A stretch of 64,000 bases of DNA from an uncultured beta proteobacterium (GTDB lineage: Bacteria; Pseudomonadota; Gammaproteobacteria; Burkholderiales; Burkholderiaceae_C): assembly GCA_903845935.1 (NCBI GenBank), contig CAIMZI010000023.1, positions 693 to 64,692 on the forward strand, in the 5' to 3' direction. The notes under the pieces were generated by a model that had not been told where the DNA came from, made no database searches, and worked only from the letters and a program-made list of their open reading frames with translations. The position numbers and the translations under genes were made by a program. Position 1 is the stretch's first letter. The number at the start of each line of letters is the position of its first letter. Shown one piece after another: positions 1-64,000 of the stretch.

Positions 1-121
1 GGGTGATGACATCAAAGTACTGGCCCTTCACCGGGGGCACAAATTGGCCGCCGATGAAGTTGTTGTATTGGGCCTTGTAGGCAATCGTGGCACCGACGGC
101 ACCGGGGAACGCGTAGATCAT
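1..121 (-). CDS. NAD-dependent aldehyde dehydrogenase, N-terminal fragment (gene continues past window start)
   Basis: Reverse translation from ATG 121-119 gives MIYAFPGAVGATIAYKAQYNNFIGGQFVPPVKGQYFDVIT, the typical AldB/AcoD/ExaC-type aldehyde dehydrogenase N-terminus. GGAGA Shine-Dalgarno at 127-131 (reverse), 5 nt before the ATG. Too short for the ORF track. Confidence 0.75.
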   Translation of the reverse strand, partial: MIYAFPGAVGATIAYKAQYNNFIGGQFVPPVKGQYFDVIT

Positions 122-178
122 GAATGTCTCCAGAATTTAATAACGGTTGGAACTTTCCCTTGCGGGTGTTCCTTTGTT

Positions 179-194
179 ATCAAGTCGCGTGCCA
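179..194 (-). promoter_or_regulatory. possible sigma-54 (-24/-12) promoter of the aldehyde dehydrogenase gene
   Basis: Reverse strand reads TGGCACGCGACTTGAT. The -24 element and spacing are perfect, but the -12 dinucleotide is GA instead of GC. It lies about 58 nt upstream of the ATG at 121. Confidence 0.25.
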
Positions 195-389
195 TGACCT
201 AAAATTGCTGCTGCTGCCTTGATTTCATTGGGATTTTTCCCATGCGCTCAGCCACTGTTGCGTGCGGATGGCACGCTGGGCATGCTCCAAAATTGGACAG
301 CTGTTGAACAACTGGACAGTTGTCGCGCCCAGCCTCTATGCATGGGATTGCATAGCGCGCTGTGTCACCGGCAGCAAACCACTAGGTAC

Positions 390-875
390 TTAGCGCGCAA
401 TGCGCTTGGCGATCGCATCGGCCCAGATGGCCTTGGACTCCGGATAGATCATCGACTCTTCCAGCGCAATATGTCCATTCATCAGCTCCAGAAACAAGGA
501 GACGTTGTGCTGAAACTCGGCCGCGTCAAACCAGTCATTTCCCTCTGCAATGGCGCGCAGTTGCGGACCTAATTCGATCCAGTTCTCTTCAATAAAACCG
601 TGGTCCTGTTGCAGGCTGCGCACCACGGACTTCATTTCCTCGCTGCCTGTAGCCAGCAGCGGCGGGAACACATGCTTCTCTTCCTGTTCATGATGCTCGC
701 GCGAGGTGCTGGAAAAAAAGGCCTCGATCTCGCCTGCCTGGTGGCGGTCCGCATCGTTCAGGCCCTGGCTTTCCATATGCGAGGCCATGCGCTGCAAGCC
801 CACCAGATGCTCCTGGATTTGCTGATGGCAGGCATCCAGTGCTTTGAATTGCTCGGTAGGTGCGGGTGTGGACAT
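390..875 (-). CDS. hemerythrin-like domain protein
   Basis: ORF 390-1178 trimmed to the ATG at 875 (GGAG 5 nt upstream). The 161-aa product has the His/Glu/Asp pattern of hemerythrin-like cation-binding domains (REHHEQEEKHVFP, QQDHGFIEENW, MNGHIALEE). Confidence 0.8.
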   Translation of the reverse strand: MSTPAPTEQFKALDACHQQIQEHLVGLQRMASHMESQGLNDADRHQAGEIEAFFSSTSREHHEQEEKHVFPPLLATGSEEMKSVVRSLQQDHGFIEENWIELGPQLRAIAEGNDWFDAAEFQHNVSLFLELMNGHIALEESMIYPESKAIWADAIAKRIAR

Positions 876-921
876 GGCGTTCTCCAAGAAAGATAAAAAA
901 TAGGGACTTAGATAGGTGTCA

Positions 922-935
922 CTGACATCGATCAT
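922..935. promoter_or_regulatory. weak FNR/CRP-like box
   Basis: CTGACATCGATCAT compared with consensus TTGAT-N4-ATCAA. Both outer positions mismatch. Its centre is 53 nt from the hemerythrin ATG. Confidence 0.25.
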
Positions 936-978
936 GTTTTTATTTTTGGTTCGCGGGAAGCGTGAATCGCAAATGTTA

Positions 979-992
979 TTGACGAGGGTCAA
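979..992. promoter_or_regulatory. FNR/Dnr-type box (TTGAC-N4-GTCAA) in the hemerythrin / kor divergent intergenic region
   Basis: TTGACGAGGGTCAA is a perfect 5+4+5 inverted repeat. It lies 110 nt from the hemerythrin ATG (875) and 118 nt from the TTG start at 1104. Confidence 0.55.
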
Positions 993-1103
993 ACCGTGAG
1001 CGAATCGTGGATTCCCCCTCTTACGCCAGCAAGCCTGCAACGCTAGACTGAAAACTTCCCGTAGCGGTTCGCTCAAGACAGGCGCACGGAGCAAGGAGAC
1101 AAA

Positions 1104-2930
1104 TTGAACGCAACAAACGTCAATGATCCGGCCTATTTCCATAAGGTCGTCGATTGCCAATGGGCCTGCCCGGCCCATACCCCCGTTCCCGAATACATAC
1201 GCCTGATCGGCCAGGGTCGCTTTGACGACGCCTATATGGTCAACTGGGTGTCCAACGTATTCCCGGGCGTTCTGGGCCGCACCTGCGACCGCCCGTGCGA
1301 GCCCGCGTGTAGACGCTCACGGGTCGAAGAAAATAACGGCGAAAAGCCGGAACCAGTCGCCATTTGCCGCTTGAAGCGCGTGGCGGCCGACAACAAGGTC
1401 GATGTGACCGGCCGCATGCCCGCCATCGCGCCGCCCAACGGCAAGCGCGTCGCCTGTGTAGGTGCCGGCCCTTCGTCGCTGACCGTGGCGCGCGACCTGG
1501 CGCCCCAGGGCTATGCCGTCACGATCTTTGAAGGCGAGGCCAAGGCGGGTGGCTTTATCCGCTCGCAGATTCCGCGCTTTCGTCTGCCCGAGTCGGTGAT
1601 TGACGAGGAGACCGGCTACATCCTGAACATGGGTGTGGACTTCAAGAGCGGATCGCGTGTGGAATCCATGCAGGCGCTGCTGGGAGAAGGCTATGACGCC
1701 ATCTTTGTCGGCTGCGGTGCACCGCGCGGACGCGATCTTGTCATCCCCGGACGCGAGGAAGCAGCTGCCAACATCCACATCGGCATCGACTGGCTGGCCT
1801 CGGTCTCCTTCGGCCATGTCACGAGCGTGGGCGAGCGCGTCATAGTGCTGGGTGGTGGCAACACCGCCATGGACTGCTGCCGCTCGGCCAGGCGCCTGGG
1901 TGGACGCGACGTCAAGGTGATTGTGCGCAGCGGCTTTGAGGAAATGAAGGCCTCGCCCTGGGAGAAGGAAGACGCGGTGCACGAGGGCATCCCCATCCTG
2001 AACTTCCATGTGCCGGTGGCCTTTGAAGTTGATGCCGGCAAGCTCACCGCCATGCGCTTTGAAGTCGTGCGCGCCGAATACGATGCCAAGGGCAAGCGCA
2101 CGCTGGTGCCTACCGGCGAGCCGGAGGTGCGCGTGCCCTGCGACACGGTATTGGTGGCCGTGGGCCAGGAAAACGCATTCCCCTGGATCGAGGCCGAATG
2201 CGGCATTGAATTCGATAAATGGGGTCTGCCCAAGCTGGGTGAGGGTACCTTCCAAAGCACGCGGCCCAAGGTCTTCTTCGGTGGTGACGCGGCCTATGGG
2301 CCCAAGAACATCATCACCGCCGTGGCCCATGGCCATGAAGCCGCGGTGTCGATTGACCGCTTCCTTCATGGCGAAATTGTCGGCAAGCGCCCCGCCGCCA
2401 CGGTGAACCTGATGTCGCAGAAGATGGGCATCCACGAGTGGAGCTACCGCAACGACGTGTCCAACGACACGCGCTTCAAGGTGCCATGGGCGCAGGCTGA
2501 AATCGCCCTGGCCAGCATCAAGGTAGAGGTCGAGTTGGGCTTTGACGCGGCGACGGCCTTCAAGGAGAGTAGCCGCTGTCTGAACTGCGATGTACAGACC
2601 GTGTTCAACCGCGACACCTGCATCGAGTGCGATGCCTGTGTGGACATCTGCCCGATGGACTGCATCACCTTCACCACCGGCGGCGAAGAAGCCGATCTGC
2701 GCACCCGACTGAAGGCGCCAGCCACCCACTTGGAGCAGGACTTGTATGTATCGGGTGTACTCAAGACCGGCCATGTGATGGTGAAGGATGAGGACGTGTG
2801 CCTGCACTGCGGCCTGTGCGCCGAGCGCTGCCCTACCGGCGCCTGGGATATGCAGAAGTTTCTTTTTTCGACCACGCAGGCCGGGCCACGCGCCCGTGAC
2901 CAGCGCAAAAACGCGGGGAAGACAGCATGA
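1104..2930 (+). CDS. GltD-like NAD(P)H flavoprotein fused to a 2x[4Fe-4S] ferredoxin domain (KorC-like partner of 2-oxoglutarate oxidoreductase)
   Basis: TTG start with AAGGAGA 4 nt upstream. The N-terminus has GltD-type Cys clusters (CQWACPAHTPVPEYI, CDRPCEPAC). It has Rossmann motifs (VACVGAGPSSL, VIVLGGGNTAMDC). The C-terminus has two CxxCxxCxxxCP motifs (CIECDACVDICP, CLHCGLCAERCP). The stop overlaps the korA start (ATGA at 2927-2930). Confidence 0.8.
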   Translation: MNATNVNDPAYFHKVVDCQWACPAHTPVPEYIRLIGQGRFDDAYMVNWVSNVFPGVLGRTCDRPCEPACRRSRVEENNGEKPEPVAICRLKRVAADNKVDVTGRMPAIAPPNGKRVACVGAGPSSLTVARDLAPQGYAVTIFEGEAKAGGFIRSQIPRFRLPESVIDEETGYILNMGVDFKSGSRVESMQALLGEGYDAIFVGCGAPRGRDLVIPGREEAAANIHIGIDWLASVSFGHVTSVGERVIVLGGGNTAMDCCRSARRLGGRDVKVIVRSGFEEMKASPWEKEDAVHEGIPILNFHVPVAFEVDAGKLTAMRFEVVRAEYDAKGKRTLVPTGEPEVRVPCDTVLVAVGQENAFPWIEAECGIEFDKWGLPKLGEGTFQSTRPKVFFGGDAAYGPKNIITAVAHGHEAAVSIDRFLHGEIVGKRPAATVNLMSQKMGIHEWSYRNDVSNDTRFKVPWAQAEIALASIKVEVELGFDAATAFKESSRCLNCDVQTVFNRDTCIECDACVDICPMDCITFTTGGEEADLRTRLKAPATHLEQDLYVSGVLKTGHVMVKDEDVCLHCGLCAERCPTGAWDMQKFLFSTTQAGPRARDQRKNAGKTA

Positions 2931-4753
2931 AGCGCATAGCAGCAGTCAACGATTTCGTCATCAAGTTTGCCAACGTCAATGGCTCGGGCTCAGCCTCGGC
3001 CAATGAGCTGTTTGCAAAGGCCGTCATGCGCATGGGCGTACCGGTTAGCCCGCGCAATATCTTTCCCAGCAACATCCAGGGCATGCCGACCTGGTACGAG
3101 GCCCGCGTCTGCGAAAAGGGCTACCACGGTCGTCGCGGCGGTGTGGACATGATGGTGGCCATGAACCCGCAGACCTGGGACACCGACCTGGCCGAGATCG
3201 AGAGTGGCGGCTACCTGTTCTATGACAGCACCAGACCGCTGCCGCCGAACAAATTCCGCGACGACGTGCTGACGATTGGCGTGCCGCTGACCGAAATTGC
3301 CAACGCCGCCTATTCTGAGCCGCGCCAGCGCCAGCTGTTCAAGAACATTATTTACGTTGGTGCCCTGTCCGCCCTGCTGGACGTGGAGGCCGAGGTGTTC
3401 GAGAAGCTGTTTGCAGAGCAGTACAAGGGCAAGGAGCGCCTGCTGGCATCCAATGTGCAGGCCCTGCATCTGGGACGCGATTACGTCAAGGCGCACATGG
3501 CCTACCCGCTGGGCATCCGCGTGCAGCGGGCTGACGCGGTGGGTAACCAGATCTTTACCGATGGCAACAGTGCCGCCGGCTTAGGGCTGGTCTATGGCGG
3601 CGCCACGGTGGCCGCCTGGTACCCGATCACACCCAGCACCTCGGTGCCCGAAGCCTTCCAGAAATACTGCGAAAAATTCCGGGTCGACCCCGAGACCGGC
3701 CAGCACCGCTATGCCATCGTGCAGGCCGAGGACGAGTTGGCCTCGATTGGCATGGTGGTGGGCGCAGGCTGGAATGGCGCACGCGCCTTTACCGCCACCT
3801 CCGGGCCCGGCGTCTCGCTGATGACCGAGTTCATTGGTCTGGCCTACTTTGCCGAAATTCCGGTCACCATCATCAACGTGCAGCGCGGCGGGCCCAGCAC
3901 CGGCATGCCCACGCGCACGCAGCAGGCCGACATCCTGAGTTGCGCCTATGCCTCGCACGGTGACACCAAGCATGTGCTGCTGTTCCCGCAGGACCCGTAT
4001 GAATGCTTCACGCATTCCGCCGCCGCACTCGATCTGGCCGACCGCCTGCAGACGCCGATTTTTGTGATGACCGATCTGGACATCGGCATGAACCAGCGCC
4101 TGTGCAAACCCTTTGTCTGGGACGAGAACAAAGAGTACGACCGCGGCAAGGTGATGACTGCCGAGGAGCTGGAAGCCGGCAAAGACTTTGGCCGCTACAA
4201 GGATGTGGATGGCGACGGCATTCCCTGGCGCACTCTGCCCGGCACCCATCCGACCAAGGGCGCGTTCTTCACGCGGGGTACCACGCGCAACCCCTACGCC
4301 ATGTATTCCGAGCGCGGCCCGGACTACATCTACAACATGGAGCGCCTGCTGCGCAAGTTCAAAACAGCCGCCAATCTGGTGCCGCAACCCATTGTGCGCA
4401 AAGCGCCGGAGGCCACCCGCTTCGGTGTCATCTATTTCGGCTCCACCAGCCCGGCCATGCGCGAGGCCCTGGATGTGATGGAGGCGCAAGGCATTCATCT
4501 GGACGCCATGCGCCTGTGCGCCTATCCGTTCCCGGATTCGGTGCAGACCTTTATTGCCGAGCACGACCAGGTGTTTGTGGTGGAGCAAAACCGCGATGGC
4601 CAGATGCATTCGCTCTTGGTCAACGAACTCGATTTCGATCCGGCCAAACTGCCGCGTGTGCTGCACTACGATGGCACACCGATCACCGCGCGCTTTATCG
4701 CCGGTGCGATTACCAAGCGCATGGAAGCGCAGATGAAAAAGGAAGTGGCATGA
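2927..4753 (+). CDS. korA: 2-oxoglutarate (2-oxoacid):ferredoxin oxidoreductase subunit alpha
   Basis: 608 aa. The N-terminus FVIKFANVNGSGSASANELFAKAVMRMGVPVSPRNIFPSNIQGMPTWYEARV and the central YPITPST motif are typical of fused gamma/alpha KorA. Confidence 0.85.
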   Translation: MKRIAAVNDFVIKFANVNGSGSASANELFAKAVMRMGVPVSPRNIFPSNIQGMPTWYEARVCEKGYHGRRGGVDMMVAMNPQTWDTDLAEIESGGYLFYDSTRPLPPNKFRDDVLTIGVPLTEIANAAYSEPRQRQLFKNIIYVGALSALLDVEAEVFEKLFAEQYKGKERLLASNVQALHLGRDYVKAHMAYPLGIRVQRADAVGNQIFTDGNSAAGLGLVYGGATVAAWYPITPSTSVPEAFQKYCEKFRVDPETGQHRYAIVQAEDELASIGMVVGAGWNGARAFTATSGPGVSLMTEFIGLAYFAEIPVTIINVQRGGPSTGMPTRTQQADILSCAYASHGDTKHVLLFPQDPYECFTHSAAALDLADRLQTPIFVMTDLDIGMNQRLCKPFVWDENKEYDRGKVMTAEELEAGKDFGRYKDVDGDGIPWRTLPGTHPTKGAFFTRGTTRNPYAMYSERGPDYIYNMERLLRKFKTAANLVPQPIVRKAPEATRFGVIYFGSTSPAMREALDVMEAQGIHLDAMRLCAYPFPDSVQTFIAEHDQVFVVEQNRDGQMHSLLVNELDFDPAKLPRVLHYDGTPITARFIAGAITKRMEAQMKKEVA

Positions 4754-5805
4754 CCTACATCGCTAAACCCCGTCTGCACCACCCTACCCTGCACACCAAC
4801 AAGGTCGGCTACACCAGGCGCGACTACGAGGGCCGCATCTCCACCCTGTGCGCGGGTTGCGGCCACGACTCGATCTCGGCGGCCATCATCCAGGCCTGCT
4901 GGGAGCTGGACATCGAGCCGCACCGCGTGGCCAAGCTCTCGGGCATTGGCTGCAGCTCCAAGACGCCGGATTATTTTCTGGGTGCCTCGCACGGCTTCAA
5001 CACCGTGCACGGGCGCATGCCTTCGGTGCTGACCGGTGCCAATCTGGCCAACCGCGACCTGCTGTACCTGGGCGTCTCGGGCGACGGCGATTCGGCCTCC
5101 ATTGGACTGGGCCAATTTGCCAACGCCATGCGCCGCGGCGTGCGCATGGCTTATATCGTGGAAAACAACGGCGTCTACGGCCTGACCAAGGGCCAGTTCT
5201 CCGCCACCGCAGACCGCGGCTCCAAGAGCAAAAAGGGCGTGATCAACAGCGACAGCCCGGTAGATCTGGTGGGCCTGGCGCTGCAACTCGGTGCCACCTA
5301 TGTGGCGCGCAGCTTCAGCGGCGACAAGGCGCAACTCATTCCCCTGATCAAGGGTGCGATTGCCCATGGTGGCGCGGCCTTTATCGACGTCATCAGCCCC
5401 TGCGTGACCTTTAACAACCACGGCGGCAGCACCAAGAGCTACGACTATGTACGCCAGCACAACGAGGCGGTAAGCCGCATAGACTTCATGGTGCCCGGCG
5501 AGGAAATCACCACCAGCTATGCGCCCGGCGAAGTGGTGGACGTAGCCCAGCATGACGGCAGCATCCTGCGACTGCGAAAACTACACGCCGACTATGACCC
5601 CACCGACCGCAATGTGGCCATGAACTACATGCAGCAGCACTCGGCGCGCGGCGAGATCGTCACCGGCCTCTTGTACATGGACCCGCTGGCCACCGACCTG
5701 CACCAGGCGCTCAACACCAGTGTGCATCCACTCAACGGCTTCCATGCGCCCGAGCTCTGCCCGGGCAACAAGGCCTTGGAAAAAATCAACGCCTCGCTAA
5801 GATAA
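4750..5805 (+). CDS. korB: 2-oxoglutarate (2-oxoacid):ferredoxin oxidoreductase subunit beta (TPP-binding)
   Basis: ORF 4003-5805 trimmed to ATG 4750 (ATGA overlap with the korA stop). The product starts MTYIAKPRLHHPTL and has the CAGCGH Fe-S ligands and the GDGDSASIG...ENNGVYGLTKGQ TPP motif. Confidence 0.85.
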   Translation: MTYIAKPRLHHPTLHTNKVGYTRRDYEGRISTLCAGCGHDSISAAIIQACWELDIEPHRVAKLSGIGCSSKTPDYFLGASHGFNTVHGRMPSVLTGANLANRDLLYLGVSGDGDSASIGLGQFANAMRRGVRMAYIVENNGVYGLTKGQFSATADRGSKSKKGVINSDSPVDLVGLALQLGATYVARSFSGDKAQLIPLIKGAIAHGGAAFIDVISPCVTFNNHGGSTKSYDYVRQHNEAVSRIDFMVPGEEITTSYAPGEVVDVAQHDGSILRLRKLHADYDPTDRNVAMNYMQQHSARGEIVTGLLYMDPLATDLHQALNTSVHPLNGFHAPELCPGNKALEKINASLR

Positions 5806-5848
5806 GTTTCTCACGCCCACCCCTATCACGTCCGCACAGGAGGCCGCC

Positions 5849-6289
5849 ATGCCCGAACGTACCGTTTTCCAGTCGATGTCGCAGCGCCACGTGATCAGCG
5901 TGGGGCCGAATGCCAGCCTGTATGACGCAGCCTGTGTGATGACGCGTGCCAACTGTGGCAGTGTGCTCATCATCGACAGCGGCAACACGCTCTTAGGGAT
6001 AGTCACCGAGCGCGACCTGATGACGCGGGTGATGGCCAAGGGGCTGGACCCGGCTACCACCCATTGTTCGGCGGTGATGACGCGCGGCCCGCGCACCGTG
6101 CCACCCGAAACCAAGGTGGCCGACGCAGTCTTGCTGATGATAGAGCGCGGCTTTCGCAACCTGCCGGTGATCACCGCCGAGGGCAAGATTTTGGGCGTGT
6201 TCTCGGCGCGCGATGCCCTGCCGCGCGAGCTCAATGCGGCGGCCAGTCTGGCCGAGTTCAACGAACAGGTAAACGACGCGCTGGGATAA
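5849..6289 (+). CDS. CBS domain-containing protein
   Basis: 146 aa with a tandem CBS pair pattern (VISVGPNASLYDAACVM...GIVTERDL; PRTVPPETKVADAVLLM...GVFSARDAL). It lies 43 nt after korB, so it is probably co-transcribed. Confidence 0.75.
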   Translation: MPERTVFQSMSQRHVISVGPNASLYDAACVMTRANCGSVLIIDSGNTLLGIVTERDLMTRVMAKGLDPATTHCSAVMTRGPRTVPPETKVADAVLLMIERGFRNLPVITAEGKILGVFSARDALPRELNAAASLAEFNEQVNDALG

Positions 6290-6407
6290 TATAATTTTCC
6301 AGGCCGGCGCATTAGCGCGGGCATTCACCTGCGTGGTGGATTTCAGGGGGTAGCGAATATGCACAGACTTTTGAATCCCGCTTTTTACACCTCCGCCAAC
6401 ACACGCC

Positions 6408-7217
6408 ATGAAAAAACTTCTGCTCGCACTCATTTTTGTCTTCAGCCACTACGCCACGGCAGGGGATCTCTTCAACGGCTTAAACGCCAGGCCCTTTGCC
6501 CTGGCCGATACCCTTGAACCGGACGCCAGCATGGGCGCTTATCCGATCTGGAATGGCGAAGGCAAGTGGCGAATTTTTGACATTTCCAAGCGGGAAACCA
6601 CCGGTTCCAGTACCGTTCCGGCCGGAAATCTGGAGTTGTTTCAAACCGAGGGGAAGAATTTTGTTGCCATGATGAGGGTCTCTGCCAATCTGGGCTCGGC
6701 CAGCGTGAAGTGGCTGGGGGAACCTTGCAAGCGAGACAACACGCTGTACAAGGCCAATATTGGCAAGTCCGTCTGGCAAGACAATTGCGTGATGATCAAC
6801 CATATTTCCGGCTTCTACGCCAATCCACCCGCAAGCGGTGTGGCGCTGTATGCCTTGCTCAAGGAACAGGGAATCGAAATACCACCCACCGTCCTGCAGA
6901 TCGAGTTCACCCGCAACGGCAGCAACGGCAACTTCCTCCACACCATTCTGTATGTCAATCCGGAACTGATGGGCTTTTCCCGAGAAACGGAACCCAACTG
7001 GGCTCGCAACCCCTGGCACAAAACCCAGTCATTCAACGATCCGGCCAAAAAGCAATTCATTGATGCGCTGGGTGCCTGGGCATTGAAATTCGGCGGACAG
7101 ATGGACGCCGCACTGGACAAAAAAGCGGACGCGTTTTCTGCAATTCCGTCATGGCGCAGCGTGCTGACCGGGCAGCCCAAACCGGCTATGGCCAAACCCC
7201 AAGTCATCCTGGACTAG
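6408..7217 (+). CDS. exported hypothetical protein (ORFan, lower G+C)
   Basis: Signal peptide MKKLLLALIFVFSHYATA. I recognise no family. Codon usage is visibly more AT-rich than in neighbouring genes. Confidence 0.6.
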   Translation: MKKLLLALIFVFSHYATAGDLFNGLNARPFALADTLEPDASMGAYPIWNGEGKWRIFDISKRETTGSSTVPAGNLELFQTEGKNFVAMMRVSANLGSASVKWLGEPCKRDNTLYKANIGKSVWQDNCVMINHISGFYANPPASGVALYALLKEQGIEIPPTVLQIEFTRNGSNGNFLHTILYVNPELMGFSRETEPNWARNPWHKTQSFNDPAKKQFIDALGAWALKFGGQMDAALDKKADAFSAIPSWRSVLTGQPKPAMAKPQVILD

Positions 7218-7226
7218 CCGGTCTGA

Positions 7227-8027
7227 TCAGCCGAATTGGTAGCTGGCCATGGCCACGCTCATCACATGGTCGACAAAAATGCGATGCCCCCGATCAGCAC
7301 CGGCGGCTCCAGCCACCACCATCAGCGGAATCAAATGGTCTTCGCGCGGGTGGGCCTGGCGGGCAAAGGGTGCCTGCGCCCAGTCCACCAGCAGGGTCTC
7401 GCGCACGGCGGCGTCGGACTGCGTCACGGCATCGTTCAGATAGTTCTCAAAGGCCGCAGCAACCGGGGTAGAGGCCGGGTTACCAAAGCCACGCATATTG
7501 TGATAGGTCAGGCCGCTGCCCAGGATCAGAACGCCTTCGTCGCGCAAGGGTGACAACAGGTGCCCGACGCGGATGTGTTCGGCCGCGTCATAGCCCGACT
7601 TCATCGAGAGCAGAACGATCGGCACATCGGCCTTCGGGTACATCAGGCCCAGGGGCACAAAGGTGCCGTGGTCATAGCCGCGCGCAGCGTCCTGGCGGCA
7701 GCTTATGCCGCCGGAGGCCAGCAGCTCGGTCACACGGGCGGCCAGCGCCGGTGAGCCAGGCGCCGGATATTGCAGCTGGTAGGTGTGGGGCGGGAAGCCG
7801 CTGTAGTCGTAATCCATGGGGGGATGGTCGGAACTGGAGACGCTGAACTCGGGCGCCTCCCAATGGCCGGTGATCACCAGCACCGCCTTGGGTCTCGCAG
7901 GCAGACGCCCGGGCAACGCCGCGAACTCCTGCGCGGTCTTGGCAAACATTTCGCGCATGCCATCCACAAAGGGCCAGGGGCCACCGCCATGAGAGACGAA
8001 CAGGGTGGGAAATCGCGTGCTGGACAT
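7227..8027 (-). CDS. class III extradiol ring-cleavage dioxygenase family protein (LigB/DODA-like)
   Basis: 266 aa with the motifs FVSHGGGPWPF, VITGHWE, YDHGTFVPL and ILGSGLTYHNMRGF, characteristic of the 4,5-DOPA dioxygenase/LigB superfamily. Confidence 0.75.
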   Translation of the reverse strand: MSSTRFPTLFVSHGGGPWPFVDGMREMFAKTAQEFAALPGRLPARPKAVLVITGHWEAPEFSVSSSDHPPMDYDYSGFPPHTYQLQYPAPGSPALAARVTELLASGGISCRQDAARGYDHGTFVPLGLMYPKADVPIVLLSMKSGYDAAEHIRVGHLLSPLRDEGVLILGSGLTYHNMRGFGNPASTPVAAAFENYLNDAVTQSDAAVRETLLVDWAQAPFARQAHPREDHLIPLMVVAGAAGADRGHRIFVDHVMSVAMASYQFG

Positions 8028-8108
8028 GGCCGGCCTTTCTAGTGCTTGAGGTAATTATGCGTGTCCCGCGCAGGACTTAGCGGTGCCGCCTCGCGATAAC
8101 TGCCCTGT

Positions 8109-9002
8109 ATGCTCAGGCATCCCTTTGCCCCCGCATCCATGAACCCTTCCTTCTCCATCAGCCGCGTCCTCCCTTTTGTGTTTGTGCTGCTATGGTCGAC
8201 CGGCTTTATCGGCGCGCGTCTGGGATTGCCGCATATCCAGCCGCTGACTTTTTTGCTGATCCGCTACATTGCCGTGCTGATCTGCATGACCGGGATTGCG
8301 CTGGTCAGCCGCGCACCTTGGCCGCAAGGTGGCAGGCAGTGGCTGCACATCGGTGTGGCCGGACTGCTGGTGCATGGTCTGTACCTGGGCGGCGTGTTCA
8401 TGTCCATTTCCCTGGGACTGCCGGCCAGCGTGGCCAGTCTGGTGGTCGGTGTGCAACCCCTGCTGACGGCTATCGCTGCCGGCCTGGTTCTGGGTGCCAC
8501 GGTCACGCTGCGCCAATGGCTGGGCTTGCTGCTGGGCCTGGTCGGTGTGGCACTGGTGCTGTCCGACAAGCTGGGACAGGAGTTTGGTGCACAGGCCCTG
8601 GTGCCAGCCGTCGTGGCACTGCTAGCCATCACCGCAGGCACGCTGTACCAAAAGAAATTTTGCCCAGTATTTGACTGGCGCAGCGGTGCAGTCGCGCAGT
8701 TCCTGCCAACCACGGTGCTAACCGGCGTGGCCGCCTTGCTGACCGAGCACGCCCGCATCGATTGGAGTGGCGAGCTTTTCTTTGCCCTGGGCTGGCTGGT
8801 GCTGGTGCTGTCGATTGGTGCCATCAGCCTGCTCAACTGGCTGATACGCCACAGCAATGCGGTTCATGTGGCCAGCCTGTTCTATTTGGTGCCGCCCTGC
8901 ACCGCACTGTTTGCCTGGGGCTTGTTTGGCAACACCTTGTCGGGCCTGGCGCTAGGGGGCATGGCCCTGACGGTAGGCGGCGTCTATTTGGCGCGCCGCT
9001 AA
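8109..9002 (+). CDS. DMT (EamA-like) family transporter
   Basis: 297 aa and highly hydrophobic, with about 10 TM segments in two EamA-like halves. The start could also be M11 (8139). Confidence 0.75.
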   Translation: MLRHPFAPASMNPSFSISRVLPFVFVLLWSTGFIGARLGLPHIQPLTFLLIRYIAVLICMTGIALVSRAPWPQGGRQWLHIGVAGLLVHGLYLGGVFMSISLGLPASVASLVVGVQPLLTAIAAGLVLGATVTLRQWLGLLLGLVGVALVLSDKLGQEFGAQALVPAVVALLAITAGTLYQKKFCPVFDWRSGAVAQFLPTTVLTGVAALLTEHARIDWSGELFFALGWLVLVLSIGAISLLNWLIRHSNAVHVASLFYLVPPCTALFAWGLFGNTLSGLALGGMALTVGGVYLARR

Positions 9003-9016
9003 GCTGATGTCGCAAT

Positions 9017-9030
9017 GTGACATAGGTCAA
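9017..9030. promoter_or_regulatory. FNR-type box upstream of usp
   Basis: GTGACATAGGTCAA matches TTGAC-N4-GTCAA at 9 of 10 positions. Its centre is 72.5 nt upstream of the usp ATG (9096). The box at 15814-15827 has the same spacing to its gene. Confidence 0.5.
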
Positions 9031-9095
9031 GCGCACAAGAGGCCGAATGGCTATGATTCGACCACGCTTAAAAACCATACATAGGAGCTTTTCTC

Positions 9096-9488
9096 ATGAC
9101 TATCCTCGTCGCTTATGTTCCCCGTCCCGAAGGTCAGGCCGCACTGGAAAAAGGCATTGAACTGGCCAAGGAGCGCAATGAATTTCTGATCGTGGTGAAT
9201 GCCACGCCAGGCGGAACCGGTGAAGACCCTTCGCGCGCGGATGCACAGGACGTGGAGCGAATCGAAAAATTGCTATCCGACTCCGACATCGAATTCGAAT
9301 TCAAGCAGTTTGTGCGCGGCAAAAATGCAGTGGAAGAACTGGACGATCTGGTGGCCGCACAAGACGCGTCCATGCTGGTCATTGGCCTGCGCAAGCGCAC
9401 GGCCGTTGGCAAGCTGATCATGGGAAGCATGGCGCAGGAAATCCTGATGTCCATCTCCTGCCCCATTCTTGCCGTCAAGGCCCACTGA
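9096..9488 (+). CDS. universal stress protein (UspA family)
   Basis: 130 aa. It starts MTILVAYVP and has a C-terminal VIGLRKRTAVGKLIMGSMAQEIL nucleotide-binding-type motif. AGGAG lies 8 nt upstream. Confidence 0.8.
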   Translation: MTILVAYVPRPEGQAALEKGIELAKERNEFLIVVNATPGGTGEDPSRADAQDVERIEKLLSDSDIEFEFKQFVRGKNAVEELDDLVAAQDASMLVIGLRKRTAVGKLIMGSMAQEILMSISCPILAVKAH

Positions 9489-9490
9489 CT

Positions 9491-11161
9491 TCAGTGCCCT
9501 GAGGTCTTGGCTGCGCGCGCCCTGGCGTTGGCGCCGCCCACGCGCAGGCTCAGGGCTCCCGCCTTGCGCGGTCCCTCATCCAGACTGGTGCGCTGTTTGA
9601 TTCCCACGCATTGGATGCGCAGGATTTCTGCCCGCTCCATACGTGACGGGATGTCGCTGACCTTGGCGCTGTAGCGATCCATCACCATAAAGGCCGACTC
9701 CACCAGCTTGCTGTTGAGCGTTTCCTGACCCCGCAAAATCAGTTCATCGACCGCCGCCGTCGGGTTGCCTCCCATGCTGAGCGACATGGCGTATTCCGCG
9801 TACTTGAGCACCTTGGTATTGGACGTGCGGACGTGGTCGGCGTAGGGCGGATGGGCCTTGGCAGAACCTGCCAGCAATTCGCTCATGGCACGGCTGGAGC
9901 AATAGCGCATGGACAGGCTGTCCACCACCTCAAGCACCTCCTCTAGCTGGATCGAGCGCTTGGCCAGTTGCGCCAACAGGGTCAACAAGTTGGTGGCGGA
10001 TTCGAAATCAAATTCGGGCTGACGCACCGCCTTGATCATGTGGCGCACCTCCACCAGCGCCAGCGCAATCTTGTGGTGCTGCATCAGGGACAGGGCGTGC
10101 ACCACTTTTGCCAGACGCTTGGTACGCTCCTGTTCCGGGTTTCGTTCCAGCAGGCGTTCAAAATCATGGACGCAGCGCTGCAGCGACTTGTGGTCACTGC
10201 GTTCAAATTGCACAAAGGCCATGAGCACCAGCGACTGGCAGTCAAAGATCTTGGACTCCAGTCCGATCAGGCAGGTACGTCGCAGAATCGACTCGGCCTC
10301 GTCCAGATGGCCGGCATAAAAGGACATCATGCCTAGGCTTTGCATGCGCCCTACCGAAGCCGGAGTCAGTCTGCAGGCCATCTTGTAGGTCGCCAGGGCC
10401 TCATCAAACTTGCCCAGTTCAAACTGGGCGCGGCCCATGACATCGTAGGCGTCGGTGTAATTGGGGTCTTCGGCGATCAGATTGGAAAGCGTGCTGGCTG
10501 CCGCCTGTGCCTGGCCGCCGTCCAGCATGGCTCTGGCCACCCCGAGCTTGGCCCAGGGCAGCGTCTTGGCCTTGATCACGGCCTGATACAGTATTCTGGC
10601 CTCGGTTGGCCGGTCGATGCGCAGCAACAGCTCTGCGCCTATGCGCGCCGCATACAACCAGTACGGGCCCTTGCTGGCAAAGCGCCCCAGGCACAGCGTG
10701 GCCGCGAGCTCAAAGTCGGCTTCCTCGATGGCCAGAAAAATGTCCTGCAGAGCCAGCTTGCGCAGACGTGACTGCTGCAGCCGATCGCCCAACTGCGAAG
10801 GTTTGTGCGGCTTGAGCAGGTAACCGTCCAGCGCCGACTCGGCAGCTTCGGCCACACTGGAATAGGTGGCCTCCCCGGTGATCATGACAAACACCGTGGA
10901 GAAGGGCAGCAACTGGTTGCGGCGCAGGTCGTTGAGCAGATCCTGCCCCGACGCGTTTTCGGTCGGAAAGTGCTGCTCGCACAGCACGAAGTCAAAGCTC
11001 ATGCTTTCGAGGTGCCTGCGCGCATCGACAATGCGGCCGCATTGCGTCACATTCTTTACGCCGAAATCCCGCAGCTGGGCAACCAGCAGCGATCGCATGG
11101 ATGGATTGCCTTCAATCACCAGTGCCCGGGTATTCCCAACGTCTTCATCTAAAAGCGCCAT
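9491..11161 (-). CDS. receiver-domain (atypical, Asp->Glu) protein with TPR repeats
   Basis: The N-terminal ~125 aa align to a CheY-like receiver (ALVIEGNPSMR, DFVLCEQHFP, VFVMITGEA, GYLLKPHKP). The remainder has TPR-like helical repeats (EARILYQAVIKAK, NYTDAYDVMGRAQFELGKFDEALATYKMACRL). Confidence 0.7.
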   Translation of the reverse strand: MALLDEDVGNTRALVIEGNPSMRSLLVAQLRDFGVKNVTQCGRIVDARRHLESMSFDFVLCEQHFPTENASGQDLLNDLRRNQLLPFSTVFVMITGEATYSSVAEAAESALDGYLLKPHKPSQLGDRLQQSRLRKLALQDIFLAIEEADFELAATLCLGRFASKGPYWLYAARIGAELLLRIDRPTEARILYQAVIKAKTLPWAKLGVARAMLDGGQAQAAASTLSNLIAEDPNYTDAYDVMGRAQFELGKFDEALATYKMACRLTPASVGRMQSLGMMSFYAGHLDEAESILRRTCLIGLESKIFDCQSLVLMAFVQFERSDHKSLQRCVHDFERLLERNPEQERTKRLAKVVHALSLMQHHKIALALVEVRHMIKAVRQPEFDFESATNLLTLLAQLAKRSIQLEEVLEVVDSLSMRYCSSRAMSELLAGSAKAHPPYADHVRTSNTKVLKYAEYAMSLSMGGNPTAAVDELILRGQETLNSKLVESAFMVMDRYSAKVSDIPSRMERAEILRIQCVGIKQRTSLDEGPRKAGALSLRVGGANARARAAKTSGH

Positions 11162-11270
11162 GCCAACAGATTACCACTCGCAGCGCATCGATTCAGTTTT
11201 GACTGCCTAAAATCCAGCGCCTCGGTGTTTGGACGTTTCTTTATCCGGAAAATTATCCGACGAACCTCGC

Positions 11271-12905
11271 TCAACTCTCCTCTGCCACCATATCGATAGC
11301 ACCGCAAGGGCATTCGGCGGCGCAGATGCCGCAACCCTTGCAATAGTCATAGTTGAATTCGAAGCGCTTGCCCGGGCCAAGCTTGATCACCGCATTGTCC
11401 GGACAGACGCCATAGCAGTTGTCACACTCAAAGCAATTGCCACAACTCAGGCAGCGACGCGCTTCGAACAGGGCATTGCTTTCGGTCAGCCCCCCCTGCA
11501 CCTCGTCAAAGCTGCTGGTGCGCCGGGCGATTTCGAGCTGCGGGCGCACGGTCTTGGGCGCGTCACTGTAATACCAACTGTTGATGCGCTCGAAGCTGGC
11601 CAGCGCGTGCTTCACCACCGCTGCAACAGACTCCCCGCGCAGCCAGGCGTCGATATTGTGCGCCGCCTTTTTGCCGTGGCCCACGGCGATGGTCACATTG
11701 CGGTCGGCTGGCACCATGTCACCGCCGGCGAACAGACCGGGGTGGCCGGTCATCATGGTCAGCGGGTCCACCTGGACCACGCCGTTGTTCACTTCCAGCC
11801 CCTGCACGCCTTCCAGCAAGGACAGGTCCACGTCCTGGCCCAGCGCCAGCACCAACGAGTCGGCCTCCAGGCTTTCGAATTCGCCGGTGGGTTGCGGGTT
11901 GCCCTTGTCGTCCAGCACCATCTTCTCGACGGTGAGCGTGCCGCCGTCGGCCTGCTTGATGGTGGACAGCCACTTGACCATCACACCTTCTTGGAGCGCC
12001 TCTTCCACCTCGAAGTCGTGTGCCGGCATCTTTTCGCGGTTGCGCCGGTAGACGATGATGGCTTCTGTCGCCCCCAGGCGCTTGGCGGTGCGCGCCACGT
12101 CGATGGCGGTATTGCCGCCACCGTAAACCACCACGCGGCGGCCCAGCATGGGTTGGTCTTCTCCCTCCATGGAGCGCAGCACGGAGACCGCATCCAGAAT
12201 GTGCGCGGAGTCCTTTGCCGGGATATAGGTGCGCTTGGCGATATGCGCACCGACCGCCAGAAAAGCTGCGTCGAATTTCCCCTGGGCCATGGTGTCGGCG
12301 ATGTTGTCGACCTTGACCCCCAGCTCCACCGTCACGCCCATGGCGACGATGCGCTGCATCTCGGCCTCCAGCACCTCGCGCGGCAGACGGTACTTGGGGA
12401 TGCCAAAGCGCATCATGCCGCCCATCAAGGGACCGGCTTCCTTCACCGTAACGCGGTGACCGAGGCGGCGCAACTGATAGGCCGCCGACATACCGCTGGG
12501 GCCGGCACCGACCACCAGTACATGTTTGCCGGATTCGGCTGCAGGCTCCGGCAGCTTCCAGCCGTGCTTCAGCGCCTCATCGCCCAAGAAACGCTCCACC
12601 GAGTTGATGCCCACCGGCGCGTCAATCTGGCCGCGGTTGCATTGGCCTTCGCAGGAGTGGTAGCAGACCCGGCCCATGATGGACGGAAAGGGGTTGTCCT
12701 GCACCAAGTGCTGCCAGGCCTCCAGGTAGTTGCCGCTTTCGGCATGAAACAGCCAGCCCTGGATGTCTTCGCCGGCCGGGCATTGCACATTGCAGGGCGG
12801 AAGCCGGTCTACATAGACCGGGCGCTCGGTGCGCCAGGAACCGGTCTTGTTGGCCAGCGATGAGCCGGGGTTGAGCGTGATGGCAAAAGGTTTTTCCATG
12901 GTCAT
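11271..12905 (-). CDS. PorD-like ferredoxin / GltD-like NAD(P)H flavoprotein fusion (fourth subunit of 2-oxoacid oxidoreductase)
   Basis: 544 aa. The N-terminus NKTGSWRTERPVYVDRLPPCNVQCPAGEDI is delta-subunit/GltD-like. It has the Rossmann motifs VLVVGAGPSGMSAAYQL and VVVYGGGNTAIDVA. The C-terminus is CLSCGNCFECDNCYGVCP...CKGCGICAAECP. The start overlaps the beta-subunit stop (ATGA at 12902-12905). Confidence 0.8.
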   Translation of the reverse strand: MTMEKPFAITLNPGSSLANKTGSWRTERPVYVDRLPPCNVQCPAGEDIQGWLFHAESGNYLEAWQHLVQDNPFPSIMGRVCYHSCEGQCNRGQIDAPVGINSVERFLGDEALKHGWKLPEPAAESGKHVLVVGAGPSGMSAAYQLRRLGHRVTVKEAGPLMGGMMRFGIPKYRLPREVLEAEMQRIVAMGVTVELGVKVDNIADTMAQGKFDAAFLAVGAHIAKRTYIPAKDSAHILDAVSVLRSMEGEDQPMLGRRVVVYGGGNTAIDVARTAKRLGATEAIIVYRRNREKMPAHDFEVEEALQEGVMVKWLSTIKQADGGTLTVEKMVLDDKGNPQPTGEFESLEADSLVLALGQDVDLSLLEGVQGLEVNNGVVQVDPLTMMTGHPGLFAGGDMVPADRNVTIAVGHGKKAAHNIDAWLRGESVAAVVKHALASFERINSWYYSDAPKTVRPQLEIARRTSSFDEVQGGLTESNALFEARRCLSCGNCFECDNCYGVCPDNAVIKLGPGKRFEFNYDYCKGCGICAAECPCGAIDMVAEES

Positions 12906-13918
12906 TCACCTGTCTCGTCAAGCAACTTGAAGCGCCGGATATTGCGGTCGGCGTCGGCCTGGATGTGCGCCACCATCTCGGGCTGGCCGGGTGTGCCGAA
13001 CAAATGGGCAAAGCGTTTTTGTAATTTGAGGTAATCCTCCACCGGCACATGGTGGCGGATCTTGGTGACGGAGGTAACCTCGCCATGCTCGGCTTCGAAC
13101 ACCGGGAAAATGCCGGTCTCTCGCGCCAGGCGCGCCAGCAGAACAGTGTCATGGCTGGCGGAGCCCCAACCCAGCGGGCAAGGCACCAGCACATGCAGGT
13201 AGCGCGCGCCACGGATGGACATGGCTTTCTCGACCTTGGCTTCGAGGTCATGCAGGTCCGCCACGGTGGCGGTGGCCACATAGGGAATCTCGTGGGCCAT
13301 GGCAATCAGCGGCAGGTTCTTGCCCTGGCCGGCCGGCGCGCCGGGGTGTGCCCCCACGGCCATGGTGGTGGCGGTGCGTGCGCCCATGGGCGTGGCCGAA
13401 CTGCGCTGCACGCCGGTGTTCATATAGGCCTCGTTGTCGTAGCAGATGTAGAGCACATCGTCGTTGCGCTCGAACATGCCGGACAGGCAGCCAAAGCCGA
13501 TATCGGTGGTGCCGCCATCGCCGCCCTGGGCGATCACGCGCACCTCACTCAGCGCCTTGCCGGCCTTGTGCGCCTTGACCTTGAGTGCGGCGGCAATGCC
13601 GGTGCCCACGGCCGCCGCGTTGCCGAACAGCGAGTGGATCCAGGGCAGTTGCCAGGACGTTTCCGGGTACGGGGTGCTGAACACTTCCAGACAGCCGGTG
13701 GCGTTGGCCGCGATGAGCTGGTTGCCGGTGGCGCGCATGGCGGCGTCCACCACATAGCGCGCACCCAGCGCCTCGCCGCAGCCCTGGCAGGCGCGGTGGC
13801 CGGAGTTGAGCGAATTGCTGCGCGCCTCGGAGGATTGCACGCTGCGCTGGTCGGCCTCGAGCAGGCGGTTGCCTACGGTGAAGGTGCCGGTTTGGTAAAA
13901 CTTGACGGGTGCGTTCAT
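12902..13918 (-). CDS. 2-oxoacid:ferredoxin oxidoreductase subunit beta (TPP-binding, PorB/VorB type)
   Basis: 338 aa with CQGCGEAL, GCLEV and the GGDGGTTDIGFGCLSG...YDNEAYMNTG thiamine-diphosphate motif. Confidence 0.85.
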   Translation of the reverse strand: MNAPVKFYQTGTFTVGNRLLEADQRSVQSSEARSNSLNSGHRACQGCGEALGARYVVDAAMRATGNQLIAANATGCLEVFSTPYPETSWQLPWIHSLFGNAAAVGTGIAAALKVKAHKAGKALSEVRVIAQGGDGGTTDIGFGCLSGMFERNDDVLYICYDNEAYMNTGVQRSSATPMGARTATTMAVGAHPGAPAGQGKNLPLIAMAHEIPYVATATVADLHDLEAKVEKAMSIRGARYLHVLVPCPLGWGSASHDTVLLARLARETGIFPVFEAEHGEVTSVTKIRHHVPVEDYLKLQKRFAHLFGTPGQPEMVAHIQADADRNIRRFKLLDETGE

Positions 13919-13920
13919 GG

Positions 13921-15174
13921 TCAGGCCACCTTTGATGCAACAGAGCCGACGTCGCGCAACAGGTTTTCCGCAATCGGGCCGCTGCGGCGGATAGTGGCTT
14001 CGCGCTCGAGCTGGCGGTTGACGATGCGCCAGTCCAGGTCCATAAAGCTCAACAGCGGCAGCGTGCCGGCAATCGCCTGGGCAAAGGTGCGCACCAGCGA
14101 AGCCTGGGTGATGGCGCGCCCACCCAGTCCGGCCACCACGCAGTAGCTGTGCATGTGCAAGCCCGAAAGGGCCATGCGCACATCGGTGGCGACGACACCG
14201 CCCATTCCGACAGAAAAACTTTTTTCTACCACCACCACGCGCTTGGCGTTTTGCAGCGCATTGCGCACCGCATCCAAGGGGAAGGGCCGGAAGGACTGTA
14301 TGCCCAGCACGCCGATCTTCTCGCCGCCCGTGCGCATCTCATCGACCGCGTCCTTGATGGTACCCAGCACCGAGCCCAACGCGATAACCACCGTGTCGGC
14401 ATCCTCGCAGCGGTAGGTCCGCACCAGGCCACCGGAGTCGCGGCCAAAGCGCTCCTTGAACTCGGCGGCAATTTCGGGGATGCGCTCCAGCGCCATGGTC
14501 TGCTTGGCATGCGCCAGGTAGCGCACCTCCATAAAGGCCTCGGGGCCGACCATGGCGCCGATGGACACCGGCTCGTTGACGTCCAGCACCTGGCGCGGCT
14601 CATACGGTGGCAGGAAGGCGTCAACCTGCTCCTGCGTGGGCATGTCGACGCGTTCGTAGGCGTGGGTCAGGATGAAGCCATCCATGCAGACCATCACCGG
14701 CATGGAGAGTTCTTCGGCGATTTTGAAGGCCTGGATGTGCAGATCCAGCGCCTCCTGGTTGGTCTCGGCAAACAGTTGCAGCCAGCCGCAGTCGCGCTGG
14801 CTCATGGAGTCGCTGTGGTCGTTCCAGATGTTGATGGGTGCGCCTATGGCGCGATTGGCCACCGTCATCACAATCGGCAGGCCCAGGCCCGAGGCGTTGT
14901 AGACCGCCTCTGCCATGAACAGCAAGCCCTGGCTGGCCGTGGCCGTGTAGGTGCGTGCACCAGCCGCGGACGAGCCAATGGCCACGCTCATGGCGGCAAA
15001 TTCGCTCTCCACATTGATGAACTCGCAGTTGTCTAGTGAGCCGTCCTTGACGCGTTCACCCAGGCCTTCGACGATATGGGTTTGCGGCGAGATCGGGTAG
15101 GCGCAAATCACTTCCGGGCGCGCCAGCGCCACCGCTTCGGCCACGGCGGCCGAGCCTTCCACTTGCTTAAGCAT
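13921..15174 (-). CDS. 2-oxoacid:ferredoxin oxidoreductase subunit alpha (PorA/VorA type)
   Basis: ORF 13921-15234 trimmed to MLKQVEGSAAVAEAVALARPEVICAYPISPQTHIVE (ATG 15174). It overlaps the gamma-subunit stop by 8 nt. Confidence 0.85.
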   Translation of the reverse strand: MLKQVEGSAAVAEAVALARPEVICAYPISPQTHIVEGLGERVKDGSLDNCEFINVESEFAAMSVAIGSSAAGARTYTATASQGLLFMAEAVYNASGLGLPIVMTVANRAIGAPINIWNDHSDSMSQRDCGWLQLFAETNQEALDLHIQAFKIAEELSMPVMVCMDGFILTHAYERVDMPTQEQVDAFLPPYEPRQVLDVNEPVSIGAMVGPEAFMEVRYLAHAKQTMALERIPEIAAEFKERFGRDSGGLVRTYRCEDADTVVIALGSVLGTIKDAVDEMRTGGEKIGVLGIQSFRPFPLDAVRNALQNAKRVVVVEKSFSVGMGGVVATDVRMALSGLHMHSYCVVAGLGGRAITQASLVRTFAQAIAGTLPLLSFMDLDWRIVNRQLEREATIRRSGPIAENLLRDVGSVASKVA

Positions 15175-15748
15175 GGGCCAACTCCTTGATCTCGTTCTGC
15201 ACATATGCATAGGCTTCGTGGGCACCGGCCACATTGGCCTCGGCCACCTTGCCCTTGAACTTGTGGCGGATGGCGTGTTCCACCGCCTCCAGCGTGATCA
15301 AACCGGACAGCGCCGCAAAACCGCCCAGCAGCACCGCATTCGGCAGGGGCCGGCCCAGCAGGCGCAGGGCAATGTCGGTGGCCGGCACGGTGACCAGGCG
15401 CTCGTGGCGAAAGCGCTGGCTGATGTCTGCCAGACCGAGTTCGTCAAAGCTGCGCCGGGTGTTGATCAGCACATAGCCATTGGGTTTGAGACCCTGGAAC
15501 ACATCGACCTGATGCAGCAGCGTGGGGTCCTGCACGATCAACACATCGGGCGCCATGATGGGTTCGCGCAGGCGGATCTCCTGGTCGTCGATGCGGCAAA
15601 AGGCCACCACCGGGGCGCCCGTGCGCTCGGAGCCAAAGCTGGGAAAGGCCTGCGCGTGTCGGCCCTGCTCAAAGGCGGCCAGCGACAGCATTTCGGCCGC
15701 AGTCACCACGCCTTGACCGCCGCGCCCATGGATACGGATTTGCAGCAT
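15167..15748 (-). CDS. 2-oxoacid:ferredoxin oxidoreductase subunit gamma
   Basis: 193 aa. MLQIRIHGRGGQGVVTAAEMLSLAAF is the canonical POR/VOR gamma N-terminus. Confidence 0.85.
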   Translation of the reverse strand: MLQIRIHGRGGQGVVTAAEMLSLAAFEQGRHAQAFPSFGSERTGAPVVAFCRIDDQEIRLREPIMAPDVLIVQDPTLLHQVDVFQGLKPNGYVLINTRRSFDELGLADISQRFRHERLVTVPATDIALRLLGRPLPNAVLLGGFAALSGLITLEAVEHAIRHKFKGKVAEANVAGAHEAYAYVQNEIKELAHA

Positions 15749-15813
15749 GCTTGTCTTCCTCTTTTTCTGAAACGAAGGATGTCGGCATTCTGAGCCTCTG
15801 CCCCAGCAATTTA

Positions 15814-15827
15814 TTGATAAGCATCAA
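15814..15827. promoter_or_regulatory. consensus FNR box (TTGAT-N4-ATCAA) between the por-type operon and the icd-like gene
   Basis: TTGATAAGCATCAA is a perfect match to the E. coli-type FNR consensus. Its centre is 72.5 nt upstream of the gamma-subunit ATG (15748) and 104.5 nt upstream of ATG 15925. Confidence 0.65.
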
Positions 15828-15924
15828 TGGGCGAAGGCTTATACCGGCCAGCGCTTGCCGTCAGCATTTCACAGCGATTGCGGCCGTACACTGCACCCTA
15901 TCCACCCGACTGAAAGGCGTTTCC

Positions 15925-16959
15925 ATGTCCACCCCCATTCCTGCAACCCTGATTCCCGGCGACGGCATTGGCCCCGAAATCATGGACGCCACCCTGGCCG
16001 CGTTGGACGCTTTAGGCGCCCCCTTTGTCTGGGACCGTCAGATCGCAGGTCTAGGCGGTGTGGAGCTCGCAGGCGACCCGCTGCCGCAAGCCACGTTGGA
16101 CAGCATCCGCAAAACGCGCCTGGCGCTCAAGGGTCCGCTGGAAACCCCGTCGGGTGGCGGCTACCGCTCCAGCAATGTGCGGCTGCGCGAAGAGTTCCAG
16201 CTCTATGCCAATCTGCGCCCGGCGCTGACCATCATTCCCGGTGGACGCTTTGACAAGATAGATCTGGTGGTGGTGCGTGAAAACCTCGAAGGCCTGTACA
16301 TAGGCCACGAGCATTACGTGAAGATCGACAATGATCCACACGCCGTGGCCATGGCCACCGGCATCAATACGCGGGCAGGCAGCCGCCGTTTGCTCCAATT
16401 TGCGTTTGACCATGCCGTGTCCACCGGCCGCAAAAAGGTCACCATCGTGCACAAGGCCAACATCATGAAGGCGCTGACCGGCATCTTTTTGGAAACCGGG
16501 CTGGACTTGTATGAACGAGAGTACAAGGGCCAGTTTGAGCTCGACACCGTCATCATCGACGCCTGCGCCATGAAGCTGGTGCTCAACCCCTGGCAGTTCG
16601 ACATGCTGGTGACCACCAACCTGTTTGGCGACATCTTGTCGGATCTGGTGGCCGGCTTGGTCGGTGGCCTGGGCATGGCGCCGGGCGCCAACATCGGCGC
16701 CGATGCCGCCATCTTTGAAGCCGTGCATGGCTCGGCGCCTGACATCGCCGGAAAAGGCATTGCCAATCCCACTGCCCTGCTCCTGGCCGCTGCCATGATG
16801 CTGGACCATTGCCAGCTGACCGACATGGCAACGCGATTGCGCCGTGCCATTGATGAGACGCTGAATGTGGACAAGGTGCGCACCGGCGATCTGGGTGGAC
16901 GGGCCGGCACCGCTGAATTCACCAAGGCGCTGGTTGGCAGGATCAGCGCAAGCCAATAA
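15925..16959 (+). CDS. isocitrate/isopropylmalate dehydrogenase family protein (NAD-IDH-like, 344 aa)
   Basis: ORF 15751-16959 trimmed to MSTPIPATLIPGDGIGPEIMDA. Motifs SSNVRLREEFQLYANLRP, VRENLEGLY and NLFGDILSDL are typical of the beta-decarboxylating dehydrogenase family. Confidence 0.8.
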   Translation: MSTPIPATLIPGDGIGPEIMDATLAALDALGAPFVWDRQIAGLGGVELAGDPLPQATLDSIRKTRLALKGPLETPSGGGYRSSNVRLREEFQLYANLRPALTIIPGGRFDKIDLVVVRENLEGLYIGHEHYVKIDNDPHAVAMATGINTRAGSRRLLQFAFDHAVSTGRKKVTIVHKANIMKALTGIFLETGLDLYEREYKGQFELDTVIIDACAMKLVLNPWQFDMLVTTNLFGDILSDLVAGLVGGLGMAPGANIGADAAIFEAVHGSAPDIAGKGIANPTALLLAAAMMLDHCQLTDMATRLRRAIDETLNVDKVRTGDLGGRAGTAEFTKALVGRISASQ

Positions 16960-16971
16960 GGGCTGAGCGGT

Positions 16972-17355
16972 CTAGAAGATATCCACATGCTCGGTGCTGA
17001 CTTCGCCAGGGGAAGACCCTGACGCAGTCGCACTGCCTTGAACGGTCTGCAACTGGCTTTCTTGAAAATGCACTGACTCTTCCCAAGCGGCCCAAGCACT
17101 CTCGTCATCGCCCTCAATCACCTCGACGGCGAGCATGCCTTCGGATGGGGGGGCTGGCAAGGCATTGGACGCCTCCTGCATGCTTTGCGACAAGGTAACC
17201 GAGCCCTGGTAGCCCGGCATCATGCTGTCCTGAAAGCTAACCGAATCTTCCCACGCGGCCCAATCAGACTCTTCATTACCTTCGCTTACATCCCCGGTCG
17301 GGATCGCTTCGAAGTCCTTGGATTGCTGTGGCGCGGGCCCGTCAAAATGGATCAC
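16972..17355 (-). CDS. small acidic protein with a tandem WAAWE repeat (hypothetical)
   Basis: GTG start with AGGGAG 6 nt upstream. The 127-aa product has two ~30-aa repeats, EGNEESDWAAWEDSVSFQDS...GSVT and EGDDESAWAAWEESVHFQES...GSAT. It has almost no basic residues. Confidence 0.6.
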   Translation of the reverse strand: MIHFDGPAPQQSKDFEAIPTGDVSEGNEESDWAAWEDSVSFQDSMMPGYQGSVTLSQSMQEASNALPAPPSEGMLAVEVIEGDDESAWAAWEESVHFQESQLQTVQGSATASGSSPGEVSTEHVDIF

Positions 17356-17406
17356 TGCAAGCTCCCTGGCTGGATCGCAACTTTACTATTGTGAGACAGT
17401 ATAGTG

Positions 17407-17422
17407 GGCAATTCAGGTGCCA
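17407..17422 (-). promoter_or_regulatory. sigma-54 promoter (-24/-12) for the acidic repeat protein gene
   Basis: Reverse strand reads TGGCACCTGAATTGCC, which is TGGCAC-N5-TTGC with exact spacing. The -12 GC lies about 53 nt upstream of the GTG at 17355. Confidence 0.55.
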
Positions 17423-17446
17423 GCACTGTTCATGGATGCTGGCACC
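17416..17446 (-). other. perfect 10-bp-stem hairpin between the DUF3141 gene and the acidic-protein gene
   Basis: GGTGCCAGCA-(11 nt)-TGCTGGCACC. It lies 40 nt downstream of the DUF3141 stop and overlaps the -24 element. It has no U-tract, so it is not a canonical intrinsic terminator. Confidence 0.5.
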
Positions 17447-17485
17447 AGGGTGACGGACGGCGCGGCGCTTAAGCTCACCGGCTCG

Positions 17486-19870
17486 CTAGGCTGCGGAGCC
17501 TTCCTTGCTGGATGACGCCGCGCTGACCACAACCACCTTATTTTTCGCCACCACCGGCTTGCCGTCCTGGCTCACCACACCGAGCAGTTGCTCCATGCGC
17601 TGGACCAATTTCAGCGAGTGTGGCTCCATCTCGGCGCGCGCGCCCAGAATGTGGTTGACCACCTCCAGCGCCATCTTCCGGTCGGCCTCGGTCTTGAGCA
17701 AAATGGGCAGCGTGTCCACCGCACGCTTGGGCTCAAACTCGGCAATCAGCGACTGCTGTTGGATCAGCTCGGCACGGCGCTCGGGCCCCATGTCCTTGAA
17801 GGGATGGGTTTCGTTGAGCACCTTGGCCGAACGCTCCAACCGGTCCTTGCGAACCGAACCACGCGAACCCGCCAGGAGAATCAGCATGCGGATAACGCCC
17901 GCACCCAGATCGCCATGTTCCATGTTCGCCAGCGCCGCCTTCACCTCGGGCAGGTGGCGCAGATTGCTCGCATCCTCCACCGCAACCTCCGCCACTCCGG
18001 CCTTGCCCAGGGCGTGCATCCAGGGAGTTCCATAAATGGACAAAAAGCTGTTCTCATAGGCTGCATCGCGCAGGTCGCGCATCAGGTCCATGCTTTGCAT
18101 CAGGCCGTTCGCCACCAGGCGCTCCAGTGCCAGAAACGGGTTGTCGGGCGCGGCCTTCTGGCGCGTGTCCCTGGCCCAGTCCACGCTGGGCGCCAGCAGA
18201 CCCAGCAGGGGGTTGGCGTCCGAAAACAGCTTGCGACTGACGCGGGAAGGGTGGGCATCGCGCAAGGCATCGGCCGAGGCCTGTGTCACCAGCGCCTGCA
18301 CCACTGGACGCAGCGACAGCTTGTAGGCCTGCGCGCCCAATTCCGAGAAGCGAGCCACGGCGGTAAAGTCTTTTTCCTGCTCGCGGTCGTTTTCCACCGT
18401 ACTCAGAATGTCCTGCATGCTGCGATCATGGAAGCTGACGAAAAAGTGTTCGTTGCCCTCGTCGCCGGCCGTTTCGTCGATCATCATCTCGTACAGGCCC
18501 GGTGCCAGCGCTTCAATGGTTTGGAGCGTGGAGGTCATTTCGGCGTGTTCCTTGCGCGCCACCGAAGAGGACACAAAGATGCCCAGATGTCCGACCTTTT
18601 CGTGCACCATGTACAAAATACGCTGGCCGCGCACGCGGATTTCCTGCTCGTCAACAAAGGTGTCCACGATCCAGTTCAGGGCCTGCTGCGGCGGCGTGAT
18701 GTTGTCACCGCGGCTGGCAAACACGATGATCGGCGCGCGAATGGCCTTGAGGTCCAACAGCTTGCCAGGCTCCAGTTGGGCCTGGCCCTTGGACAGTCGG
18801 TTGCCGACAAACAACTGCTCCACAATCCAGCTGATTTCGGCCTCGTTGGTGAAATGGAAGCCACCCCACCATTTCTCAAATTCCAGAAAGCTTTCGCGCT
18901 TGTTGTCGACATCGGCAAACAGGTCGTAGTACTTGCCAAAGAAATTGCGGCTGGGGTTGAGCATCTCAAAGTTGGACACCAGATGCGCGCCGTCAAACTC
19001 GCCCGCGCCCAGGTCGGCTGTCAGCATGGCCGGTACCACGCCGCCCAGCAGGCCGCCGTTGTAGCGCATGGGACTTTCGCCAATCTGGCCCGACCAGGTG
19101 GCCACCGGCGCACCGTTGAGCACCAGCGGACCGGTCAAATTCGGGTGCGACGCTGACAGTATCAGAGTAGCCCAGCCGCCCTGGCAGTTGCCCACCACCA
19201 CCGGCATGCCGGAGTCAGGATGCCGGCGCGCAATTTCGCGCAGAAATTCTGCCTCGGCGTTCATCACATGGACCAGGGTCTGGCCCGGTTCGGGGTGTTG
19301 ACGAAACACCACAAAGTACACCGGATGACCGGCGCGCAAGGCCACGCCGACCTGGCTGTCGGGCTTGAAACCACCGATGCCCGCACCGTGACCAGCACGC
19401 GGATCAATGATCATGAAGGGGCGCTTGGCGTCGTCCACGGTCACACCAGCGGGCGGCAGAATGCGCAGCAGCTGGTAGTTCACCGGATGCTCCAGCGTGC
19501 GGCCATCGAAGATGGTCTCATAAGCGTAGTTCAGCACCGGAGGTGTGCCGGCCTCCTCGTGGCTCTTGTCATTGTTGCCACGCTCGCGCAGCACATCGAC
19601 GGTCAGCGCCAGGCGCTGAGCCGCGTCCAGACCGTAATCACTCGCCAGTTGGAGGAGGCTACCGCTGCCCACGGCAGCAAGGATGGACTGTTGGGTCAAG
19701 GCCAGCTCTTTCGACAAGTCCAGACCGCGCTTCACGTGGGTCTTGACAATCTTTTGGCGATGGTGGGTGGCGCTGGTGAGCAATCGGTTGGATTGCTTGG
19801 CTTGCGTGTCCAGGTCGGCGGGTAGGCTTTTCTGGAGCGGGCTGAGACTGAAGATAGAAAACATGGACAT
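17486..19870 (-). CDS. DUF3141-type alpha/beta-hydrolase-fold protein (PHA-synthase-like lipase box with Cys)
   Basis: 794 aa. PFMIIDPRAGHGAGIGGFKPDSQVGVALRAGHPVYFVVF and the G-x-C-x-G box (VVGNCQGGW) resemble proteins often annotated as 3-hydroxyalkanoate synthetase/DUF3141. The family assignment is from memory, not from a search. Confidence 0.6.
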   Translation of the reverse strand: MSMFSIFSLSPLQKSLPADLDTQAKQSNRLLTSATHHRQKIVKTHVKRGLDLSKELALTQQSILAAVGSGSLLQLASDYGLDAAQRLALTVDVLRERGNNDKSHEEAGTPPVLNYAYETIFDGRTLEHPVNYQLLRILPPAGVTVDDAKRPFMIIDPRAGHGAGIGGFKPDSQVGVALRAGHPVYFVVFRQHPEPGQTLVHVMNAEAEFLREIARRHPDSGMPVVVGNCQGGWATLILSASHPNLTGPLVLNGAPVATWSGQIGESPMRYNGGLLGGVVPAMLTADLGAGEFDGAHLVSNFEMLNPSRNFFGKYYDLFADVDNKRESFLEFEKWWGGFHFTNEAEISWIVEQLFVGNRLSKGQAQLEPGKLLDLKAIRAPIIVFASRGDNITPPQQALNWIVDTFVDEQEIRVRGQRILYMVHEKVGHLGIFVSSSVARKEHAEMTSTLQTIEALAPGLYEMMIDETAGDEGNEHFFVSFHDRSMQDILSTVENDREQEKDFTAVARFSELGAQAYKLSLRPVVQALVTQASADALRDAHPSRVSRKLFSDANPLLGLLAPSVDWARDTRQKAAPDNPFLALERLVANGLMQSMDLMRDLRDAAYENSFLSIYGTPWMHALGKAGVAEVAVEDASNLRHLPEVKAALANMEHGDLGAGVIRMLILLAGSRGSVRKDRLERSAKVLNETHPFKDMGPERRAELIQQQSLIAEFEPKRAVDTLPILLKTEADRKMALEVVNHILGARAEMEPHSLKLVQRMEQLLGVVSQDGKPVVAKNKVVVVSAASSSKEGSAA

Positions 19871-19992
19871 TTCCGGTAACCAGGCACGGTTGCCTAGGGT
19901 TTATACCAGTGTAGGGCAGTCAGGCTACATTTACCTTGCACTGCAGCAAACTTGAGCACGTCACTCTAATATAGTGCCCTTGGTTGCGGCAA

Positions 19993-20826
19993 CTATTGCG
20001 GCTGACTGGCCAGGCGAAAGCGGGTGACGCAGCGGTCAAACACGTCGGCCATGTCCGGGTCACTCCAGTCCAAACCCAGCTCCGTCACGGCGTGCTGATT
20101 GATCAGGGTGACGCGGTTCTTGGGCGAAGCCGGCAGGTCCAGCGCGCGCACGATGGTCTCGGACAAACAAATCGCGGCCTGTAGCGGGCAGGTCACGGTT
20201 TCTTCGTCGTGGTGATTGAGGATGGCAGAGTAAATTTCCTCTGGCAGATTCCAGTAGCGCGCAAGCTGCGCACCCACGGCGCAGTGGTCGACGCCAAACA
20301 CCTCGGCCTCGCGCAGCAGCAACCGTCCGTCAGCGATAGAGTCCATATAGACTTTCTCGAAGGCGCGCTCGTCCAACATGTTCAGACCGAGCTGGCCCAC
20401 GTCATGCAACATGCCGGCGATATAGGCCAGGTCTTGCGACTCGCCACTGAGCGCCGCCAGTTCCTGCGCGGCAATGGCCACGGCCAGAGAGTGCTGAAAC
20501 AGAAACAGTCCACCCGGCACAGAAGACACGAAGCGGTTCATGCCGGTGCTCACCACAATGCGCCGCACCCGGTTGACGCCAATGATGGACGCCGCCACAA
20601 AGGAATCAGTCAGGTCCGATTGCGCATGGATGCGGCGCACATGGTTGGCCTGGGCCAGAATGTTGGCGGAGATGATGGGGTCGTTGCGGGCCATGCGGGC
20701 CAGCACCTCGAGCGAGGCAGACTCGTCCCGCAACATGTCTAGCAGCTGGATGACGATGGTCGGAAACGCAGGCAGCTTCTTGGCCATCTTGGCCACCTCT
20801 TGGGCCAGATTCGCACTGTTCAGCAT
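19993..20826 (-). CDS. HDOD domain-containing signalling protein
   Basis: 277 aa with LPAFPTIVIQLLDMLRDE...LARMARNDPIISANILAQAN...HSLAVAIAAQELA...AGMLHDVGQL, the HDOD signature. Confidence 0.8.
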   Translation of the reverse strand: MLNSANLAQEVAKMAKKLPAFPTIVIQLLDMLRDESASLEVLARMARNDPIISANILAQANHVRRIHAQSDLTDSFVAASIIGVNRVRRIVVSTGMNRFVSSVPGGLFLFQHSLAVAIAAQELAALSGESQDLAYIAGMLHDVGQLGLNMLDERAFEKVYMDSIADGRLLLREAEVFGVDHCAVGAQLARYWNLPEEIYSAILNHHDEETVTCPLQAAICLSETIVRALDLPASPKNRVTLINQHAVTELGLDWSDPDMADVFDRCVTRFRLASQPQ

Positions 20827-21191
20827 GGCATGGGTCCGCGGCGCAGCAAGGCATCGAGCAGGGCCTGGCAGTGTTCGGTGCGCTCAGGTCCAAAAATTTG
20901 CCCCAACCGCGCCTCGTAGGATTGCGTGGCCAGCGCGTAGTCCGCTTCGCTCATGGGCTCGGTGTTGAGCACGGCCACGCACTCAATTCCCTTGACGATC
21001 ATCTGCCCTATGGTTTCTTCGGCCAGGGTGGCACCAGCCGGCAGGGACATGGTGGCATAGCCGCCCGATGCGGCCGACACCGACTTTGCCAGAACCATGT
21101 CGGGCTTGAGCGCCATGGTGCTTACCCAGCAGGGACGTAGCCGTGTTTCCGCCATAACCGGCGCTGCGGGTTCGGGTTGATCGAATTCCAT
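20820..21191 (-). CDS. hypothetical protein translationally coupled to the HDOD gene
   Basis: ORF 20820-21248 trimmed to ATG 21191 (AAGGTG 7 nt upstream). It overlaps the HDOD start by 7 nt. I recognise no family. Confidence 0.5.
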   Translation of the reverse strand: MEFDQPEPAAPVMAETRLRPCWVSTMALKPDMVLAKSVSAASGGYATMSLPAGATLAEETIGQMIVKGIECVAVLNTEPMSEADYALATQSYEARLGQIFGPERTEHCQALLDALLRRGPMPC

Positions 21192-21393
21192 GCGTGCACA
21201 CCTTGTAAAAAAAGCGGTAAGTCCGTCCAGCCCAAAACACTGGACCAAGGTACCGACACGACTACCGCTGCATGATAGAGCAGTGCTTGTGCCAATCAGA
21301 GTGCGAAATCTCGACCCACAACATGCCCTTGCTGAGCGACGGACATGGTCAGGGCTGAGGCACGTGAACCTGCCAAGCCACTAAACTTGAATA

Positions 21394-21783
21394 ATGGACT
21401 ACGCAACAATCAAACATATTCACTTGGGCGCGGTGGCGCTATCGGCCCTGGGCTTTGCCGCACGCGCCATCGCCTCCCTGCAAGGGGCGACCTGGGTTCA
21501 GGCTCGCCCGGCCAAAATCCTGCCACACATCGTCGACACGGTGCTGCTGGCCTCGGCCCTCACCCTGGCCTGGATGCTGCATCTCGACCCCGCGCAAACG
21601 CCTTGGCTGTTGGCCAAGATTCTGGGCCTGCTGGCCTATATCGGCTTGGGCATGCTGGCCCTGCGTCCACGGCTTTCGCGTCCCTCGCGTGGCGCATTCG
21701 CCGGCGCTGCCTTGCTGGTGCTGGCCTGGATTGCGTCGGTCGCCGTGCTCAAAAATCCCTGGGGATTTATTCACTTACTCTAA
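21394..21783 (+). CDS. SirB2-family small membrane protein
   Basis: 129 aa with four hydrophobic segments. The IKHIHLGAVALS...LPHIVDTVLLASAL...KILGLLAYIGLGMLAL pattern matches SirB2/YchQ-like proteins. Confidence 0.65.
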   Translation: MDYATIKHIHLGAVALSALGFAARAIASLQGATWVQARPAKILPHIVDTVLLASALTLAWMLHLDPAQTPWLLAKILGLLAYIGLGMLALRPRLSRPSRGAFAGAALLVLAWIASVAVLKNPWGFIHLL

Positions 21784-21794
21784 TTCGCACATGG

Positions 21795-21810
21795 TGGCAC
21801 GCAAGATGCT
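21795..21810 (+). promoter_or_regulatory. sigma-54 promoter upstream of the exported hypothetical + ABC transporter genes
   Basis: TGGCACGCAAGATGCT has GG-N10-GC spacing exactly right. It lies 66 nt upstream of ATG 21876. Confidence 0.5.
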
Positions 21811-21875
21811 TATTTCACGCTTAAAAATAAAGGTGGTCACCCTCATCGCCCAGCGGCATCCCATTACGAACAACC

Positions 21876-22457
21876 ATGACACGCGTGCACAATGCAGCCA
21901 CCGGACTGCACCGACTTTTTATCCTGGCTTTCCTGCTGACCCTGGCGCAGCTGGCCCATGCCTGGGAGCTTTCGGGCATTAAAACCATCAGCGCCCTGAC
22001 CCGGGACCAGCAGCTCATTCCTATTGGCAGCGTGGAATTCAAGCCGCTGCCCAACGGTGCGACCGGATTCAAACTGACCATGGACCATGGCCGCTTCAGC
22101 GACCACTTTCTGTCCATGAAGGAGTTCAAATGCCTGGAAAGTGCCGAGGAGGTGCTGTGCCATGTGCCCTACCCCTATAAGACTCCGGGCACCGTGAGCG
22201 ACAAAGACTATGCCTGGTTGGAAAACAGCCTGCTGTTTCTGTTCAAGCAGCCTAGGGATTTTGGCGCCAAACTGTGGAACGGCCTGTATTTCCGTCTGGA
22301 GCGCGACGAGGCCGGCCTGGTAGGCCTGCCCCAGGCGGTGGACCTAAACCTGATCAGCGCTCCACCCGATGACCTGCTCACACCGCCCTACAATGCCGCT
22401 GTACGCGACGATGTGACGCCCGAAGCGCACTGGATCACCCGCTTGCTGATTCGCTGA
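21876..22457 (+). CDS. exported hypothetical protein
   Basis: Signal peptide LHRLFILAFLLTLAQLAHA. I recognise no family. It is co-oriented with the downstream ABC transporter. Confidence 0.55.
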   Translation: MTRVHNAATGLHRLFILAFLLTLAQLAHAWELSGIKTISALTRDQQLIPIGSVEFKPLPNGATGFKLTMDHGRFSDHFLSMKEFKCLESAEEVLCHVPYPYKTPGTVSDKDYAWLENSLLFLFKQPRDFGAKLWNGLYFRLERDEAGLVGLPQAVDLNLISAPPDDLLTPPYNAAVRDDVTPEAHWITRLLIR

Positions 22458-22470
22458 GTTGGCGCCGGGC

Positions 22471-22486
22471 TGGCACGCCACTTGCG
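22471..22486 (+). promoter_or_regulatory. sigma-54 promoter upstream of the ABC substrate-binding protein gene
   Basis: TGGCACGCCACTTGCG is TGGCAC-N5-TTGC with exact spacing. It lies 37 nt upstream of the GTG at 22523. Confidence 0.6.
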
Positions 22487-22522
22487 CTGTGTGAAGCATT
22501 ATTTAAAAACCAAGAGACAATC

Positions 22523-23548
22523 GTGCCCCGGCCTGCCATGACTTTGCGCTTTTTCCCCCGCCTGCTGAGCTGCTTTTTGCTGGCCTTGGCAGCCTCTCTG
22601 TGCCACGCCGCCGACAGCCCAGCTGCCACATTGCGCGTGGGAGTGCTCCAATTTGGAACAGTGGGCTGGGAACTGGATGTGATGCAAGCCCACCATCTGG
22701 CACAGAAACGCGGACTGAACCTCAAGATCGTTCCGCTGGCTTCCGGCGATGCATCCACCGTCGCCCTGCAGGGCGACGCGGTGGACATCATCGTGTCGGA
22801 CTGGATCTGGGTCACGCGCCAGCGCGCCGACGGCATGAACGTCAGCTTCGCCCCCTACTCCAATGCCGTGGGTTCGCTGATGGTCAAGGCCGACAGCGGC
22901 CTGCGCAGCCTGGCAGACCTGAAGGGCAAGTCGATCGGGGTTTCTGGCGGGCCCTATGACAAGACCTGGCTGTTGTTGCGCGCCTACGCCAACAAAAAGC
23001 TGGGCCTGGACCTGGCCTCTGCGCTGCGCCCGGTCTATGCCGCGCCACCCCTGCTCAACGAGCTGGCGCTAAGCGGCCAGGTGGACGGCGCGCTCAACGT
23101 CTGGCATTACGACGCCCGCCTGGAGGCAAAGGGCATGCGGGCGCTGATCAAACTGCCCGAGATCCTGGCGGGCCTGGGAGTGGACAAACCGATGCCGCTG
23201 ATTGGCTGGGTGTTTCGGGAAGACTGGGCCAAGCAGAATCGCGAGGCGTTGGAGCGCTTTCTGTCTGCCTCGCAGGAAGCCAATGGCATCATGGCCAAAA
23301 GCGATGCCGAATGGGAGCGCCTCAAGCCCTTGATGCACGTCGAAGACCAGGCCACGTTTCTGGCGCTGCGCGATGGCTACCGCAACGGTATTGCCAGCTG
23401 CGAGCATGTTGACAGCCAGGCCACTGCAGCCAGCGTCTTCAAGGTACTGGCAGAGACCGGTGGTGACAAGCTGGTGGGCAAATCCCGGGTACTGAGTGAA
23501 GGCACTTTCTGGAACGGCAGCCCACTGCCCACATGTCCGAAGAATTGA
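22523..23548 (+). CDS. ABC transporter substrate-binding protein (NMT1/THI5-like, NitT/TauT family)
   Basis: 341 aa with a signal peptide ending LCHAAD. It sits next to a NitT/TauT-type permease and ATPase. The start is GTG 22523 or ATG 22538. Confidence 0.7.
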   Translation: MPRPAMTLRFFPRLLSCFLLALAASLCHAADSPAATLRVGVLQFGTVGWELDVMQAHHLAQKRGLNLKIVPLASGDASTVALQGDAVDIIVSDWIWVTRQRADGMNVSFAPYSNAVGSLMVKADSGLRSLADLKGKSIGVSGGPYDKTWLLLRAYANKKLGLDLASALRPVYAAPPLLNELALSGQVDGALNVWHYDARLEAKGMRALIKLPEILAGLGVDKPMPLIGWVFREDWAKQNREALERFLSASQEANGIMAKSDAEWERLKPLMHVEDQATFLALRDGYRNGIASCEHVDSQATAASVFKVLAETGGDKLVGKSRVLSEGTFWNGSPLPTCPKN

Positions 23549-24300
23549 GTTCGCAGTCCGCCGCCAGCGCCTGGTCACGCGTCTGGCCGCTGCTGCTGCT
23601 GACCCTGCTATGGCAAGTTGTGGCCTTGCAGGCACATAGCCGAGTGCTGCCCACGCCGGTGGCGGTGTTTGAAGTTCTGGTGAACGAACTGATGTCGGGC
23701 GAACTGCTGTTTCACCTGGGCAAAACCATGGCCCGCGTGACCATCAGCTTTTGCCTGGCCATGCTCTTGGGCGTAGCGCTAGGAATCCTGATGGGCCGCT
23801 CACGGCGCTGGGACCGGGCACTTGACAGCCTGCTGATTCTGGGCCTGAACATACCGGCGCTGGTGACCACCATCCTCTGCTTTATCTGGTTCGGACTCAG
23901 CGAGAGTGCGGCCATTCTGGCGGTGGTGCTCAACAAAATTCCCATGGTGGCGATCAATCTGCGTGAGGGCGCACGCGCCGTAGACGGCCAGCTGATGGAG
24001 GTGGCCCAGGTCTATCGCCTGGGTCGGTCGAAGCGATTTTTTATGGTCTACCTGCCCCAGCTCTACCCCTATCTGTTCAGCTCGGCGCGCAATGGGCTGG
24101 CGCTGATCTGGAAGATTGTGCTGGTGGTGGAGCTGCTGGGTCGCAGCGACGGTGTGGGCTTTCAAATCGGCAGCTTTTTCCACTTCTTCGACATCACCAG
24201 CATCCTGGCCTACACCCTGGCTTTTTCGGCCGTTATCTTTTTGCTGGAGGCCCTGCTGCTGCGACCCTTGGAGAATCGGCTCAACCGCTGGCGCCTATGA
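23533..24300 (+). CDS. ABC transporter permease (NitT/TauT family)
   Basis: 255 aa and multi-TM, with an EAA-like loop (LREGARAVDGQLMEVAQVYRLG). It overlaps both neighbouring genes. Confidence 0.8.
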   Translation: MSEELSSQSAASAWSRVWPLLLLTLLWQVVALQAHSRVLPTPVAVFEVLVNELMSGELLFHLGKTMARVTISFCLAMLLGVALGILMGRSRRWDRALDSLLILGLNIPALVTTILCFIWFGLSESAAILAVVLNKIPMVAINLREGARAVDGQLMEVAQVYRLGRSKRFFMVYLPQLYPYLFSSARNGLALIWKIVLVVELLGRSDGVGFQIGSFFHFFDITSILAYTLAFSAVIFLLEALLLRPLENRLNRWRL

Positions 24301-25025
24301 ACATGCTGTCCATCACTGTCCGCGCCAAATGCTACTCCAACGGCAGCTGCGCCATTGAAAACCTGTCTTTCAGCGCCCGACCGGGCGAATTTGTGGCCAT
24401 CGTCGGCCCGTCCGGTGCGGGCAAGTCCACGTTGTTGAAAATCATCAGTGGGCTCGATACCAATTTTGACGGGCAGCTGGATTTTGTGGGCCAAGCGCGC
24501 GTGGGCTTTATGTTCCAGGAGCCGCGCCTCATGCCCTGGCTGACGGTGGCGCAGAATCTGGCCTTGGTCGATGCCAGCGCCACCGGCAGCCGACTCCATC
24601 AGGCACTGGAGCGGGTCGGGCTAGGGGACTGTTCGCAGCTGTTTCCACGCCAGCTCTCGGGCGGCATGCAAAGGCGCGTGGCCCTGCTGCGTGCCTTTCT
24701 GATGGAGCCGCAATTGCTGCTGATGGATGAGCCGTTTCAGTCGCTGGACGACCCTACCGCCGAGCAGTTGCGAGCGCAATTGCTGTCGCTGTGGCAGGCG
24801 ACGAAACCCACGGTACTGTTTGTCACCCACAACCTGCAGGAGGCCTTGTCGCTGGCCGACCGCGTGCTGTTTCTTTCCGCTGGACCTGCGCGCGTGGTGC
24901 TGGATGTGCCGGTCGACCTGCCGCGTCCGCGCTGCCTGGACTCAAGCGGCGTGCAGCAGCTTAGCCAGCAATTATTGGCCGACTACCCTGATCTGCTCAA
25001 GGGTCGGCTCGCCTGCCCCAGTTAG
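24297..25025 (+). CDS. ABC transporter ATP-binding protein
   Basis: Walker A GPSGAGKST, signature LSGGMQRRVAL and Walker B LLLMDEPF. ATGA overlap with the permease gene. Confidence 0.85.
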   Translation: MNMLSITVRAKCYSNGSCAIENLSFSARPGEFVAIVGPSGAGKSTLLKIISGLDTNFDGQLDFVGQARVGFMFQEPRLMPWLTVAQNLALVDASATGSRLHQALERVGLGDCSQLFPRQLSGGMQRRVALLRAFLMEPQLLLMDEPFQSLDDPTAEQLRAQLLSLWQATKPTVLFVTHNLQEALSLADRVLFLSAGPARVVLDVPVDLPRPRCLDSSGVQQLSQQLLADYPDLLKGRLACPS

Positions 25026-25705
25026 GCCTGCGCGATCAGCGTATTGCTGAGCGCCGTGTTGCTGGAGCCGTAACCCAGGTTTTGCTGCATCTGGGTCAAC
25101 AAGGCCTGCAACGTGGCCTGTGTTGTGCTGGTGGCGGTTCCGGTGGTGGCGCTGCTCGTGCCAGCCGTGGCGCTGCGGCTGCCCTGCAAATCGGACGCCA
25201 ATTGGGTGAAAGCACTTTGCAAGGCGGCCGGTGCCTGACCGTTGCTGACCTGTGAAATCAGTGCGGACAAGCCGGATGCGAAGTTGCTAGCGCCACCGCT
25301 GGCAGCCGTGCTGCTGGAAGTCGATGCGCTCTGGCTCTTGGCCGCCTGAAACAAGGCCTGCATGAACTGGCGCATGTCGGACTTGATGTTGCCGGTGGCG
25401 GATGTAGAGCCAGAGCCGTCGGAATCCCCATCGCTATCTGCGCTGGCAGTGCTGGAAGTGCCGGTCGTACTGGTGCTGCCAGTGGTAGCAGTGGTACCAC
25501 TGGCTGCCGTCAAACCCAGGCTTTGCAGGGCCTGCGCCAGCGCGTCTTGCATCTGGCCGCCTCCATGGCCGTGGCCGCCATGGCGTTTGACACTTTGTCC
25601 AGCGTCGCCATCGGGATCGGAGCCACTGCCCTGTACGGACTGCGAGCCCTGCAGCGCAGTGGAGGGCTGGACGTAATTAGAAGAAAGGCCGCTGATGCTG
25701 GTCAT
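25022..25705 (-). CDS. low-complexity Ser/Thr/Gly/Ala-rich protein (hypothetical)
   Basis: 227 aa with AAGGAA 7 nt upstream of the ATG and no signal peptide. Contains KRHGGHGHGGG and LAQALQSLGL motifs, also seen in the 28648-28998 product. Confidence 0.5.
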   Translation of the reverse strand: MTSISGLSSNYVQPSTALQGSQSVQGSGSDPDGDAGQSVKRHGGHGHGGGQMQDALAQALQSLGLTAASGTTATTGSTSTTGTSSTASADSDGDSDGSGSTSATGNIKSDMRQFMQALFQAAKSQSASTSSSTAASGGASNFASGLSALISQVSNGQAPAALQSAFTQLASDLQGSRSATAGTSSATTGTATSTTQATLQALLTQMQQNLGYGSSNTALSNTLIAQA

Positions 25706-25827
25706 GAAAATTCCTTGTTGCAGTGTATGACTCCATTTGAATTCGACATAAATTTCTATAAATCAAATGAAAAGCGGCATTAACACCCCTATTTACCTAT
25801 CTTTACCGCAGCTTTGTAAAGATGGGC

Positions 25828-26283
25828 TTAGATTGACGCGTCAAAGAGCTGGCCTTCATGGATGCCATCCATGCCGTGCTTGAAGCCCATGCGCTCCATG
25901 TGCTGCTCCACGTTGAAGATCATGGTGTGCAGGGTCTGACTGCCCAGCTCCTCCACCAGCTGTTTTTCCATCTGGTAGCGCAGCGTCAGCAAGGCTCTCA
26001 GCTCCTCCAGAAAGGGTTGTTGATGCGGCGTCAGTGCCAAGCCCGGCGCCAGCGCACTGCGCAAGCCCACATCGGTTCCGAGCTCCAGGCCCAGTGCAAT
26101 CGCCAGCCTTGCAATGCGGGTGTTGAGACTTTCCAGTGCCACTTCTTTGCGCGCCATCAGGTCCCCGCGAACCACCAAATCCGCTTGTTCTTCGGCAGGG
26201 GTTTTGCTTGCGGGCGTGGAATAGGTCATGACGGTGCGGGCAGGTTGGGGTGACTTCATTATTGGAGCGAAAATGAACTTCAC
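25828..26283 (-). CDS. hypothetical protein
   Basis: ORF of 151 aa with no recognised family. The start is uncertain (GTG 26283, ATG 26259 or ATG 26229, none with a clear SD). Confidence 0.4.
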   Translation of the reverse strand: MKFIFAPIMKSPQPARTVMTYSTPASKTPAEEQADLVVRGDLMARKEVALESLNTRIARLAIALGLELGTDVGLRSALAPGLALTPHQQPFLEELRALLTLRYQMEKQLVEELGSQTLHTMIFNVEQHMERMGFKHGMDGIHEGQLFDASI

Positions 26284-26387
26284 GAACCGTTACCAAAATG
26301 TGTGTGTAAAGTTCTGCCAAAGAGTGTCATTCAAGCCGAAAATTCCAGCGAATACGAAGGCCATGGCAGTAAGAAGGGGCGATACCT

Positions 26388-28493
26388 ATGTTCAAAAATA
26401 CAGCTTTGCTGATGGCGCTGACCAGCGCAGTCTTATTGGCCGCTTGCGGTGGTGGTGGTGGCTCGACCGATGTCACCACGGCATCTGCGTCTATTGCACC
26501 GCAGTTTCACGCCAGCGTCCAGCCTGCCGTCTCTGGGGCTAGCGGGTACCGGGGCACGCTGAGCCCCTCGGACCTGATCAACCACTACAACATCATCAAC
26601 AACTACAACGGTGCGGGGCAAACCATTGCCATCGTGGATGCAGTAGGAAAAACCTCTCCCATTGCCGCAGACCTGAATACGTTCAGCAGCTATTACGGCC
26701 TGCCCCAGTGCAACAGCGCCAACCCCTGCCTGCAAACCATCAGCATGAGTTCCAACCCGACAACCGTCGCGGGCTGGGAGGGCGAAACCGCCCTGGACAT
26801 TCAATGGGCCCACGCCATTGCACCCGCAGCGACCATCGTTCTGGTGCAGGCGGCAAGCGATTCCGCAAGCGACCTGTTTGCTGCGGTCCAGCGAGCCCAG
26901 GCCATCCCCGGGGTGGTCGCAATTTCCATGAGCTGGGGGGCGCTGGAGTTCGCGTCAGAGACCCAATACGACAGCCTGTTCTCCGGAAAACCGGGCATTG
27001 CTTACTTTGCCGCCACCGGAGACAACGGTGACAAGGCCAACTACCAGTCCACCATCTATCCCGCAGCTTCTCCCTATGTCACGGCGGTAGGCGGAACCAG
27101 CATCAACAGCCTGACGGCACCTGTGTCCGAAATCGCCTGGAGCGGCGGCGGCGGCGGTTACAGCAAATATGAAATCCAGCCCGGATTTCAAAGCAATTTT
27201 CTGAACGCCACCAACGATCCCACCCTGGCGCTCAACCAGGGTCACAGAAGTCTGCCGGACGTGGCCTACAACGCCGGGACTCCGGTGGGCATCGTGGTCA
27301 ACGGCTCATGGCAGGCAGTGGCGGGGACCAGTGCAGCGGCGCCGCAGTGGGCGGCCATTGCAGCCCGCTTGGCGCAATATCTGCAAGCCCAAGGCACCTC
27401 ATTGCCCGCCCAATTGACGATGGTGGGTGGCTTCAATAGTGTGCTCTACCAGGTCAAACTCAACTCCGCGTTTCAGGACATTGTGTCTGGCACCAACAAT
27501 GCGGGCAATTCGCCCTGCGGCGTCTGCTCTGCAACCACCGGCTACGACGACCTGACCGGCCTGGGAGTGCCGGACGTCACAAACCTGTTGTCCGATATTT
27601 TGAGCCCGAGCACGCCATCAGTGCCCACGCCAGCACCAACCCCACCTGCCGCTCCGACATCGGTGTCGGTCGTTGCTGGAAGCCAGTCCGCCACGATTAG
27701 CTTTGCCGCCGTGACCGGAGCCACCTCCTACACGGCCATCTCAACTCCGGGCGGCATCAGCAGCACGTCAACGGCCTCACCGATTGTGGTCACAGGCTTG
27801 ACCAACGGTGTCGCCTACACGTTCAATGTGACCGCGTCCAACGCTGCGGGCAGCAGTACGGCGAAGACCACCGTATCGGTCACGCCGGTGGCTGCGTTCG
27901 GCATCCCGGTGGCACCGGCCAGCGCGTCGGCTGTTGCCGGCAATGGCTCTGCCACCATCACGTTTGCAACCCAGGCGGGCGCGAATTACTACACCATTAC
28001 CGCCATGCCCGGCAATCTGACGGGGCGCGTGTTCGGCAGCCCGGTGACGGCTATCGGGCTTCACAACGGCACCGCCTACAGCTTTGGCATCACGGCGACA
28101 AATACTGCGGGGACCAGTGCGGCAACCACCACCAACAGCGTCACGCCTTTCCTGCCGGCTCCTGCCGCACCGTCCAACGTCTCAGCCATCGCGGGCAATG
28201 GCTCGGCCCGGATAACTTTCGGCAACGTCCTGAATGCAAGCTCCTACACCGTGGTGACCACGCCTGGGGGTGCGAGCGTGAACCAGGCCTATGGTCCGAT
28301 CACCATAAGCGGCCTGACCAATGGCACGGCCTATACCTTTGCGGTGAGCGCCAAAAACAGCAGCGGAACCAGCGCTGCCACGGGCTCCAATTCGGTAGTG
28401 CCAACGGCAACGGTCACCAGCCCGATTCATTCCAATGGCGGAGCCTGTGCCACCATCACCATTGCCCACCAAGCCTATCAAATTTGCCACTGA
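26388..28493 (+). CDS. S53 (sedolisin) family serine peptidase lipoprotein with three C-terminal Fn3-like repeats
   Basis: Lipobox LLAAC-GGGGGS. Sedolisin motifs GQTIAIVDAVG, EGETALDIQWAHAIAP, FAATGDNGD and AGTSAAAPQWAA (Ser nucleophile). Fn3-like repeats follow (see the repeat feature). Confidence 0.8.
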   Translation: MFKNTALLMALTSAVLLAACGGGGGSTDVTTASASIAPQFHASVQPAVSGASGYRGTLSPSDLINHYNIINNYNGAGQTIAIVDAVGKTSPIAADLNTFSSYYGLPQCNSANPCLQTISMSSNPTTVAGWEGETALDIQWAHAIAPAATIVLVQAASDSASDLFAAVQRAQAIPGVVAISMSWGALEFASETQYDSLFSGKPGIAYFAATGDNGDKANYQSTIYPAASPYVTAVGGTSINSLTAPVSEIAWSGGGGGYSKYEIQPGFQSNFLNATNDPTLALNQGHRSLPDVAYNAGTPVGIVVNGSWQAVAGTSAAAPQWAAIAARLAQYLQAQGTSLPAQLTMVGGFNSVLYQVKLNSAFQDIVSGTNNAGNSPCGVCSATTGYDDLTGLGVPDVTNLLSDILSPSTPSVPTPAPTPPAAPTSVSVVAGSQSATISFAAVTGATSYTAISTPGGISSTSTASPIVVTGLTNGVAYTFNVTASNAAGSSTAKTTVSVTPVAAFGIPVAPASASAVAGNGSATITFATQAGANYYTITAMPGNLTGRVFGSPVTAIGLHNGTAYSFGITATNTAGTSAATTTNSVTPFLPAPAAPSNVSAIAGNGSARITFGNVLNASSYTVVTTPGGASVNQAYGPITISGLTNGTAYTFAVSAKNSSGTSAATGSNSVVPTATVTSPIHSNGGACATITIAHQAYQICH
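27642..28403 (+). repeat. three tandem Fn3-like domain repeats inside the sedolisin gene
   Basis: The pattern AP(T/S)xVSxxAGxxSAxI(S/T)F...SYT...PGG...I(T/V)GLTNG(T/V)AYTFxV(T/S)AxNxxG(T/S)S occurs 3 times (aa ~419-500, ~507-587, ~593-672). Confidence 0.7.
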
Positions 28494-28647
28494 AACCCGG
28501 CCTAAAACATCGGGCACACAGTCCGAAAAAAGGACGGCAAACACCCCGCTTATCGCGGCATGCCGGGGCGCAAACAGCCACAGACTCTATCGCATCAGGA
28601 AGCTTATGGCTTGGGCTTCCGTTTTTGCACTCAGATCGGAGTTCGGC

Positions 28648-28998
28648 ATGGGTATGCGCATCGACAGTTCGGCATCCACAGGCGCAACGCAAGGCGTTGC
28701 CATGGCCAATTGGCAGCAAAAACAGCAAAGTTTCAAAGACCTATTTTCTTCCCTGCAATCCGGCAACCTGAGTTCGGCGCAGGCCGCGCTGAAGAGCCTG
28801 ACGGGTGGCACGGTCAACAGCAGCAGCCCATTGGCATCCATTGCCCAGGCACTGCAGTCGGGCGATTTGGCTGGAGCACAAAAGGCAGCACAAGACTTTC
28901 AGGCCAAGCGCGCCGGCCACCATGCGGGTGCGCAAAGCGCTGCGGCGGCACCCGCTGCTGCCTCCTATAGTCCCGGCTCGCTGAGCATCATGGCCTAA
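28648..28998 (+). CDS. small low-complexity protein with LQSG(N/D)L-x2-AQ repeats (hypothetical)
   Basis: ORF 28435-28998 trimmed to ATG 28648 (GGAG 7 nt upstream). The 116-aa product has the internal repeat LQSGNLSSAQAALKSL / LQSGDLAGAQKAAQDF, plus a KRAGHHAG motif. Confidence 0.5.
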   Translation: MGMRIDSSASTGATQGVAMANWQQKQQSFKDLFSSLQSGNLSSAQAALKSLTGGTVNSSSPLASIAQALQSGDLAGAQKAAQDFQAKRAGHHAGAQSAAAAPAAASYSPGSLSIMA

Positions 28999-29026
28999 CC
29001 ATATTCCAACAGACCGTGCGCACGCA

Positions 29027-29626
29027 ATGCCGCCCTTGTTACTGATCAGCGGTAGCCAACGGGCAGAGTCGTGGAATGCACGCTTGCTGGACCATCTCAC
29101 CTTTTCACTGCAATGGCAATGTGAGGTCGACCTGCTGGAGCCAAAAAGCATAGGCCTACCCCTGTTTGATCAGGATCTGGAGACCGATGCAGCCGTGAGA
29201 AAAGCCCTGGACGGGCTGTACCCACGCTTTGCCAACTGCAGCGGCATCCTCGTCGCCTGCCCCGAATACAACGGACAGGCCACACCGCTGCTCAAAAACA
29301 CCATCGACTGGGTGTCAAGGCTGGCGCACCTAGACACACGCTTCGACAACCCGTTTCATAACAAACCCATGCTGCTGTGCAGCGCCTCCACCGGCTGGAG
29401 CAGTGGCGCATTGGTGATTCAAAATCTGCGCTCCTTGTTTGGCTACCTGGGCGCCCTGGTGGTGGGGCCCAGCATCGGCATCGCACGGGCAGCCGACCGA
29501 TGGACCCCGGATGGATTCGAGTTTGACGACTCCACCGAGTTGCAAATCGAGGCAGCGCTGTCGGCCCTGCTGCAAGCGGCGAGCCACTATCAGCCCATGG
29601 GCGAACCCGGATCACAGCAGGTTTAG
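29027..29626 (+). CDS. NAD(P)H-dependent FMN reductase family protein
   Basis: 199 aa with LLISGSQRAESWN and ACPEYNGQATPLLKNTIDWVSR, typical of the NADPH-dependent FMN reductase fold. Confidence 0.75.
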   Translation: MPPLLLISGSQRAESWNARLLDHLTFSLQWQCEVDLLEPKSIGLPLFDQDLETDAAVRKALDGLYPRFANCSGILVACPEYNGQATPLLKNTIDWVSRLAHLDTRFDNPFHNKPMLLCSASTGWSSGALVIQNLRSLFGYLGALVVGPSIGIARAADRWTPDGFEFDDSTELQIEAALSALLQAASHYQPMGEPGSQQV

Positions 29627-29644
29627 ACACATCCCAATTGCAGC

Positions 29645-30952
29645 ATGGCACACCTACTCATCATTGAATTACCCGGCGGCAACGACTGCGACCTGGTGCA
29701 AGCGGCGCTGGACCGGGGCGACCGCTTTAGCTTTCTCAGCGCCAATCTGGGCCATTACATGGAGCAGGACGCGGTATGGACCAGGTTGGTGCAGGCCCAG
29801 CATCTGCTGGAGTTGCCAGACTTTGCGTTTGAGGCGGTTACGCAAGCGGTGTTGCAGGTACACGCAAAAGATCCCATCGACGCGGTGCTGTGCCTGCTCG
29901 ATATACGCCTGGTGGAGGCCGCCTGCCTGGCCGAAATGCTGGCGCTCAAGCATGTCAAGGCCGCAGACTCCGTGCGGCTGCGCGACAAATACAGCGTGCG
30001 CCGCAGCTTGGCCGAGGCCGGCATTGCACAGCCTGAATTTGCCCTGGCGTGTTCCAACGTCGAGTTGAAGCAAGCCGTGGCGCAACTGGGCCTGCCGGTG
30101 TTGGTCAAGCCCTCGGACGGCTACGCATCGCAAAACATTGCCATGTTGCGTTACCCGGAAGACCTGGACCCGCTGTGGAGCCCGCTAGAAAACATGCTGC
30201 CTTCGGGTGCAGACTATGGCTTGGGAGTGCGCGCCAACGACCGCTTGATGGTTGAGCGTCTGCTGGAGGGTACGGTAATCGGTTGCGATACGCTCAGCAT
30301 GGACGGCCACCACCGCCTGCTGGGCATCCATGAAAAGCTTTTTTTTGAAGCGCCCTCGTTTGCGATTCAGGGCAGCTGCTTTGCCACCGACCATCCCCAG
30401 TTTGATGCCATCGAGCGCTATGTATTCGGCTTGCTCGACACCCTGCGCTTCAACTGGGGCGCCACCCATACCGAACTGATGTTGACAGCCGACGGCCCAC
30501 GCCTGATCGAGGTGAATGGCCGCCTGGTGGGCGCCAAGATTGCCCGGCTGGTGAACTACGCGCTGGACTGGTCTTTTCATTCGGCCCTGATTGACGTGCA
30601 TCTGGGCCTGGAGCCAGAGCTGCCTGCTGTGCGCGACGAACCGGTGTTTGCCGTCACCTGCTGGATCGTGGCGAGCCAGGCCGGTGTGCTGGCCCATGTC
30701 GCCCTGCCGGTGGCAACCGACCCGCGCATACGCTGTGTGGAGCTGATGAAGAAGCCCGGCGACGCGGTGCGACCACCGACTGAAAATGCCGACCGTATCG
30801 GCTATGTCATGGTGTGCGCCAACACCAGGGCCGCGGCCGAGGCTCTGGCCGAACAATTTGTCGCCCAGAGCACGGTGATGCTACAGGCCACGCCGACGGT
30901 GAATCCCTCGGAATCCGACCAGGAACCCCAGTTCTTCAAGCAGGCCGCATGA
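29645..30952 (+). CDS. ATP-grasp domain protein (L-amino-acid-ligase-like)
   Basis: 435 aa with LPVLVKPSDGYASQNI (ATP-grasp Lys loop) and HTELMLTADGPRLIEVNGRLVG (Mg/ATP site). The N-terminus LLIIELPGGND resembles BacD/RizA-type ligases. Confidence 0.7.
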   Translation: MAHLLIIELPGGNDCDLVQAALDRGDRFSFLSANLGHYMEQDAVWTRLVQAQHLLELPDFAFEAVTQAVLQVHAKDPIDAVLCLLDIRLVEAACLAEMLALKHVKAADSVRLRDKYSVRRSLAEAGIAQPEFALACSNVELKQAVAQLGLPVLVKPSDGYASQNIAMLRYPEDLDPLWSPLENMLPSGADYGLGVRANDRLMVERLLEGTVIGCDTLSMDGHHRLLGIHEKLFFEAPSFAIQGSCFATDHPQFDAIERYVFGLLDTLRFNWGATHTELMLTADGPRLIEVNGRLVGAKIARLVNYALDWSFHSALIDVHLGLEPELPAVRDEPVFAVTCWIVASQAGVLAHVALPVATDPRIRCVELMKKPGDAVRPPTENADRIGYVMVCANTRAAAEALAEQFVAQSTVMLQATPTVNPSESDQEPQFFKQAA

Positions 30953-32310
30953 GCGTCCAATTGCAAAAACCATCCACTACTTTCACAGCTACCTGGGGCG
31001 TGCTGTGCCTGCTATTTGTCATCAACCTGCTGAACTTTGTGGATCGCATGATTCCCGCCGTGGTGCTGGAAGACATACGCAAGGCCTACGGCCTGAGCGA
31101 CCTGTGGTTGGGCATTCTGGTGTCCTCGTTCACGGTGGCGTTTGCGCTCGGTGGCCTGCCGCTGGGCCGCCTGGCCGATACCTGGATCCGCAAGCATGTG
31201 CTGACCGGCGGCGTGCTGATCTGGAGCGCATTCACGGCACTGTCCGGTCTGGCGCCCAACTTTTTGAGCTTTTATGTGGCTAGACTGGGTGTGGGCCTGG
31301 GCGAGGCCAGCTACGGCCCGGCGGCAGTGTCCCTGATTGGCGACCTGTTTCCCAGGGCCTGGCGTGGTCGCGCCATGGGCCTGTTCATGCTGGGCCTGCC
31401 GATTGGCATTTCACTCAGCTTCATCGTCATCTCCAAGATCAAGGTGTTGACCGGTTCCTGGCAAACTCCCTTTGTGCTGGCCGGTGTCGCGGGTCTGCTG
31501 GTGGGTGGCCTGCTGCTGCTCATCCGTGAGCCGCAGCGCGGCGCTCAGGAGGCAGAGACAGGCGCCACACTGAAAAAGTTGGATCAGCCCTTTCGCAAGG
31601 TTTTTGCCATCAAGACCCTGTGGTGGATTTGCCTATCGGGCGTGAGCGTCAACATGGCGTCCTACGGCACCAACACCTTTTTCAATTCCCTGCTGCAGCG
31701 CTACTACGGCGTGGCCTCCATGGACGCGGGCTGGATGGCCGCCGCCGTGCTGGGCCTCACCGGCCTGCTGGCCATGACCTTGGGAGCCTATCTGGCCGAC
31801 CTGGCGCATAGGCGCAATGTCAACGGGCGCCTCAAACTAGGCGCCTATTGCCTGCTGGCAGCAGCCCCCTTGGTAGCCATGGCCCTGTGCCAGCCACGGG
31901 GCAGTGACCTGAGCGTCTTCATGCTGCTATACGGCGCGGGTTGGGTGCTGTTCTTTATGTATTACGTGTCGGTCTATACCGCCGTGCAGGATGTGGTGGA
32001 GCCGCGTCTGCGTGCTACCGCCATGGCCGTTTACTTTGCAGCGCAATACCTGGTCGGCTCCACCCTGGGCACCACGCTGGTGGGTGGCCTGTCCGATTAC
32101 TTTGGCAAGCAGCAAATGGCGGCTGCCGGTGCCGCAGCGATGACCGATGCATTCAAGGGCCAGGGCCTGCACTTGGCCATGTTCATGGTGCCCGTCATGC
32201 TGCTGGCAACCGGTCTGGTGCTGCTGATGGCCTCGCGCGGCTTGGTGCGCGATGTCGAAAAACTTCACAAAGGTTTGCCGCTTCACTCGGCTTCCGCAAG
32301 CTGCTTGTAG
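30949..32310 (+). CDS. MFS transporter
   Basis: ORF 30814-32310 trimmed to ATG 30949 (ATGA overlap with the ATP-grasp stop). The 453-aa product has ~12 TM segments and the MFS motif GGLPLGRLADTWIRK. Confidence 0.8.
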   Translation: MSVQLQKPSTTFTATWGVLCLLFVINLLNFVDRMIPAVVLEDIRKAYGLSDLWLGILVSSFTVAFALGGLPLGRLADTWIRKHVLTGGVLIWSAFTALSGLAPNFLSFYVARLGVGLGEASYGPAAVSLIGDLFPRAWRGRAMGLFMLGLPIGISLSFIVISKIKVLTGSWQTPFVLAGVAGLLVGGLLLLIREPQRGAQEAETGATLKKLDQPFRKVFAIKTLWWICLSGVSVNMASYGTNTFFNSLLQRYYGVASMDAGWMAAAVLGLTGLLAMTLGAYLADLAHRRNVNGRLKLGAYCLLAAAPLVAMALCQPRGSDLSVFMLLYGAGWVLFFMYYVSVYTAVQDVVEPRLRATAMAVYFAAQYLVGSTLGTTLVGGLSDYFGKQQMAAAGAAAMTDAFKGQGLHLAMFMVPVMLLATGLVLLMASRGLVRDVEKLHKGLPLHSASASCL

Positions 32311-32864
32311 GCCTCCACCGGAACCAACACCTTGACCTCATCGCTGATGGCCGGAATGTAAGCCAGCATGCCAAACTCGGATCGCTTGACGGTGGCTGTG
32401 ATGTTGCCGGTACACAGCTCGACCTTGAACGAGGTACTCATGGCACAAGAAAATCGGCTGACCCAGACCGTCAGTGGCCGGGTTACGCCCAGCAGGGTGA
32501 GATGCCCTGCCGCAGCCACCACCCGCAATTGATCGTCGAAGAACAACTGATTCGATTCAAACTGAATGCTAGAAAACTCGCGCACCTTCAGAAGCTCAAA
32601 CCCGGGCGATTCCGGTGTAGCCGTACCATGGCCCATGTTCAGCGAGGAGGCGTCTATGGTAAGAGCCACCGAGCCCGACTTCCCCGCACGGTCCAGCACG
32701 ATGCGCCCCTGGACCCTGTCAAAACGGCCGGATTGCGTACTCAGTCCCAGGTGCGTGAACTCAAACACCGGCACACTGTGAATCCCATCGAGCAGATAGG
32801 TATCGGCGGCAAGTCCGGGCAATGCAATGCAGACCAGGCCCCATGCAATCAAATGGGAACGCAT
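32283..32864 (-). CDS. YceI family periplasmic protein (copy 1)
   Basis: Trimmed to MRSHLIAWGLVCIALPGLAA (signal peptide). YceI motifs HSVPVFEFTHLGLSTQSGRF and GHLTLLGVTRPL. The start is uncertain (no clear SD). Confidence 0.7.
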   Translation of the reverse strand: MRSHLIAWGLVCIALPGLAADTYLLDGIHSVPVFEFTHLGLSTQSGRFDRVQGRIVLDRAGKSGSVALTIDASSLNMGHGTATPESPGFELLKVREFSSIQFESNQLFFDDQLRVVAAAGHLTLLGVTRPLTVWVSRFSCAMSTSFKVELCTGNITATVKRSEFGMLAYIPAISDEVKVLVPVEAYKQLAEAE

Positions 32865-32911
32865 GTTCAGCGCCGGTTTGCAGACATCACTTTGCAAGGA
32901 ATGGCCGAGCC

Positions 32912-33478
32912 TCAGTCCTTGTAGGCCTCCACCGGAACGCTGATCTTGATCTCGTCACTCACCGTGGGTATGTACTTCACCATGCCGTAATCGGAGCGCT
33001 TCAGGACGGCCGTGATATCGGCCGCGCACATCGCCCTTTTGTTGATCGGATTGGCACCACAGGCAAAGTGGTTCACGGTCACATGAATCGGCTTGGTCAC
33101 GCCCAGCATGGTGAACTGACCGTCCGCCGAGACCACCTTGCTACCCACGAACTGCAACTGGTCCGATTTGAATCCCATGGTCGGAAACTGTTCAATATTG
33201 AACAGCCCCGGCCCACTGACATGCACCGTCCAGGCCCTTGAGCCCATGTCCAATGTGTTGGTGTAAATGGTGAATTCGACAATGCCTTTTTGTGCGGCCA
33301 GGTCCAGCATCACGCGCCCCTCGGTCTTGTCAAAGCGTCCACGCTGGGTGGTAAAGCCCAGATGCTCCACCTCAAAAGTGGGCAGGGTGTATTCCGGGTC
33401 TATCGTGTAACTGTCCGCAGCACACACCGGCAGGGCCAGGGCTGACGCAATACAGCACAGGATGAGGTTCTTGTTCAT
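32912..33478 (-). CDS. YceI family periplasmic protein (copy 2)
   Basis: Trimmed to MNKNLILCCIASALALPVCA with AAGGAG 6 nt upstream. Motifs YTLPTFEVEHLGFTTQRGRF and GQFTMLGVTKPI. It is a tandem paralogue of copy 1. Confidence 0.8.
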   Translation of the reverse strand: MNKNLILCCIASALALPVCAADSYTIDPEYTLPTFEVEHLGFTTQRGRFDKTEGRVMLDLAAQKGIVEFTIYTNTLDMGSRAWTVHVSGPGLFNIEQFPTMGFKSDQLQFVGSKVVSADGQFTMLGVTKPIHVTVNHFACGANPINKRAMCAADITAVLKRSDYGMVKYIPTVSDEIKISVPVEAYKD

Positions 33479-33507
33479 AACGATCTCCTTGGGGTGGGCG
33501 CTCAGCA

Positions 33508-34149
33508 TCAGTCCGGAAAGGCTTGCAGGTAGGCAGCCACTGCCGCCTTGTCGGGGCCGGTCAGCGGGTGGCTAACTGTCTCCATCGGCGTGCCCGGGCG
33601 ACCCTGGGTGTTCTGAAAAATGTCGAGCTGCTTGAGCAGGTAGTCCGCGTGCTGGTTGGCCAGGCGCGGAAAGGCCGCCATGCCCTGTCCGGTCGGACCG
33701 TGGCAGGCGCTGCAGGCAATCACATTCTCGTCGGGCAGACCCTTGTCAAAAATATTCTTGCCGATGGCCCATTGCTTGGCGTCCTCGGGCGGCACCGGGA
33801 GTCGATGAACCGTCTGCTTGGAATAGTAACCGGCCAAGCCGGCAATCTGCTCATCGCTGAGGTGTCGACTCAAGCCCCACATGTACTGGTAGCCGGGTGG
33901 ATCAATGCGTTGGTGGTCGCGAAAATTGTTCAGCTGGCTCACGATGTAGTCTGCCTGTTGTCCTGCCAGGCGAGGAAAGGCCGGACTGGTCGAGTTGCCA
34001 TCCAGTCCATGGCAGTTGGAACAGACCTGGGCGGCAAGGGTCTTGGCCGACACTTCCGGATTGGCAAGATTGCGTGAACGCTCGATATTGGAGCAGCCAG
34101 ACACGACCGCTATTGCTGCTGCGGCCAGCATCACCATGGTTTTATGCAT
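33508..34149 (-). CDS. diheme cytochrome c4-type lipoprotein
   Basis: 213 aa with lipobox VVSGC. It has two CxxCH sites (CSNCHG, CSACHG), each followed by FPRLAGQ/FPRLANQ...Y, the c4 repeat pattern. Confidence 0.8.
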   Translation of the reverse strand: MHKTMVMLAAAAIAVVSGCSNIERSRNLANPEVSAKTLAAQVCSNCHGLDGNSTSPAFPRLAGQQADYIVSQLNNFRDHQRIDPPGYQYMWGLSRHLSDEQIAGLAGYYSKQTVHRLPVPPEDAKQWAIGKNIFDKGLPDENVIACSACHGPTGQGMAAFPRLANQHADYLLKQLDIFQNTQGRPGTPMETVSHPLTGPDKAAVAAYLQAFPD

Positions 34150-34170
34150 TGCGAGTCTCCGAATAGGGTT

Positions 34171-35610
34171 TTAGAACGCAAACCATGCGTAGAGGAACAG
34201 GGTGTTGTTGTCACTGGCGTCACGCCCCAAACCGTCATAGTTGGTCGATGCGCCGTTGTATTTGCTGTATGCGGTGTACTGCGCACCGAGGCGTAGGTTT
34301 TGTAGCGGCAGGTAAAAGGCCTCCAGCGTATATCCATCGGTGCCGGGCTTACCTGCCACATTTCCGGTAACGCGCGTTGGGTCCTGATTCAACACGTTGG
34401 AGGTGCCGTCGGCGCTAAATGCCGAAGCGCTTCCCCCGTACTTTGCCAAGTAGGTATAGGCCAATTTGAGACGCGTTGTATTTACCGTGTCGCTCGCGCT
34501 ATAGGGGCTTAGTGAAGAATTCTGCAAGGAAGGATCGCCAGCCATGGTGTTGGCCGAGTAATTCGTTACCTGCTGCATATAGGCCAGTTGGGCCGTGAAG
34601 GTATGCGGGTCCAGAATGTATTGGTACTGCGCATCCAAGCCTGTGTTTCTGACCTGGTTATAGGCATTGGAGTCGGATGGGTCACTGCCGGCTTGGCCGT
34701 CGTATATCTTTGCCAGCATGCCGGAGGTGCCCAGCATCAGATTATGGGCGCCCCAATCCCGCGTATAGGCAAAGCGCCAATAGGGGTTATAGCCTTGCAG
34801 GCGCGTGATCTGGGAGTCGTCAACTCCCTCGCGGAACATGCGGAATGCGCCGTCGGCTGTGCCGTAAAAGCCGACTTCACCGTAATAGCTTCTGTCCAGA
34901 TAGGCGTAGGCGGTCAGGCCAACCACATTGCCACTTGGACCATAGGCGGGATAGGGCGCGTATCCATCCACAAACTGGTTGCTGCCTGGTGAGGGAACGG
35001 GCACATATTGCATCCATGTTGGCGCCGTGTTCCAGGGGTCGGCCATCGAGGGATGGTTGTTCAGGCTGACGCCATAAATCAGGTCGCGTTTTTCATCAAT
35101 CAGCCGGTCTGCAAAGCGGATGTCCATATTGTCGGCAACGGTATGGCCGGACGATGAACCGTCCGAGTTGGCAGACGCGTAACGGTCGTGCGTGATCTGC
35201 ACAAAGGCACCAATGTTGTCGGTGATCTTGCCTGCAGCAAACAGACTGCCGGTCGCCAGAATAGGCTCACCGTTCTTGTAAAAGTCTGAACCAGAATTGG
35301 AAGTGGATAAGCCGCTATCAGCCGTGTCGCTCTTGCTGGTATTGGCTACCGTAGCGTAACTGGCAACGCCCATGACCGACAGCGGCATGGTGCGCTCACC
35401 GATGGTGTAACCCGTCATCTTGAACATGCGGCCATAGGGTGTGAGCTCGGGAAACTGGCCTCCGGTATGACAGGCCACACAGTTTTGTCCAGTCTGCCGG
35501 GCAAAGGTTGGCAAGGCCTGGGCGGCCTGCGGGAGCAGCGCCATGGCCAGCGACACCAGCCCATAAGCGAGCGCATGGCGGCGCAAGGAGCGCAAGATCA
35601 TCGACTGCAT
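34171..35610 (-). CDS. fused monoheme cytochrome c / outer-membrane beta-barrel protein (Cyc2-like)
   Basis: Trimmed to ATG 35610 (AGGGGGA 6 nt upstream). The signal peptide ends AQA. The single CXXCH (NCVACH) starts 12 residues into the mature protein. The rest is porin-like and ends ...LFLYAWFAF (terminal Phe). Confidence 0.6.
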   Translation of the reverse strand: MQSMILRSLRRHALAYGLVSLAMALLPQAAQALPTFARQTGQNCVACHTGGQFPELTPYGRMFKMTGYTIGERTMPLSVMGVASYATVANTSKSDTADSGLSTSNSGSDFYKNGEPILATGSLFAAGKITDNIGAFVQITHDRYASANSDGSSSGHTVADNMDIRFADRLIDEKRDLIYGVSLNNHPSMADPWNTAPTWMQYVPVPSPGSNQFVDGYAPYPAYGPSGNVVGLTAYAYLDRSYYGEVGFYGTADGAFRMFREGVDDSQITRLQGYNPYWRFAYTRDWGAHNLMLGTSGMLAKIYDGQAGSDPSDSNAYNQVRNTGLDAQYQYILDPHTFTAQLAYMQQVTNYSANTMAGDPSLQNSSLSPYSASDTVNTTRLKLAYTYLAKYGGSASAFSADGTSNVLNQDPTRVTGNVAGKPGTDGYTLEAFYLPLQNLRLGAQYTAYSKYNGASTNYDGLGRDASDNNTLFLYAWFAF

Positions 35611-35724
35611 TTGGATTCCCCCTATCCTGGTTTCACAAGTCACCCCATGAGGCGCCCGGTATTGCCGCCTGGGCCACTCCATGGATTGAAGCTCCCGAGA
35701 ATAGACCTAGGACAGACGCACACT

Positions 35725-35738
35725 TTGATTCCGATCAA
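35725..35738. promoter_or_regulatory. consensus FNR box upstream of the cytochrome-porin operon
   Basis: TTGATTCCGATCAA is a perfect TTGAT-N4-ATCAA. Its centre is 121 nt upstream of ATG 35610 (minus strand) and 210 nt upstream of mdtA. Confidence 0.65.
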
Positions 35739-35941
35739 GTATGCTTAGATTGCGTACTAGGGTTTTCATAGGGGTAGATAGCCCTGCAGGATCTTGAACG
35801 CCCCCCAGGTTAAGCATTAGTAAAGTTGGAAATCTTCGCATCACAGCCACGATATTGAAAGACAAGCTTGCAACAATGTGGCAGCGCGGCACCGGGGCAA
35901 CCAGCCTGGCAGCCCTTGCACACCCTTCACGAAAAGATTCC

Positions 35942-37594
35942 ATGCGCAGCCACTTACACCCCATCGCACGCCGACACGGCGACAAGCATCCGTCATCCGG
36001 CAAAGCCAGCTATTGGATATTGACTGCACTGGTGGCTGTGGCCGCAGCCGGTGCAGGCTGGTGGCAATGGCATTCGCGTGCGGCAGACGGCACGGCCGGA
36101 AATCCGGCTAGCACTGTGACGCAAGGTGCGGCAAATGGAAACGGTGGCGGCGGGGGCGGTGGTGGGGGCGGTTCTCGCCGCTTTGGCGGGGGCAACGGAG
36201 TGCAGCCGGTATCGGTGCGTACGGCGCGTCAGCAGGATATCCGCGTCACCGTCAACGCCATTGGCAGCCTGAGCGCCTCCAACACGGCGGTGGTCCATGC
36301 CCAGGTCAGCGGCGTGCTGCAAAGCATCCGGTTTCAGGAAGGCCAGCAGGTCAAGGCCGGTCAGCTATTGGCGCAAATTGACCCGCGCGCCTTTGCCGCC
36401 ACCGCCACCCAGGCCGAGGGCTCGCTGGCACGCGACACGGCGCAACTGGAAAACGCCCGCGTCGATCTGGCACGCTACAAGAACCTACAGGCCTTGGATG
36501 CCGCGCCCAAACAGCAGCTCGACACCCAAGCCGCGCTGGTGCGCCAACTCGAAGGCACGGTCAAGGTGGACCAGGGCGCACTGGATAGCGCCAAGCTGCA
36601 ACTTTCCTACACCAAGGTGGTGGCGCCCATCAGCGGGCGCGTGGGCCTGAAGCAGGCCGACCTGGGCAATGTGGTGCAGCCGTCCGATGCCAACGGCATT
36701 GTGTCCATCGCCCAGACCCGGCCCATTGCCCTGGTGTTTGCTGTGCCTGCCTCGCAAGTGCCGCTGCTGCAGGCGCACCTGGCGGCCAAACAGGCTTTAA
36801 CGGTCCAGGCCTGGGACAAGAGCGGCCAGAAGCAACTGGCCAGCGGCCGCGTCAGCACCATAGACAACGCGATTGACCCTGCCACCGACACCATCAAGGT
36901 CAAGGCCATATTCCCGAATGCCGACGATGCGCTGTTTCCCAATCAGTCGGTGAGCGTGCGCCTGCAACTCGACACCCTCAAAGATGCACTGACCGTGCCC
37001 CAGGCTGCCGTGTTGCGCGGGGCGCAGGGCTTTTATGTCTATGTGGTGGAAACCGACAACACGGTGAGCACCCGCGTCATCACGCCCGGCGTCGTCGATG
37101 GCGACTGGATGGCGGTGGAAGGCGCTGTGCAGCCGGGCGAGAAGGTGGTGGTGGACGGCGTGGACCGCCTGCGCAATGGCGCCAAAGTAGAAGTCATCAC
37201 CCCCAACTTCAAGGGTGGCGGAACGGGCGGCGGCAAGTGGGGTGGCAAGCCCGGGGCGAACGCCAAGAGCGGCGCCGCCAGCGAACCCTCCAGCGCTGGA
37301 AACCCAACGGCTGTAGGCAAAGGCGCCGGTGACAAGCCTGTTGCAAGCGCAGGGCATGACCCAGAGAAGTCGGGCACGGCTGCGGCAGGCTCCAGCGCTG
37401 GGCAAAGGCCTAGCACCGGTGCGACAAGCGATGCTCCCGCTGTTGGAGGTAACGACGCAGACAGCGAACGCCGCAAAGCCTTTTTCCAGAGCCTGTCCCC
37501 GCAAGAGCGCGAGAAACTCAAGGCCATGAGCCCGGAGGAACGCCAGGCCTGGCGCGAGAAGATGCGCCAACAGCGTGGCGGCACGGCGAACTAA
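35942..37594 (+). CDS. mdtA: RND efflux periplasmic adaptor (MdtA-like) with a long disordered C-terminal tail
   Basis: It has a membrane anchor ([18 protein letters not shown]) and the adaptor core ([19 protein letters not shown]...QIDPR...[15 protein letters not shown]). The start is uncertain (ATG 35942 chosen within ORF 35855-37594). Confidence 0.75.
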
Positions 37595-37613
37595 CAGCGC
37601 TCAGAAAAGCGCC

Positions 37614-40600
37614 ATGAATCCTTCACGCATTTTTATTGAGCGTCCGGTCGCCACCTCGCTGCTGATGCTGGCCATCCTGCTGGCCGGCGCCCTGGCCTAC
37701 CGGCTGCTGCCCTTGTCGGCTCTGCCGGAGGTCGATTACCCGACGATTGAGGTCACCACGCTGTATCCCGGCGCCAGCCCGGATGTGATATCGACCACGG
37801 TGACGGCGCCGCTAGAGCGCCAGTTCGGCCAGATGCCGGGCCTGGGACAGATGACGTCTTCCAGCTCCGGTGGCGCCTCTACCATCACCTTGCGCTTCTC
37901 GCTCGGCCTGTCACTGGACGTGGCCGAGCAAGAGGTGCAGGCCGCCATCAATGCCGGCAGCAACCTGCTGCCGTCCGACCTGCCCATGCCGCCGGTTTAC
38001 AGCAAGGTCAATCCGGCCGATGCGCCGGTGCTCACCATTGCCGTGACTTCGCCCTCGCTGCCGGTGATCAAGCTGCACGACCTGACCGAAAACCGGCTCG
38101 CGCCCAAGCTGTCGCAGGTGGACGGCGTGGGCCTGGTCAGCATTGCCGGTGGGCGCAGGCCTGCCGTGCGGATACAGGCCAATCCGCAGACGCTGGCCGG
38201 TCTGGGCCTGTCGCTGGACGACATCCGCACGGCAATAGCTTCTGCCAATGTGAACCAGGCCAAGGGCAGCTTTGACGGCGCCCAGCGCGCCTCCACCATC
38301 GACGCCAACGACCAGCTGAAATCGGCCGCTGAATACCAGAACCTGATCATTGCCTGGAAGAATGGCAACCCGCTGCGCTTGCGTGATGTGGCAGAAATCG
38401 TGGACGACGCCGAAAACCTGCGCCTGGCGGCCTGGGCCGACAAGACGCCGGGCGTGATCCTGAACGTGCAGCGCCAGCCCGGCGCGAATGTGATTCAGAC
38501 CGTGGACCGCGTCAAGGCCTTGCTGCCGCGACTCAAAGCCACGCTGCCCGCCTCCGTGGATGTGCAAATCATTGCCGACCGTACCACCACCATCCGCGCC
38601 TCGGTGGATGACACTGAAGTAGAGCTGCTACTGGCCGTCGCTCTGGTGGTGCTGGTGATCTTCCTGTTCCTGCGCAACGCCCGCGCCACGCTGATCCCGG
38701 CGGTGGCGGTTCCGCTCTCCTTGGTCGGCACCTTTGGAGTGATTTATCTGGCGGGTTTTTCGATCAACAACCTCACCCTGATGGCGCTGACCATCTCCAC
38801 CGGTTTCGTGGTGGACGACGCCATCGTCATGATCGAGAATATTGCGCGCTTTGTGGAAGAAGGCGACACCCCCATGCAAGCCGCGCTCAAGGGCTCCAAA
38901 CAGATCGGCTTCACCATCATTTCGCTGACCGTGTCGCTGATCGCGGTGCTGATACCGCTCTTGTTCATGGGCGATGTGGTGGGACGACTGTTCCATGAAT
39001 TCGCCATTACGCTGGCGGTGTCCATCCTGATCTCGGCCGTGGTGTCGCTCACGCTCACCCCCATGATGAGCGCACGTCTGCTGCGGCCCGAATCGGAGCG
39101 CAAGCACAGCCGCCTGGGTGCTTGGAGCGGTCGCGCCTTTGACGCCCTGGTTGCCAACTATGGCCGCAAGCTGGACTGGGTGCTGAACCGCCCACTCTGG
39201 ACGCTGGGCGTTTTTGCCCTGACGCTGCTGGTCACCAGCATGCTCTACATCGGTGTGCCAAAAGGCTTCTTTCCGGTGCAGGACACCGGCCTGATTCAGG
39301 TGATTACCGAAGGCCCGCAGACCACCTCGTTTGCCGCCATGGCCGAGCGCCAGCAGGCCCTGGCCGAGGCAATTTTGAAAGACCCGGAGGTGGACCATCT
39401 GGCCTCCTTTATCGGCGTGGACGGCGCCAACGCCACGCTCAACAGCGGGCGCATGCAGATCACGCTCAAACCCTTTGCCCAGCGTAGCCACAGCGCCAGT
39501 GAAATCATCCACCGCCTCTCCGAGACCACCTCGCATGTGCCTGGCATTGCCGCCTATATGCAGCCGGTGCAGGACCTGAGCATTGAAGACCGCATCTCCA
39601 AGACCCAGTACCAGTTTCTGCTCAGTTCACCCGACGACAAGGATCTGGCCAGCGCCACCAACCGCCTGATGGAGCGCCTGCAGACATTGCCGCAGCTCGA
39701 GGACGTGGCCAGCGATTTGCAGAACCAGGGCCTGCAAGCCTATGTGCAGATCAACCGCGAGGCAGCCGGCAAACTCGGCGTAACGGTGGCGGCGATCGAC
39801 AACGCGCTTTACAACGCTTATGGGCAACGCCTGATCTCCACCATCTTCACCCAGGCCAGCCAGTACCGCGTGGTGCTGGAAGCGGCTGCACCCTACCGCA
39901 AAGGCATGGGCGCACTGGACGGCCTGTATGTGCCGGGCAGCAGCACCAATGCCAGCGGTGTAGCGACAGCGGTACAAGTTCCGCTGTCCTCGGTGGCGCA
40001 ATTTGTCGAGCAGCCGGTGGCACTGGCCATCAACCATGTGGCGCAGTTTCCCTCGGCCACCGTGTCCTTCAATCTGGCAAGCGGTGTGTCGCTGGGCGCG
40101 GCGGTGGATGCCATCAAGGCCGAGGAGGCCAAGCTCGACCTGCCGGCCAGCGTGGAGACCAGCTTTCAGGGCGCGGCCGAGGCCTTTCGCAATTCGCTCT
40201 CAAGCACCCTGCTGCTGATTTTGGCGGCTGTGGTGACCATGTACATCGTGCTCGGCGTGCTCTATGAAAGCTATATCCACCCGGTCACGATCTTGTCCAC
40301 CCTGCCCTCGGCGGGCCTGGGTGCGCTCTTGGCCCTGCTCTTGGCGCGCCAGGATTTGGGCGTGGTCGGCATCATCGGCATCGTGCTGCTGATCGGCATC
40401 GTCAAGAAAAATGCCATCATGATGATTGACTTTGCGCTGGACGCAGAGCGCGAGCAGGACCTGAGTCCGCGCGCCGCCATCCACCAGGCCTGCCTGCTTC
40501 GCTTCAGGCCGATTCTGATGACCACCATGGCCGCGCTCTTGGGCGCACTACCCTTGATGTTGGGAACCGGCGCCGGACATGAGCTGCGCCATCCGCTGGG

Positions 40601-40736
40601 CGTGACCATGGTCGGCGGCCTGATCGTCAGCCAGATCCTGACCCTGTTCACCACGCCGGTGATTTATCTGGAATTTGCCAAGCTGGCGCAAGCCTGGAAG
40701 CAGCGCGCTGAACGCCGCTCCGCGTTGCAACCATGA
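37614..40736 (+). CDS. mdtB: RND multidrug efflux permease (MdtB-like)
   Basis: Trimmed to [25 protein letters not shown]. The 1040-aa product has AcrB/MdtB family architecture. Confidence 0.85.
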
Positions 40737-43700
40737 ACATCTCTGCACCGTTTATTGCAAGGCCGGTGGCGACTACGCTGATCACGCTGGGCGTGGGTCT
40801 GGCCGGGCTTTTAAGCTTCTGGTTGTTGCCGATTGCGCCGTTGCCGCAGGTGGACATACCCACGATTTCGGTCAGCGCCTCGCTGCCAGGCGCCAGTCCC
40901 GACACCATGGCCGCCACCGTTGCCACGCCGCTGGAGCGGGTGCTGGGCAGCATCGCCGGTGTCAATGAAATCACCTCGCGCTCCTCGCTGGGCTCCACCA
41001 ATATCACGCTGCAGTTCGACCTGAAGCGCGACATCAATGGCGCGGCGCGCGATGTGCAGGCTGCCATCAATGCAGCGCGCACCCTGCTGCCCAGCGGCAT
41101 GCCCAGCAACCCGAGTTACCGCAAGGTGAACCCGGCCGATGCGCCCATCATGATTCTGTCGCTGACCTCAGACACGCTGACGCGCGGCCAGATGTATGAC
41201 GCTGCAAGCACCGTGCTGGCGCAGCGCATTGCACAGGTGGATGGCGTGGGGCAGGTGTCGGTGGGCGGTGGCGCCCTGCCAGCCGTGCGGGTGGAGCTCA
41301 ACCCCGACAAACTGGCAGCACAGGGCATTGCGCTGGACAACATCCGCGTGGCGTTGACCGCCACCAATGCCAACCGTCCCAAGGGTTCGCTCGAAGACGG
41401 CAACCGGGCTTGGGCATTGGGCGCCAATGACCAGGCCCGCACCGCCGCCGACTACGCACCCATCATCCTGAGCTACCGCAATGGCGCGGCGGTGCGGCTG
41501 CGCGATGTGGCCGAGGTACGCGATTCGGTGCAGGACGTGCGCAACTACGGCGTCTCCAATGGCAAACCGTCCATCGTGCTGTTTGTGCTGAAGGAGCCTG
41601 GCGCCAACATTATCGAAACCGTGCAACGCGTGCGCGACCTGCTGCCGCGCCTGCAAGCGTCCATTCCCAGCGCCATCGATATCAGCGTGCTGAGCGACCG
41701 CACGCCCACCATACGCGCCTCGCTGCGTGAGGTTGAGCGCTCGCTGGCGATTGCTGTGGGTCTGGTGATTCTGGTGGTGTTGCTGTTTTTGCGCAGCTGG
41801 CGCGCCACCTTGCTGCCGGCCGTTGCGGTGCCGGTGTCGCTGGCCGGCACCCTGGGCGTGATGGTCCTGTGCGGCTATAGCCTGGACAATCTCTCGGCCA
41901 TGGCACTGACCGTGGCCACCGGCTTTGTGGTCGACGACGCCATCGTCGTTTTGGAGAACATCACGCGTTACACCGAGCAGGGTTTTTCGGCACGCGAAGC
42001 CGCACTCAAGGGGGCGCGCGAAATCGGCTTTACCGTGCTGTCCATCAGCATCTCGCTGATCGCCGTGTTCATTCCCATTCTGATGATGGGCGGCGTGGTG
42101 GGCCGCTTGTTCCGCGAATTTGCGGTGGTGCTGTCCTCGGCCATTCTGGTGTCCATGCTGGTGTCGCTGACCACCACGCCCATGATGGCCTCGGTGCTGC
42201 TGCGGCCCCAAAGCGCGCCACGCCAGCCTTCGCGTCCGCACAGGCCCTGGCTTCGGATGGCGCTGCGCTGGGCCGACACAGTGGGCCGCTGGATGGAGTC
42301 TATGGGACGCGCATGTGCGCGTGGCTACCGACGCAGCCTGGTCTGGACGCTGCGCCATCAGCCTGTCGCCATGCTCTCGTTGGCAGCAGTGGTGGCGCTC
42401 AATGTCTATTTGTACACGGCCATCCCTAAAACCTTTTTTCCGCAACAGGACACCGGCGTCATCGTTGGTGGCGTGCAGGCCGACCAGGGCAGTTCCTTCG
42501 CCATGATGCACGCGCGGGTCGATAAATTTGTGGCCATCGTCAGGGCCGATCCGGCGGTGGCCAACGTCAATGGCTCCACTGGCGGCGGCAACTCGGCCAA
42601 TTTTTATATCACCCTGAAGCCGCTGGCCGAGCGCCAGCTGTCGGTAGACGGCGTGATTGCCCGGCTGCGTGGCAAACTGGCGCATGAGCCCGGCGCCAAT
42701 TTGTACCTGGTGCCAGTGCAGGACATTCGCATCGGCGGGCGTCAGTCCAACGCCCAGTACCAGTACACCTTGCAGGCCGATTCGGTGGACGATCTGCGCA
42801 CCTGGGAGCCGCGCATCCGCGCGGCCCTGATGAAACTGCCGGAACTTGCCGACGTCAACAGCGACCAGCAGGACAAAGGCATGCAGACCTCCATCACGAT
42901 TGACCGCGATGCGGCGGCGCGCCTGGGTGTGAGCGTAAGCAACCTGGACACCACGCTCAACGACGCCTTTGGCCAACGCCAGGTCGGGGTGATTTACAAC
43001 CCGCTGAATCAATACCGGGTGGTGATGGAATTTGCGCCCGAATTTGCACAGGGGCCGGAAATGCTGGCGCGCCTGTTTGTCACCAGCAAGAGCGGTGCGC
43101 AGGTGCCGCTGTCCAGCTTTGCCAAGGTGGAGACCACCAACACGCCGCTCAGCACCAACCACCAAAGCGGCACACCGGCCTCCACCATCAGCTTCAACTT
43201 GCCGGTGGGCGTGTCGCTATCGGACGCCACGGCGGCAATTGACAGCGCTATTTTGCAGACCGGCGTGCCGGTATCGGTGCGCGGCAGCTTCCAGGGCACG
43301 GCCAATGCCTTCCAGCAGTCGATGGGATCGCAGCCGGTGCTGATTGCGGCGGCGCTGCTGACCATTTATCTGGTGTTGGGCATTCTTTACGAAAGCCTGA
43401 TTCATCCGCTGACCATCATCTCCACCCTGCCCTCGGCCGGAGTCGGTGCGCTATTGGCACTGATGCTGTTCAACACCGAGTTTTCCATCATTGCCTTTAT
43501 CGGCGTGATCCTGCTGATCGGCATCGTCAAGAAGAACGCCATCATGATGATTGACTTTGCGATTGCGCGGCAACGCGAAGGTCAAGCCAGCGCCGGTGCC
43601 GCCATTTACCGTGCCGCTCGCCTGCGCCTGCGCCCGATTTTGATGACCACCATGGCCGCCATTTTTGGCGCCGTGCCCCTGGCCTTGGGCACGGGCGACG

Positions 43701-43870
43701 GTGCCGAGATGCGTCAACCGCTGGGCATTGCCATCGTGGGTGGCCTGATCCTGAGCCAGTTGCTCACGCTCTACACCACGCCGGTGGTCTACGTGCTGAT
43801 GGATAGGCTGGCCACCAAACGCCGTCGCACTGCCGCCGCAACCCTTTCCGTCATCGTCGCACCCGCCTGA
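40733..43870 (+). CDS. mdtC: RND multidrug efflux permease (MdtC-like)
   Basis: 1045 aa starting [25 protein letters not shown] overlap with mdtB. A tandem RND pair is characteristic of MdtBC. Confidence 0.85.
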
Positions 43871-43877
43871 GGTTTTT

Positions 43878-45266
43878 ATGTTGCACCCCTTTCCCAAAAC
43901 CCTGTTGGCCGTGGCCGTCACGTTGCTGCTCTGTGCCTGCGCAGTGACGCGTGTAGATCCACCCGTTGCTGCCACTGCACCGGCACAATTTAAGGAAGCT
44001 TTGCCTTCCTCACAGGCTGCCGCTGTGCCAGATGCCTGGTGGACCCTGTTCCAGGACCCGGTGCTCGACGAGCTGGAACGCCGCGTCGTCATCGGCAACG
44101 AAACGCTAAAGGCATCGGTGGCCCAATTGGCCGCCGCTCGCGCCGCGCTGAATGCCAGCCAGACCGCTGTCTACCCGACAGTATCCGCGGGACTCACTGG
44201 CACGCGCGCCTACACTAACACTTCCAGCGCTTCAGGCAATCCTGCAGACAATGTGTCTCTCGCCGCCAGTGCCTCGTGGGAGCTGGACCTGTGGGGACGC
44301 CTATCGATGGCAACGCAGGGCGCACAGGCCACGGCCCAGGCCTCCGAGGCCGACTTGGCTGCGGCACGCCTGTCGGTGCAAGCGGCGCTGGCGCAGGGCT
44401 ATTTTTCGCTGCGCGCGGCAGAAGTCCAGCAGGAGCTGCTGACACGCAATGTGCTGGCCTACCAGAAGGCCTTGGAACTCACCCAGGTACGCTATTCGGC
44501 AGGGGTTGCCGGATTGACGGACGTGCTGCAGGCCAAAACCCAGCTTAACGGCACGCAGACCCAACTGGCCGACACCATGGCACAACGTGCGCAACTGGAA
44601 CATGCGCTGGCCGTGCTGCTGGGCCTGCCGCCCTCCAGCTTCAGCCTAGTGCGCACGGCCACGCTGCCGGCTGCAGTATTGGTCCCTTCATCGCTGCCGT
44701 CCACCTTGCTGGAACGCCGCCCCGACATCGCCGCCGCACGCGAACGCGTCAAGGCAGCATACGCACAGATCGGCATCACCGATGCAGCCCTCTTTCCCAC
44801 GCTCAGCTTGTCGGCCAGCGCCGGTTACGGCCAGAACTCGATCGCCAATTTGCTAAACACGCCGAACCTGCTATGGAACCTGGGTGCTGGCCTGACCCAG
44901 TCGCTGTTCGACGGTGGCACACGCAAGTTGGCCAGTGCCCAGGCCCGCGCAACGGCAGAGCAGGTGACTTCCAGCTACCGGCAACTGGTGCTGACTGCGC
45001 TGCAGGAAGTGGAAGACAACCTGGTGCTGTCCAGCCGCCTGCAAGACGAGGTGAGTTCACAAACCGAGGCCTGGCAATCGGCGCAGCGCAATCTGGACAT
45101 CGTCATGGCGCAGTACCGCGCCGGTACCGTGGGCTACCTCAACGTCAGTGCCGCGCAAAGTTCGGCACTGACTGCCGAGGCCACGCTGGTGACGGTGCGC
45201 AACCGCCAGCTGGCGGCGGTGAACACCTTGCTGAAAAATCTCGCGGGACGCTGGGAGGCGAGCTGA
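43878..45266 (+). CDS. efflux outer-membrane factor lipoprotein (NodT/OprM family)
   Basis: 462 aa with an N-terminal lipoprotein-like LLLCACAV. Internally repeated coiled segments are typical of OMF proteins (LAAARLSVQAALAQGYFSLR...). Confidence 0.85.
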   Translation: MLHPFPKTLLAVAVTLLLCACAVTRVDPPVAATAPAQFKEALPSSQAAAVPDAWWTLFQDPVLDELERRVVIGNETLKASVAQLAAARAALNASQTAVYPTVSAGLTGTRAYTNTSSASGNPADNVSLAASASWELDLWGRLSMATQGAQATAQASEADLAAARLSVQAALAQGYFSLRAAEVQQELLTRNVLAYQKALELTQVRYSAGVAGLTDVLQAKTQLNGTQTQLADTMAQRAQLEHALAVLLGLPPSSFSLVRTATLPAAVLVPSSLPSTLLERRPDIAAARERVKAAYAQIGITDAALFPTLSLSASAGYGQNSIANLLNTPNLLWNLGAGLTQSLFDGGTRKLASAQARATAEQVTSSYRQLVLTALQEVEDNLVLSSRLQDEVSSQTEAWQSAQRNLDIVMAQYRAGTVGYLNVSAAQSSALTAEATLVTVRNRQLAAVNTLLKNLAGRWEAS

Positions 45267-45274
45267 ACCGGCGA

Positions 45275-46156
45275 TCAGCCTTGCCGGGACGCGCTTTCAA
45301 TTCTGGTGCCTGCTGGCACCAAGCTCCAATCCAGGAGTGCCACACAGCCGTCTTTGCAGGCAATGACGTAGTGGCTTCCATCCACATGGGCCAAGGCCCC
45401 AGGTGCGCAGTTGTGCGCCACCGGCCAGCAAACCGCCCGTCGCACAAAATACAGCAGGTCGTTCACGCGTGCCAGACATTCGAAATTGCCGAACGCCCTG
45501 AGTTTCAGATCGATTTCCTGGACGCTGCAGTGGAAGTCTATCTCGCGGTCGGCGTCGGTCCACATCTTGATGTAGTTGCCAACGCCCTGTGGCGAGGCGC
45601 CGTCCCATAGACGATCCAGATCCTGCGCCACGGCAGACGCCAACTGCGTGGTTTCGATCTGGGTCTTGAGATCCAGGCTTTCGTGGCACTCGTTGGTATT
45701 GATATCGAAATAGCGCGCGGCAAGAATATCGCCGGTATCGAATTCAGTTGCTAGCTTGTGGCAGGTAGTGGCCCATACAGAACGCCGGTCCAATATGCCC
45801 TGAACCAGGGGGTAAGGCCCTCGGTAGTGCGGCAAAGGCGCGGGATGGAAGTTGATGGCACGCGGCAGGAACGGCGCCCAATTTCCCACCCGCCACTGGT
45901 AGCTGGCCAGCACCAGCAGCTCGCAACCATCGTCTTGGAGTCCTGCAAGATCGCGCTCCTCCATGCGATTGAGCTGGATCGGTATCTTGTGACGCTGGGC
46001 CAGCTCAATCACCTGGCGGTTGCTGGCCATATGGCTTGTGATCGGAGCGGTAAACAGTTTGACCGGTTGCCAGCCGTAATCCATGAATGCCCTGACGACA
46101 CCGATGTAACGGTCGCTGGCCGTAATCGCAAATTTACCGGGTCGCATTGCGCTCAT
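45275..46156 (-). CDS. formyltransferase family protein (Fmt/ArnA-N-like, stand-alone)
   Basis: 293 aa with AINFHPAPLPHYRGPYP (N/H of the catalytic triad plus the LPxYRG motif) and EFDTGDIL (Asp). Confidence 0.7.
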   Translation of the reverse strand: MSAMRPGKFAITASDRYIGVVRAFMDYGWQPVKLFTAPITSHMASNRQVIELAQRHKIPIQLNRMEERDLAGLQDDGCELLVLASYQWRVGNWAPFLPRAINFHPAPLPHYRGPYPLVQGILDRRSVWATTCHKLATEFDTGDILAARYFDINTNECHESLDLKTQIETTQLASAVAQDLDRLWDGASPQGVGNYIKMWTDADREIDFHCSVQEIDLKLRAFGNFECLARVNDLLYFVRRAVCWPVAHNCAPGALAHVDGSHYVIACKDGCVALLDWSLVPAGTRIESASRQG

Positions 46157-46382
46157 TCACACCCATCCTATTTGTTGTGGGCTGAATGTCGCTCACACGT
46201 TACATGGATGTGTTTCCCTTCCGTGAAGTGGCGGTAAAGGCCTGCGTAAAGGCGAACGCCTGCAGCACCTTGTTTGCAAATATCCCTGCATACTTTACGG
46301 GCCGGACACCTGGATCTTGCATAGTCTGCACCTGCCAATCCAATGTCAAACACGCTATAAGCACCACTGAAAGGAAGACGAC

Positions 46383-46937
46383 ATGATTCGAGCATCGCGC
46401 AACGCCAACCGCACTCACCTACTGACTGCGTCTGCTGTCTTGATTGCATGCAGTTGCCTGGCCCAGAGCAGCTTCGCGCAGGAAAGTGCACGGGTTCTTT
46501 CCGCCACCCCCATCCTGCAAAAGGTTGGCATTCCACAGCAGGTCTGCACCGACCAGCAGGTTGAGGTGCAGGGCCAGAATTCCGGTTCCGGGGCGGTGCT
46601 GGGTGCGATTGCCGGTGGTGCCGTGGGCAATGCTGCAGGCCATGGGCGCGAACGCGGTGCCAGCACGGTACTTGGCGCCATTGGTGGTGCCGTACTGGGC
46701 AATGAGCTAGAAGGGCGTGGACCCGACAGCGTGCAAAACGTGCGACAGTGCACGACCCAAACCGTGTACCAGGACCGGGTGGTCGCGTTCAACGTGGTTT
46801 ACGAATACGCGGGCAAGCAGTATGCAGTACAGTCACCGCAAGACCCGGGGCCGTATTTGCAGGTGCAGATCGTCCCCATCCTGCCGCAGGCGGTAGCACC
46901 GGTGGCAGTGCAAAAGCGCCATCCTCCCCGTTATTGA
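46383..46937 (+). CDS. glycine-zipper (SlyB/17-kDa-antigen-like) outer-membrane lipoprotein
   Basis: Signal/lipobox-like LIACSC. Glycine-zipper segments GAVLGAIAGGAVGNAAG and VLGAIGGAVLGN. Confidence 0.7.
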   Translation: MIRASRNANRTHLLTASAVLIACSCLAQSSFAQESARVLSATPILQKVGIPQQVCTDQQVEVQGQNSGSGAVLGAIAGGAVGNAAGHGRERGASTVLGAIGGAVLGNELEGRGPDSVQNVRQCTTQTVYQDRVVAFNVVYEYAGKQYAVQSPQDPGPYLQVQIVPILPQAVAPVAVQKRHPPRY

Positions 46938-47116
46938 AGGAAAGTTGAACCCCTGCGCTTGCCACGATCTGGCACAAGGCCTTTGAGCTGGCTCAGGCCA
47001 TGACGTCCGCCATTGGAAGGGGCTGCGGCGACAGTCTTCACTCTTCACGGCAGCCTGATGGGAATCGATCCGAGCAGCCGGGCGCTGGCAATTGTCCTGA
47101 AGCGCCCGCCAAGCCT

Positions 47117-47647
47117 TTAGAAGCCGAGTTTCAATCCTAGCGTGAACTGGTCCGCATTGGGCTTGTCGCCAAAGGCGTTGAGTTGGTAACGTTCCCACTC
47201 GCCACGAATGGCAACGGTTTTGGTCAGCGCGTATTCGGCGCCCAGTCCAAGCTTGAGGCCATTGCCGCCATCGTCACCGCTTGGGGTATTGACCGACATG
47301 TGGGCCAAGCCCAGGCGACCCAGCAGCTTCCACTGCGGGTTGAGCGGCAGCATGCCGACGGCGTCCACGAAGCTGCCGTAGCTGTCGGTTTGACCGGCGG
47401 AATTGTTCACCGCGCCCAGTTCGGTAAGTCCTGCTTCCACGGCAAAGTTCGGGTTGAGCTGGTAACCGCCATAGAGCTTGCCACTCAGGGCGGAACCACT
47501 GGTGGCGTTGCCATTGAGCGTGTTGGGATAGTTCTGGCTACCCACACTGCCACCCGCGTACAGCCCCTCGGCGTGGGCGCCAATGCCCACCAGGCTGCCG
47601 GCCACCAACACTGCGGTCCATACGGGTTTGAGTTTACGTGCGTACAT
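47117..47647 (-). CDS. small outer-membrane beta-barrel protein (OmpA-like/OmpW-like 8-strand type)
   Basis: Signal peptide ending GAHAEG. It has alternating beta-strand patterns and the C-terminus FTLGLKLGF (terminal Phe). Confidence 0.7.
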   Translation of the reverse strand: MYARKLKPVWTAVLVAGSLVGIGAHAEGLYAGGSVGSQNYPNTLNGNATSGSALSGKLYGGYQLNPNFAVEAGLTELGAVNNSAGQTDSYGSFVDAVGMLPLNPQWKLLGRLGLAHMSVNTPSGDDGGNGLKLGLGAEYALTKTVAIRGEWERYQLNAFGDKPNADQFTLGLKLGF

Positions 47648-47659
47648 CGTTCGTCCTTT

Positions 47660-47696
47660 AGATCATGCACACCGGAAAAGGTGTGTGTACTGATCT
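47660..47696 (-). other. bipartite hairpin in the leader of the OMP gene
   Basis: AGATCA-TG-CACACC-GGAAAA-GGTGTG-TGTAC-TGATCT. On the minus strand it ends 12 nt before the ATG at 47647, abutting the AAAGGA SD. Confidence 0.35.
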
Positions 47697-47770
47697 TGCG
47701 GCGGCTACGCGCTGTAGCTCATGTACGCCATGCGAAGCTATGTAACGAATGCAACCGAAGTGTGAAGCGC

Positions 47771-48544
47771 TTAAGCCGCGCCACGGCCCTTGCCTTGTGG
47801 ACACAGCGTGAGAAAGGCCTGCTCCAGACTCAGGCCACCGGACTGCGCAATGAGTTCGGCGGGCGGGCCATCAAACACGATCTCGCCCTGGTTCAGCACC
47901 AGCACGCGGTCGGCATGGACCACCTCGTCGACCAGATGCGTGGCCCAGAGAACGGCCACTTCGCCCGCCTTCGCCAGGGCCTCCACCGATCGCATCAGCT
48001 CCTGGCGCGAGGCCGGATCCAGACCGACGGTGGCCTCGTCCATCAGCAAAAATTTCGGCTTGTGCAGCAGCGCGCGAATCAGCTCCACCTTGCGTCGGTT
48101 GCCGCCGGACAGGGCGCGCACGGCCACGCCCTCCTGGCCTTGCAAGCCGTGCTGCTCCAGACCGGCCTGGATTCTTTGCAGTGCCGTTTTGCGGGCGATG
48201 CCATGCAGATCGGTATGAAACAGCAAATTGGCGCGAATGCTCAAATCCAGGTCCAGCGAGGATTGCTGAAACACCACGCCGAGTCCGGCCAGAGCCTTGG
48301 GTGCTTCACGGCGGATGTCAAAACCCAGCACCGACAGATCGCCCTGGTCCGGCACAAACAGGCCGCTGAGCAGTTGCACCAGGGTCGACTTGCCCGCGCC
48401 GTTGGGCCCCAAAAGGGCCACGAACTGCCCCGCATACAGCGACATGCTGACGGACTTGAGCGCCAGTTTGGGCCCGTAGGACTTTTGCAGTGCGGTGGCG
48501 ATCAGTACCGGCGTGGCTTGTTCGGTTGTTTCAGGGTGCGTCAT
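47771..48544 (-). CDS. ABC transporter ATP-binding protein (ABC-2 type; PQQ-dehydrogenase-system-associated type suspected)
   Basis: Walker A GPNGAGKST, signature LSGGNRRKVEL and Walker B LLMDEATVGLD. There is no adjacent permease gene. Confidence 0.8.
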   Translation of the reverse strand: MTHPETTEQATPVLIATALQKSYGPKLALKSVSMSLYAGQFVALLGPNGAGKSTLVQLLSGLFVPDQGDLSVLGFDIRREAPKALAGLGVVFQQSSLDLDLSIRANLLFHTDLHGIARKTALQRIQAGLEQHGLQGQEGVAVRALSGGNRRKVELIRALLHKPKFLLMDEATVGLDPASRQELMRSVEALAKAGEVAVLWATHLVDEVVHADRVLVLNQGEIVFDGPPAELIAQSGGLSLEQAFLTLCPQGKGRGAA

Positions 48545-48613
48545 AGACTTTCAAGTCTACCCCTGTACAGCAGGAAGTGCCCGCAAAAGCGTGACTTCTG
48601 CAAGTGATTCCAT

Positions 48614-48629
48614 TGGCATATATATTGCG
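48614..48629 (+). promoter_or_regulatory. sigma-54 promoter upstream of the beta-propeller / TonB-receptor genes
   Basis: TGGCATATATATTGCG is TGGCA(T)-N5-TTGC with exact spacing. It lies 48 nt upstream of ATG 48677. Confidence 0.6.
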
Positions 48630-48676
48630 GCTTCATTGAAGACATGTCCCATGTGACACACAAGAAAGAGACACGC

Positions 48677-49642
48677 ATGAATTCCCGCTACTCCCAGGCG
48701 CTGATGTTCAGCGCCGCCCTGCTGTTGCTTGGCGCGCCGGCACAGGCCGATGTGTTTGTCAGCAGCGAAAAGGACAACGCCATTTTGCAAATGGACGCAG
48801 ATGGCAAGGTGATCCGCTCGCTTCCGGTCTGCCTGCGTCCGCGCCATATGGCCTGGGCACAAGGTGGCAAGCAGATCATGATGGCCTGTGGCGACAGCAA
48901 CCAGATCGGCGTGCTGGACCTGGCGTCGGGCAAGCTGATTGACAGCATTCCCACTGGCGAAAGCCCGGAAATTTTCGCCCTATCGCAGGACTCCAAGACG
49001 GCCTACGTCTCGATTGAAGACGGCAGCCAATTGGCGGCCTATGACGTGGCTGGCAAGAAGCCGCTGTTCTCGGTCAAGACCGGAGCCGAGCCAGAGGGTG
49101 TGCTCGCCACGGCCGACGGCAAAACGGTGTTTGTCACCTCCGAGGTGGCCAACGCCGTCTACAAGGTCGATGTGGCCGCGCGCAAGACCGTGGCCCAGGT
49201 GAAGACCGGCATGCGGCCGCGCCGCTTTGCCATCACGCCCGATGCCTCCGAGCTGTGGGTGACCAACGAACTGGGCTCCAGCGTCAGCATCATCGACACC
49301 GCGAGCATGAAGATCAAGCAAACGCTAAGCTTTACCGTGACCGGAATGCGCGCCTCCGACATCACGCCGGTAGGCATGCTGATCAGCTCTGATGGCAAGA
49401 CGGTCTGGGTGGCGCTGGGGCGGGCCAACCATGTGGCGGAGGTGGACGTCGCCACGCGCACGGTGCGTGGTCTGGCCCTGGTGGGCAAGCGTGCCTGGGG
49501 ACTGGCGCTGAGCACCGATGGGGCGCGCCTGTATGTGGCCAATGGCCAGTCGGACGACATGACGATCATCGACACCAGCAATCGCAAGGCCTTGAAGACC
49601 GTTCCCGTGGGGCGCGAGCCACACAGCATTTTGACCAATTGA
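48677..49642 (+). CDS. YVTN-family beta-propeller repeat protein (PQQ-dependent catabolism-associated type)
   Basis: ORF 48644-49642 trimmed to MNSRYSQALMFSAALLLLGAPAQA (signal peptide), because the sigma-54 promoter predicts a transcript start near 48640. It has repeated ...VSxxxxxxIxVxD... blades. Confidence 0.7.
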   Translation: MNSRYSQALMFSAALLLLGAPAQADVFVSSEKDNAILQMDADGKVIRSLPVCLRPRHMAWAQGGKQIMMACGDSNQIGVLDLASGKLIDSIPTGESPEIFALSQDSKTAYVSIEDGSQLAAYDVAGKKPLFSVKTGAEPEGVLATADGKTVFVTSEVANAVYKVDVAARKTVAQVKTGMRPRRFAITPDASELWVTNELGSSVSIIDTASMKIKQTLSFTVTGMRASDITPVGMLISSDGKTVWVALGRANHVAEVDVATRTVRGLALVGKRAWGLALSTDGARLYVANGQSDDMTIIDTSNRKALKTVPVGREPHSILTN

Positions 49643-49660
49643 TTTCGAAAACCCAAAAAA

Positions 49661-51937
49661 ATGAAGACGACAGTGACAAACGCGATTCCCACCCGCCACA
49701 AGCTACTCCCGCTGGCCCTGGCCCTTTCAGCGGTGGCGCCAGCTTGGAGTCAGAACGCTGCCCCGGCGACCGGCACATTGGCCGAGGTGACGGTGATTGC
49801 CACCACACCGGTGGCTGGAACCGGGATTTCTCTTGATAAATTCGCCGGCAATGTGCAAACCCTGTCGCACGACGCGCTCGACACGCCCTCGCAAGACCTA
49901 GCCCAGCGCCTGAGCCAGTCCCTGGGTTCCATGAATATCAACGACACCCAGGGCAACGCCTTTAGCGTGGATCTGAATTACCGCGGTTTTACCGCCTCGC
50001 CCGCGCTGGGCACGCCGCAAGGTCTGTCGGTGTACCTGGATGGCATGCGCATCAACGAGCCCTTTGGCGATGTGGTGTCCTGGGACCTGCTGCCCCAGCT
50101 CATCGTTGACAAGGTCAACGTCATCCCCGGCTCGAATCCGGTGTACGGGCTCAACACCCTGGGCGGCGCCATCAGCATGACCAGCAAGAACGGCAACAGC
50201 CTGAAAGGCAGCCAGGGCGGCATCGGGCTGGGCTCCTTTGGTCGCAAGAGCGTGGACGTGGAACACGGCAGCCATGACGACGATGGCAATCTGTACTTCG
50301 CCGCGAGCCTCTACAACGACAATGGCTGGGCCGCCAATAACCCCAGCCAGGTGCGCCAGTTTTTTGGCAAATACACGGCCTACCTGGATCAAGGCGATGT
50401 GGCCATTTCCCTGCTGGCGGCCGACAACCTGCTCTACGGCAACCAGTCCGTGCCGCTGTCCATGCTGGACAACGCGCAGCAGGGCTATTCGCATCCAGAC
50501 TATTCGGCCACGCAAAACCTCACACTCAATGTGCAGGGCAACTGGGCAGCGGATGCGTCCAACAGCTATGCCGGCAATGTCTACTACCGCAGCCTGACGC
50601 GTGACATTCTCAACAGCAATGTCAACAACCCTCCCAACGCATCCACCAACGAAGCCAGCTGCGTGCTGACTGCGGACTGCCCCGCCACCAATCTGTTGGC
50701 GCACTACACCCAGTCGATTATGGGCGCCAACGCGCAGTGGACCAATACCGACCCGATCTGGAACATCAACCAGGTGGCCACCCTGGGCCTGAACGCCGAG
50801 TTCAGTCACACCCACTTCAACAACCAGGGCCAGTACGCCATCCTGGATAGCAGCCGGGGCACGGTGGGCGTGTCCGCCTACACGGCGCAGGCCGATGTGC
50901 AATCCGACAATCAACGCCTGGGCCTGTTTGCCACCAGCACCTTCGATGCCAGCGATGCCTTGTCGATCACCGCCTCGGCGCGCTACGACTACGCCACGCT
51001 CACGCTGTCCGGCCAATCCTGCGTGGACAACGCGCTGTGCGACAGCAGCAGTTCCCTTGCGGCGGGCACGCTCACCGATGTCAGCGGCAAGCATGTGTAC
51101 CAGCGGCTCAATCCGTCATTGGGCCTCACCTATGTGCTGGCGCCCAGCTGGATCGCCTTTGCCAACTACGCCGAAGGCTTTCGTACGCCATCGGCCATCG
51201 AGCTGGCCTGTGCCGATCCGGCCGTGCCCTGCTCGGGTGTGCCCAATGCCTTTGGCGCCGACCCGGAACTCAAGCCGGTGGTCTCCAGAACTTATGAAAT
51301 CGGCATGCGCGGCAACTTCAGCGACCGCCTGAAATGGCGTACCGCCTACTACCGCACGACGCTGGAAAATGACATTTTGTTTAACCAGAGCAGTCTGAAC
51401 AGCGGCTACTTTTCCAACGTCGGCCAGACCCTGCGCCAAGGTCTGGAGCTGGGCCTGGATGGCCGCTTCGGATCCATGGACTACGCCGTCGATCTCGATT
51501 GGATAGAGGCCACCTACCGGTCCAGCTTCTTGGTGGCCAACCCGGCCAATAGCGCACCGGCGGTTCCGGTCAAGCCAGGCGACTTCATTCCCGGAATTCC
51601 GCAATGGGTGCTCAAGGGCCGCGCGAGCTACGCGCTGGACGGCAAGACGCGCCTGGGTCTGGCGCTGCAGGCGCAGGGTCCGACCTACGCGCGAGGGGAT
51701 GAGAACAATGCCGATGTGAACGGCCAGGTGCCAGGCTTCACCACCCTCAAGCTCGACATCAGCCACAGCCTCAACAAGCGCTTCAACCTGTATGCCGGCA
51801 TCAGCAATCTGCTAGACGCCAAATACGCAGCTTATGGCGTATTGGCCAGCAACAATGTCAGCACGGGTGCCTATGAGCAATTCCGCAGCCTGGGCGCGCC
51901 GCGTACGCTGTACGCAGGCGTTCAGGCGAAGTTTTGA
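49661..51937 (+). CDS. TonB-dependent outer-membrane receptor
   Basis: 758 aa. It has a signal peptide, a TonB-box-like LAEVTVIA, the plug motif (LNYRGFTASPALGTPQGLSVYLDGMRINEPFGDVV) and the C-terminus RTLYAGVQAKF. Confidence 0.85.
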   Translation: MKTTVTNAIPTRHKLLPLALALSAVAPAWSQNAAPATGTLAEVTVIATTPVAGTGISLDKFAGNVQTLSHDALDTPSQDLAQRLSQSLGSMNINDTQGNAFSVDLNYRGFTASPALGTPQGLSVYLDGMRINEPFGDVVSWDLLPQLIVDKVNVIPGSNPVYGLNTLGGAISMTSKNGNSLKGSQGGIGLGSFGRKSVDVEHGSHDDDGNLYFAASLYNDNGWAANNPSQVRQFFGKYTAYLDQGDVAISLLAADNLLYGNQSVPLSMLDNAQQGYSHPDYSATQNLTLNVQGNWAADASNSYAGNVYYRSLTRDILNSNVNNPPNASTNEASCVLTADCPATNLLAHYTQSIMGANAQWTNTDPIWNINQVATLGLNAEFSHTHFNNQGQYAILDSSRGTVGVSAYTAQADVQSDNQRLGLFATSTFDASDALSITASARYDYATLTLSGQSCVDNALCDSSSSLAAGTLTDVSGKHVYQRLNPSLGLTYVLAPSWIAFANYAEGFRTPSAIELACADPAVPCSGVPNAFGADPELKPVVSRTYEIGMRGNFSDRLKWRTAYYRTTLENDILFNQSSLNSGYFSNVGQTLRQGLELGLDGRFGSMDYAVDLDWIEATYRSSFLVANPANSAPAVPVKPGDFIPGIPQWVLKGRASYALDGKTRLGLALQAQGPTYARGDENNADVNGQVPGFTTLKLDISHSLNKRFNLYAGISNLLDAKYAAYGVLASNNVSTGAYEQFRSLGAPRTLYAGVQAKF

Positions 51938-52828
51938 TCAGGGGGCAGCGAGGGTCAGGCCGTGCGCCTGGAAGATGGCCAGCAGTTCGCCGCTGGAGCG
52001 CATCGCCTCCAGCGCGTTGTCCAGCAGCGTCGCCAGCTCCTTGTTGTCGGCCTTGACGGCCATGCCCAGCGGCCAGCCGTTCGGCGGGACACCCGGCATA
52101 GACAGCTTGGAAAAGCTCCAGTCCTTGCGGTCCAGCTTCATCTGAAAAATGGCGGCCTCGGCCTGCGCCAGCGACACAAAAGCGGCATCCGCCTGGCCAT
52201 TCAGCACGGTCTTGGCCGCGTCGATGCCGTTCTTGTAGAGTGCCACATGCCCACTCAATAGGCCACCCTTGTAACCCATCATGGCGCTGGCCGCGCCCGT
52301 GCCCTGCTCGACCGCAATCTTTTTGGTTTCCAGATCTTCCGGGTTGCGAACCACGCCTAGGAGTTGGGTGTTGGTCAGCACCACCAGATGCTCGCGCACG
52401 TAAGGGGCGAAAATAAACGCCTGGCGGTTCTCGCCCATAAAGTACTTGTCCACCGGCACATGCAGCATCACATCGGCCGGCCCATAGCCCAGGTAATGGC
52501 CCTTCCAGACCATGTTGCGCAGGTCATCGCCCATGTTCTCGCCTGCGTCAAAAGGCATTAGCGAAGGCGTCAATTGCAAGGCCTTGGCCAGCGCCTCGCC
52601 CAGACTCACGTCCAATCCCGCCATGTGCGACATATTGCCGTCGGAGTAGGGCTCGTTTTCTTTGTACAGTGCAATCTTCAGCACCCCGCTGGCGCGAATT
52701 TTCTCTATGGCAGTTTTTTCCTGCGCATGGGCCAGTGAGGACAGTCCCAGCGCCAATGGCAGGGCGGCAGCAACAAAGCTCCGGCGCTGCATGAGTCCCG
52801 CTGCACGCGGGTTTGAGTCTCGATTCAT
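51938..52828 (-). CDS. periplasmic substrate-binding protein, MoxJ/XoxJ/PedG-like (quinoprotein-dehydrogenase-associated)
   Basis: 296 aa with AGGAG 5 nt upstream of ATG 52828 and a signal peptide containing an RR motif. It has a family-3 SBP pattern (GVLKIALYKENEPYS). It lies immediately downstream of the cytochrome c550-like gene. Confidence 0.6.
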   Translation of the reverse strand: MNRDSNPRAAGLMQRRSFVAAALPLALGLSSLAHAQEKTAIEKIRASGVLKIALYKENEPYSDGNMSHMAGLDVSLGEALAKALQLTPSLMPFDAGENMGDDLRNMVWKGHYLGYGPADVMLHVPVDKYFMGENRQAFIFAPYVREHLVVLTNTQLLGVVRNPEDLETKKIAVEQGTGAASAMMGYKGGLLSGHVALYKNGIDAAKTVLNGQADAAFVSLAQAEAAIFQMKLDRKDWSFSKLSMPGVPPNGWPLGMAVKADNKELATLLDNALEAMRSSGELLAIFQAHGLTLAAP

Positions 52829-52868
52829 CTAGTCTCCTACTTGTTTTTGTGCCTGTGCCTGAATGGGC

Positions 52869-53363
52869 TCAGGGCGCGCGACGCGTTTCCAGATAAGTTT
52901 TGATGGCCCACATGGCTTCTTGGGTCAGTATGCCTTCAAACGGAGGCATGAACACGCGGCCATCGCGTGCCCGTCCGCGGCGCACGGTGGAGACAAAGTA
53001 GTCATTAATCTCCTGGAAGCAGCCCAGCTTCTTGCTCTCATCGCCCATGCTCAGGCAGTCGTTGTCGAGCTTGCGCAGGTCCGGCGAGATGCCGCCGGAG
53101 ATGGCCTCCAGACCGTGGCAGCGGGCGCAGTTCTGGTTAAAGGCCGAGGTACCGATACGCAGGGCTTCGGCATGACCTTCGGCCTTGTCCTTGGCATAGG
53201 GGTTGTCATCCAACCACTTTTCGCCCAGCTGCGGCAAGGTGCTGGTGTCCACGGAGTGCGGAACCACGTCGCCATGCGCCATGGCCACGAGGCTGCCCAG
53301 CGAAAGGCAGCTTGCCAGGGCGGCGGAAACCCAAGTACGGCGTGAGGGAAATAAGGTGCTCAT
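52869..53363 (-). CDS. cytochrome c550/cL-like monoheme cytochrome (PedF/ExaB/XoxG type)
   Basis: ORF 52869-53411 trimmed to MSTLFPSRRTWVSAALASCLSLGSLVAMA. It has one heme site (NCARCHG) followed by ISPDLRKL and a conserved Cys pair (NDCLSMGDESKKLGC), as in alcohol-dehydrogenase-linked c550. The start is uncertain. Confidence 0.65.
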   Translation of the reverse strand: MSTLFPSRRTWVSAALASCLSLGSLVAMAHGDVVPHSVDTSTLPQLGEKWLDDNPYAKDKAEGHAEALRIGTSAFNQNCARCHGLEAISGGISPDLRKLDNDCLSMGDESKKLGCFQEINDYFVSTVRRGRARDGRVFMPPFEGILTQEAMWAIKTYLETRRAP

Positions 53364-53406
53364 GGAGGATGTGGCGCGAAGCGTTAAGTTGCGGATCACC
53401 TGCTTT

Positions 53407-53422
53407 CGCAAATTTCACGCCA
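53407..53422 (-). promoter_or_regulatory. possible sigma-54 promoter for the cytochrome c550-like / binding-protein genes
   Basis: Reverse strand reads TGGCGTGAAATTTGCG. The GG-N10-GC spacing is correct. It lies 44 nt upstream of ATG 53363. Confidence 0.4.
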
Positions 53423-53482
53423 GTTGAAAAACCAATGCTTCGCGGCACGGTGTGACAAATTGGCGCAACCGCAGAGCGGCAC

Positions 53483-53498
53483 TGGCCTGCATATTGCA
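53483..53498 (+). promoter_or_regulatory. possible sigma-54 promoter upstream of the activator gene
   Basis: TGGCCTGCATATTGCA has correct spacing and a perfect TTGCA, but the -24 element is degenerate. It lies 37 nt upstream of ATG 53535. Confidence 0.3.
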
Positions 53499-53534
53499 CC
53501 CGATTGAATCTTGTCACAAAACGGAGCAAAATGA

Positions 53535-55742
53535 ATGACTGAGAGTTTTGATAAAAAGATTCACGTCGGCAGGTCCGACGCCGTCTCAGATTTCGGTGAA
53601 ATGGGTTACCTGGATGGAGTCGGTGTGGAGTTGCAAACAGTGAAAGCCGGAGACACGATGACTTTAATTGAACGCGGCGCCGCTGGTGGAACGGGCTGTA
53701 GGCCCTTAAACAGCCCACCCTTAAATAGCCCTGAGCATGAGACACTGATAGGTTCCTCGCGCCAGCGCTCCCATGCCTTTGGCTTGCAGGAGCGCGATGC
53801 GCCAGACTTTTCGGCGGCCAGCCACTCTTTGGTCAATCAGGCGCTGGAGGAGAACCGTTTCCTGTACCAGCATGCAGCGCCCATCATGGAGACGCTGTAC
53901 CAGCAGATTGCCAACACCCAGAGCATGGTGTTGTTGACCACCCGCAAGGGCCTGGTACTGCACTCGCTGGGCGACGCCGATTTTCTGGAAAAGGCCTCGC
54001 TGGTCGCCCTGCGTCCCGGCGTGGACTGGTCGGAGCAAAGCAAGGGGACCAATGCCATTGGCACGGCCCTGGCCGAGGAGCATCCGGTGGTGGTGCATGG
54101 CGCCCAGCATTATCTACAGGCCAATCGCTTTCTCACCTGCTCCTGCACCCCGATTTTTGACCCCTATGGCAAGGTCATAGGCGCACTGGATGTGACCGGT
54201 GACCACCGCAGTTACCACCAGCACACCATGGCACTGGCGCGCATGTCCACGCAGATGATTGAAAACCATATGTATGCCGCCGTGTTCCCCAAGGAGGTCA
54301 TAGTCCGCTTTCACGCCCGGGCCGAATTCCTCGACACACTGATGGAAGGCCTGGCCGTCTTCACTGCCGACGGACGCTTTGTCACCGCCAACCGCAGCGC
54401 CCAGTTTCAGCTCGGGCTGTCAAGCAATGCCATGGGCGCACATACCTTCTCGTCCCTGTTCGGTATATCGATCTCGCAGTTTCATGACCGGGTGCGCGGC
54501 GCTGGTACCCGGCCTATCACCCTGTGCATGCACAACGGCGTGACGGTGTGCTGTATCAGTGACCTGAAATCCAGACGCACATTCGAAGTGATGGACTTTG
54601 GCCAGGCTCAGCGCACGCATGCAAGCCAAGCCGCTCCAGCGCCCACTATTCCCACGCCCATGCCAAATCCTGCGACGCCAGCGGCCCAGGCTGGCTTGGG
54701 CAAGGAATCCCTGTCCAGCCTGCGCTACCTGGACACCGGAGACCCCCAGGTGGCCGCCGTCATACAGAAATTGCACAAGGTTCGTGGCCGGGACATTCCG
54801 GTGATGATTCTGGGCGAAACCGGCACCGGCAAGGACTTGCTGGCCCAAGCCATTCACAACGACTCGCCGCGCGCCGCTGCGAACTTTGTGTCGGTCAATT
54901 GCGCCTCGATTCCCGAAACGCTGATCGAATCTGAATTGTTTGGCTATGAAGAGGGCGCCTTCACCGGGGCCAAGCGCAAAGGCTCGGTTGGCAAGGTACT
55001 GTTTGCCAATGGCGGCACCTTGTTTCTGGACGAAATTGGTGACATGCCCAAGCATTTGCAGGCGCGCCTGCTGCGCGTGCTGCAAGAGCGCAAGGTCAGC
55101 CCACTGGGTGCGGGCAAGGAGGTCGAGGTGGATGTGGCGGTGATTTGTGCCACCAACAAGAACCTCAAGGAAATGATTGCACGCGGCGAGTTTCGCGAAG
55201 ACCTGTACTACCGCTTGAACGGCCTGGTGGTGCGTCTGCCCGCACTGCGTGAGCGCCAGGACTTGGAGGTGGTGACGCGCAAGATTCTCGCCAGCGTCTG
55301 CCACTCCGCCACGCCCATAGGCATCGCCGATGAAGTGATGGCCCTGTTCCACCAATTTCCATGGCCCGGCAATTTCCGCCAGCTCTTCAATCTGCTACGC
55401 ACGGCCGTGGTAATGGTGGGTTGCTCCCACAACATCGAGATGGAAGACCTGCCCGACGACTTTCTGGAGGAAGTCCAGATGGCCGATATGGTGTTGCCGC
55501 GCACCACGGTGAGCCGGGTCGACCTGAAGAACACCGCACCCGAAACCATGAAAGAGGCGGTTCGCGAAAGGTCACCTCAGCCATTTGAATCCCACAAGCT
55601 GGAAAACGTCGCACTAGATGCCATGGCTCAAGCCCTGCGCTCCACGGGTGGCAATGTGTCGGTGGCGGCCAAGATGCTGGGGGTATCGCGCAACACGATC
55701 TACCGCAAAAAGGCCTTGCTACCGGCCGATGTCTGGGACTGA
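53535..55742 (+). CDS. sigma-54-dependent transcriptional activator, AcoR-like (GAF sensor + AAA+ + Fis HTH)
   Basis: GGAG 8 nt upstream of the ATG. It has a GAF-like region (WSEQSKGTNAIGTAL...ALDVTGD). The AAA+ domain has Walker A (GETGTGKD), ESELFGYEEGAFTGA (the GAFTGA loop) and RFPWPGNFRQL. The C-terminal HTH is GGNVSVAAKMLGVSRNTIYRK. Confidence 0.85.
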   Translation: MTESFDKKIHVGRSDAVSDFGEMGYLDGVGVELQTVKAGDTMTLIERGAAGGTGCRPLNSPPLNSPEHETLIGSSRQRSHAFGLQERDAPDFSAASHSLVNQALEENRFLYQHAAPIMETLYQQIANTQSMVLLTTRKGLVLHSLGDADFLEKASLVALRPGVDWSEQSKGTNAIGTALAEEHPVVVHGAQHYLQANRFLTCSCTPIFDPYGKVIGALDVTGDHRSYHQHTMALARMSTQMIENHMYAAVFPKEVIVRFHARAEFLDTLMEGLAVFTADGRFVTANRSAQFQLGLSSNAMGAHTFSSLFGISISQFHDRVRGAGTRPITLCMHNGVTVCCISDLKSRRTFEVMDFGQAQRTHASQAAPAPTIPTPMPNPATPAAQAGLGKESLSSLRYLDTGDPQVAAVIQKLHKVRGRDIPVMILGETGTGKDLLAQAIHNDSPRAAANFVSVNCASIPETLIESELFGYEEGAFTGAKRKGSVGKVLFANGGTLFLDEIGDMPKHLQARLLRVLQERKVSPLGAGKEVEVDVAVICATNKNLKEMIARGEFREDLYYRLNGLVVRLPALRERQDLEVVTRKILASVCHSATPIGIADEVMALFHQFPWPGNFRQLFNLLRTAVVMVGCSHNIEMEDLPDDFLEEVQMADMVLPRTTVSRVDLKNTAPETMKEAVRERSPQPFESHKLENVALDAMAQALRSTGGNVSVAAKMLGVSRNTIYRKKALLPADVWD

Positions 55743-55873
55743 TATTTACTGCCCCAGGGCGGGCCCCCTAAAGCTCGCGCAGCTAAGCACGCCATTGTTG
55801 GTCGGCCTGGCAAAGCCAGCGGCAGGGATTTGGATGAGTCCCAAGCCTTTTTCACCAATCGGAGAGCCGTGGT

Positions 55874-56746
55874 TCAATGTGCCACTTCGTAGCTTTTGCC
55901 TAGCGCTAACAGCGCCGGTGTTTCTAGCATCGCATTCAGTCCATCAAAGTCCAACATGCGGCTTTGCCAGGGCGCGGTGGTTTGCTGCGCCTGCAGGCTG
56001 GCGTAATAGCCCTGCAGCGTGTGGACCACGGCACGGGCGGTGCCGCCGGGGAAGATGACGATGCGAAAGCCGATGTCTTCCAGCGCCTGGGCGCTCTGCA
56101 CCGGTGTCTTGCCACCTTCCACCATATTCGCCAGCAGCGGCACGCGAGCGGCAAAGCGCGCACAGGCGGCTTGCATCTGTTCGGGGCTGCGCAGGGCTTC
56201 GATGAAGAGGGCGTCCACGCCGCAGGCCAGGTAGCGCTCGGCGCGCTCCAGCGCAGCGTCCAGCCCTTCCACGGCCACGGCGTCGGTGCGCGCCAGGATC
56301 AGGGTCTTGCTGCTGCGCCGCGCATCGAGTGCGGCCTGCAACTTGCCGCACATCTCGGCCACGGGGATCACGCCCTTGCCGTCCAGATGGCCGCAACGCT
56401 TGGGAAAGGTCTGGTCCTCGATCTGGATCATGGCGGCACCGGCGCGCTCAAAGTCGCGCACCGTGCGCTGGGTGTTGAGCGCATTGCCGAAGCCGGTGTC
56501 GGCATCGACGATCACCGGCAGGTCCACGCGGTCTGTGATATGGGCCAGGGTTTGCGCCACCTCGGTAGCGGTGGTCAGGCCCACGTCCGAGCGGCCCAGC
56601 CGCGTGTAGGCAATCGAGGCGCCCGACAGGTACAGCGCCTCGAAGCCGGCCTGTTGCGCCACCAGCGCGGTGAGTGCGTCATAGACGCCGGGGGCGAGCA
56701 GGGCTCGGGGCTGTTGCAGGCGCTGGGCCAGTGAAACAGTGCTCAT
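55874..56746 (-). CDS. isocitrate lyase / PEP mutase family enzyme (2-methylisocitrate-lyase / carboxyvinyl-carboxyphosphonate phosphorylmutase-like)
   Basis: ORF 55874-57070 trimmed to ATG 56746 (ATGA overlap with the upstream stop). Motifs APGVYDALTALVAQQAGFEALYLSG, VDADTGFGN and IEDQTFPKRCGHLDGK. Confidence 0.8.
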   Translation of the reverse strand: MSTVSLAQRLQQPRALLAPGVYDALTALVAQQAGFEALYLSGASIAYTRLGRSDVGLTTATEVAQTLAHITDRVDLPVIVDADTGFGNALNTQRTVRDFERAGAAMIQIEDQTFPKRCGHLDGKGVIPVAEMCGKLQAALDARRSSKTLILARTDAVAVEGLDAALERAERYLACGVDALFIEALRSPEQMQAACARFAARVPLLANMVEGGKTPVQSAQALEDIGFRIVIFPGGTARAVVHTLQGYYASLQAQQTTAPWQSRMLDFDGLNAMLETPALLALGKSYEVAH

Positions 56747-58170
56747 GCGGAGGTGTCCTTGATCGGTGCTTGGGCCACGAGTTGTTGTGCCGTCTGCGCG
56801 GCGATATGGCCACCGGCCACGGCGCTGAGCAGGCCGTTGCCGGACAGGTAGCCCCACACCGTATTGCCGGAAACGCCGCGCGCAGCTCCACCGGCCGCCA
56901 GCAGGTTGGGGAAGGCCGTGCCGTCGCTGCGCAGCACCTGCATGGCGGCGTTGATGTCCAGCCCGCCTTGCGTGTGGAACAGCGCGCCGGTGACGCGGAT
57001 GGCGTGCAACGGTGTCTGCAGTGCGCGCTTGAAACGGCGACCGGTGACCGGCTCCATACCTTCGCTGCATTGCGCCAGCGTCGCCTGCAGATCCACCAGC
57101 GGGCAGCCGATGAGTTGCGCCAGCGCGGCCGCATCGGCGCAGTGCTGCACCGCGCCGGCGGCCTGCGCCTCGACAAAATCCGGGAACTGCTGGGCAAAGT
57201 CCAGCAGCGCAGCATCAAACACATTCCAGGCCACACCGCCCGGCTGCGCCAGCACATGCACTGCAGCCTCCGAGTAGCCCTGGGTCTCGTCGTGAAAGCG
57301 TTGACCCAAGGCGTTGACCTGTATGCCACCCTCTGTCATCAGCGCCCAGGAAATCAGCGCGCCCTGCGGTATGGCCCAGGAACCGTGGCCCTGGTAGGCG
57401 CTCAGGTCGGCCAGCTGCGCGCCCAGTGCCCGGCCCCAGAGCACGGCGCTGCCGTCGTTGCCGGTGTGGCCGGCATAGGTGGCCTCGGCCATTTCCGGCA
57501 AGAGTTCCTGCACCAGGGCCGGCGCGCCACCAAAGCCGTTGCAGGCCAGCAGCAGCACATCGCAGCGCAGGCGTTCGGTGCTGCCGTCCGGCCGCACATA
57601 GCCAATGCCGTGCACGCGTTGCTCGGCATCACACCAGAGCTCGGTCACGCGGGCCTGCGTCAGCACCGGCACTGCTGCGGTATCGGCGGCGGCCAACAGG
57701 CGGCTCATCAGGCCGGAGCCGGTTTTCTCGGGCACGCAATGCATGCGGTAGCTGCTGTGGCCGGGATACAGAAAACCGTCCAACACCTGCCAGGGAATGC
57801 CGTGCGCTGCTTCCAGCGCGTCCAGTGCCGGGGCAATGGCTTGGGCATAGGCTTCGGCCAGCAATGGTGCCGACAGACCGTGGCTTTTGGCCTGGATATC
57901 GGCTATGAATTGTTCCGGGCTGTCCTGCACGCCCAGCGCCTGCTGCGCCCTGGTACCCGGTGCCGGGATAAAGCCGGACGACAGCGCCGTGGAGCCCCGC
58001 GCAAACGCATCGCGCTCCAGCAGCACGCAGTCCACGCCCAGGCGCTGCAGGGCCAGCGCGGCGGTCAAGCCGCAGGCGCCGGCGCCGACGATGGCTACCG
58101 GCACATGGGTGTCGGCATGCAAGTCGGCCGCAGCGCAAATGCGGGGCTGCGCGCCGTCAGTGACCGGCAT
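56743..58170 (-). CDS. FAD-binding oxidoreductase (fumarate reductase/succinate dehydrogenase flavoprotein-like; TcuA/KstD-like fold)
   Basis: 475 aa with the dinucleotide motif VAIVGAGACGLTAAL. The C-terminal GGLDINAAMQVL...NLLAAGGAARGVSG is typical of the FAD_binding_2 family. Confidence 0.7.
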   Translation of the reverse strand: MPVTDGAQPRICAAADLHADTHVPVAIVGAGACGLTAALALQRLGVDCVLLERDAFARGSTALSSGFIPAPGTRAQQALGVQDSPEQFIADIQAKSHGLSAPLLAEAYAQAIAPALDALEAAHGIPWQVLDGFLYPGHSSYRMHCVPEKTGSGLMSRLLAAADTAAVPVLTQARVTELWCDAEQRVHGIGYVRPDGSTERLRCDVLLLACNGFGGAPALVQELLPEMAEATYAGHTGNDGSAVLWGRALGAQLADLSAYQGHGSWAIPQGALISWALMTEGGIQVNALGQRFHDETQGYSEAAVHVLAQPGGVAWNVFDAALLDFAQQFPDFVEAQAAGAVQHCADAAALAQLIGCPLVDLQATLAQCSEGMEPVTGRRFKRALQTPLHAIRVTGALFHTQGGLDINAAMQVLRSDGTAFPNLLAAGGAARGVSGNTVWGYLSGNGLLSAVAGGHIAAQTAQQLVAQAPIKDTSA

Positions 58171-58771
58171 GGCTTACCTGCTGCAAAAACGTGGCGCTGT
58201 CCATCACCTCTGCCACCGAGGCCATATCGGTCAGTGCGGCCTGGTGCGCGCTGTCGCTAAAGGCGGCGCAGCCGTCCGACAGCACGATGACGTGGTAGTC
58301 ACGCACATGGGCATCGCGCACCGTGCTGGCGACACCGCCATTGGTGACGATGCCACAGACCACCAACGTGTCGACACCGGCCTTTCTCAGCAGCCAGTCG
58401 AGCTGGGTGTTGAAGAAGGCGGAATAGGCCACCTTGCACACCGACACATCGACGCAGGGCAGCAACAAGTCCACATTGGCCTGGCCGCGGCTGCCGGGGG
58501 CGAAGTCGCCCTTGCGCAAAAACGGCCGGCGTTCTTTGAGGTGGGCCGAGATCATGGGTTCACCCTTGGCATCGGGCCAGAGCGTGAACAGGCTGGCCGT
58601 GACCAGCCCGCCCTGGCGCTTGATGGCGCGCGCCACCGGCTCCATGCGCGTCGGCAGGGCCTGTGCCGCACTGCTGGCCGTATGGCCGCGGGCATAGGCA
58701 CCGTCGGGCGCCAGAAAGTCGTTCTGCAGGTCAACGATGACCATGCCGAGTTTGGCTTGTGCCAGGTTCAT
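58157..58771 (-). CDS. isochorismatase-family hydrolase (lacks the usual nucleophilic Cys)
   Basis: ORF 58157-58957 trimmed to ATG 58771 (ATGA overlap with the hyuA stop). Motifs VIVDLQNDF, KVAYSAFF and LVVCGIVTNGGVASTVRDA. Confidence 0.75.
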   Translation of the reverse strand: MNLAQAKLGMVIVDLQNDFLAPDGAYARGHTASSAAQALPTRMEPVARAIKRQGGLVTASLFTLWPDAKGEPMISAHLKERRPFLRKGDFAPGSRGQANVDLLLPCVDVSVCKVAYSAFFNTQLDWLLRKAGVDTLVVCGIVTNGGVASTVRDAHVRDYHVIVLSDGCAAFSDSAHQAALTDMASVAEVMDSATFLQQVSHAGH

Positions 58772-60864
58772 GCGGCGTCTCCTTGTTCCCCAGGCTCGCG
58801 GCGTTGCACCAGCAGATTGCCCAGCGCATCCACGCGCGCCGTGAACTCCGGCTCCAGCCACACCGTGGTGTCGGGCTGCTCCAGAATCGCCGGGCCTTGC
58901 ACGATGGCTCCGACCGGCAGGTCCAGCCGCGCAAAGCGCTGCGCCGTCCACCAGCACCCGGCGTGGTAGACCTGCTGCTCGCCCAGGACTTGGGTGCTGC
59001 CCACACCCTGTGGCGCCAATACCGCCAGATCAAATTTGGGGCGGCGGCCGATGCGGGCGTAGCGCAGGTTCATCACGCGGATCACCGGGCCTTGCAGCAC
59101 GCGGCCGAAGGCATGGCGGTACGCCACTTCAAACGCCGCCAGCAGGCCCTGCGTGTTCAGCTGTTCGCGGCCGACGGCCACTTGCAGCGTGTGGGTTTGG
59201 CCGGTGTAGAGCATGTCAAAGCTCAGCACCTCGTCCACACGCTTGAACTGCACGCCGGCCGAATCGAGCCGGGTCTGGCAGGCCAGCGCCAGCGCATCCA
59301 CGCGCTGGATCAGCGTGGCCCAATCGACTTCGGGCAGGCCCACGTTCAACGTCTGCACGGCGTCGTGGCGCATGTCGGCCATCACACAGCCCAGGGCCGA
59401 GGTGACGCCGGGGTAGCGCGGCACGATGCCGGTGGTAACGCCGACGTCGCGCATCATGGCGCAGACGTGCAGGCCACCACCACCGCCAAACGGCATGTAG
59501 GCAAAGGCACGCGGATCGTGGCCGCGCTCAATGGACACCAGGCGGATGGCACCGGCCATGCGTGCGTTGGCCACCGTCAGAATCGCCTCGGCCGCCGCCA
59601 GTGTGCTGATGCCCAGTGGCTCGGCCACTTCTCTTGCAATCGCTGCTTCGGACAGGCCGGCATTGAGGGCCTGCAGCAAGCCGCCACCCAATGGCCGGTT
59701 GGCCGCAATGCGGCCCAGCAGCACGTTCGCGTCCGTCACCGTGGGGCGCTGGTTGCCGCGGCCGTAGCAGGCGGGGCCGGGGATGGAGCCCGCAGACTCC
59801 GGCCCGACCTGCAACATGCCACCGGCATCCACCGAGGCAATCGAGCCGCCGCCGGCGCCTATGGTTTCAATCTGAATCATCGGCGAGCGCACCACCAGCC
59901 CGAAGGCAATCGAGGTTTGCGCCGCCAAGGCCGCCTCGCCCGCGGCCACCAGCGACACGTCAAACGAGGTGCCGCCAATGTCACCGGTGATGACGTTGGG
60001 AAAGCCGGCAGCGCGGGCAATCTCGGCGCAGGCCATGACACCCGCAGCCGGGCCGGACAGGGCCGTGCGCACCGGCACATCACAAGCCGTCTCGCGCGAC
60101 ATCACGCCGCCATTGCTTTGCACAATCAGCAACTCGCCGCCAAAGCCCTGGGCGCGCAGATCGCTGTCCAGGCGCTGCAAATAGCTGCCCACCACCGGCT
60201 GCAACGCGGCGTTGAGCGTGGCCGTAGAGCAGCGTTCAAACTCGCGGATTTCCGGCAGCACTTCGCTGGCGGCGGTGACAAAAGCATTGGGCCAAATCTC
60301 GCGCACCGCAGCCACGGCTGCCTGCTCGTTACGCGGGTTGGCATAGGCGTGCACAAAGAACACACACACCGCTTCGCAGCCCTCACTCAGCAGGGCGCGG
60401 GCTTGCGCACGCACCTGCTCCAGGTCCACGGCTGTGTGGATGCTGCCATCGGCCAGCACGCGCTCGTCGACTTCCAGGCGCCAGGCGCGTGGCACCACCG
60501 GCGTGTAGCTGCCGCGCAGGCCCCAGGTCTGTGGCCGGTCGCGGCGGCGCATTTCCAGTACATCGCGAAAGCCGCGCGTGGTGATGATGCCGGTCTTGGC
60601 AATCTTGCGTTCCAGCAGCGCGTTGGTGCCCACAGTGGTGCCGTGCACGATGGTCGCAATGCCGCTGGCGCCATCGGCCCCATCCGAGCCGGTCACGCGC
60701 TGGATGCCGTTCATGAAGCCGCGTGCTTCCTCGCCGCGCGTGGAGGGCACCTTGACGATGCGCGCCTTTCCCGTGGCCTCGTCCAGCACAAAGAGGTCGG
60801 TAAAGGTGCCGCCTACGTCCACGCCCACAATCCAGTGGGGTTTGGGGTTTACGCCCTGTGTCAT
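58768..60864 (-). CDS. hydantoinase/oxoprolinase family protein, A subunit
   Basis: ORF 58768-61029 trimmed to ATG 60864 (ATGA overlap with the hyuB stop). The product starts with WIVGVDVGGTFTDLFV and has DIGGTSFDVS, the HyuA signatures. Confidence 0.85.
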   Translation of the reverse strand: MTQGVNPKPHWIVGVDVGGTFTDLFVLDEATGKARIVKVPSTRGEEARGFMNGIQRVTGSDGADGASGIATIVHGTTVGTNALLERKIAKTGIITTRGFRDVLEMRRRDRPQTWGLRGSYTPVVPRAWRLEVDERVLADGSIHTAVDLEQVRAQARALLSEGCEAVCVFFVHAYANPRNEQAAVAAVREIWPNAFVTAASEVLPEIREFERCSTATLNAALQPVVGSYLQRLDSDLRAQGFGGELLIVQSNGGVMSRETACDVPVRTALSGPAAGVMACAEIARAAGFPNVITGDIGGTSFDVSLVAAGEAALAAQTSIAFGLVVRSPMIQIETIGAGGGSIASVDAGGMLQVGPESAGSIPGPACYGRGNQRPTVTDANVLLGRIAANRPLGGGLLQALNAGLSEAAIAREVAEPLGISTLAAAEAILTVANARMAGAIRLVSIERGHDPRAFAYMPFGGGGGLHVCAMMRDVGVTTGIVPRYPGVTSALGCVMADMRHDAVQTLNVGLPEVDWATLIQRVDALALACQTRLDSAGVQFKRVDEVLSFDMLYTGQTHTLQVAVGREQLNTQGLLAAFEVAYRHAFGRVLQGPVIRVMNLRYARIGRRPKFDLAVLAPQGVGSTQVLGEQQVYHAGCWWTAQRFARLDLPVGAIVQGPAILEQPDTTVWLEPEFTARVDALGNLLVQRREPGEQGDAA

Positions 60865-62534
60865 GTGTTCTCCCGGGTGTAACCCAATGCAATGTCGTTG
60901 GCTCGGTCTTGCGCGCTGCGCAGTGCCGGGTCGCCCCAGCCGCCGCCGCCGGGTGTTTGCAGGCGCACGCGGTCGCCCTTCTTCAATTGAATGCCCAGCA
61001 TCTTGGAGAGCATGGGCGGGCGTTTCCATTCACCGTTCTGGCAGTACTCAAAGACATTCGGCAGGGCCGGCTTGCCGCCATGGATGCCTTGCGGAGCCAC
61101 CTTGCTGCGCTCGCCAAAGACAAAGGCCTCGGCGCTGTCTTCGAGCAGCTCGATTTCATAGATCGCACCCAGGCCGCCACGGTGCTGGCCGTCGCCGCCC
61201 GAGCCGGGGCGCAAGGCCCATTGCGTGAAGCGCACCGGGTAGGCGGCTTCCAAAATTTCCAGCGGCGGAATGGTGGCGGTGGAGATGGGCGCGTTGCCGT
61301 GCGACAGGCCGTCGCCATCCGAATGCCCGCCATGGCCGCCACCAAAAAAGCTGAACATCACCCAGCGCTGGCCCGCGCGTTTGGCATCCGTGCGGTGCCC
61401 GGCAATCGACAGCGCATTGATGGTGCCGTAGGCATGGGCCACGGCGCGGTAAGGATCGGCGAGTGCGGTGGCGCTGAAGATCACATCGATCATGCGCAAA
61501 ATGGTTTCGGTGTAACCCCCCACTGGGCGCGGGCGCGAGGCGCTGATTACCAGCCCGTCGGGAATCACAAAATCCACCGCGTCCAGCACACCGGCATTGG
61601 CCGGCACATCCGGAAACACATGCTTGAGTGCCACATAGCAGGCGGCCACGGCGGTGGCACGCGAGATGTTCACGGGCCCCGCGCATTGCGCCGAGGTGCG
61701 CGAAAAATCCAGCGTCAGGCGCTCGCCTGCCACCGTCATGTCCAGCGCAATCGTCAACGTGTTATCCACCACGCCGTCGTTGTCCAGCACGTCTTCAAAA
61801 CTGTAGCGGCCATCCGACAGGCTGGCGATGTGCGAGCGCATCAGGCGCAAGGCGCGCGCGCGCAACTCCACCAGCGCACTGGCCACAGTCGCATCGCCGT
61901 ATTCGTCCAGCAGGCCGTCCAGCCGCTTGGCACCGAGTTCGAGCGCGGCGAGCTGGCCGTTCAGATCACCCCACAGACTGTCGGGCAGGCGGGTGTTGGC
62001 GCGCAGGATGGCCAGCACGTCTTCATCGAGCTGGTTTGCGCGCAGAATGCGCACCGGCGGAATCTGCACCGCCTCCTGCCAGCATTCGGTGGCGGCCGGG
62101 TTGTAGTTGCCGGGCACCGCGCCGCCGACGTCATGCCAGTGCGCAGCCGAGGCCAAAAAGCAATACAACGCACCACCACGAAAACAGGGCCGCACCAGCT
62201 TGAAGTCGTTGGCATGCGTGCCACCCTCGTACGGGTCGTTGAACAGCCAGACGTCGCCATCCTGCATGCCGGTGCCACGTTCGGCGGCCACGCGCATGGC
62301 GGCGCGCACGGCAAAGGCCATCGCGCCGACAAACACCGGCAGTCCGGACTTGCCCTGGATCAGCGTGTCGCCGGTCTGCGCGTCATACAGGCCGTGGCAG
62401 GCGTCGTGCGCCTCGGCAATGATGGGGTTGAACGCGCTGCGGTACAGCGTGGCGTCCATCTCGTCGGCAATCTGCTCCAGCCGCCCGCGCAGCACCGCAA
62501 GCGTCACCGGATCCAAAACCTTTTCAGCCACCAT
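60861..62534 (-). CDS. hydantoinase B/oxoprolinase family protein, B subunit
   Basis: Trimmed to ATG 62534 (AGGAG 8 nt upstream). MVAEKVLDPVTLAVLRGRLEQIADEMDATLYRSAFNPIIAEAHDACHGLYD is the canonical HyuB N-terminus. Confidence 0.85.
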   Translation of the reverse strand: MVAEKVLDPVTLAVLRGRLEQIADEMDATLYRSAFNPIIAEAHDACHGLYDAQTGDTLIQGKSGLPVFVGAMAFAVRAAMRVAAERGTGMQDGDVWLFNDPYEGGTHANDFKLVRPCFRGGALYCFLASAAHWHDVGGAVPGNYNPAATECWQEAVQIPPVRILRANQLDEDVLAILRANTRLPDSLWGDLNGQLAALELGAKRLDGLLDEYGDATVASALVELRARALRLMRSHIASLSDGRYSFEDVLDNDGVVDNTLTIALDMTVAGERLTLDFSRTSAQCAGPVNISRATAVAACYVALKHVFPDVPANAGVLDAVDFVIPDGLVISASRPRPVGGYTETILRMIDVIFSATALADPYRAVAHAYGTINALSIAGHRTDAKRAGQRWVMFSFFGGGHGGHSDGDGLSHGNAPISTATIPPLEILEAAYPVRFTQWALRPGSGGDGQHRGGLGAIYEIELLEDSAEAFVFGERSKVAPQGIHGGKPALPNVFEYCQNGEWKRPPMLSKMLGIQLKKGDRVRLQTPGGGGWGDPALRSAQDRANDIALGYTRENT

Positions 62535-63027
62535 GGGGTGCACTCCTGTTGCGTTGTTTGAGCAGTGCCAGCAAACCGCCGGCCTGCACCATGTCCATTA
62601 AAAAACCGGGGATGGGCGCGCAGTCCAGCGACTGCCCGTTGGCCGTGCGCACGCATGGGCCATCGGGAGGCAAAAGCAGTTGCACCCGCTCGCCCTCCTG
62701 CAGCTCGGCGGCATGCGGGCAGGTCAGCAGCAGCAGGCCGAGGTTGAAGGCGTTGCGAAAAAACAGGCCGCTGAACGAGGGCGCAATCACTGCCGCCACG
62801 CCCAGGTGGCGCAGCGCACCGGCGGCCTGCTCGCGCGAGGAGCCGATGCCAAAGTTGGCGCCGGCGGCCAGCACGTCGCCTGTCTGCACACCGGTGGCAA
62901 AGTCCGGCCGCACGGCTTGCAGGCAATGCTGCGCAATCACGTCGATGCCGTGCTTCATGTAAGCGCCAGGTGCCAGCACATCGGTGTCGATGTCGGCGCC
63001 CACGCGCCACACGCGCGAACTGCTCAT
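62524..63027 (-). CDS. aconitase-family dehydratase small subunit (LeuD-like)
   Basis: 167 aa with GADIDTDVLAPGAYM and GANFGIGSSREQAAGAL, the LeuD/swivel-domain motifs. ATGA overlap with the large-subunit stop. Confidence 0.8.
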   Translation of the reverse strand: MSSSRVWRVGADIDTDVLAPGAYMKHGIDVIAQHCLQAVRPDFATGVQTGDVLAAGANFGIGSSREQAAGALRHLGVAAVIAPSFSGLFFRNAFNLGLLLLTCPHAAELQEGERVQLLLPPDGPCVRTANGQSLDCAPIPGFLMDMVQAGGLLALLKQRNRSAPHGG

Positions 63028-64000
63028 GCCAGCACCTCGCGCGGATCGGTGATGCGCCCGCGCAGCGCCGAGGCGGCCACGGTATAGGGCGAGGCCAGGT
63101 ACACGTCCACACTGGCCGGGCCCATACGGCCCTTGAAGTTGCGTGCCGTGCTGGAGATGACGGTGGCGCCTGCAGGAAAGCTGGCGCCATAGCCGGCACA
63201 GGCGCCGCAGCTGTTGCCCAGCACGCTGGCACCGGCGTCAATCAGGATTTGCAGGGTGCCTTCGCGCTCGGCCTGCCTTTGCTCACGGGCACTGGCCGGG
63301 GCTACCAGCAGTTGCACGCCGGCTGCCACATGCCTACCTTGCAACACGCTGGCCGCCGCACGCAGGTCTTCGAGCTTGGCGCCGGTGCAAGCGCCGATGT
63401 AGGCAATGCCGGGTGTGACATCAGCAAAGTCGCCGACCGCGCGGGTATTCGCAGGGCTGTGCGGCGCAGCCACCTGCGGCGCCAAGGTGCTGGCATCAAA
63501 CGCATGCAGTTCGCAATCGGCACCTTCATCGCTGCACCAGTTGCTCACATCCTGCAAATGTTCGGGTGCCACGCCGGTGCCGCGCAGATAGGCCACGGTG
63601 GTGGCATCGGCTGCAATCAGGCCGGCCTGGGCACCGAGTTCGGCGCTCATATTGGAGAGGGTCATGCGCTCGGGCATGGACAGCGCGGTGACGCCGGGGC
63701 CGGCAAATTCCACGGCCTGGTACTGGCCGCCGTTCATGCCCAGGCGGGCGATGGTGTGCAGCATCATGTCCTTGGCGCAGACGCCGCGTTGCAACGTGCC
63801 TTGCCACTGCAGGCGCAGGGTGCGCGGCACCTGCACCCAGATTTTGCCGGTGACGCAGACGCCCAGCATTTCGGTGGCACCAATGCCAAACATATAGCAG
63901 CCAAAGGCGCCGCCGGTGGGCGAGTGCGAGTCGCCGCCCACGCACAGCATGCCGGGGTGCAGATGGCCGCGCTCGGGCAGCACCACATGGCAGATGCCTT
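63024..64000 (-). CDS. aconitase-family dehydratase large subunit (LeuC-like), C-terminal part; gene continues past window end
   Basis: The reading frame is open to the window edge. It has GGDSHSPTGGAFG, IGACTGAK and NSCGACAG, the aconitase-type Fe-S ligand motifs. Confidence 0.8.
   Translation of the reverse strand, partial: GICHVVLPERGHLHPGMLCVGGDSHSPTGGAFGCYMFGIGATEMLGVCVTGKIWVQVPRTLRLQWQGTLQRGVCAKDMMLHTIARLGMNGGQYQAVEFAGPGVTALSMPERMTLSNMSAELGAQAGLIAADATTVAYLRGTGVAPEHLQDVSNWCSDEGADCELHAFDASTLAPQVAAPHSPANTRAVGDFADVTPGIAYIGACTGAKLEDLRAAASVLQGRHVAAGVQLLVAPASAREQRQAEREGTLQILIDAGASVLGNSCGACAGYGASFPAGATVISSTARNFKGRMGPASVDVYLASPYTVAASALRGRITDPREVLA

What the first reader, a model, noticed from the sequence alone, without database searches (positions are those of the whole stretch)
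34171..35610. Fused monoheme cytochrome-porin (Cyc2-like) outer-membrane protein
The trimmed product (479 aa) has a standard signal peptide (…LLPQAAQA). This is followed by LPTFARQTGQNCVACHTGGQFPELTPYG. The single CXXCH starts 12 residues into the mature protein, and its two cysteines are the only ones in the protein. The remaining ~430 aa look like a porin. They are rich in Gly/Tyr/Asn/Ser/Thr and contain amphipathic strands such as LKLAYTYLAKYG, GYTLEAFYLPL and LRLGAQYTAYSKY. The protein ends in ...LFLYAWFAF, with the terminal Phe typical of outer-membrane beta-barrels. An N-terminal heme c fused to a barrel is the defining architecture of Cyc2. Cyc2 is the outer-membrane Fe(II) oxidase of Acidithiobacillus ferrooxidans and of neutrophilic iron oxidisers (Mariprofundus, Sideroxydans). 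The next gene is a diheme c4, matching the cyc2-cyc1 gene order of the A. ferrooxidans rus operon. Homologues in non-iron-oxidising Burkholderiales are functionally unverified, so a role in electron exchange with extracellular substrates is open. The gene also looks lower in G+C than the flanking mdt genes (by eye).
Basis: partly seen in the sequence, partly recalled or inferred. Interest (0 to 1): 0.78.

Follow-up and report, generated by a model that had tools for sequence, protein, structure and literature searches.

The report
Cyc2-type outer-membrane cytochrome-porin gene
This gene encodes a genuine member of the known Cyc2 family, a single-heme cytochrome fused to an outer-membrane pore that iron-oxidising bacteria use to take electrons from dissolved iron. 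It sits beside its usual diheme partner, so it is a correct but largely ordinary find, with one unreported extra: two linked lipid-binding YceI genes.

Summary

- **The protein.** The ORF at 34171-35610 (-) encodes 479 aa. It has a signal peptide and the Cyc2-defining motif ALPTFARQT-GQN-CVACH...PEL. Its only two cysteines lie in that motif. The AlphaFold2 model is confident (pLDDT 86.6) and shows a 16-strand porin barrel ending in Phe.
- **Homology to real Cyc2.** I retrieved an Acidithiobacillus rus operon for direct comparison. The window protein aligns end to end with its Cyc2 (29% identity, E 2e-41; profile comparison 100% probability).
- **The partner gene.** The next gene, a diheme c4 lipoprotein, is 39% identical to Cyc1. 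Its best solved-structure match is A. ferrooxidans cytochrome c4 (1H1O).
- **Context in other genomes.** In 80 other genomes the gene is followed by such a c4 in 58. A further 12 have an adjacent HiPIP instead. This fits an electron-entry module.
- **Novelty.** Cyc2 homologues in bacteria not known to oxidise iron, including Burkholderiales, are already published, so this is a new member of a known kind. Fe(II) oxidation itself is inferred, not shown.
- **The one new element.** A cyc2-c4-yceI-yceI cassette recurs in this subclade. No searchable paper mentions both YceI and cyc2.

The parts
34171..35610 (-). cyc2-like gene: a 479-aa fused monoheme cytochrome c and 16-strand outer-membrane porin (stop codon 34171-34173)
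   Evidence: ORF. No Pfam or NCBIfam model matches. 29% identity and E 2e-41 to Acidithiobacillus rus-operon Cyc2. hhalign 100% probability, E 1e-73.
35515..35610 (-). Signal peptide (residues 1-32, MQSMILRSLRRHALAYGLVSLAMALLPQAAQA), with predicted cleavage after AQA
   Evidence: Read from the sequence: a basic n-region, a hydrophobic core and an AXA site. Start position and length are shared with close homologues. No signal-peptide predictor was available.
35443..35517 (-). Cyc2 signature: ALPTFARQT (residues 32-40), CVACH (44-48) and PEL (54-56)
   Evidence: The motif is found once in the window. It is conserved in 72 of 72 diverse representatives. It is identical in layout to Acidithiobacillus Cyc2, ALPSFARQTGWSCAACH..PQL. 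It matches the published defining motif.
35383..35514 (-). Small cytochrome domain (mature residues 33-76, two short helices)
   Evidence: The AlphaFold2 secondary structure shows helices at 35-48 and 58-65. pLDDT is low here (53-66), as expected for a model without heme.
34174..35382 (-). 16-strand beta-barrel porin domain (residues 77-479), with C-terminal Phe
   Evidence: AlphaFold2 predicts 16 strands, with mean pLDDT 86.6 and pTM 0.83. The top Foldseek PDB hits are OmpC, OmpF and OmpK36 at E about 5e-9. The barrel alone matches A. ferrooxidans-type Cyc2 at 30% identity, E 1e-27.
35617..35622 (-). Ribosome-binding site GGGGGA, 6 nt before ATG 35610
   Evidence: Sequence read.
35611..35854 (.). 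Intergenic region shared with the divergent mdtA gene. It presumably holds the promoter, but none was identified.
   Evidence: No sigma-70-like site was found on the minus strand here. There is no Fur-box match above window background: the best is 11 of 19, a score seen 45 times in the window.
33508..34149 (-). Diheme cytochrome c4 (Cyc1-like, 213 aa). It has a lipoprotein-type signal (…AVVSGC-SN) and starts 21 nt after cyc2.
   Evidence: Pfam Cytochrom_C in two stretches. Best PDB match is 1H1O at E 3e-31. 39% identity to rus-operon Cyc1, E 1e-37. A c4 follows directly downstream in 58 of 80 loci.
32912..33478 (-). YceI-family periplasmic lipocalin 'a' (188 aa from MNKN...; the ORF extends to 33508)
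   Evidence: Pfam YceI, E 9e-31. Best PDB match is 5IXG at E 2e-26. Orthologues at 71-74% identity sit in the same position in L090 and L092.
32283..32897 (-). YceI-family periplasmic lipocalin 'b' (204 aa as called; the start may instead be ATG 32864). It is the last gene of the four-gene unit and converges on the MFS gene.
   Evidence: Pfam YceI, E 4e-23. Best PDB match is 5IXG at E 6e-21. Orthologues at 53-57% identity are in L090 and L092.

Best explanation
The gene encodes a Cyc2-family outer-membrane protein.

**Proposed mechanism.** After Sec export and signal-peptide cleavage, the roughly 45-residue N-terminal domain receives one covalently bound heme c at CVACH. The remaining 400 or so residues fold into a 16-strand porin in the outer membrane, with the heme domain at or in the periplasmic mouth. 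A dissolved reductant enters the pore and gives one electron to the heme. By analogy with characterised Cyc2 proteins, that reductant is most probably Fe2+. The electron then passes to the co-transcribed diheme c4 lipoprotein (Cyc1-like). From there it goes to a terminal oxidase or bc1 complex encoded elsewhere. In this probably organotrophic betaproteobacterium-like organism, the pathway would give supplementary energy or remove Fe(II) at the cell surface.

**Shown here:**
- family membership;
- the fold;
- the motif;
- homology of both genes to cyc2 and cyc1;
- conserved pairing with periplasmic one-electron carriers.

**Inferred:**
- heme attachment;
- membrane location;
- the substrate;
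- the direction of electron flow;
- the downstream acceptor.

The confidence of 0.6 refers to the whole statement, including Fe(II) as donor. Family membership alone I put at about 0.95.
For: - **Motif.** The layout is ALPTFARQT-3 residues-CVACH-5 residues-PEL, and these are the protein's only cysteines. This is the motif published as unique to Cyc2 (PMC8406198).
- **Fold.** AlphaFold2 predicts 16 strands with pLDDT 86.6. Foldseek finds 16-strand general porins.
- **Homology.** Full-length alignment to the Cyc2 gene of an Acidithiobacillus rus operon (L087: cyc2-cyc1-cup-COX2-COX1-...-rusticyanin) gives 29% identity and E 2e-41. The profile comparison gives 100% probability and E 1e-73. The barrel-only comparison gives E 1e-27.
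- **Partner.** The downstream c4 has 1H1O as its best solved-structure match and is 39% identical to Cyc1.
- **Synteny in 80 genomes.** A c4 lies directly downstream in 58. A HiPIP is adjacent in 15, and 12 of those lack a c4. A Rieske/bc1 subunit or a membrane-anchored cytochrome c follows in 3.
- **Operon structure.** The intergenic gaps are 21, 29 and 14 nt, which suggests one operon.
- **Family function.** Fe(II) oxidation has been shown biochemically for representatives of all three Cyc2 clusters and for a further one in 2026 (PMC13647500).
Against: - No function was tested.
- Identity to characterised Cyc2 is only 29-30%. Keffer et al. warn that function is uncertain for the many divergent homologues, notably in Clusters 2 and 3 and in organisms not known to oxidise iron.
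- The window and its 10-kb flanks contain no rusticyanin, cup or cox genes, and no other iron-oxidation or CO2-fixation genes.
- No Fur box or other iron-related regulatory signal was found upstream.
- No conserved Met or second His in the heme domain can be named as distal ligand. The invariant positions are C44, C47, H48, L56, G60 and F63, with K64 conserved in at least 90%.
- The YceI genes in the operon have no place in the classical Cyc2 pathway.
- The heme-domain region of the model has low confidence, so its position relative to the barrel is not established.
Confidence: 0.6

Rival explanations
1. The four-gene cassette (Cyc2-like, c4, two YceI lipocalins) is an envelope redox-protection or quinone-linked system rather than an iron-oxidation pathway. 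The YceI proteins would carry ubiquinone-8 or oxidised lipids in the periplasm. The c-type cytochromes would exchange electrons with that ligand. They would play the role that cytochrome b561 (LcoA) plays for BcnA/BcnB in Burkholderia cenocepacia.
For: - Both YceI proteins have B. cenocepacia BcnB (5IXG) as their best solved-structure match.
- In B. cenocepacia, a cytochrome gene plus two YceI genes form an operon that protects against lipid peroxyl radicals, and YceI proteins bind ubiquinone-8 (PMC9113575).
- cyc2-c4-yceI(-yceI) recurs with different flanking genes in the window, L004, L005, L090, L092 and L095.
- The a and b copies are separate orthologous lines. No cytochrome b561 lies next to these YceI genes.
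Against: - YceI linkage is confined to part of one subclade: 6 of 13 lineages examined at 56% identity or more, and none of the more distant loci. The cyc2-c4 pair is widespread without YceI.
- A porin-embedded heme is not needed for a periplasmic reaction.
- Adjacent genes may share regulation without sharing a pathway.
- There are no experimental data.
Confidence: 0.15
2. It has the Cyc2 architecture but a different extracellular partner or direction of flow. It might oxidise another reduced species, such as Mn(II), Cu(I), reduced humics or a cathode. Or it might carry electrons outward from the c4 or quinol pool to an external oxidant.
For: - The literature leaves open that Cyc2 homologues in non-iron-oxidisers serve other extracellular electron-transfer processes (PMC5566968; PMC8406198).
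- Cyc2 also occurs in the electrode-oxidising Tenderia.
- Heavy-metal P-type ATPase genes lie within 6 kb in 6 of 80 loci. Two-component systems of the 2CSK_N/OmpR type lie close by in 16 of 80 loci.
Against: - Every Cyc2 tested so far oxidises Fe(II).
- The metal-ATPase link is rare, and the two-component link is unspecific.
- c4 and HiPIP are high-potential carriers, which suits inward flow from a mild reductant to oxygen.
Confidence: 0.2
3. It is simply a diffusion porin whose N-terminal heme motif is vestigial or structural, with no electron-transfer role.
For: The fold matches general porins. No Pfam or NCBIfam cytochrome model recognises the N-terminal domain.
Against: - C, C, H and the flanking motif are invariant or nearly so across 72 representatives at 31-59% identity.
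- The gene is almost always next to a periplasmic redox carrier: 70 of the 77 loci with readable downstream sequence.
Confidence: 0.03

Closest known systems
Cyc2 of Acidithiobacillus ferrooxidans/ferrivorans (first gene of the rus operon; Cluster 2 of McAllister/Keffer)
   Same: - Same length class (479 against 485 aa) and same signal peptide.
- Same ALP(T/S)FARQTG-xx-CxxCH motif, with identical 3-residue spacing, and a P-x-L after the heme site.
- Alignable over the whole barrel (29-30% identity).
- Followed by a homologous diheme c4 (39% identity).
   Different: - There is no cup, coxBACD or rusticyanin downstream. Two YceI genes follow instead.
- The c4 is a lipoprotein here.
- The PEL motif is 5 residues after His, against 3 in Acidithiobacillus.
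- The host is a probably neutrophilic, uncultured betaproteobacterium-like organism.
- Cluster assignment by the FeGenie HMMs was not done.
Cyc2 PV-1 of Mariprofundus ferrooxydans and Gallionellaceae Cyc2 (Cluster 1, neutrophilic iron oxidisers)
   Same: Same published architecture and defining motif, a 16-strand porin, and a proposed Cyc2 to Cyc1 to oxidase route.
   Different: No Cluster 1 sequence was available for direct comparison. The window protein aligns well with Acidithiobacillus Cyc2, which the literature calls only a distant relative of Cluster 1 proteins. It is therefore probably not Cluster 1, the cluster with the best-supported function.
Cyc2 homologues in Burkholderiales, Rhodanobacteraceae, Bradyrhizobium, Pseudomonas and other bacteria not known to oxidise iron
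   Same: This is the group the window protein belongs to. Published work already notes such homologues and their clustering with HiPIP and Cyc1-like genes in Bradyrhizobium. I found the same partners.
   Different: The link to a YceI pair is not mentioned in any paper of the searchable library.
LcoA-BcnA-BcnB (cytochrome b561 plus two YceI lipocalins) of Burkholderia cenocepacia
   Same: Cytochrome gene or genes followed by two YceI lipocalin genes in one operon. Both YceI proteins here are closest to BcnB among solved structures.
   Different: The cytochromes are c-type and located in the outer membrane and periplasm, not an inner-membrane b561. No b561 gene is nearby.
MtoAB/PioAB/MtrAB porin-cytochrome complexes
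   Same: An outer-membrane barrel combined with heme c for electron transfer across the outer membrane.
   Different: Those are two proteins, with a 26-strand barrel and a decaheme. Here there is one polypeptide, 16 strands and one heme.

Membership tests
Cyc2 fused cytochrome-porin family (criteria of Keffer et al. 2021) | N-terminal signal peptide | tested here: met
   Basic n-region, hydrophobic core and AQA|L site, read from the sequence. The same start and length occur in close homologues. No dedicated predictor was available.
Cyc2 fused cytochrome-porin family (criteria of Keffer et al. 2021) | Exactly one CXXCH heme-binding motif, near the N-terminus | tested here: met
   CVACH at residues 44-48, which holds the only two Cys in the protein.
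Cyc2 fused cytochrome-porin family (criteria of Keffer et al. 2021) | AXPXFAR[Q/K][T/Y] motif just upstream of CXXCH (stated to be unique to Cyc2) | tested here: met
   ALPTFARQT at residues 32-40. Its spacing to the Cys is identical to that in Acidithiobacillus Cyc2.
Cyc2 fused cytochrome-porin family (criteria of Keffer et al. 2021) | PXL motif a few residues downstream of CXXCH | tested here: met
   PEL at residues 54-56, 5 residues after His. The gap is 3 in Acidithiobacillus and 3-5 across the representatives.
Cyc2 fused cytochrome-porin family (criteria of Keffer et al. 2021) | Length of at least 365 aa with a C-terminal 16-strand beta-barrel porin | tested here: met
   479 aa. AlphaFold2 predicts 16 strands with pLDDT 86.6 and pTM 0.83. 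The top Foldseek hits are 16-strand porins.
Cyc2 fused cytochrome-porin family (criteria of Keffer et al. 2021) | Sequence homology to a Cyc2 from a known iron oxidiser | tested here: met
   BLASTP E 2e-41 at 29% identity over the full length against rus-operon Cyc2. hhalign 100% probability. Barrel-only comparison E 1e-27.
Cyc2 fused cytochrome-porin family (criteria of Keffer et al. 2021) | Score above the cut-off of a FeGenie Cyc2 HMM, with assignment to Cluster 1, 2 or 3 | not testable with these tools
   The FeGenie HMMs and the published tree alignment are not available here.
Cyc2 fused cytochrome-porin family (criteria of Keffer et al. 2021) | Covalent heme, outer-membrane location and Fe(II) oxidase activity | not testable with these tools
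   These require experiments.
rus operon of Acidithiobacillus (cyc2-cyc1-cup-coxBACD-rus) | cyc2 immediately followed by cyc1 (diheme c4) | tested here: met
   The c4 gene starts 21 nt downstream. It is 39% identical to Cyc1, and its best PDB match is 1H1O.
rus operon of Acidithiobacillus (cyc2-cyc1-cup-coxBACD-rus) | cup, aa3-type oxidase genes and rusticyanin in the same operon | tested here: not met
   Two YceI genes and then a convergent MFS gene lie downstream. No COX or copper-binding protein lies within 10 kb. Compare L087.
LcoA-BcnA-BcnB lipid-peroxyl detoxification system | YceI-family lipocalin gene(s) | tested here: met
   Two YceI genes, both with 5IXG as best PDB match.
LcoA-BcnA-BcnB lipid-peroxyl detoxification system | Adjacent or fused cytochrome b561 gene | tested here: not met
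   None lies within 10 kb in the window or in L090, L092 or L095.
MtoAB/PioAB/MtrAB porin-cytochrome complexes | 26-strand barrel plus a separate decaheme cytochrome | tested here: not met
   16 strands and one heme in the same polypeptide.

The most novel reading that the evidence does not exclude
The conserved cyc2-c4-yceI-yceI cassette may define an undescribed Cyc2 subtype. In it, ubiquinone-binding YceI lipocalins would be the periplasmic partners of the outer-membrane heme. They could act as a soluble quinone shuttle between the Cyc2/c4 pair and the inner membrane. Alternatively, they could form an outer-membrane antioxidant system that is fed with electrons from extracellular Fe(II).
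Probability: 0.15. Interest if true: 0.6.

Novelty: new member of a known kind. Interest (0 to 1): 0.3.

Why it matters
Cyc2 is the most widely used marker gene for neutrophilic iron oxidation. It is unresolved how far that function extends to the many homologues in organotrophic Proteobacteria.

This locus adds one more such homologue, from an uncultured freshwater betaproteobacterium-like lineage. The gene pair is clearly homologous to cyc2-cyc1 of Acidithiobacillus.

It does not change what is known, but two context observations could help choose experimental targets:
- The downstream partner alternates between c4 and HiPIP across genomes.
- A YceI pair is recurrently linked in one subclade.

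If the YceI link is functional, it would connect an outer-membrane heme to a periplasmic quinone carrier. That connection has not been described.

Tried and rejected
- **Pfam and NCBIfam on the protein:** no hit at E<=1. No curated model of Cyc2 exists in those libraries, so this says nothing against membership.
- **Sequence search of the PDB:** only chance-level hits. No Cyc2 structure has been solved.
- **Genome scan with the 72-sequence alignment:** It was repeated with 19 sequences. The pattern used (A[VL]PSFARQT) excludes the window's own ALPTFARQT, so the source genome was not recovered.
- **Literature search for the peptide FARQTG:** nothing found.
- **Organism identification:** Rfam found no rRNA or other RNA in the window. 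The exact protein occurs only in metagenome or MAG contigs without a taxon name. The formyltransferase I used as a marker proved to be an accessory gene, with named relatives only at about 50% identity. The host is therefore only 'probably Burkholderiales-like', judged from the nearest Cyc2, c4 and YceI relatives in Rhodoferax and Comamonadaceae MAGs.
- **Promoter, terminator and Fur-box scans:** nothing above background.
- **Horizontal transfer from the low G+C:** considered and not adopted. The GC3 drop is small and the amino-acid composition of a porin explains part of it. The same flanking genes recur in all contigs carrying this protein or its close variant in the same 90%-identity cluster.
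- **Distal heme ligand:** I looked for one among conserved residues and could not name one.
Full report
**1. What is in the sequence**

On the minus strand there is an ORF at 34171-35682 (503 aa).

- **Start codon.** ATG 35610 is preceded by GGGGGA with a 6-nt spacer. Close homologues mostly begin about 32 residues before the predicted cleavage site, and several begin with MQS- like this one. I therefore accept the trimmed start.
- **N-terminus.** The product begins with a typical signal peptide ending AQA. It continues LPTFARQTGQNCVACHTGGQFPELTPYG.
- **Cysteines and C-terminus.** C44 and C47 are the only cysteines, there is one CXXCH, and the protein ends ...LFLYAWFAF.
- **G+C.** The gene is lower in G+C than its surroundings: 0.567 against 0.618 for the window and 0.63-0.65 for the mdt genes. 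That is the 2nd percentile of windows of the same size. At third codon positions the difference is small (0.68 against 0.72-0.81).

All points of the observation are confirmed.

**2. The protein family**

Pfam and NCBIfam have no model that matches, and no solved structure is related by sequence. The family is nevertheless very large.

- More than 4,500 homologues were found in the word-indexed search. All lack Pfam domains and are named 'cytochrome C' or 'hypothetical'.
- A profile search found 3,060 representatives of 50%-identity clusters at E<=1e-3 and 442 at E<=1e-30.
- I examined 72 full-length representatives at 31-59% identity to the query. Every one has a single CXXCH, and it is preceded in nearly all by A-x-P-x-[F/Y]-A-R-Q-T-G. 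A P-x-L follows 3-5 residues after the His.
- Across these 72 sequences, C44, C47, H48, L56, G60 and F63 are invariant.

Keffer et al. 2021 (PMC8406198) give exactly this as the Cyc2 definition. Their criteria are AXPXFAR[Q/K][T/Y] before the CXXCH (said to be unique to Cyc2), a PXL motif after it, a length of at least 365 aa, and a 16-strand porin.

**3. The fold**

I ran AlphaFold2 with a 119-sequence alignment. It gave mean pLDDT 86.6 and pTM 0.83.

- The model has two short helices in residues 35-65, which is the heme domain. Confidence is low there, as expected when heme is absent from the model.
- It has 16 beta strands between residues 77 and 478.
- Foldseek against the PDB returns 16-strand general porins (OmpE36, OmpK36, OmpC, OmpF) at E about 5e-9 and TM-score up to 0.6 relative to the target.

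I could not inspect the coordinates. The position of the heme domain relative to the barrel is therefore not established.

**4. Direct comparison with a real Cyc2**

No Cyc2 sequence was available at the outset, so I reached one through its neighbour.

- The window's diheme cytochrome has PDB 1H1O as its best solved-structure match (E 3e-31). From my own knowledge, 1H1O is the A. ferrooxidans cytochrome c4, also called Cyc41 or Cyc1.
- I searched with the 1H1O sequence printed in that alignment. This returned Acidithiobacillus Cyc1 proteins, one of them named A. ferrivorans SS3.
- Looking up where that protein is encoded gave locus L087. Its gene order is the canonical rus operon: a 485-aa gene without Pfam hits, then Cyc1, a 183-aa gene, COX2, COX1, two small genes, and a copper-binding rusticyanin-like gene.

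The 485-aa protein starts ...AWALPSFARQTGWSCAACHTSYPQLTPMGRMFK. The comparisons were:

| Comparison | Result |
|---|---|
| Window protein vs L087 Cyc2, full length | 29% identity, E 2e-41 |
| Profile of 72 representatives vs L087 Cyc2 | 100% probability, E 1e-73 |
| Window protein vs A. ferrooxidans-type Cyc2 fragment (L089, N-terminally truncated, no heme domain) | 30% identity, E 1e-27 |
| L089 fragment vs L087 Cyc2 | 79% identity |
| Window c4 vs L087 Cyc1 | 39% identity, E 1e-37 |

Homology therefore covers the barrel as well as the heme motif. The window carries true homologues of the first two genes of the rus operon, in the same order. It carries none of the remaining genes.

**5. Genomic context here**

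The gene is the first of four closely spaced minus-strand genes, with gaps of 21, 29 and 14 nt:
- cyc2-like;
- c4, with a lipoprotein-type signal (...VVSGC-SN);
- two YceI-family lipocalins, each with a signal peptide.

The unit is bounded upstream by the divergent mdtABC-OMP efflux operon. Downstream it meets a convergent MFS transporter, an ATP-grasp gene and an FMN-reductase gene.

The same arrangement recurs in every metagenomic contig that carries this protein or its close variant P0270 from the same 90%-identity cluster. I found no promoter-like site, terminator, Fur box or Rfam element that explains regulation.

The rest of the window holds central-metabolism and transport genes and one further monoheme cytochrome c. 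It holds no terminal oxidase or bc1 genes and nothing recognisably iron-oxidation or CO2-fixation related.

**6. Context elsewhere**

A scan of one genome per species returned 587 confirmed relatives, of which the 80 best were kept. They come mostly from Beta-, Gamma- and Alphaproteobacteria. Among them are Pseudomonas fluorescens HK44, P. brassicacearum, Pseudoduganella, Telluria and Massilia.

- In 58 of the 80 loci, a homologue of the window's c4 lies directly downstream.
- In 15 loci a small Tat-signal protein with four Cys is adjacent, and 12 of those lack the c4. Pfam identifies it as HiPIP.
- One locus continues with the Rieske subunit of bc1, and two with a membrane-anchored cytochrome c.
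- Three loci are cut off by the contig end. Of the 77 informative loci, 70 have a c4 or HiPIP adjacent.

An outer-membrane heme protein that is almost always paired with a high-potential periplasmic one-electron carrier is what an electron-entry module should look like. The same partners were reported for a Bradyrhizobium Cyc2 (PMC5566968).

**7. The YceI link**

YceI genes follow cyc2-c4 only in the closest subclade.

- They are present in the window, L005 (a Rhodoferax MAG, two copies), L004, L090 (69% identity, two copies), L092 (58%, two copies) and L095 (Rhodoferax, one copy).
- They are absent in L001-L003, L006, L091, L093 and L094. That makes 6 of 13 lineages.
- The flanking genes differ between these loci. 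The two copies are separate orthologous lines: 'a' copies are 71-74% identical across loci, and 'a' against 'b' is about 45-52%. The cassette is therefore inherited as a unit.
- Both copies are most similar to BcnB of B. cenocepacia (5IXG) among solved structures.

In B. cenocepacia, a cytochrome b561 gene and two YceI genes form an operon that protects against lipid peroxyl radicals, and YceI proteins bind ubiquinone-8 (PMC9113575). No paper in the searchable library mentions both YceI and cyc2. This is the only element I consider possibly new. I treat it as a lead, not a finding.

**8. Mechanism**

The best-supported reading is the published Cyc2 model. Fe2+ enters the pore and reduces the single heme, which passes the electron to the c4 and onward to an oxidase.

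- **Shown here:** membership, fold, motif, homology of both genes, and conserved pairing with redox carriers.
- **Inferred:** heme attachment, localisation, substrate, direction of flow, and the final acceptor.

[quoted passage not shown] The authors of the family description, however, caution against extending the function to divergent homologues in organisms not known to oxidise iron.

My estimates are:

| Claim | Probability |
|---|---|
| Family membership | about 0.95 |
| Fe(II) as physiological donor | about 0.6 |
| Another substrate or direction of flow | about 0.2 |
| A YceI-linked envelope redox role | about 0.15 |
| A porin with a vestigial heme motif | about 0.03 |

**9. Novelty**

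Cyc2 homologues outside known iron oxidisers are well documented.

- Keffer et al. removed surplus sequences from Burkholderia, Ralstonia and Xanthomonas from their tree.
- A 2023 network analysis links Acidithiobacillus Cyc2 and Cyc1 to dense clusters from Burkholiales-type lineages: Burkholderiales, Rhodanobacteraceae and others (PMC10654088).
- He et al. [quoted passage not shown]

The finding is therefore a correct identification of a new member of a known kind. The host could not be named. The nearest relatives of all three gene types are in Rhodoferax and Comamonadaceae MAGs, and an attempted marker search was uninformative.

**10. Verdict**

Interest is modest at 0.3. The cyc2-c4-yceI-yceI cassette is worth a note for anyone choosing Cyc2 homologues for functional tests.

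Noticed in passing
L024:9353-9634, L039:9354-9635 and 13 other loci: In genomes where the Cyc2-like gene is not followed by a c4, it is usually followed by a HiPIP gene with a Tat signal and four Cys. Telluria antibiotica is one example. The periplasmic partner seems interchangeable between lineages.
   Followed up: partly
L041:10012-10566 and 11 other loci (for example L060:10023-10553): A conserved protein of about 140-260 aa with no Pfam hit lies directly after the c4 in 12 of 80 loci. It has a signal peptide and an Ala/Pro-rich linker. It may be a further component of the module in those lineages.
   Followed up: partly
L015:5004-7060 (Pseudomonas sp.), L095:1730-3815 (Rhodoferax) and other loci: An OmpR-type response regulator and a sensor kinase with a 2CSK_N domain lie upstream of the Cyc2-like gene in these two lineages. 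In L095 they lie immediately upstream on the same strand. The kinase family is found within 6 kb in 16 of 80 loci. Heavy-metal P-type ATPase genes lie near in 6 of 80 loci.
   Followed up: partly
L044:9342-9971: In one gammaproteobacterial MAG the Cyc2-like gene is followed directly by the Rieske subunit of a bc1 complex.
   Followed up: partly
window 1104-4753 (+) and 11271-15234 (-): Two separate gene sets for 2-oxoacid:ferredoxin oxidoreductases (POR/POR_N/TPP domains), each with a Pyr_redox_2/4Fe-4S protein. Isocitrate dehydrogenase lies at 15751-16959 and aconitase-family genes at 62524-63986. This is unusual equipment for an aerobic organotroph.
   Followed up: partly
window 47183-51937 (+): A 474-aa protein with no Pfam hit, a YncE-like beta-propeller protein and a TonB-dependent receptor lie in a row. 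This may be an uptake cluster.
   Followed up: partly
window 51938-53411 (-): A second c-type cytochrome (monoheme, 180 aa) lies next to a gene for a solute-binding-protein-like product. It is unrelated in sequence to the cyc2 cassette.
   Followed up: partly
window 17486-19870 (-): A 794-aa DUF3141 protein (E 5e-229 to the Pfam model). Its function is unknown.
   Followed up: no
window 45275-46156 (-): This gene is called methionyl-tRNA formyltransferase-like, but it is an accessory formyltransferase. Its named relatives reach only about 50% identity (Steroidobacteraceae, Sulfuricella, Undibacterium). This suggests the host lineage has no close cultured relative.
   Followed up: partly
window 29027-32310 (+): FMN reductase, an ATP-grasp (LAL_C2) ligase and an MFS transporter form a conserved trio that converges on the cassette. 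It may be a small peptide or metabolite synthesis and export unit.
   Followed up: no
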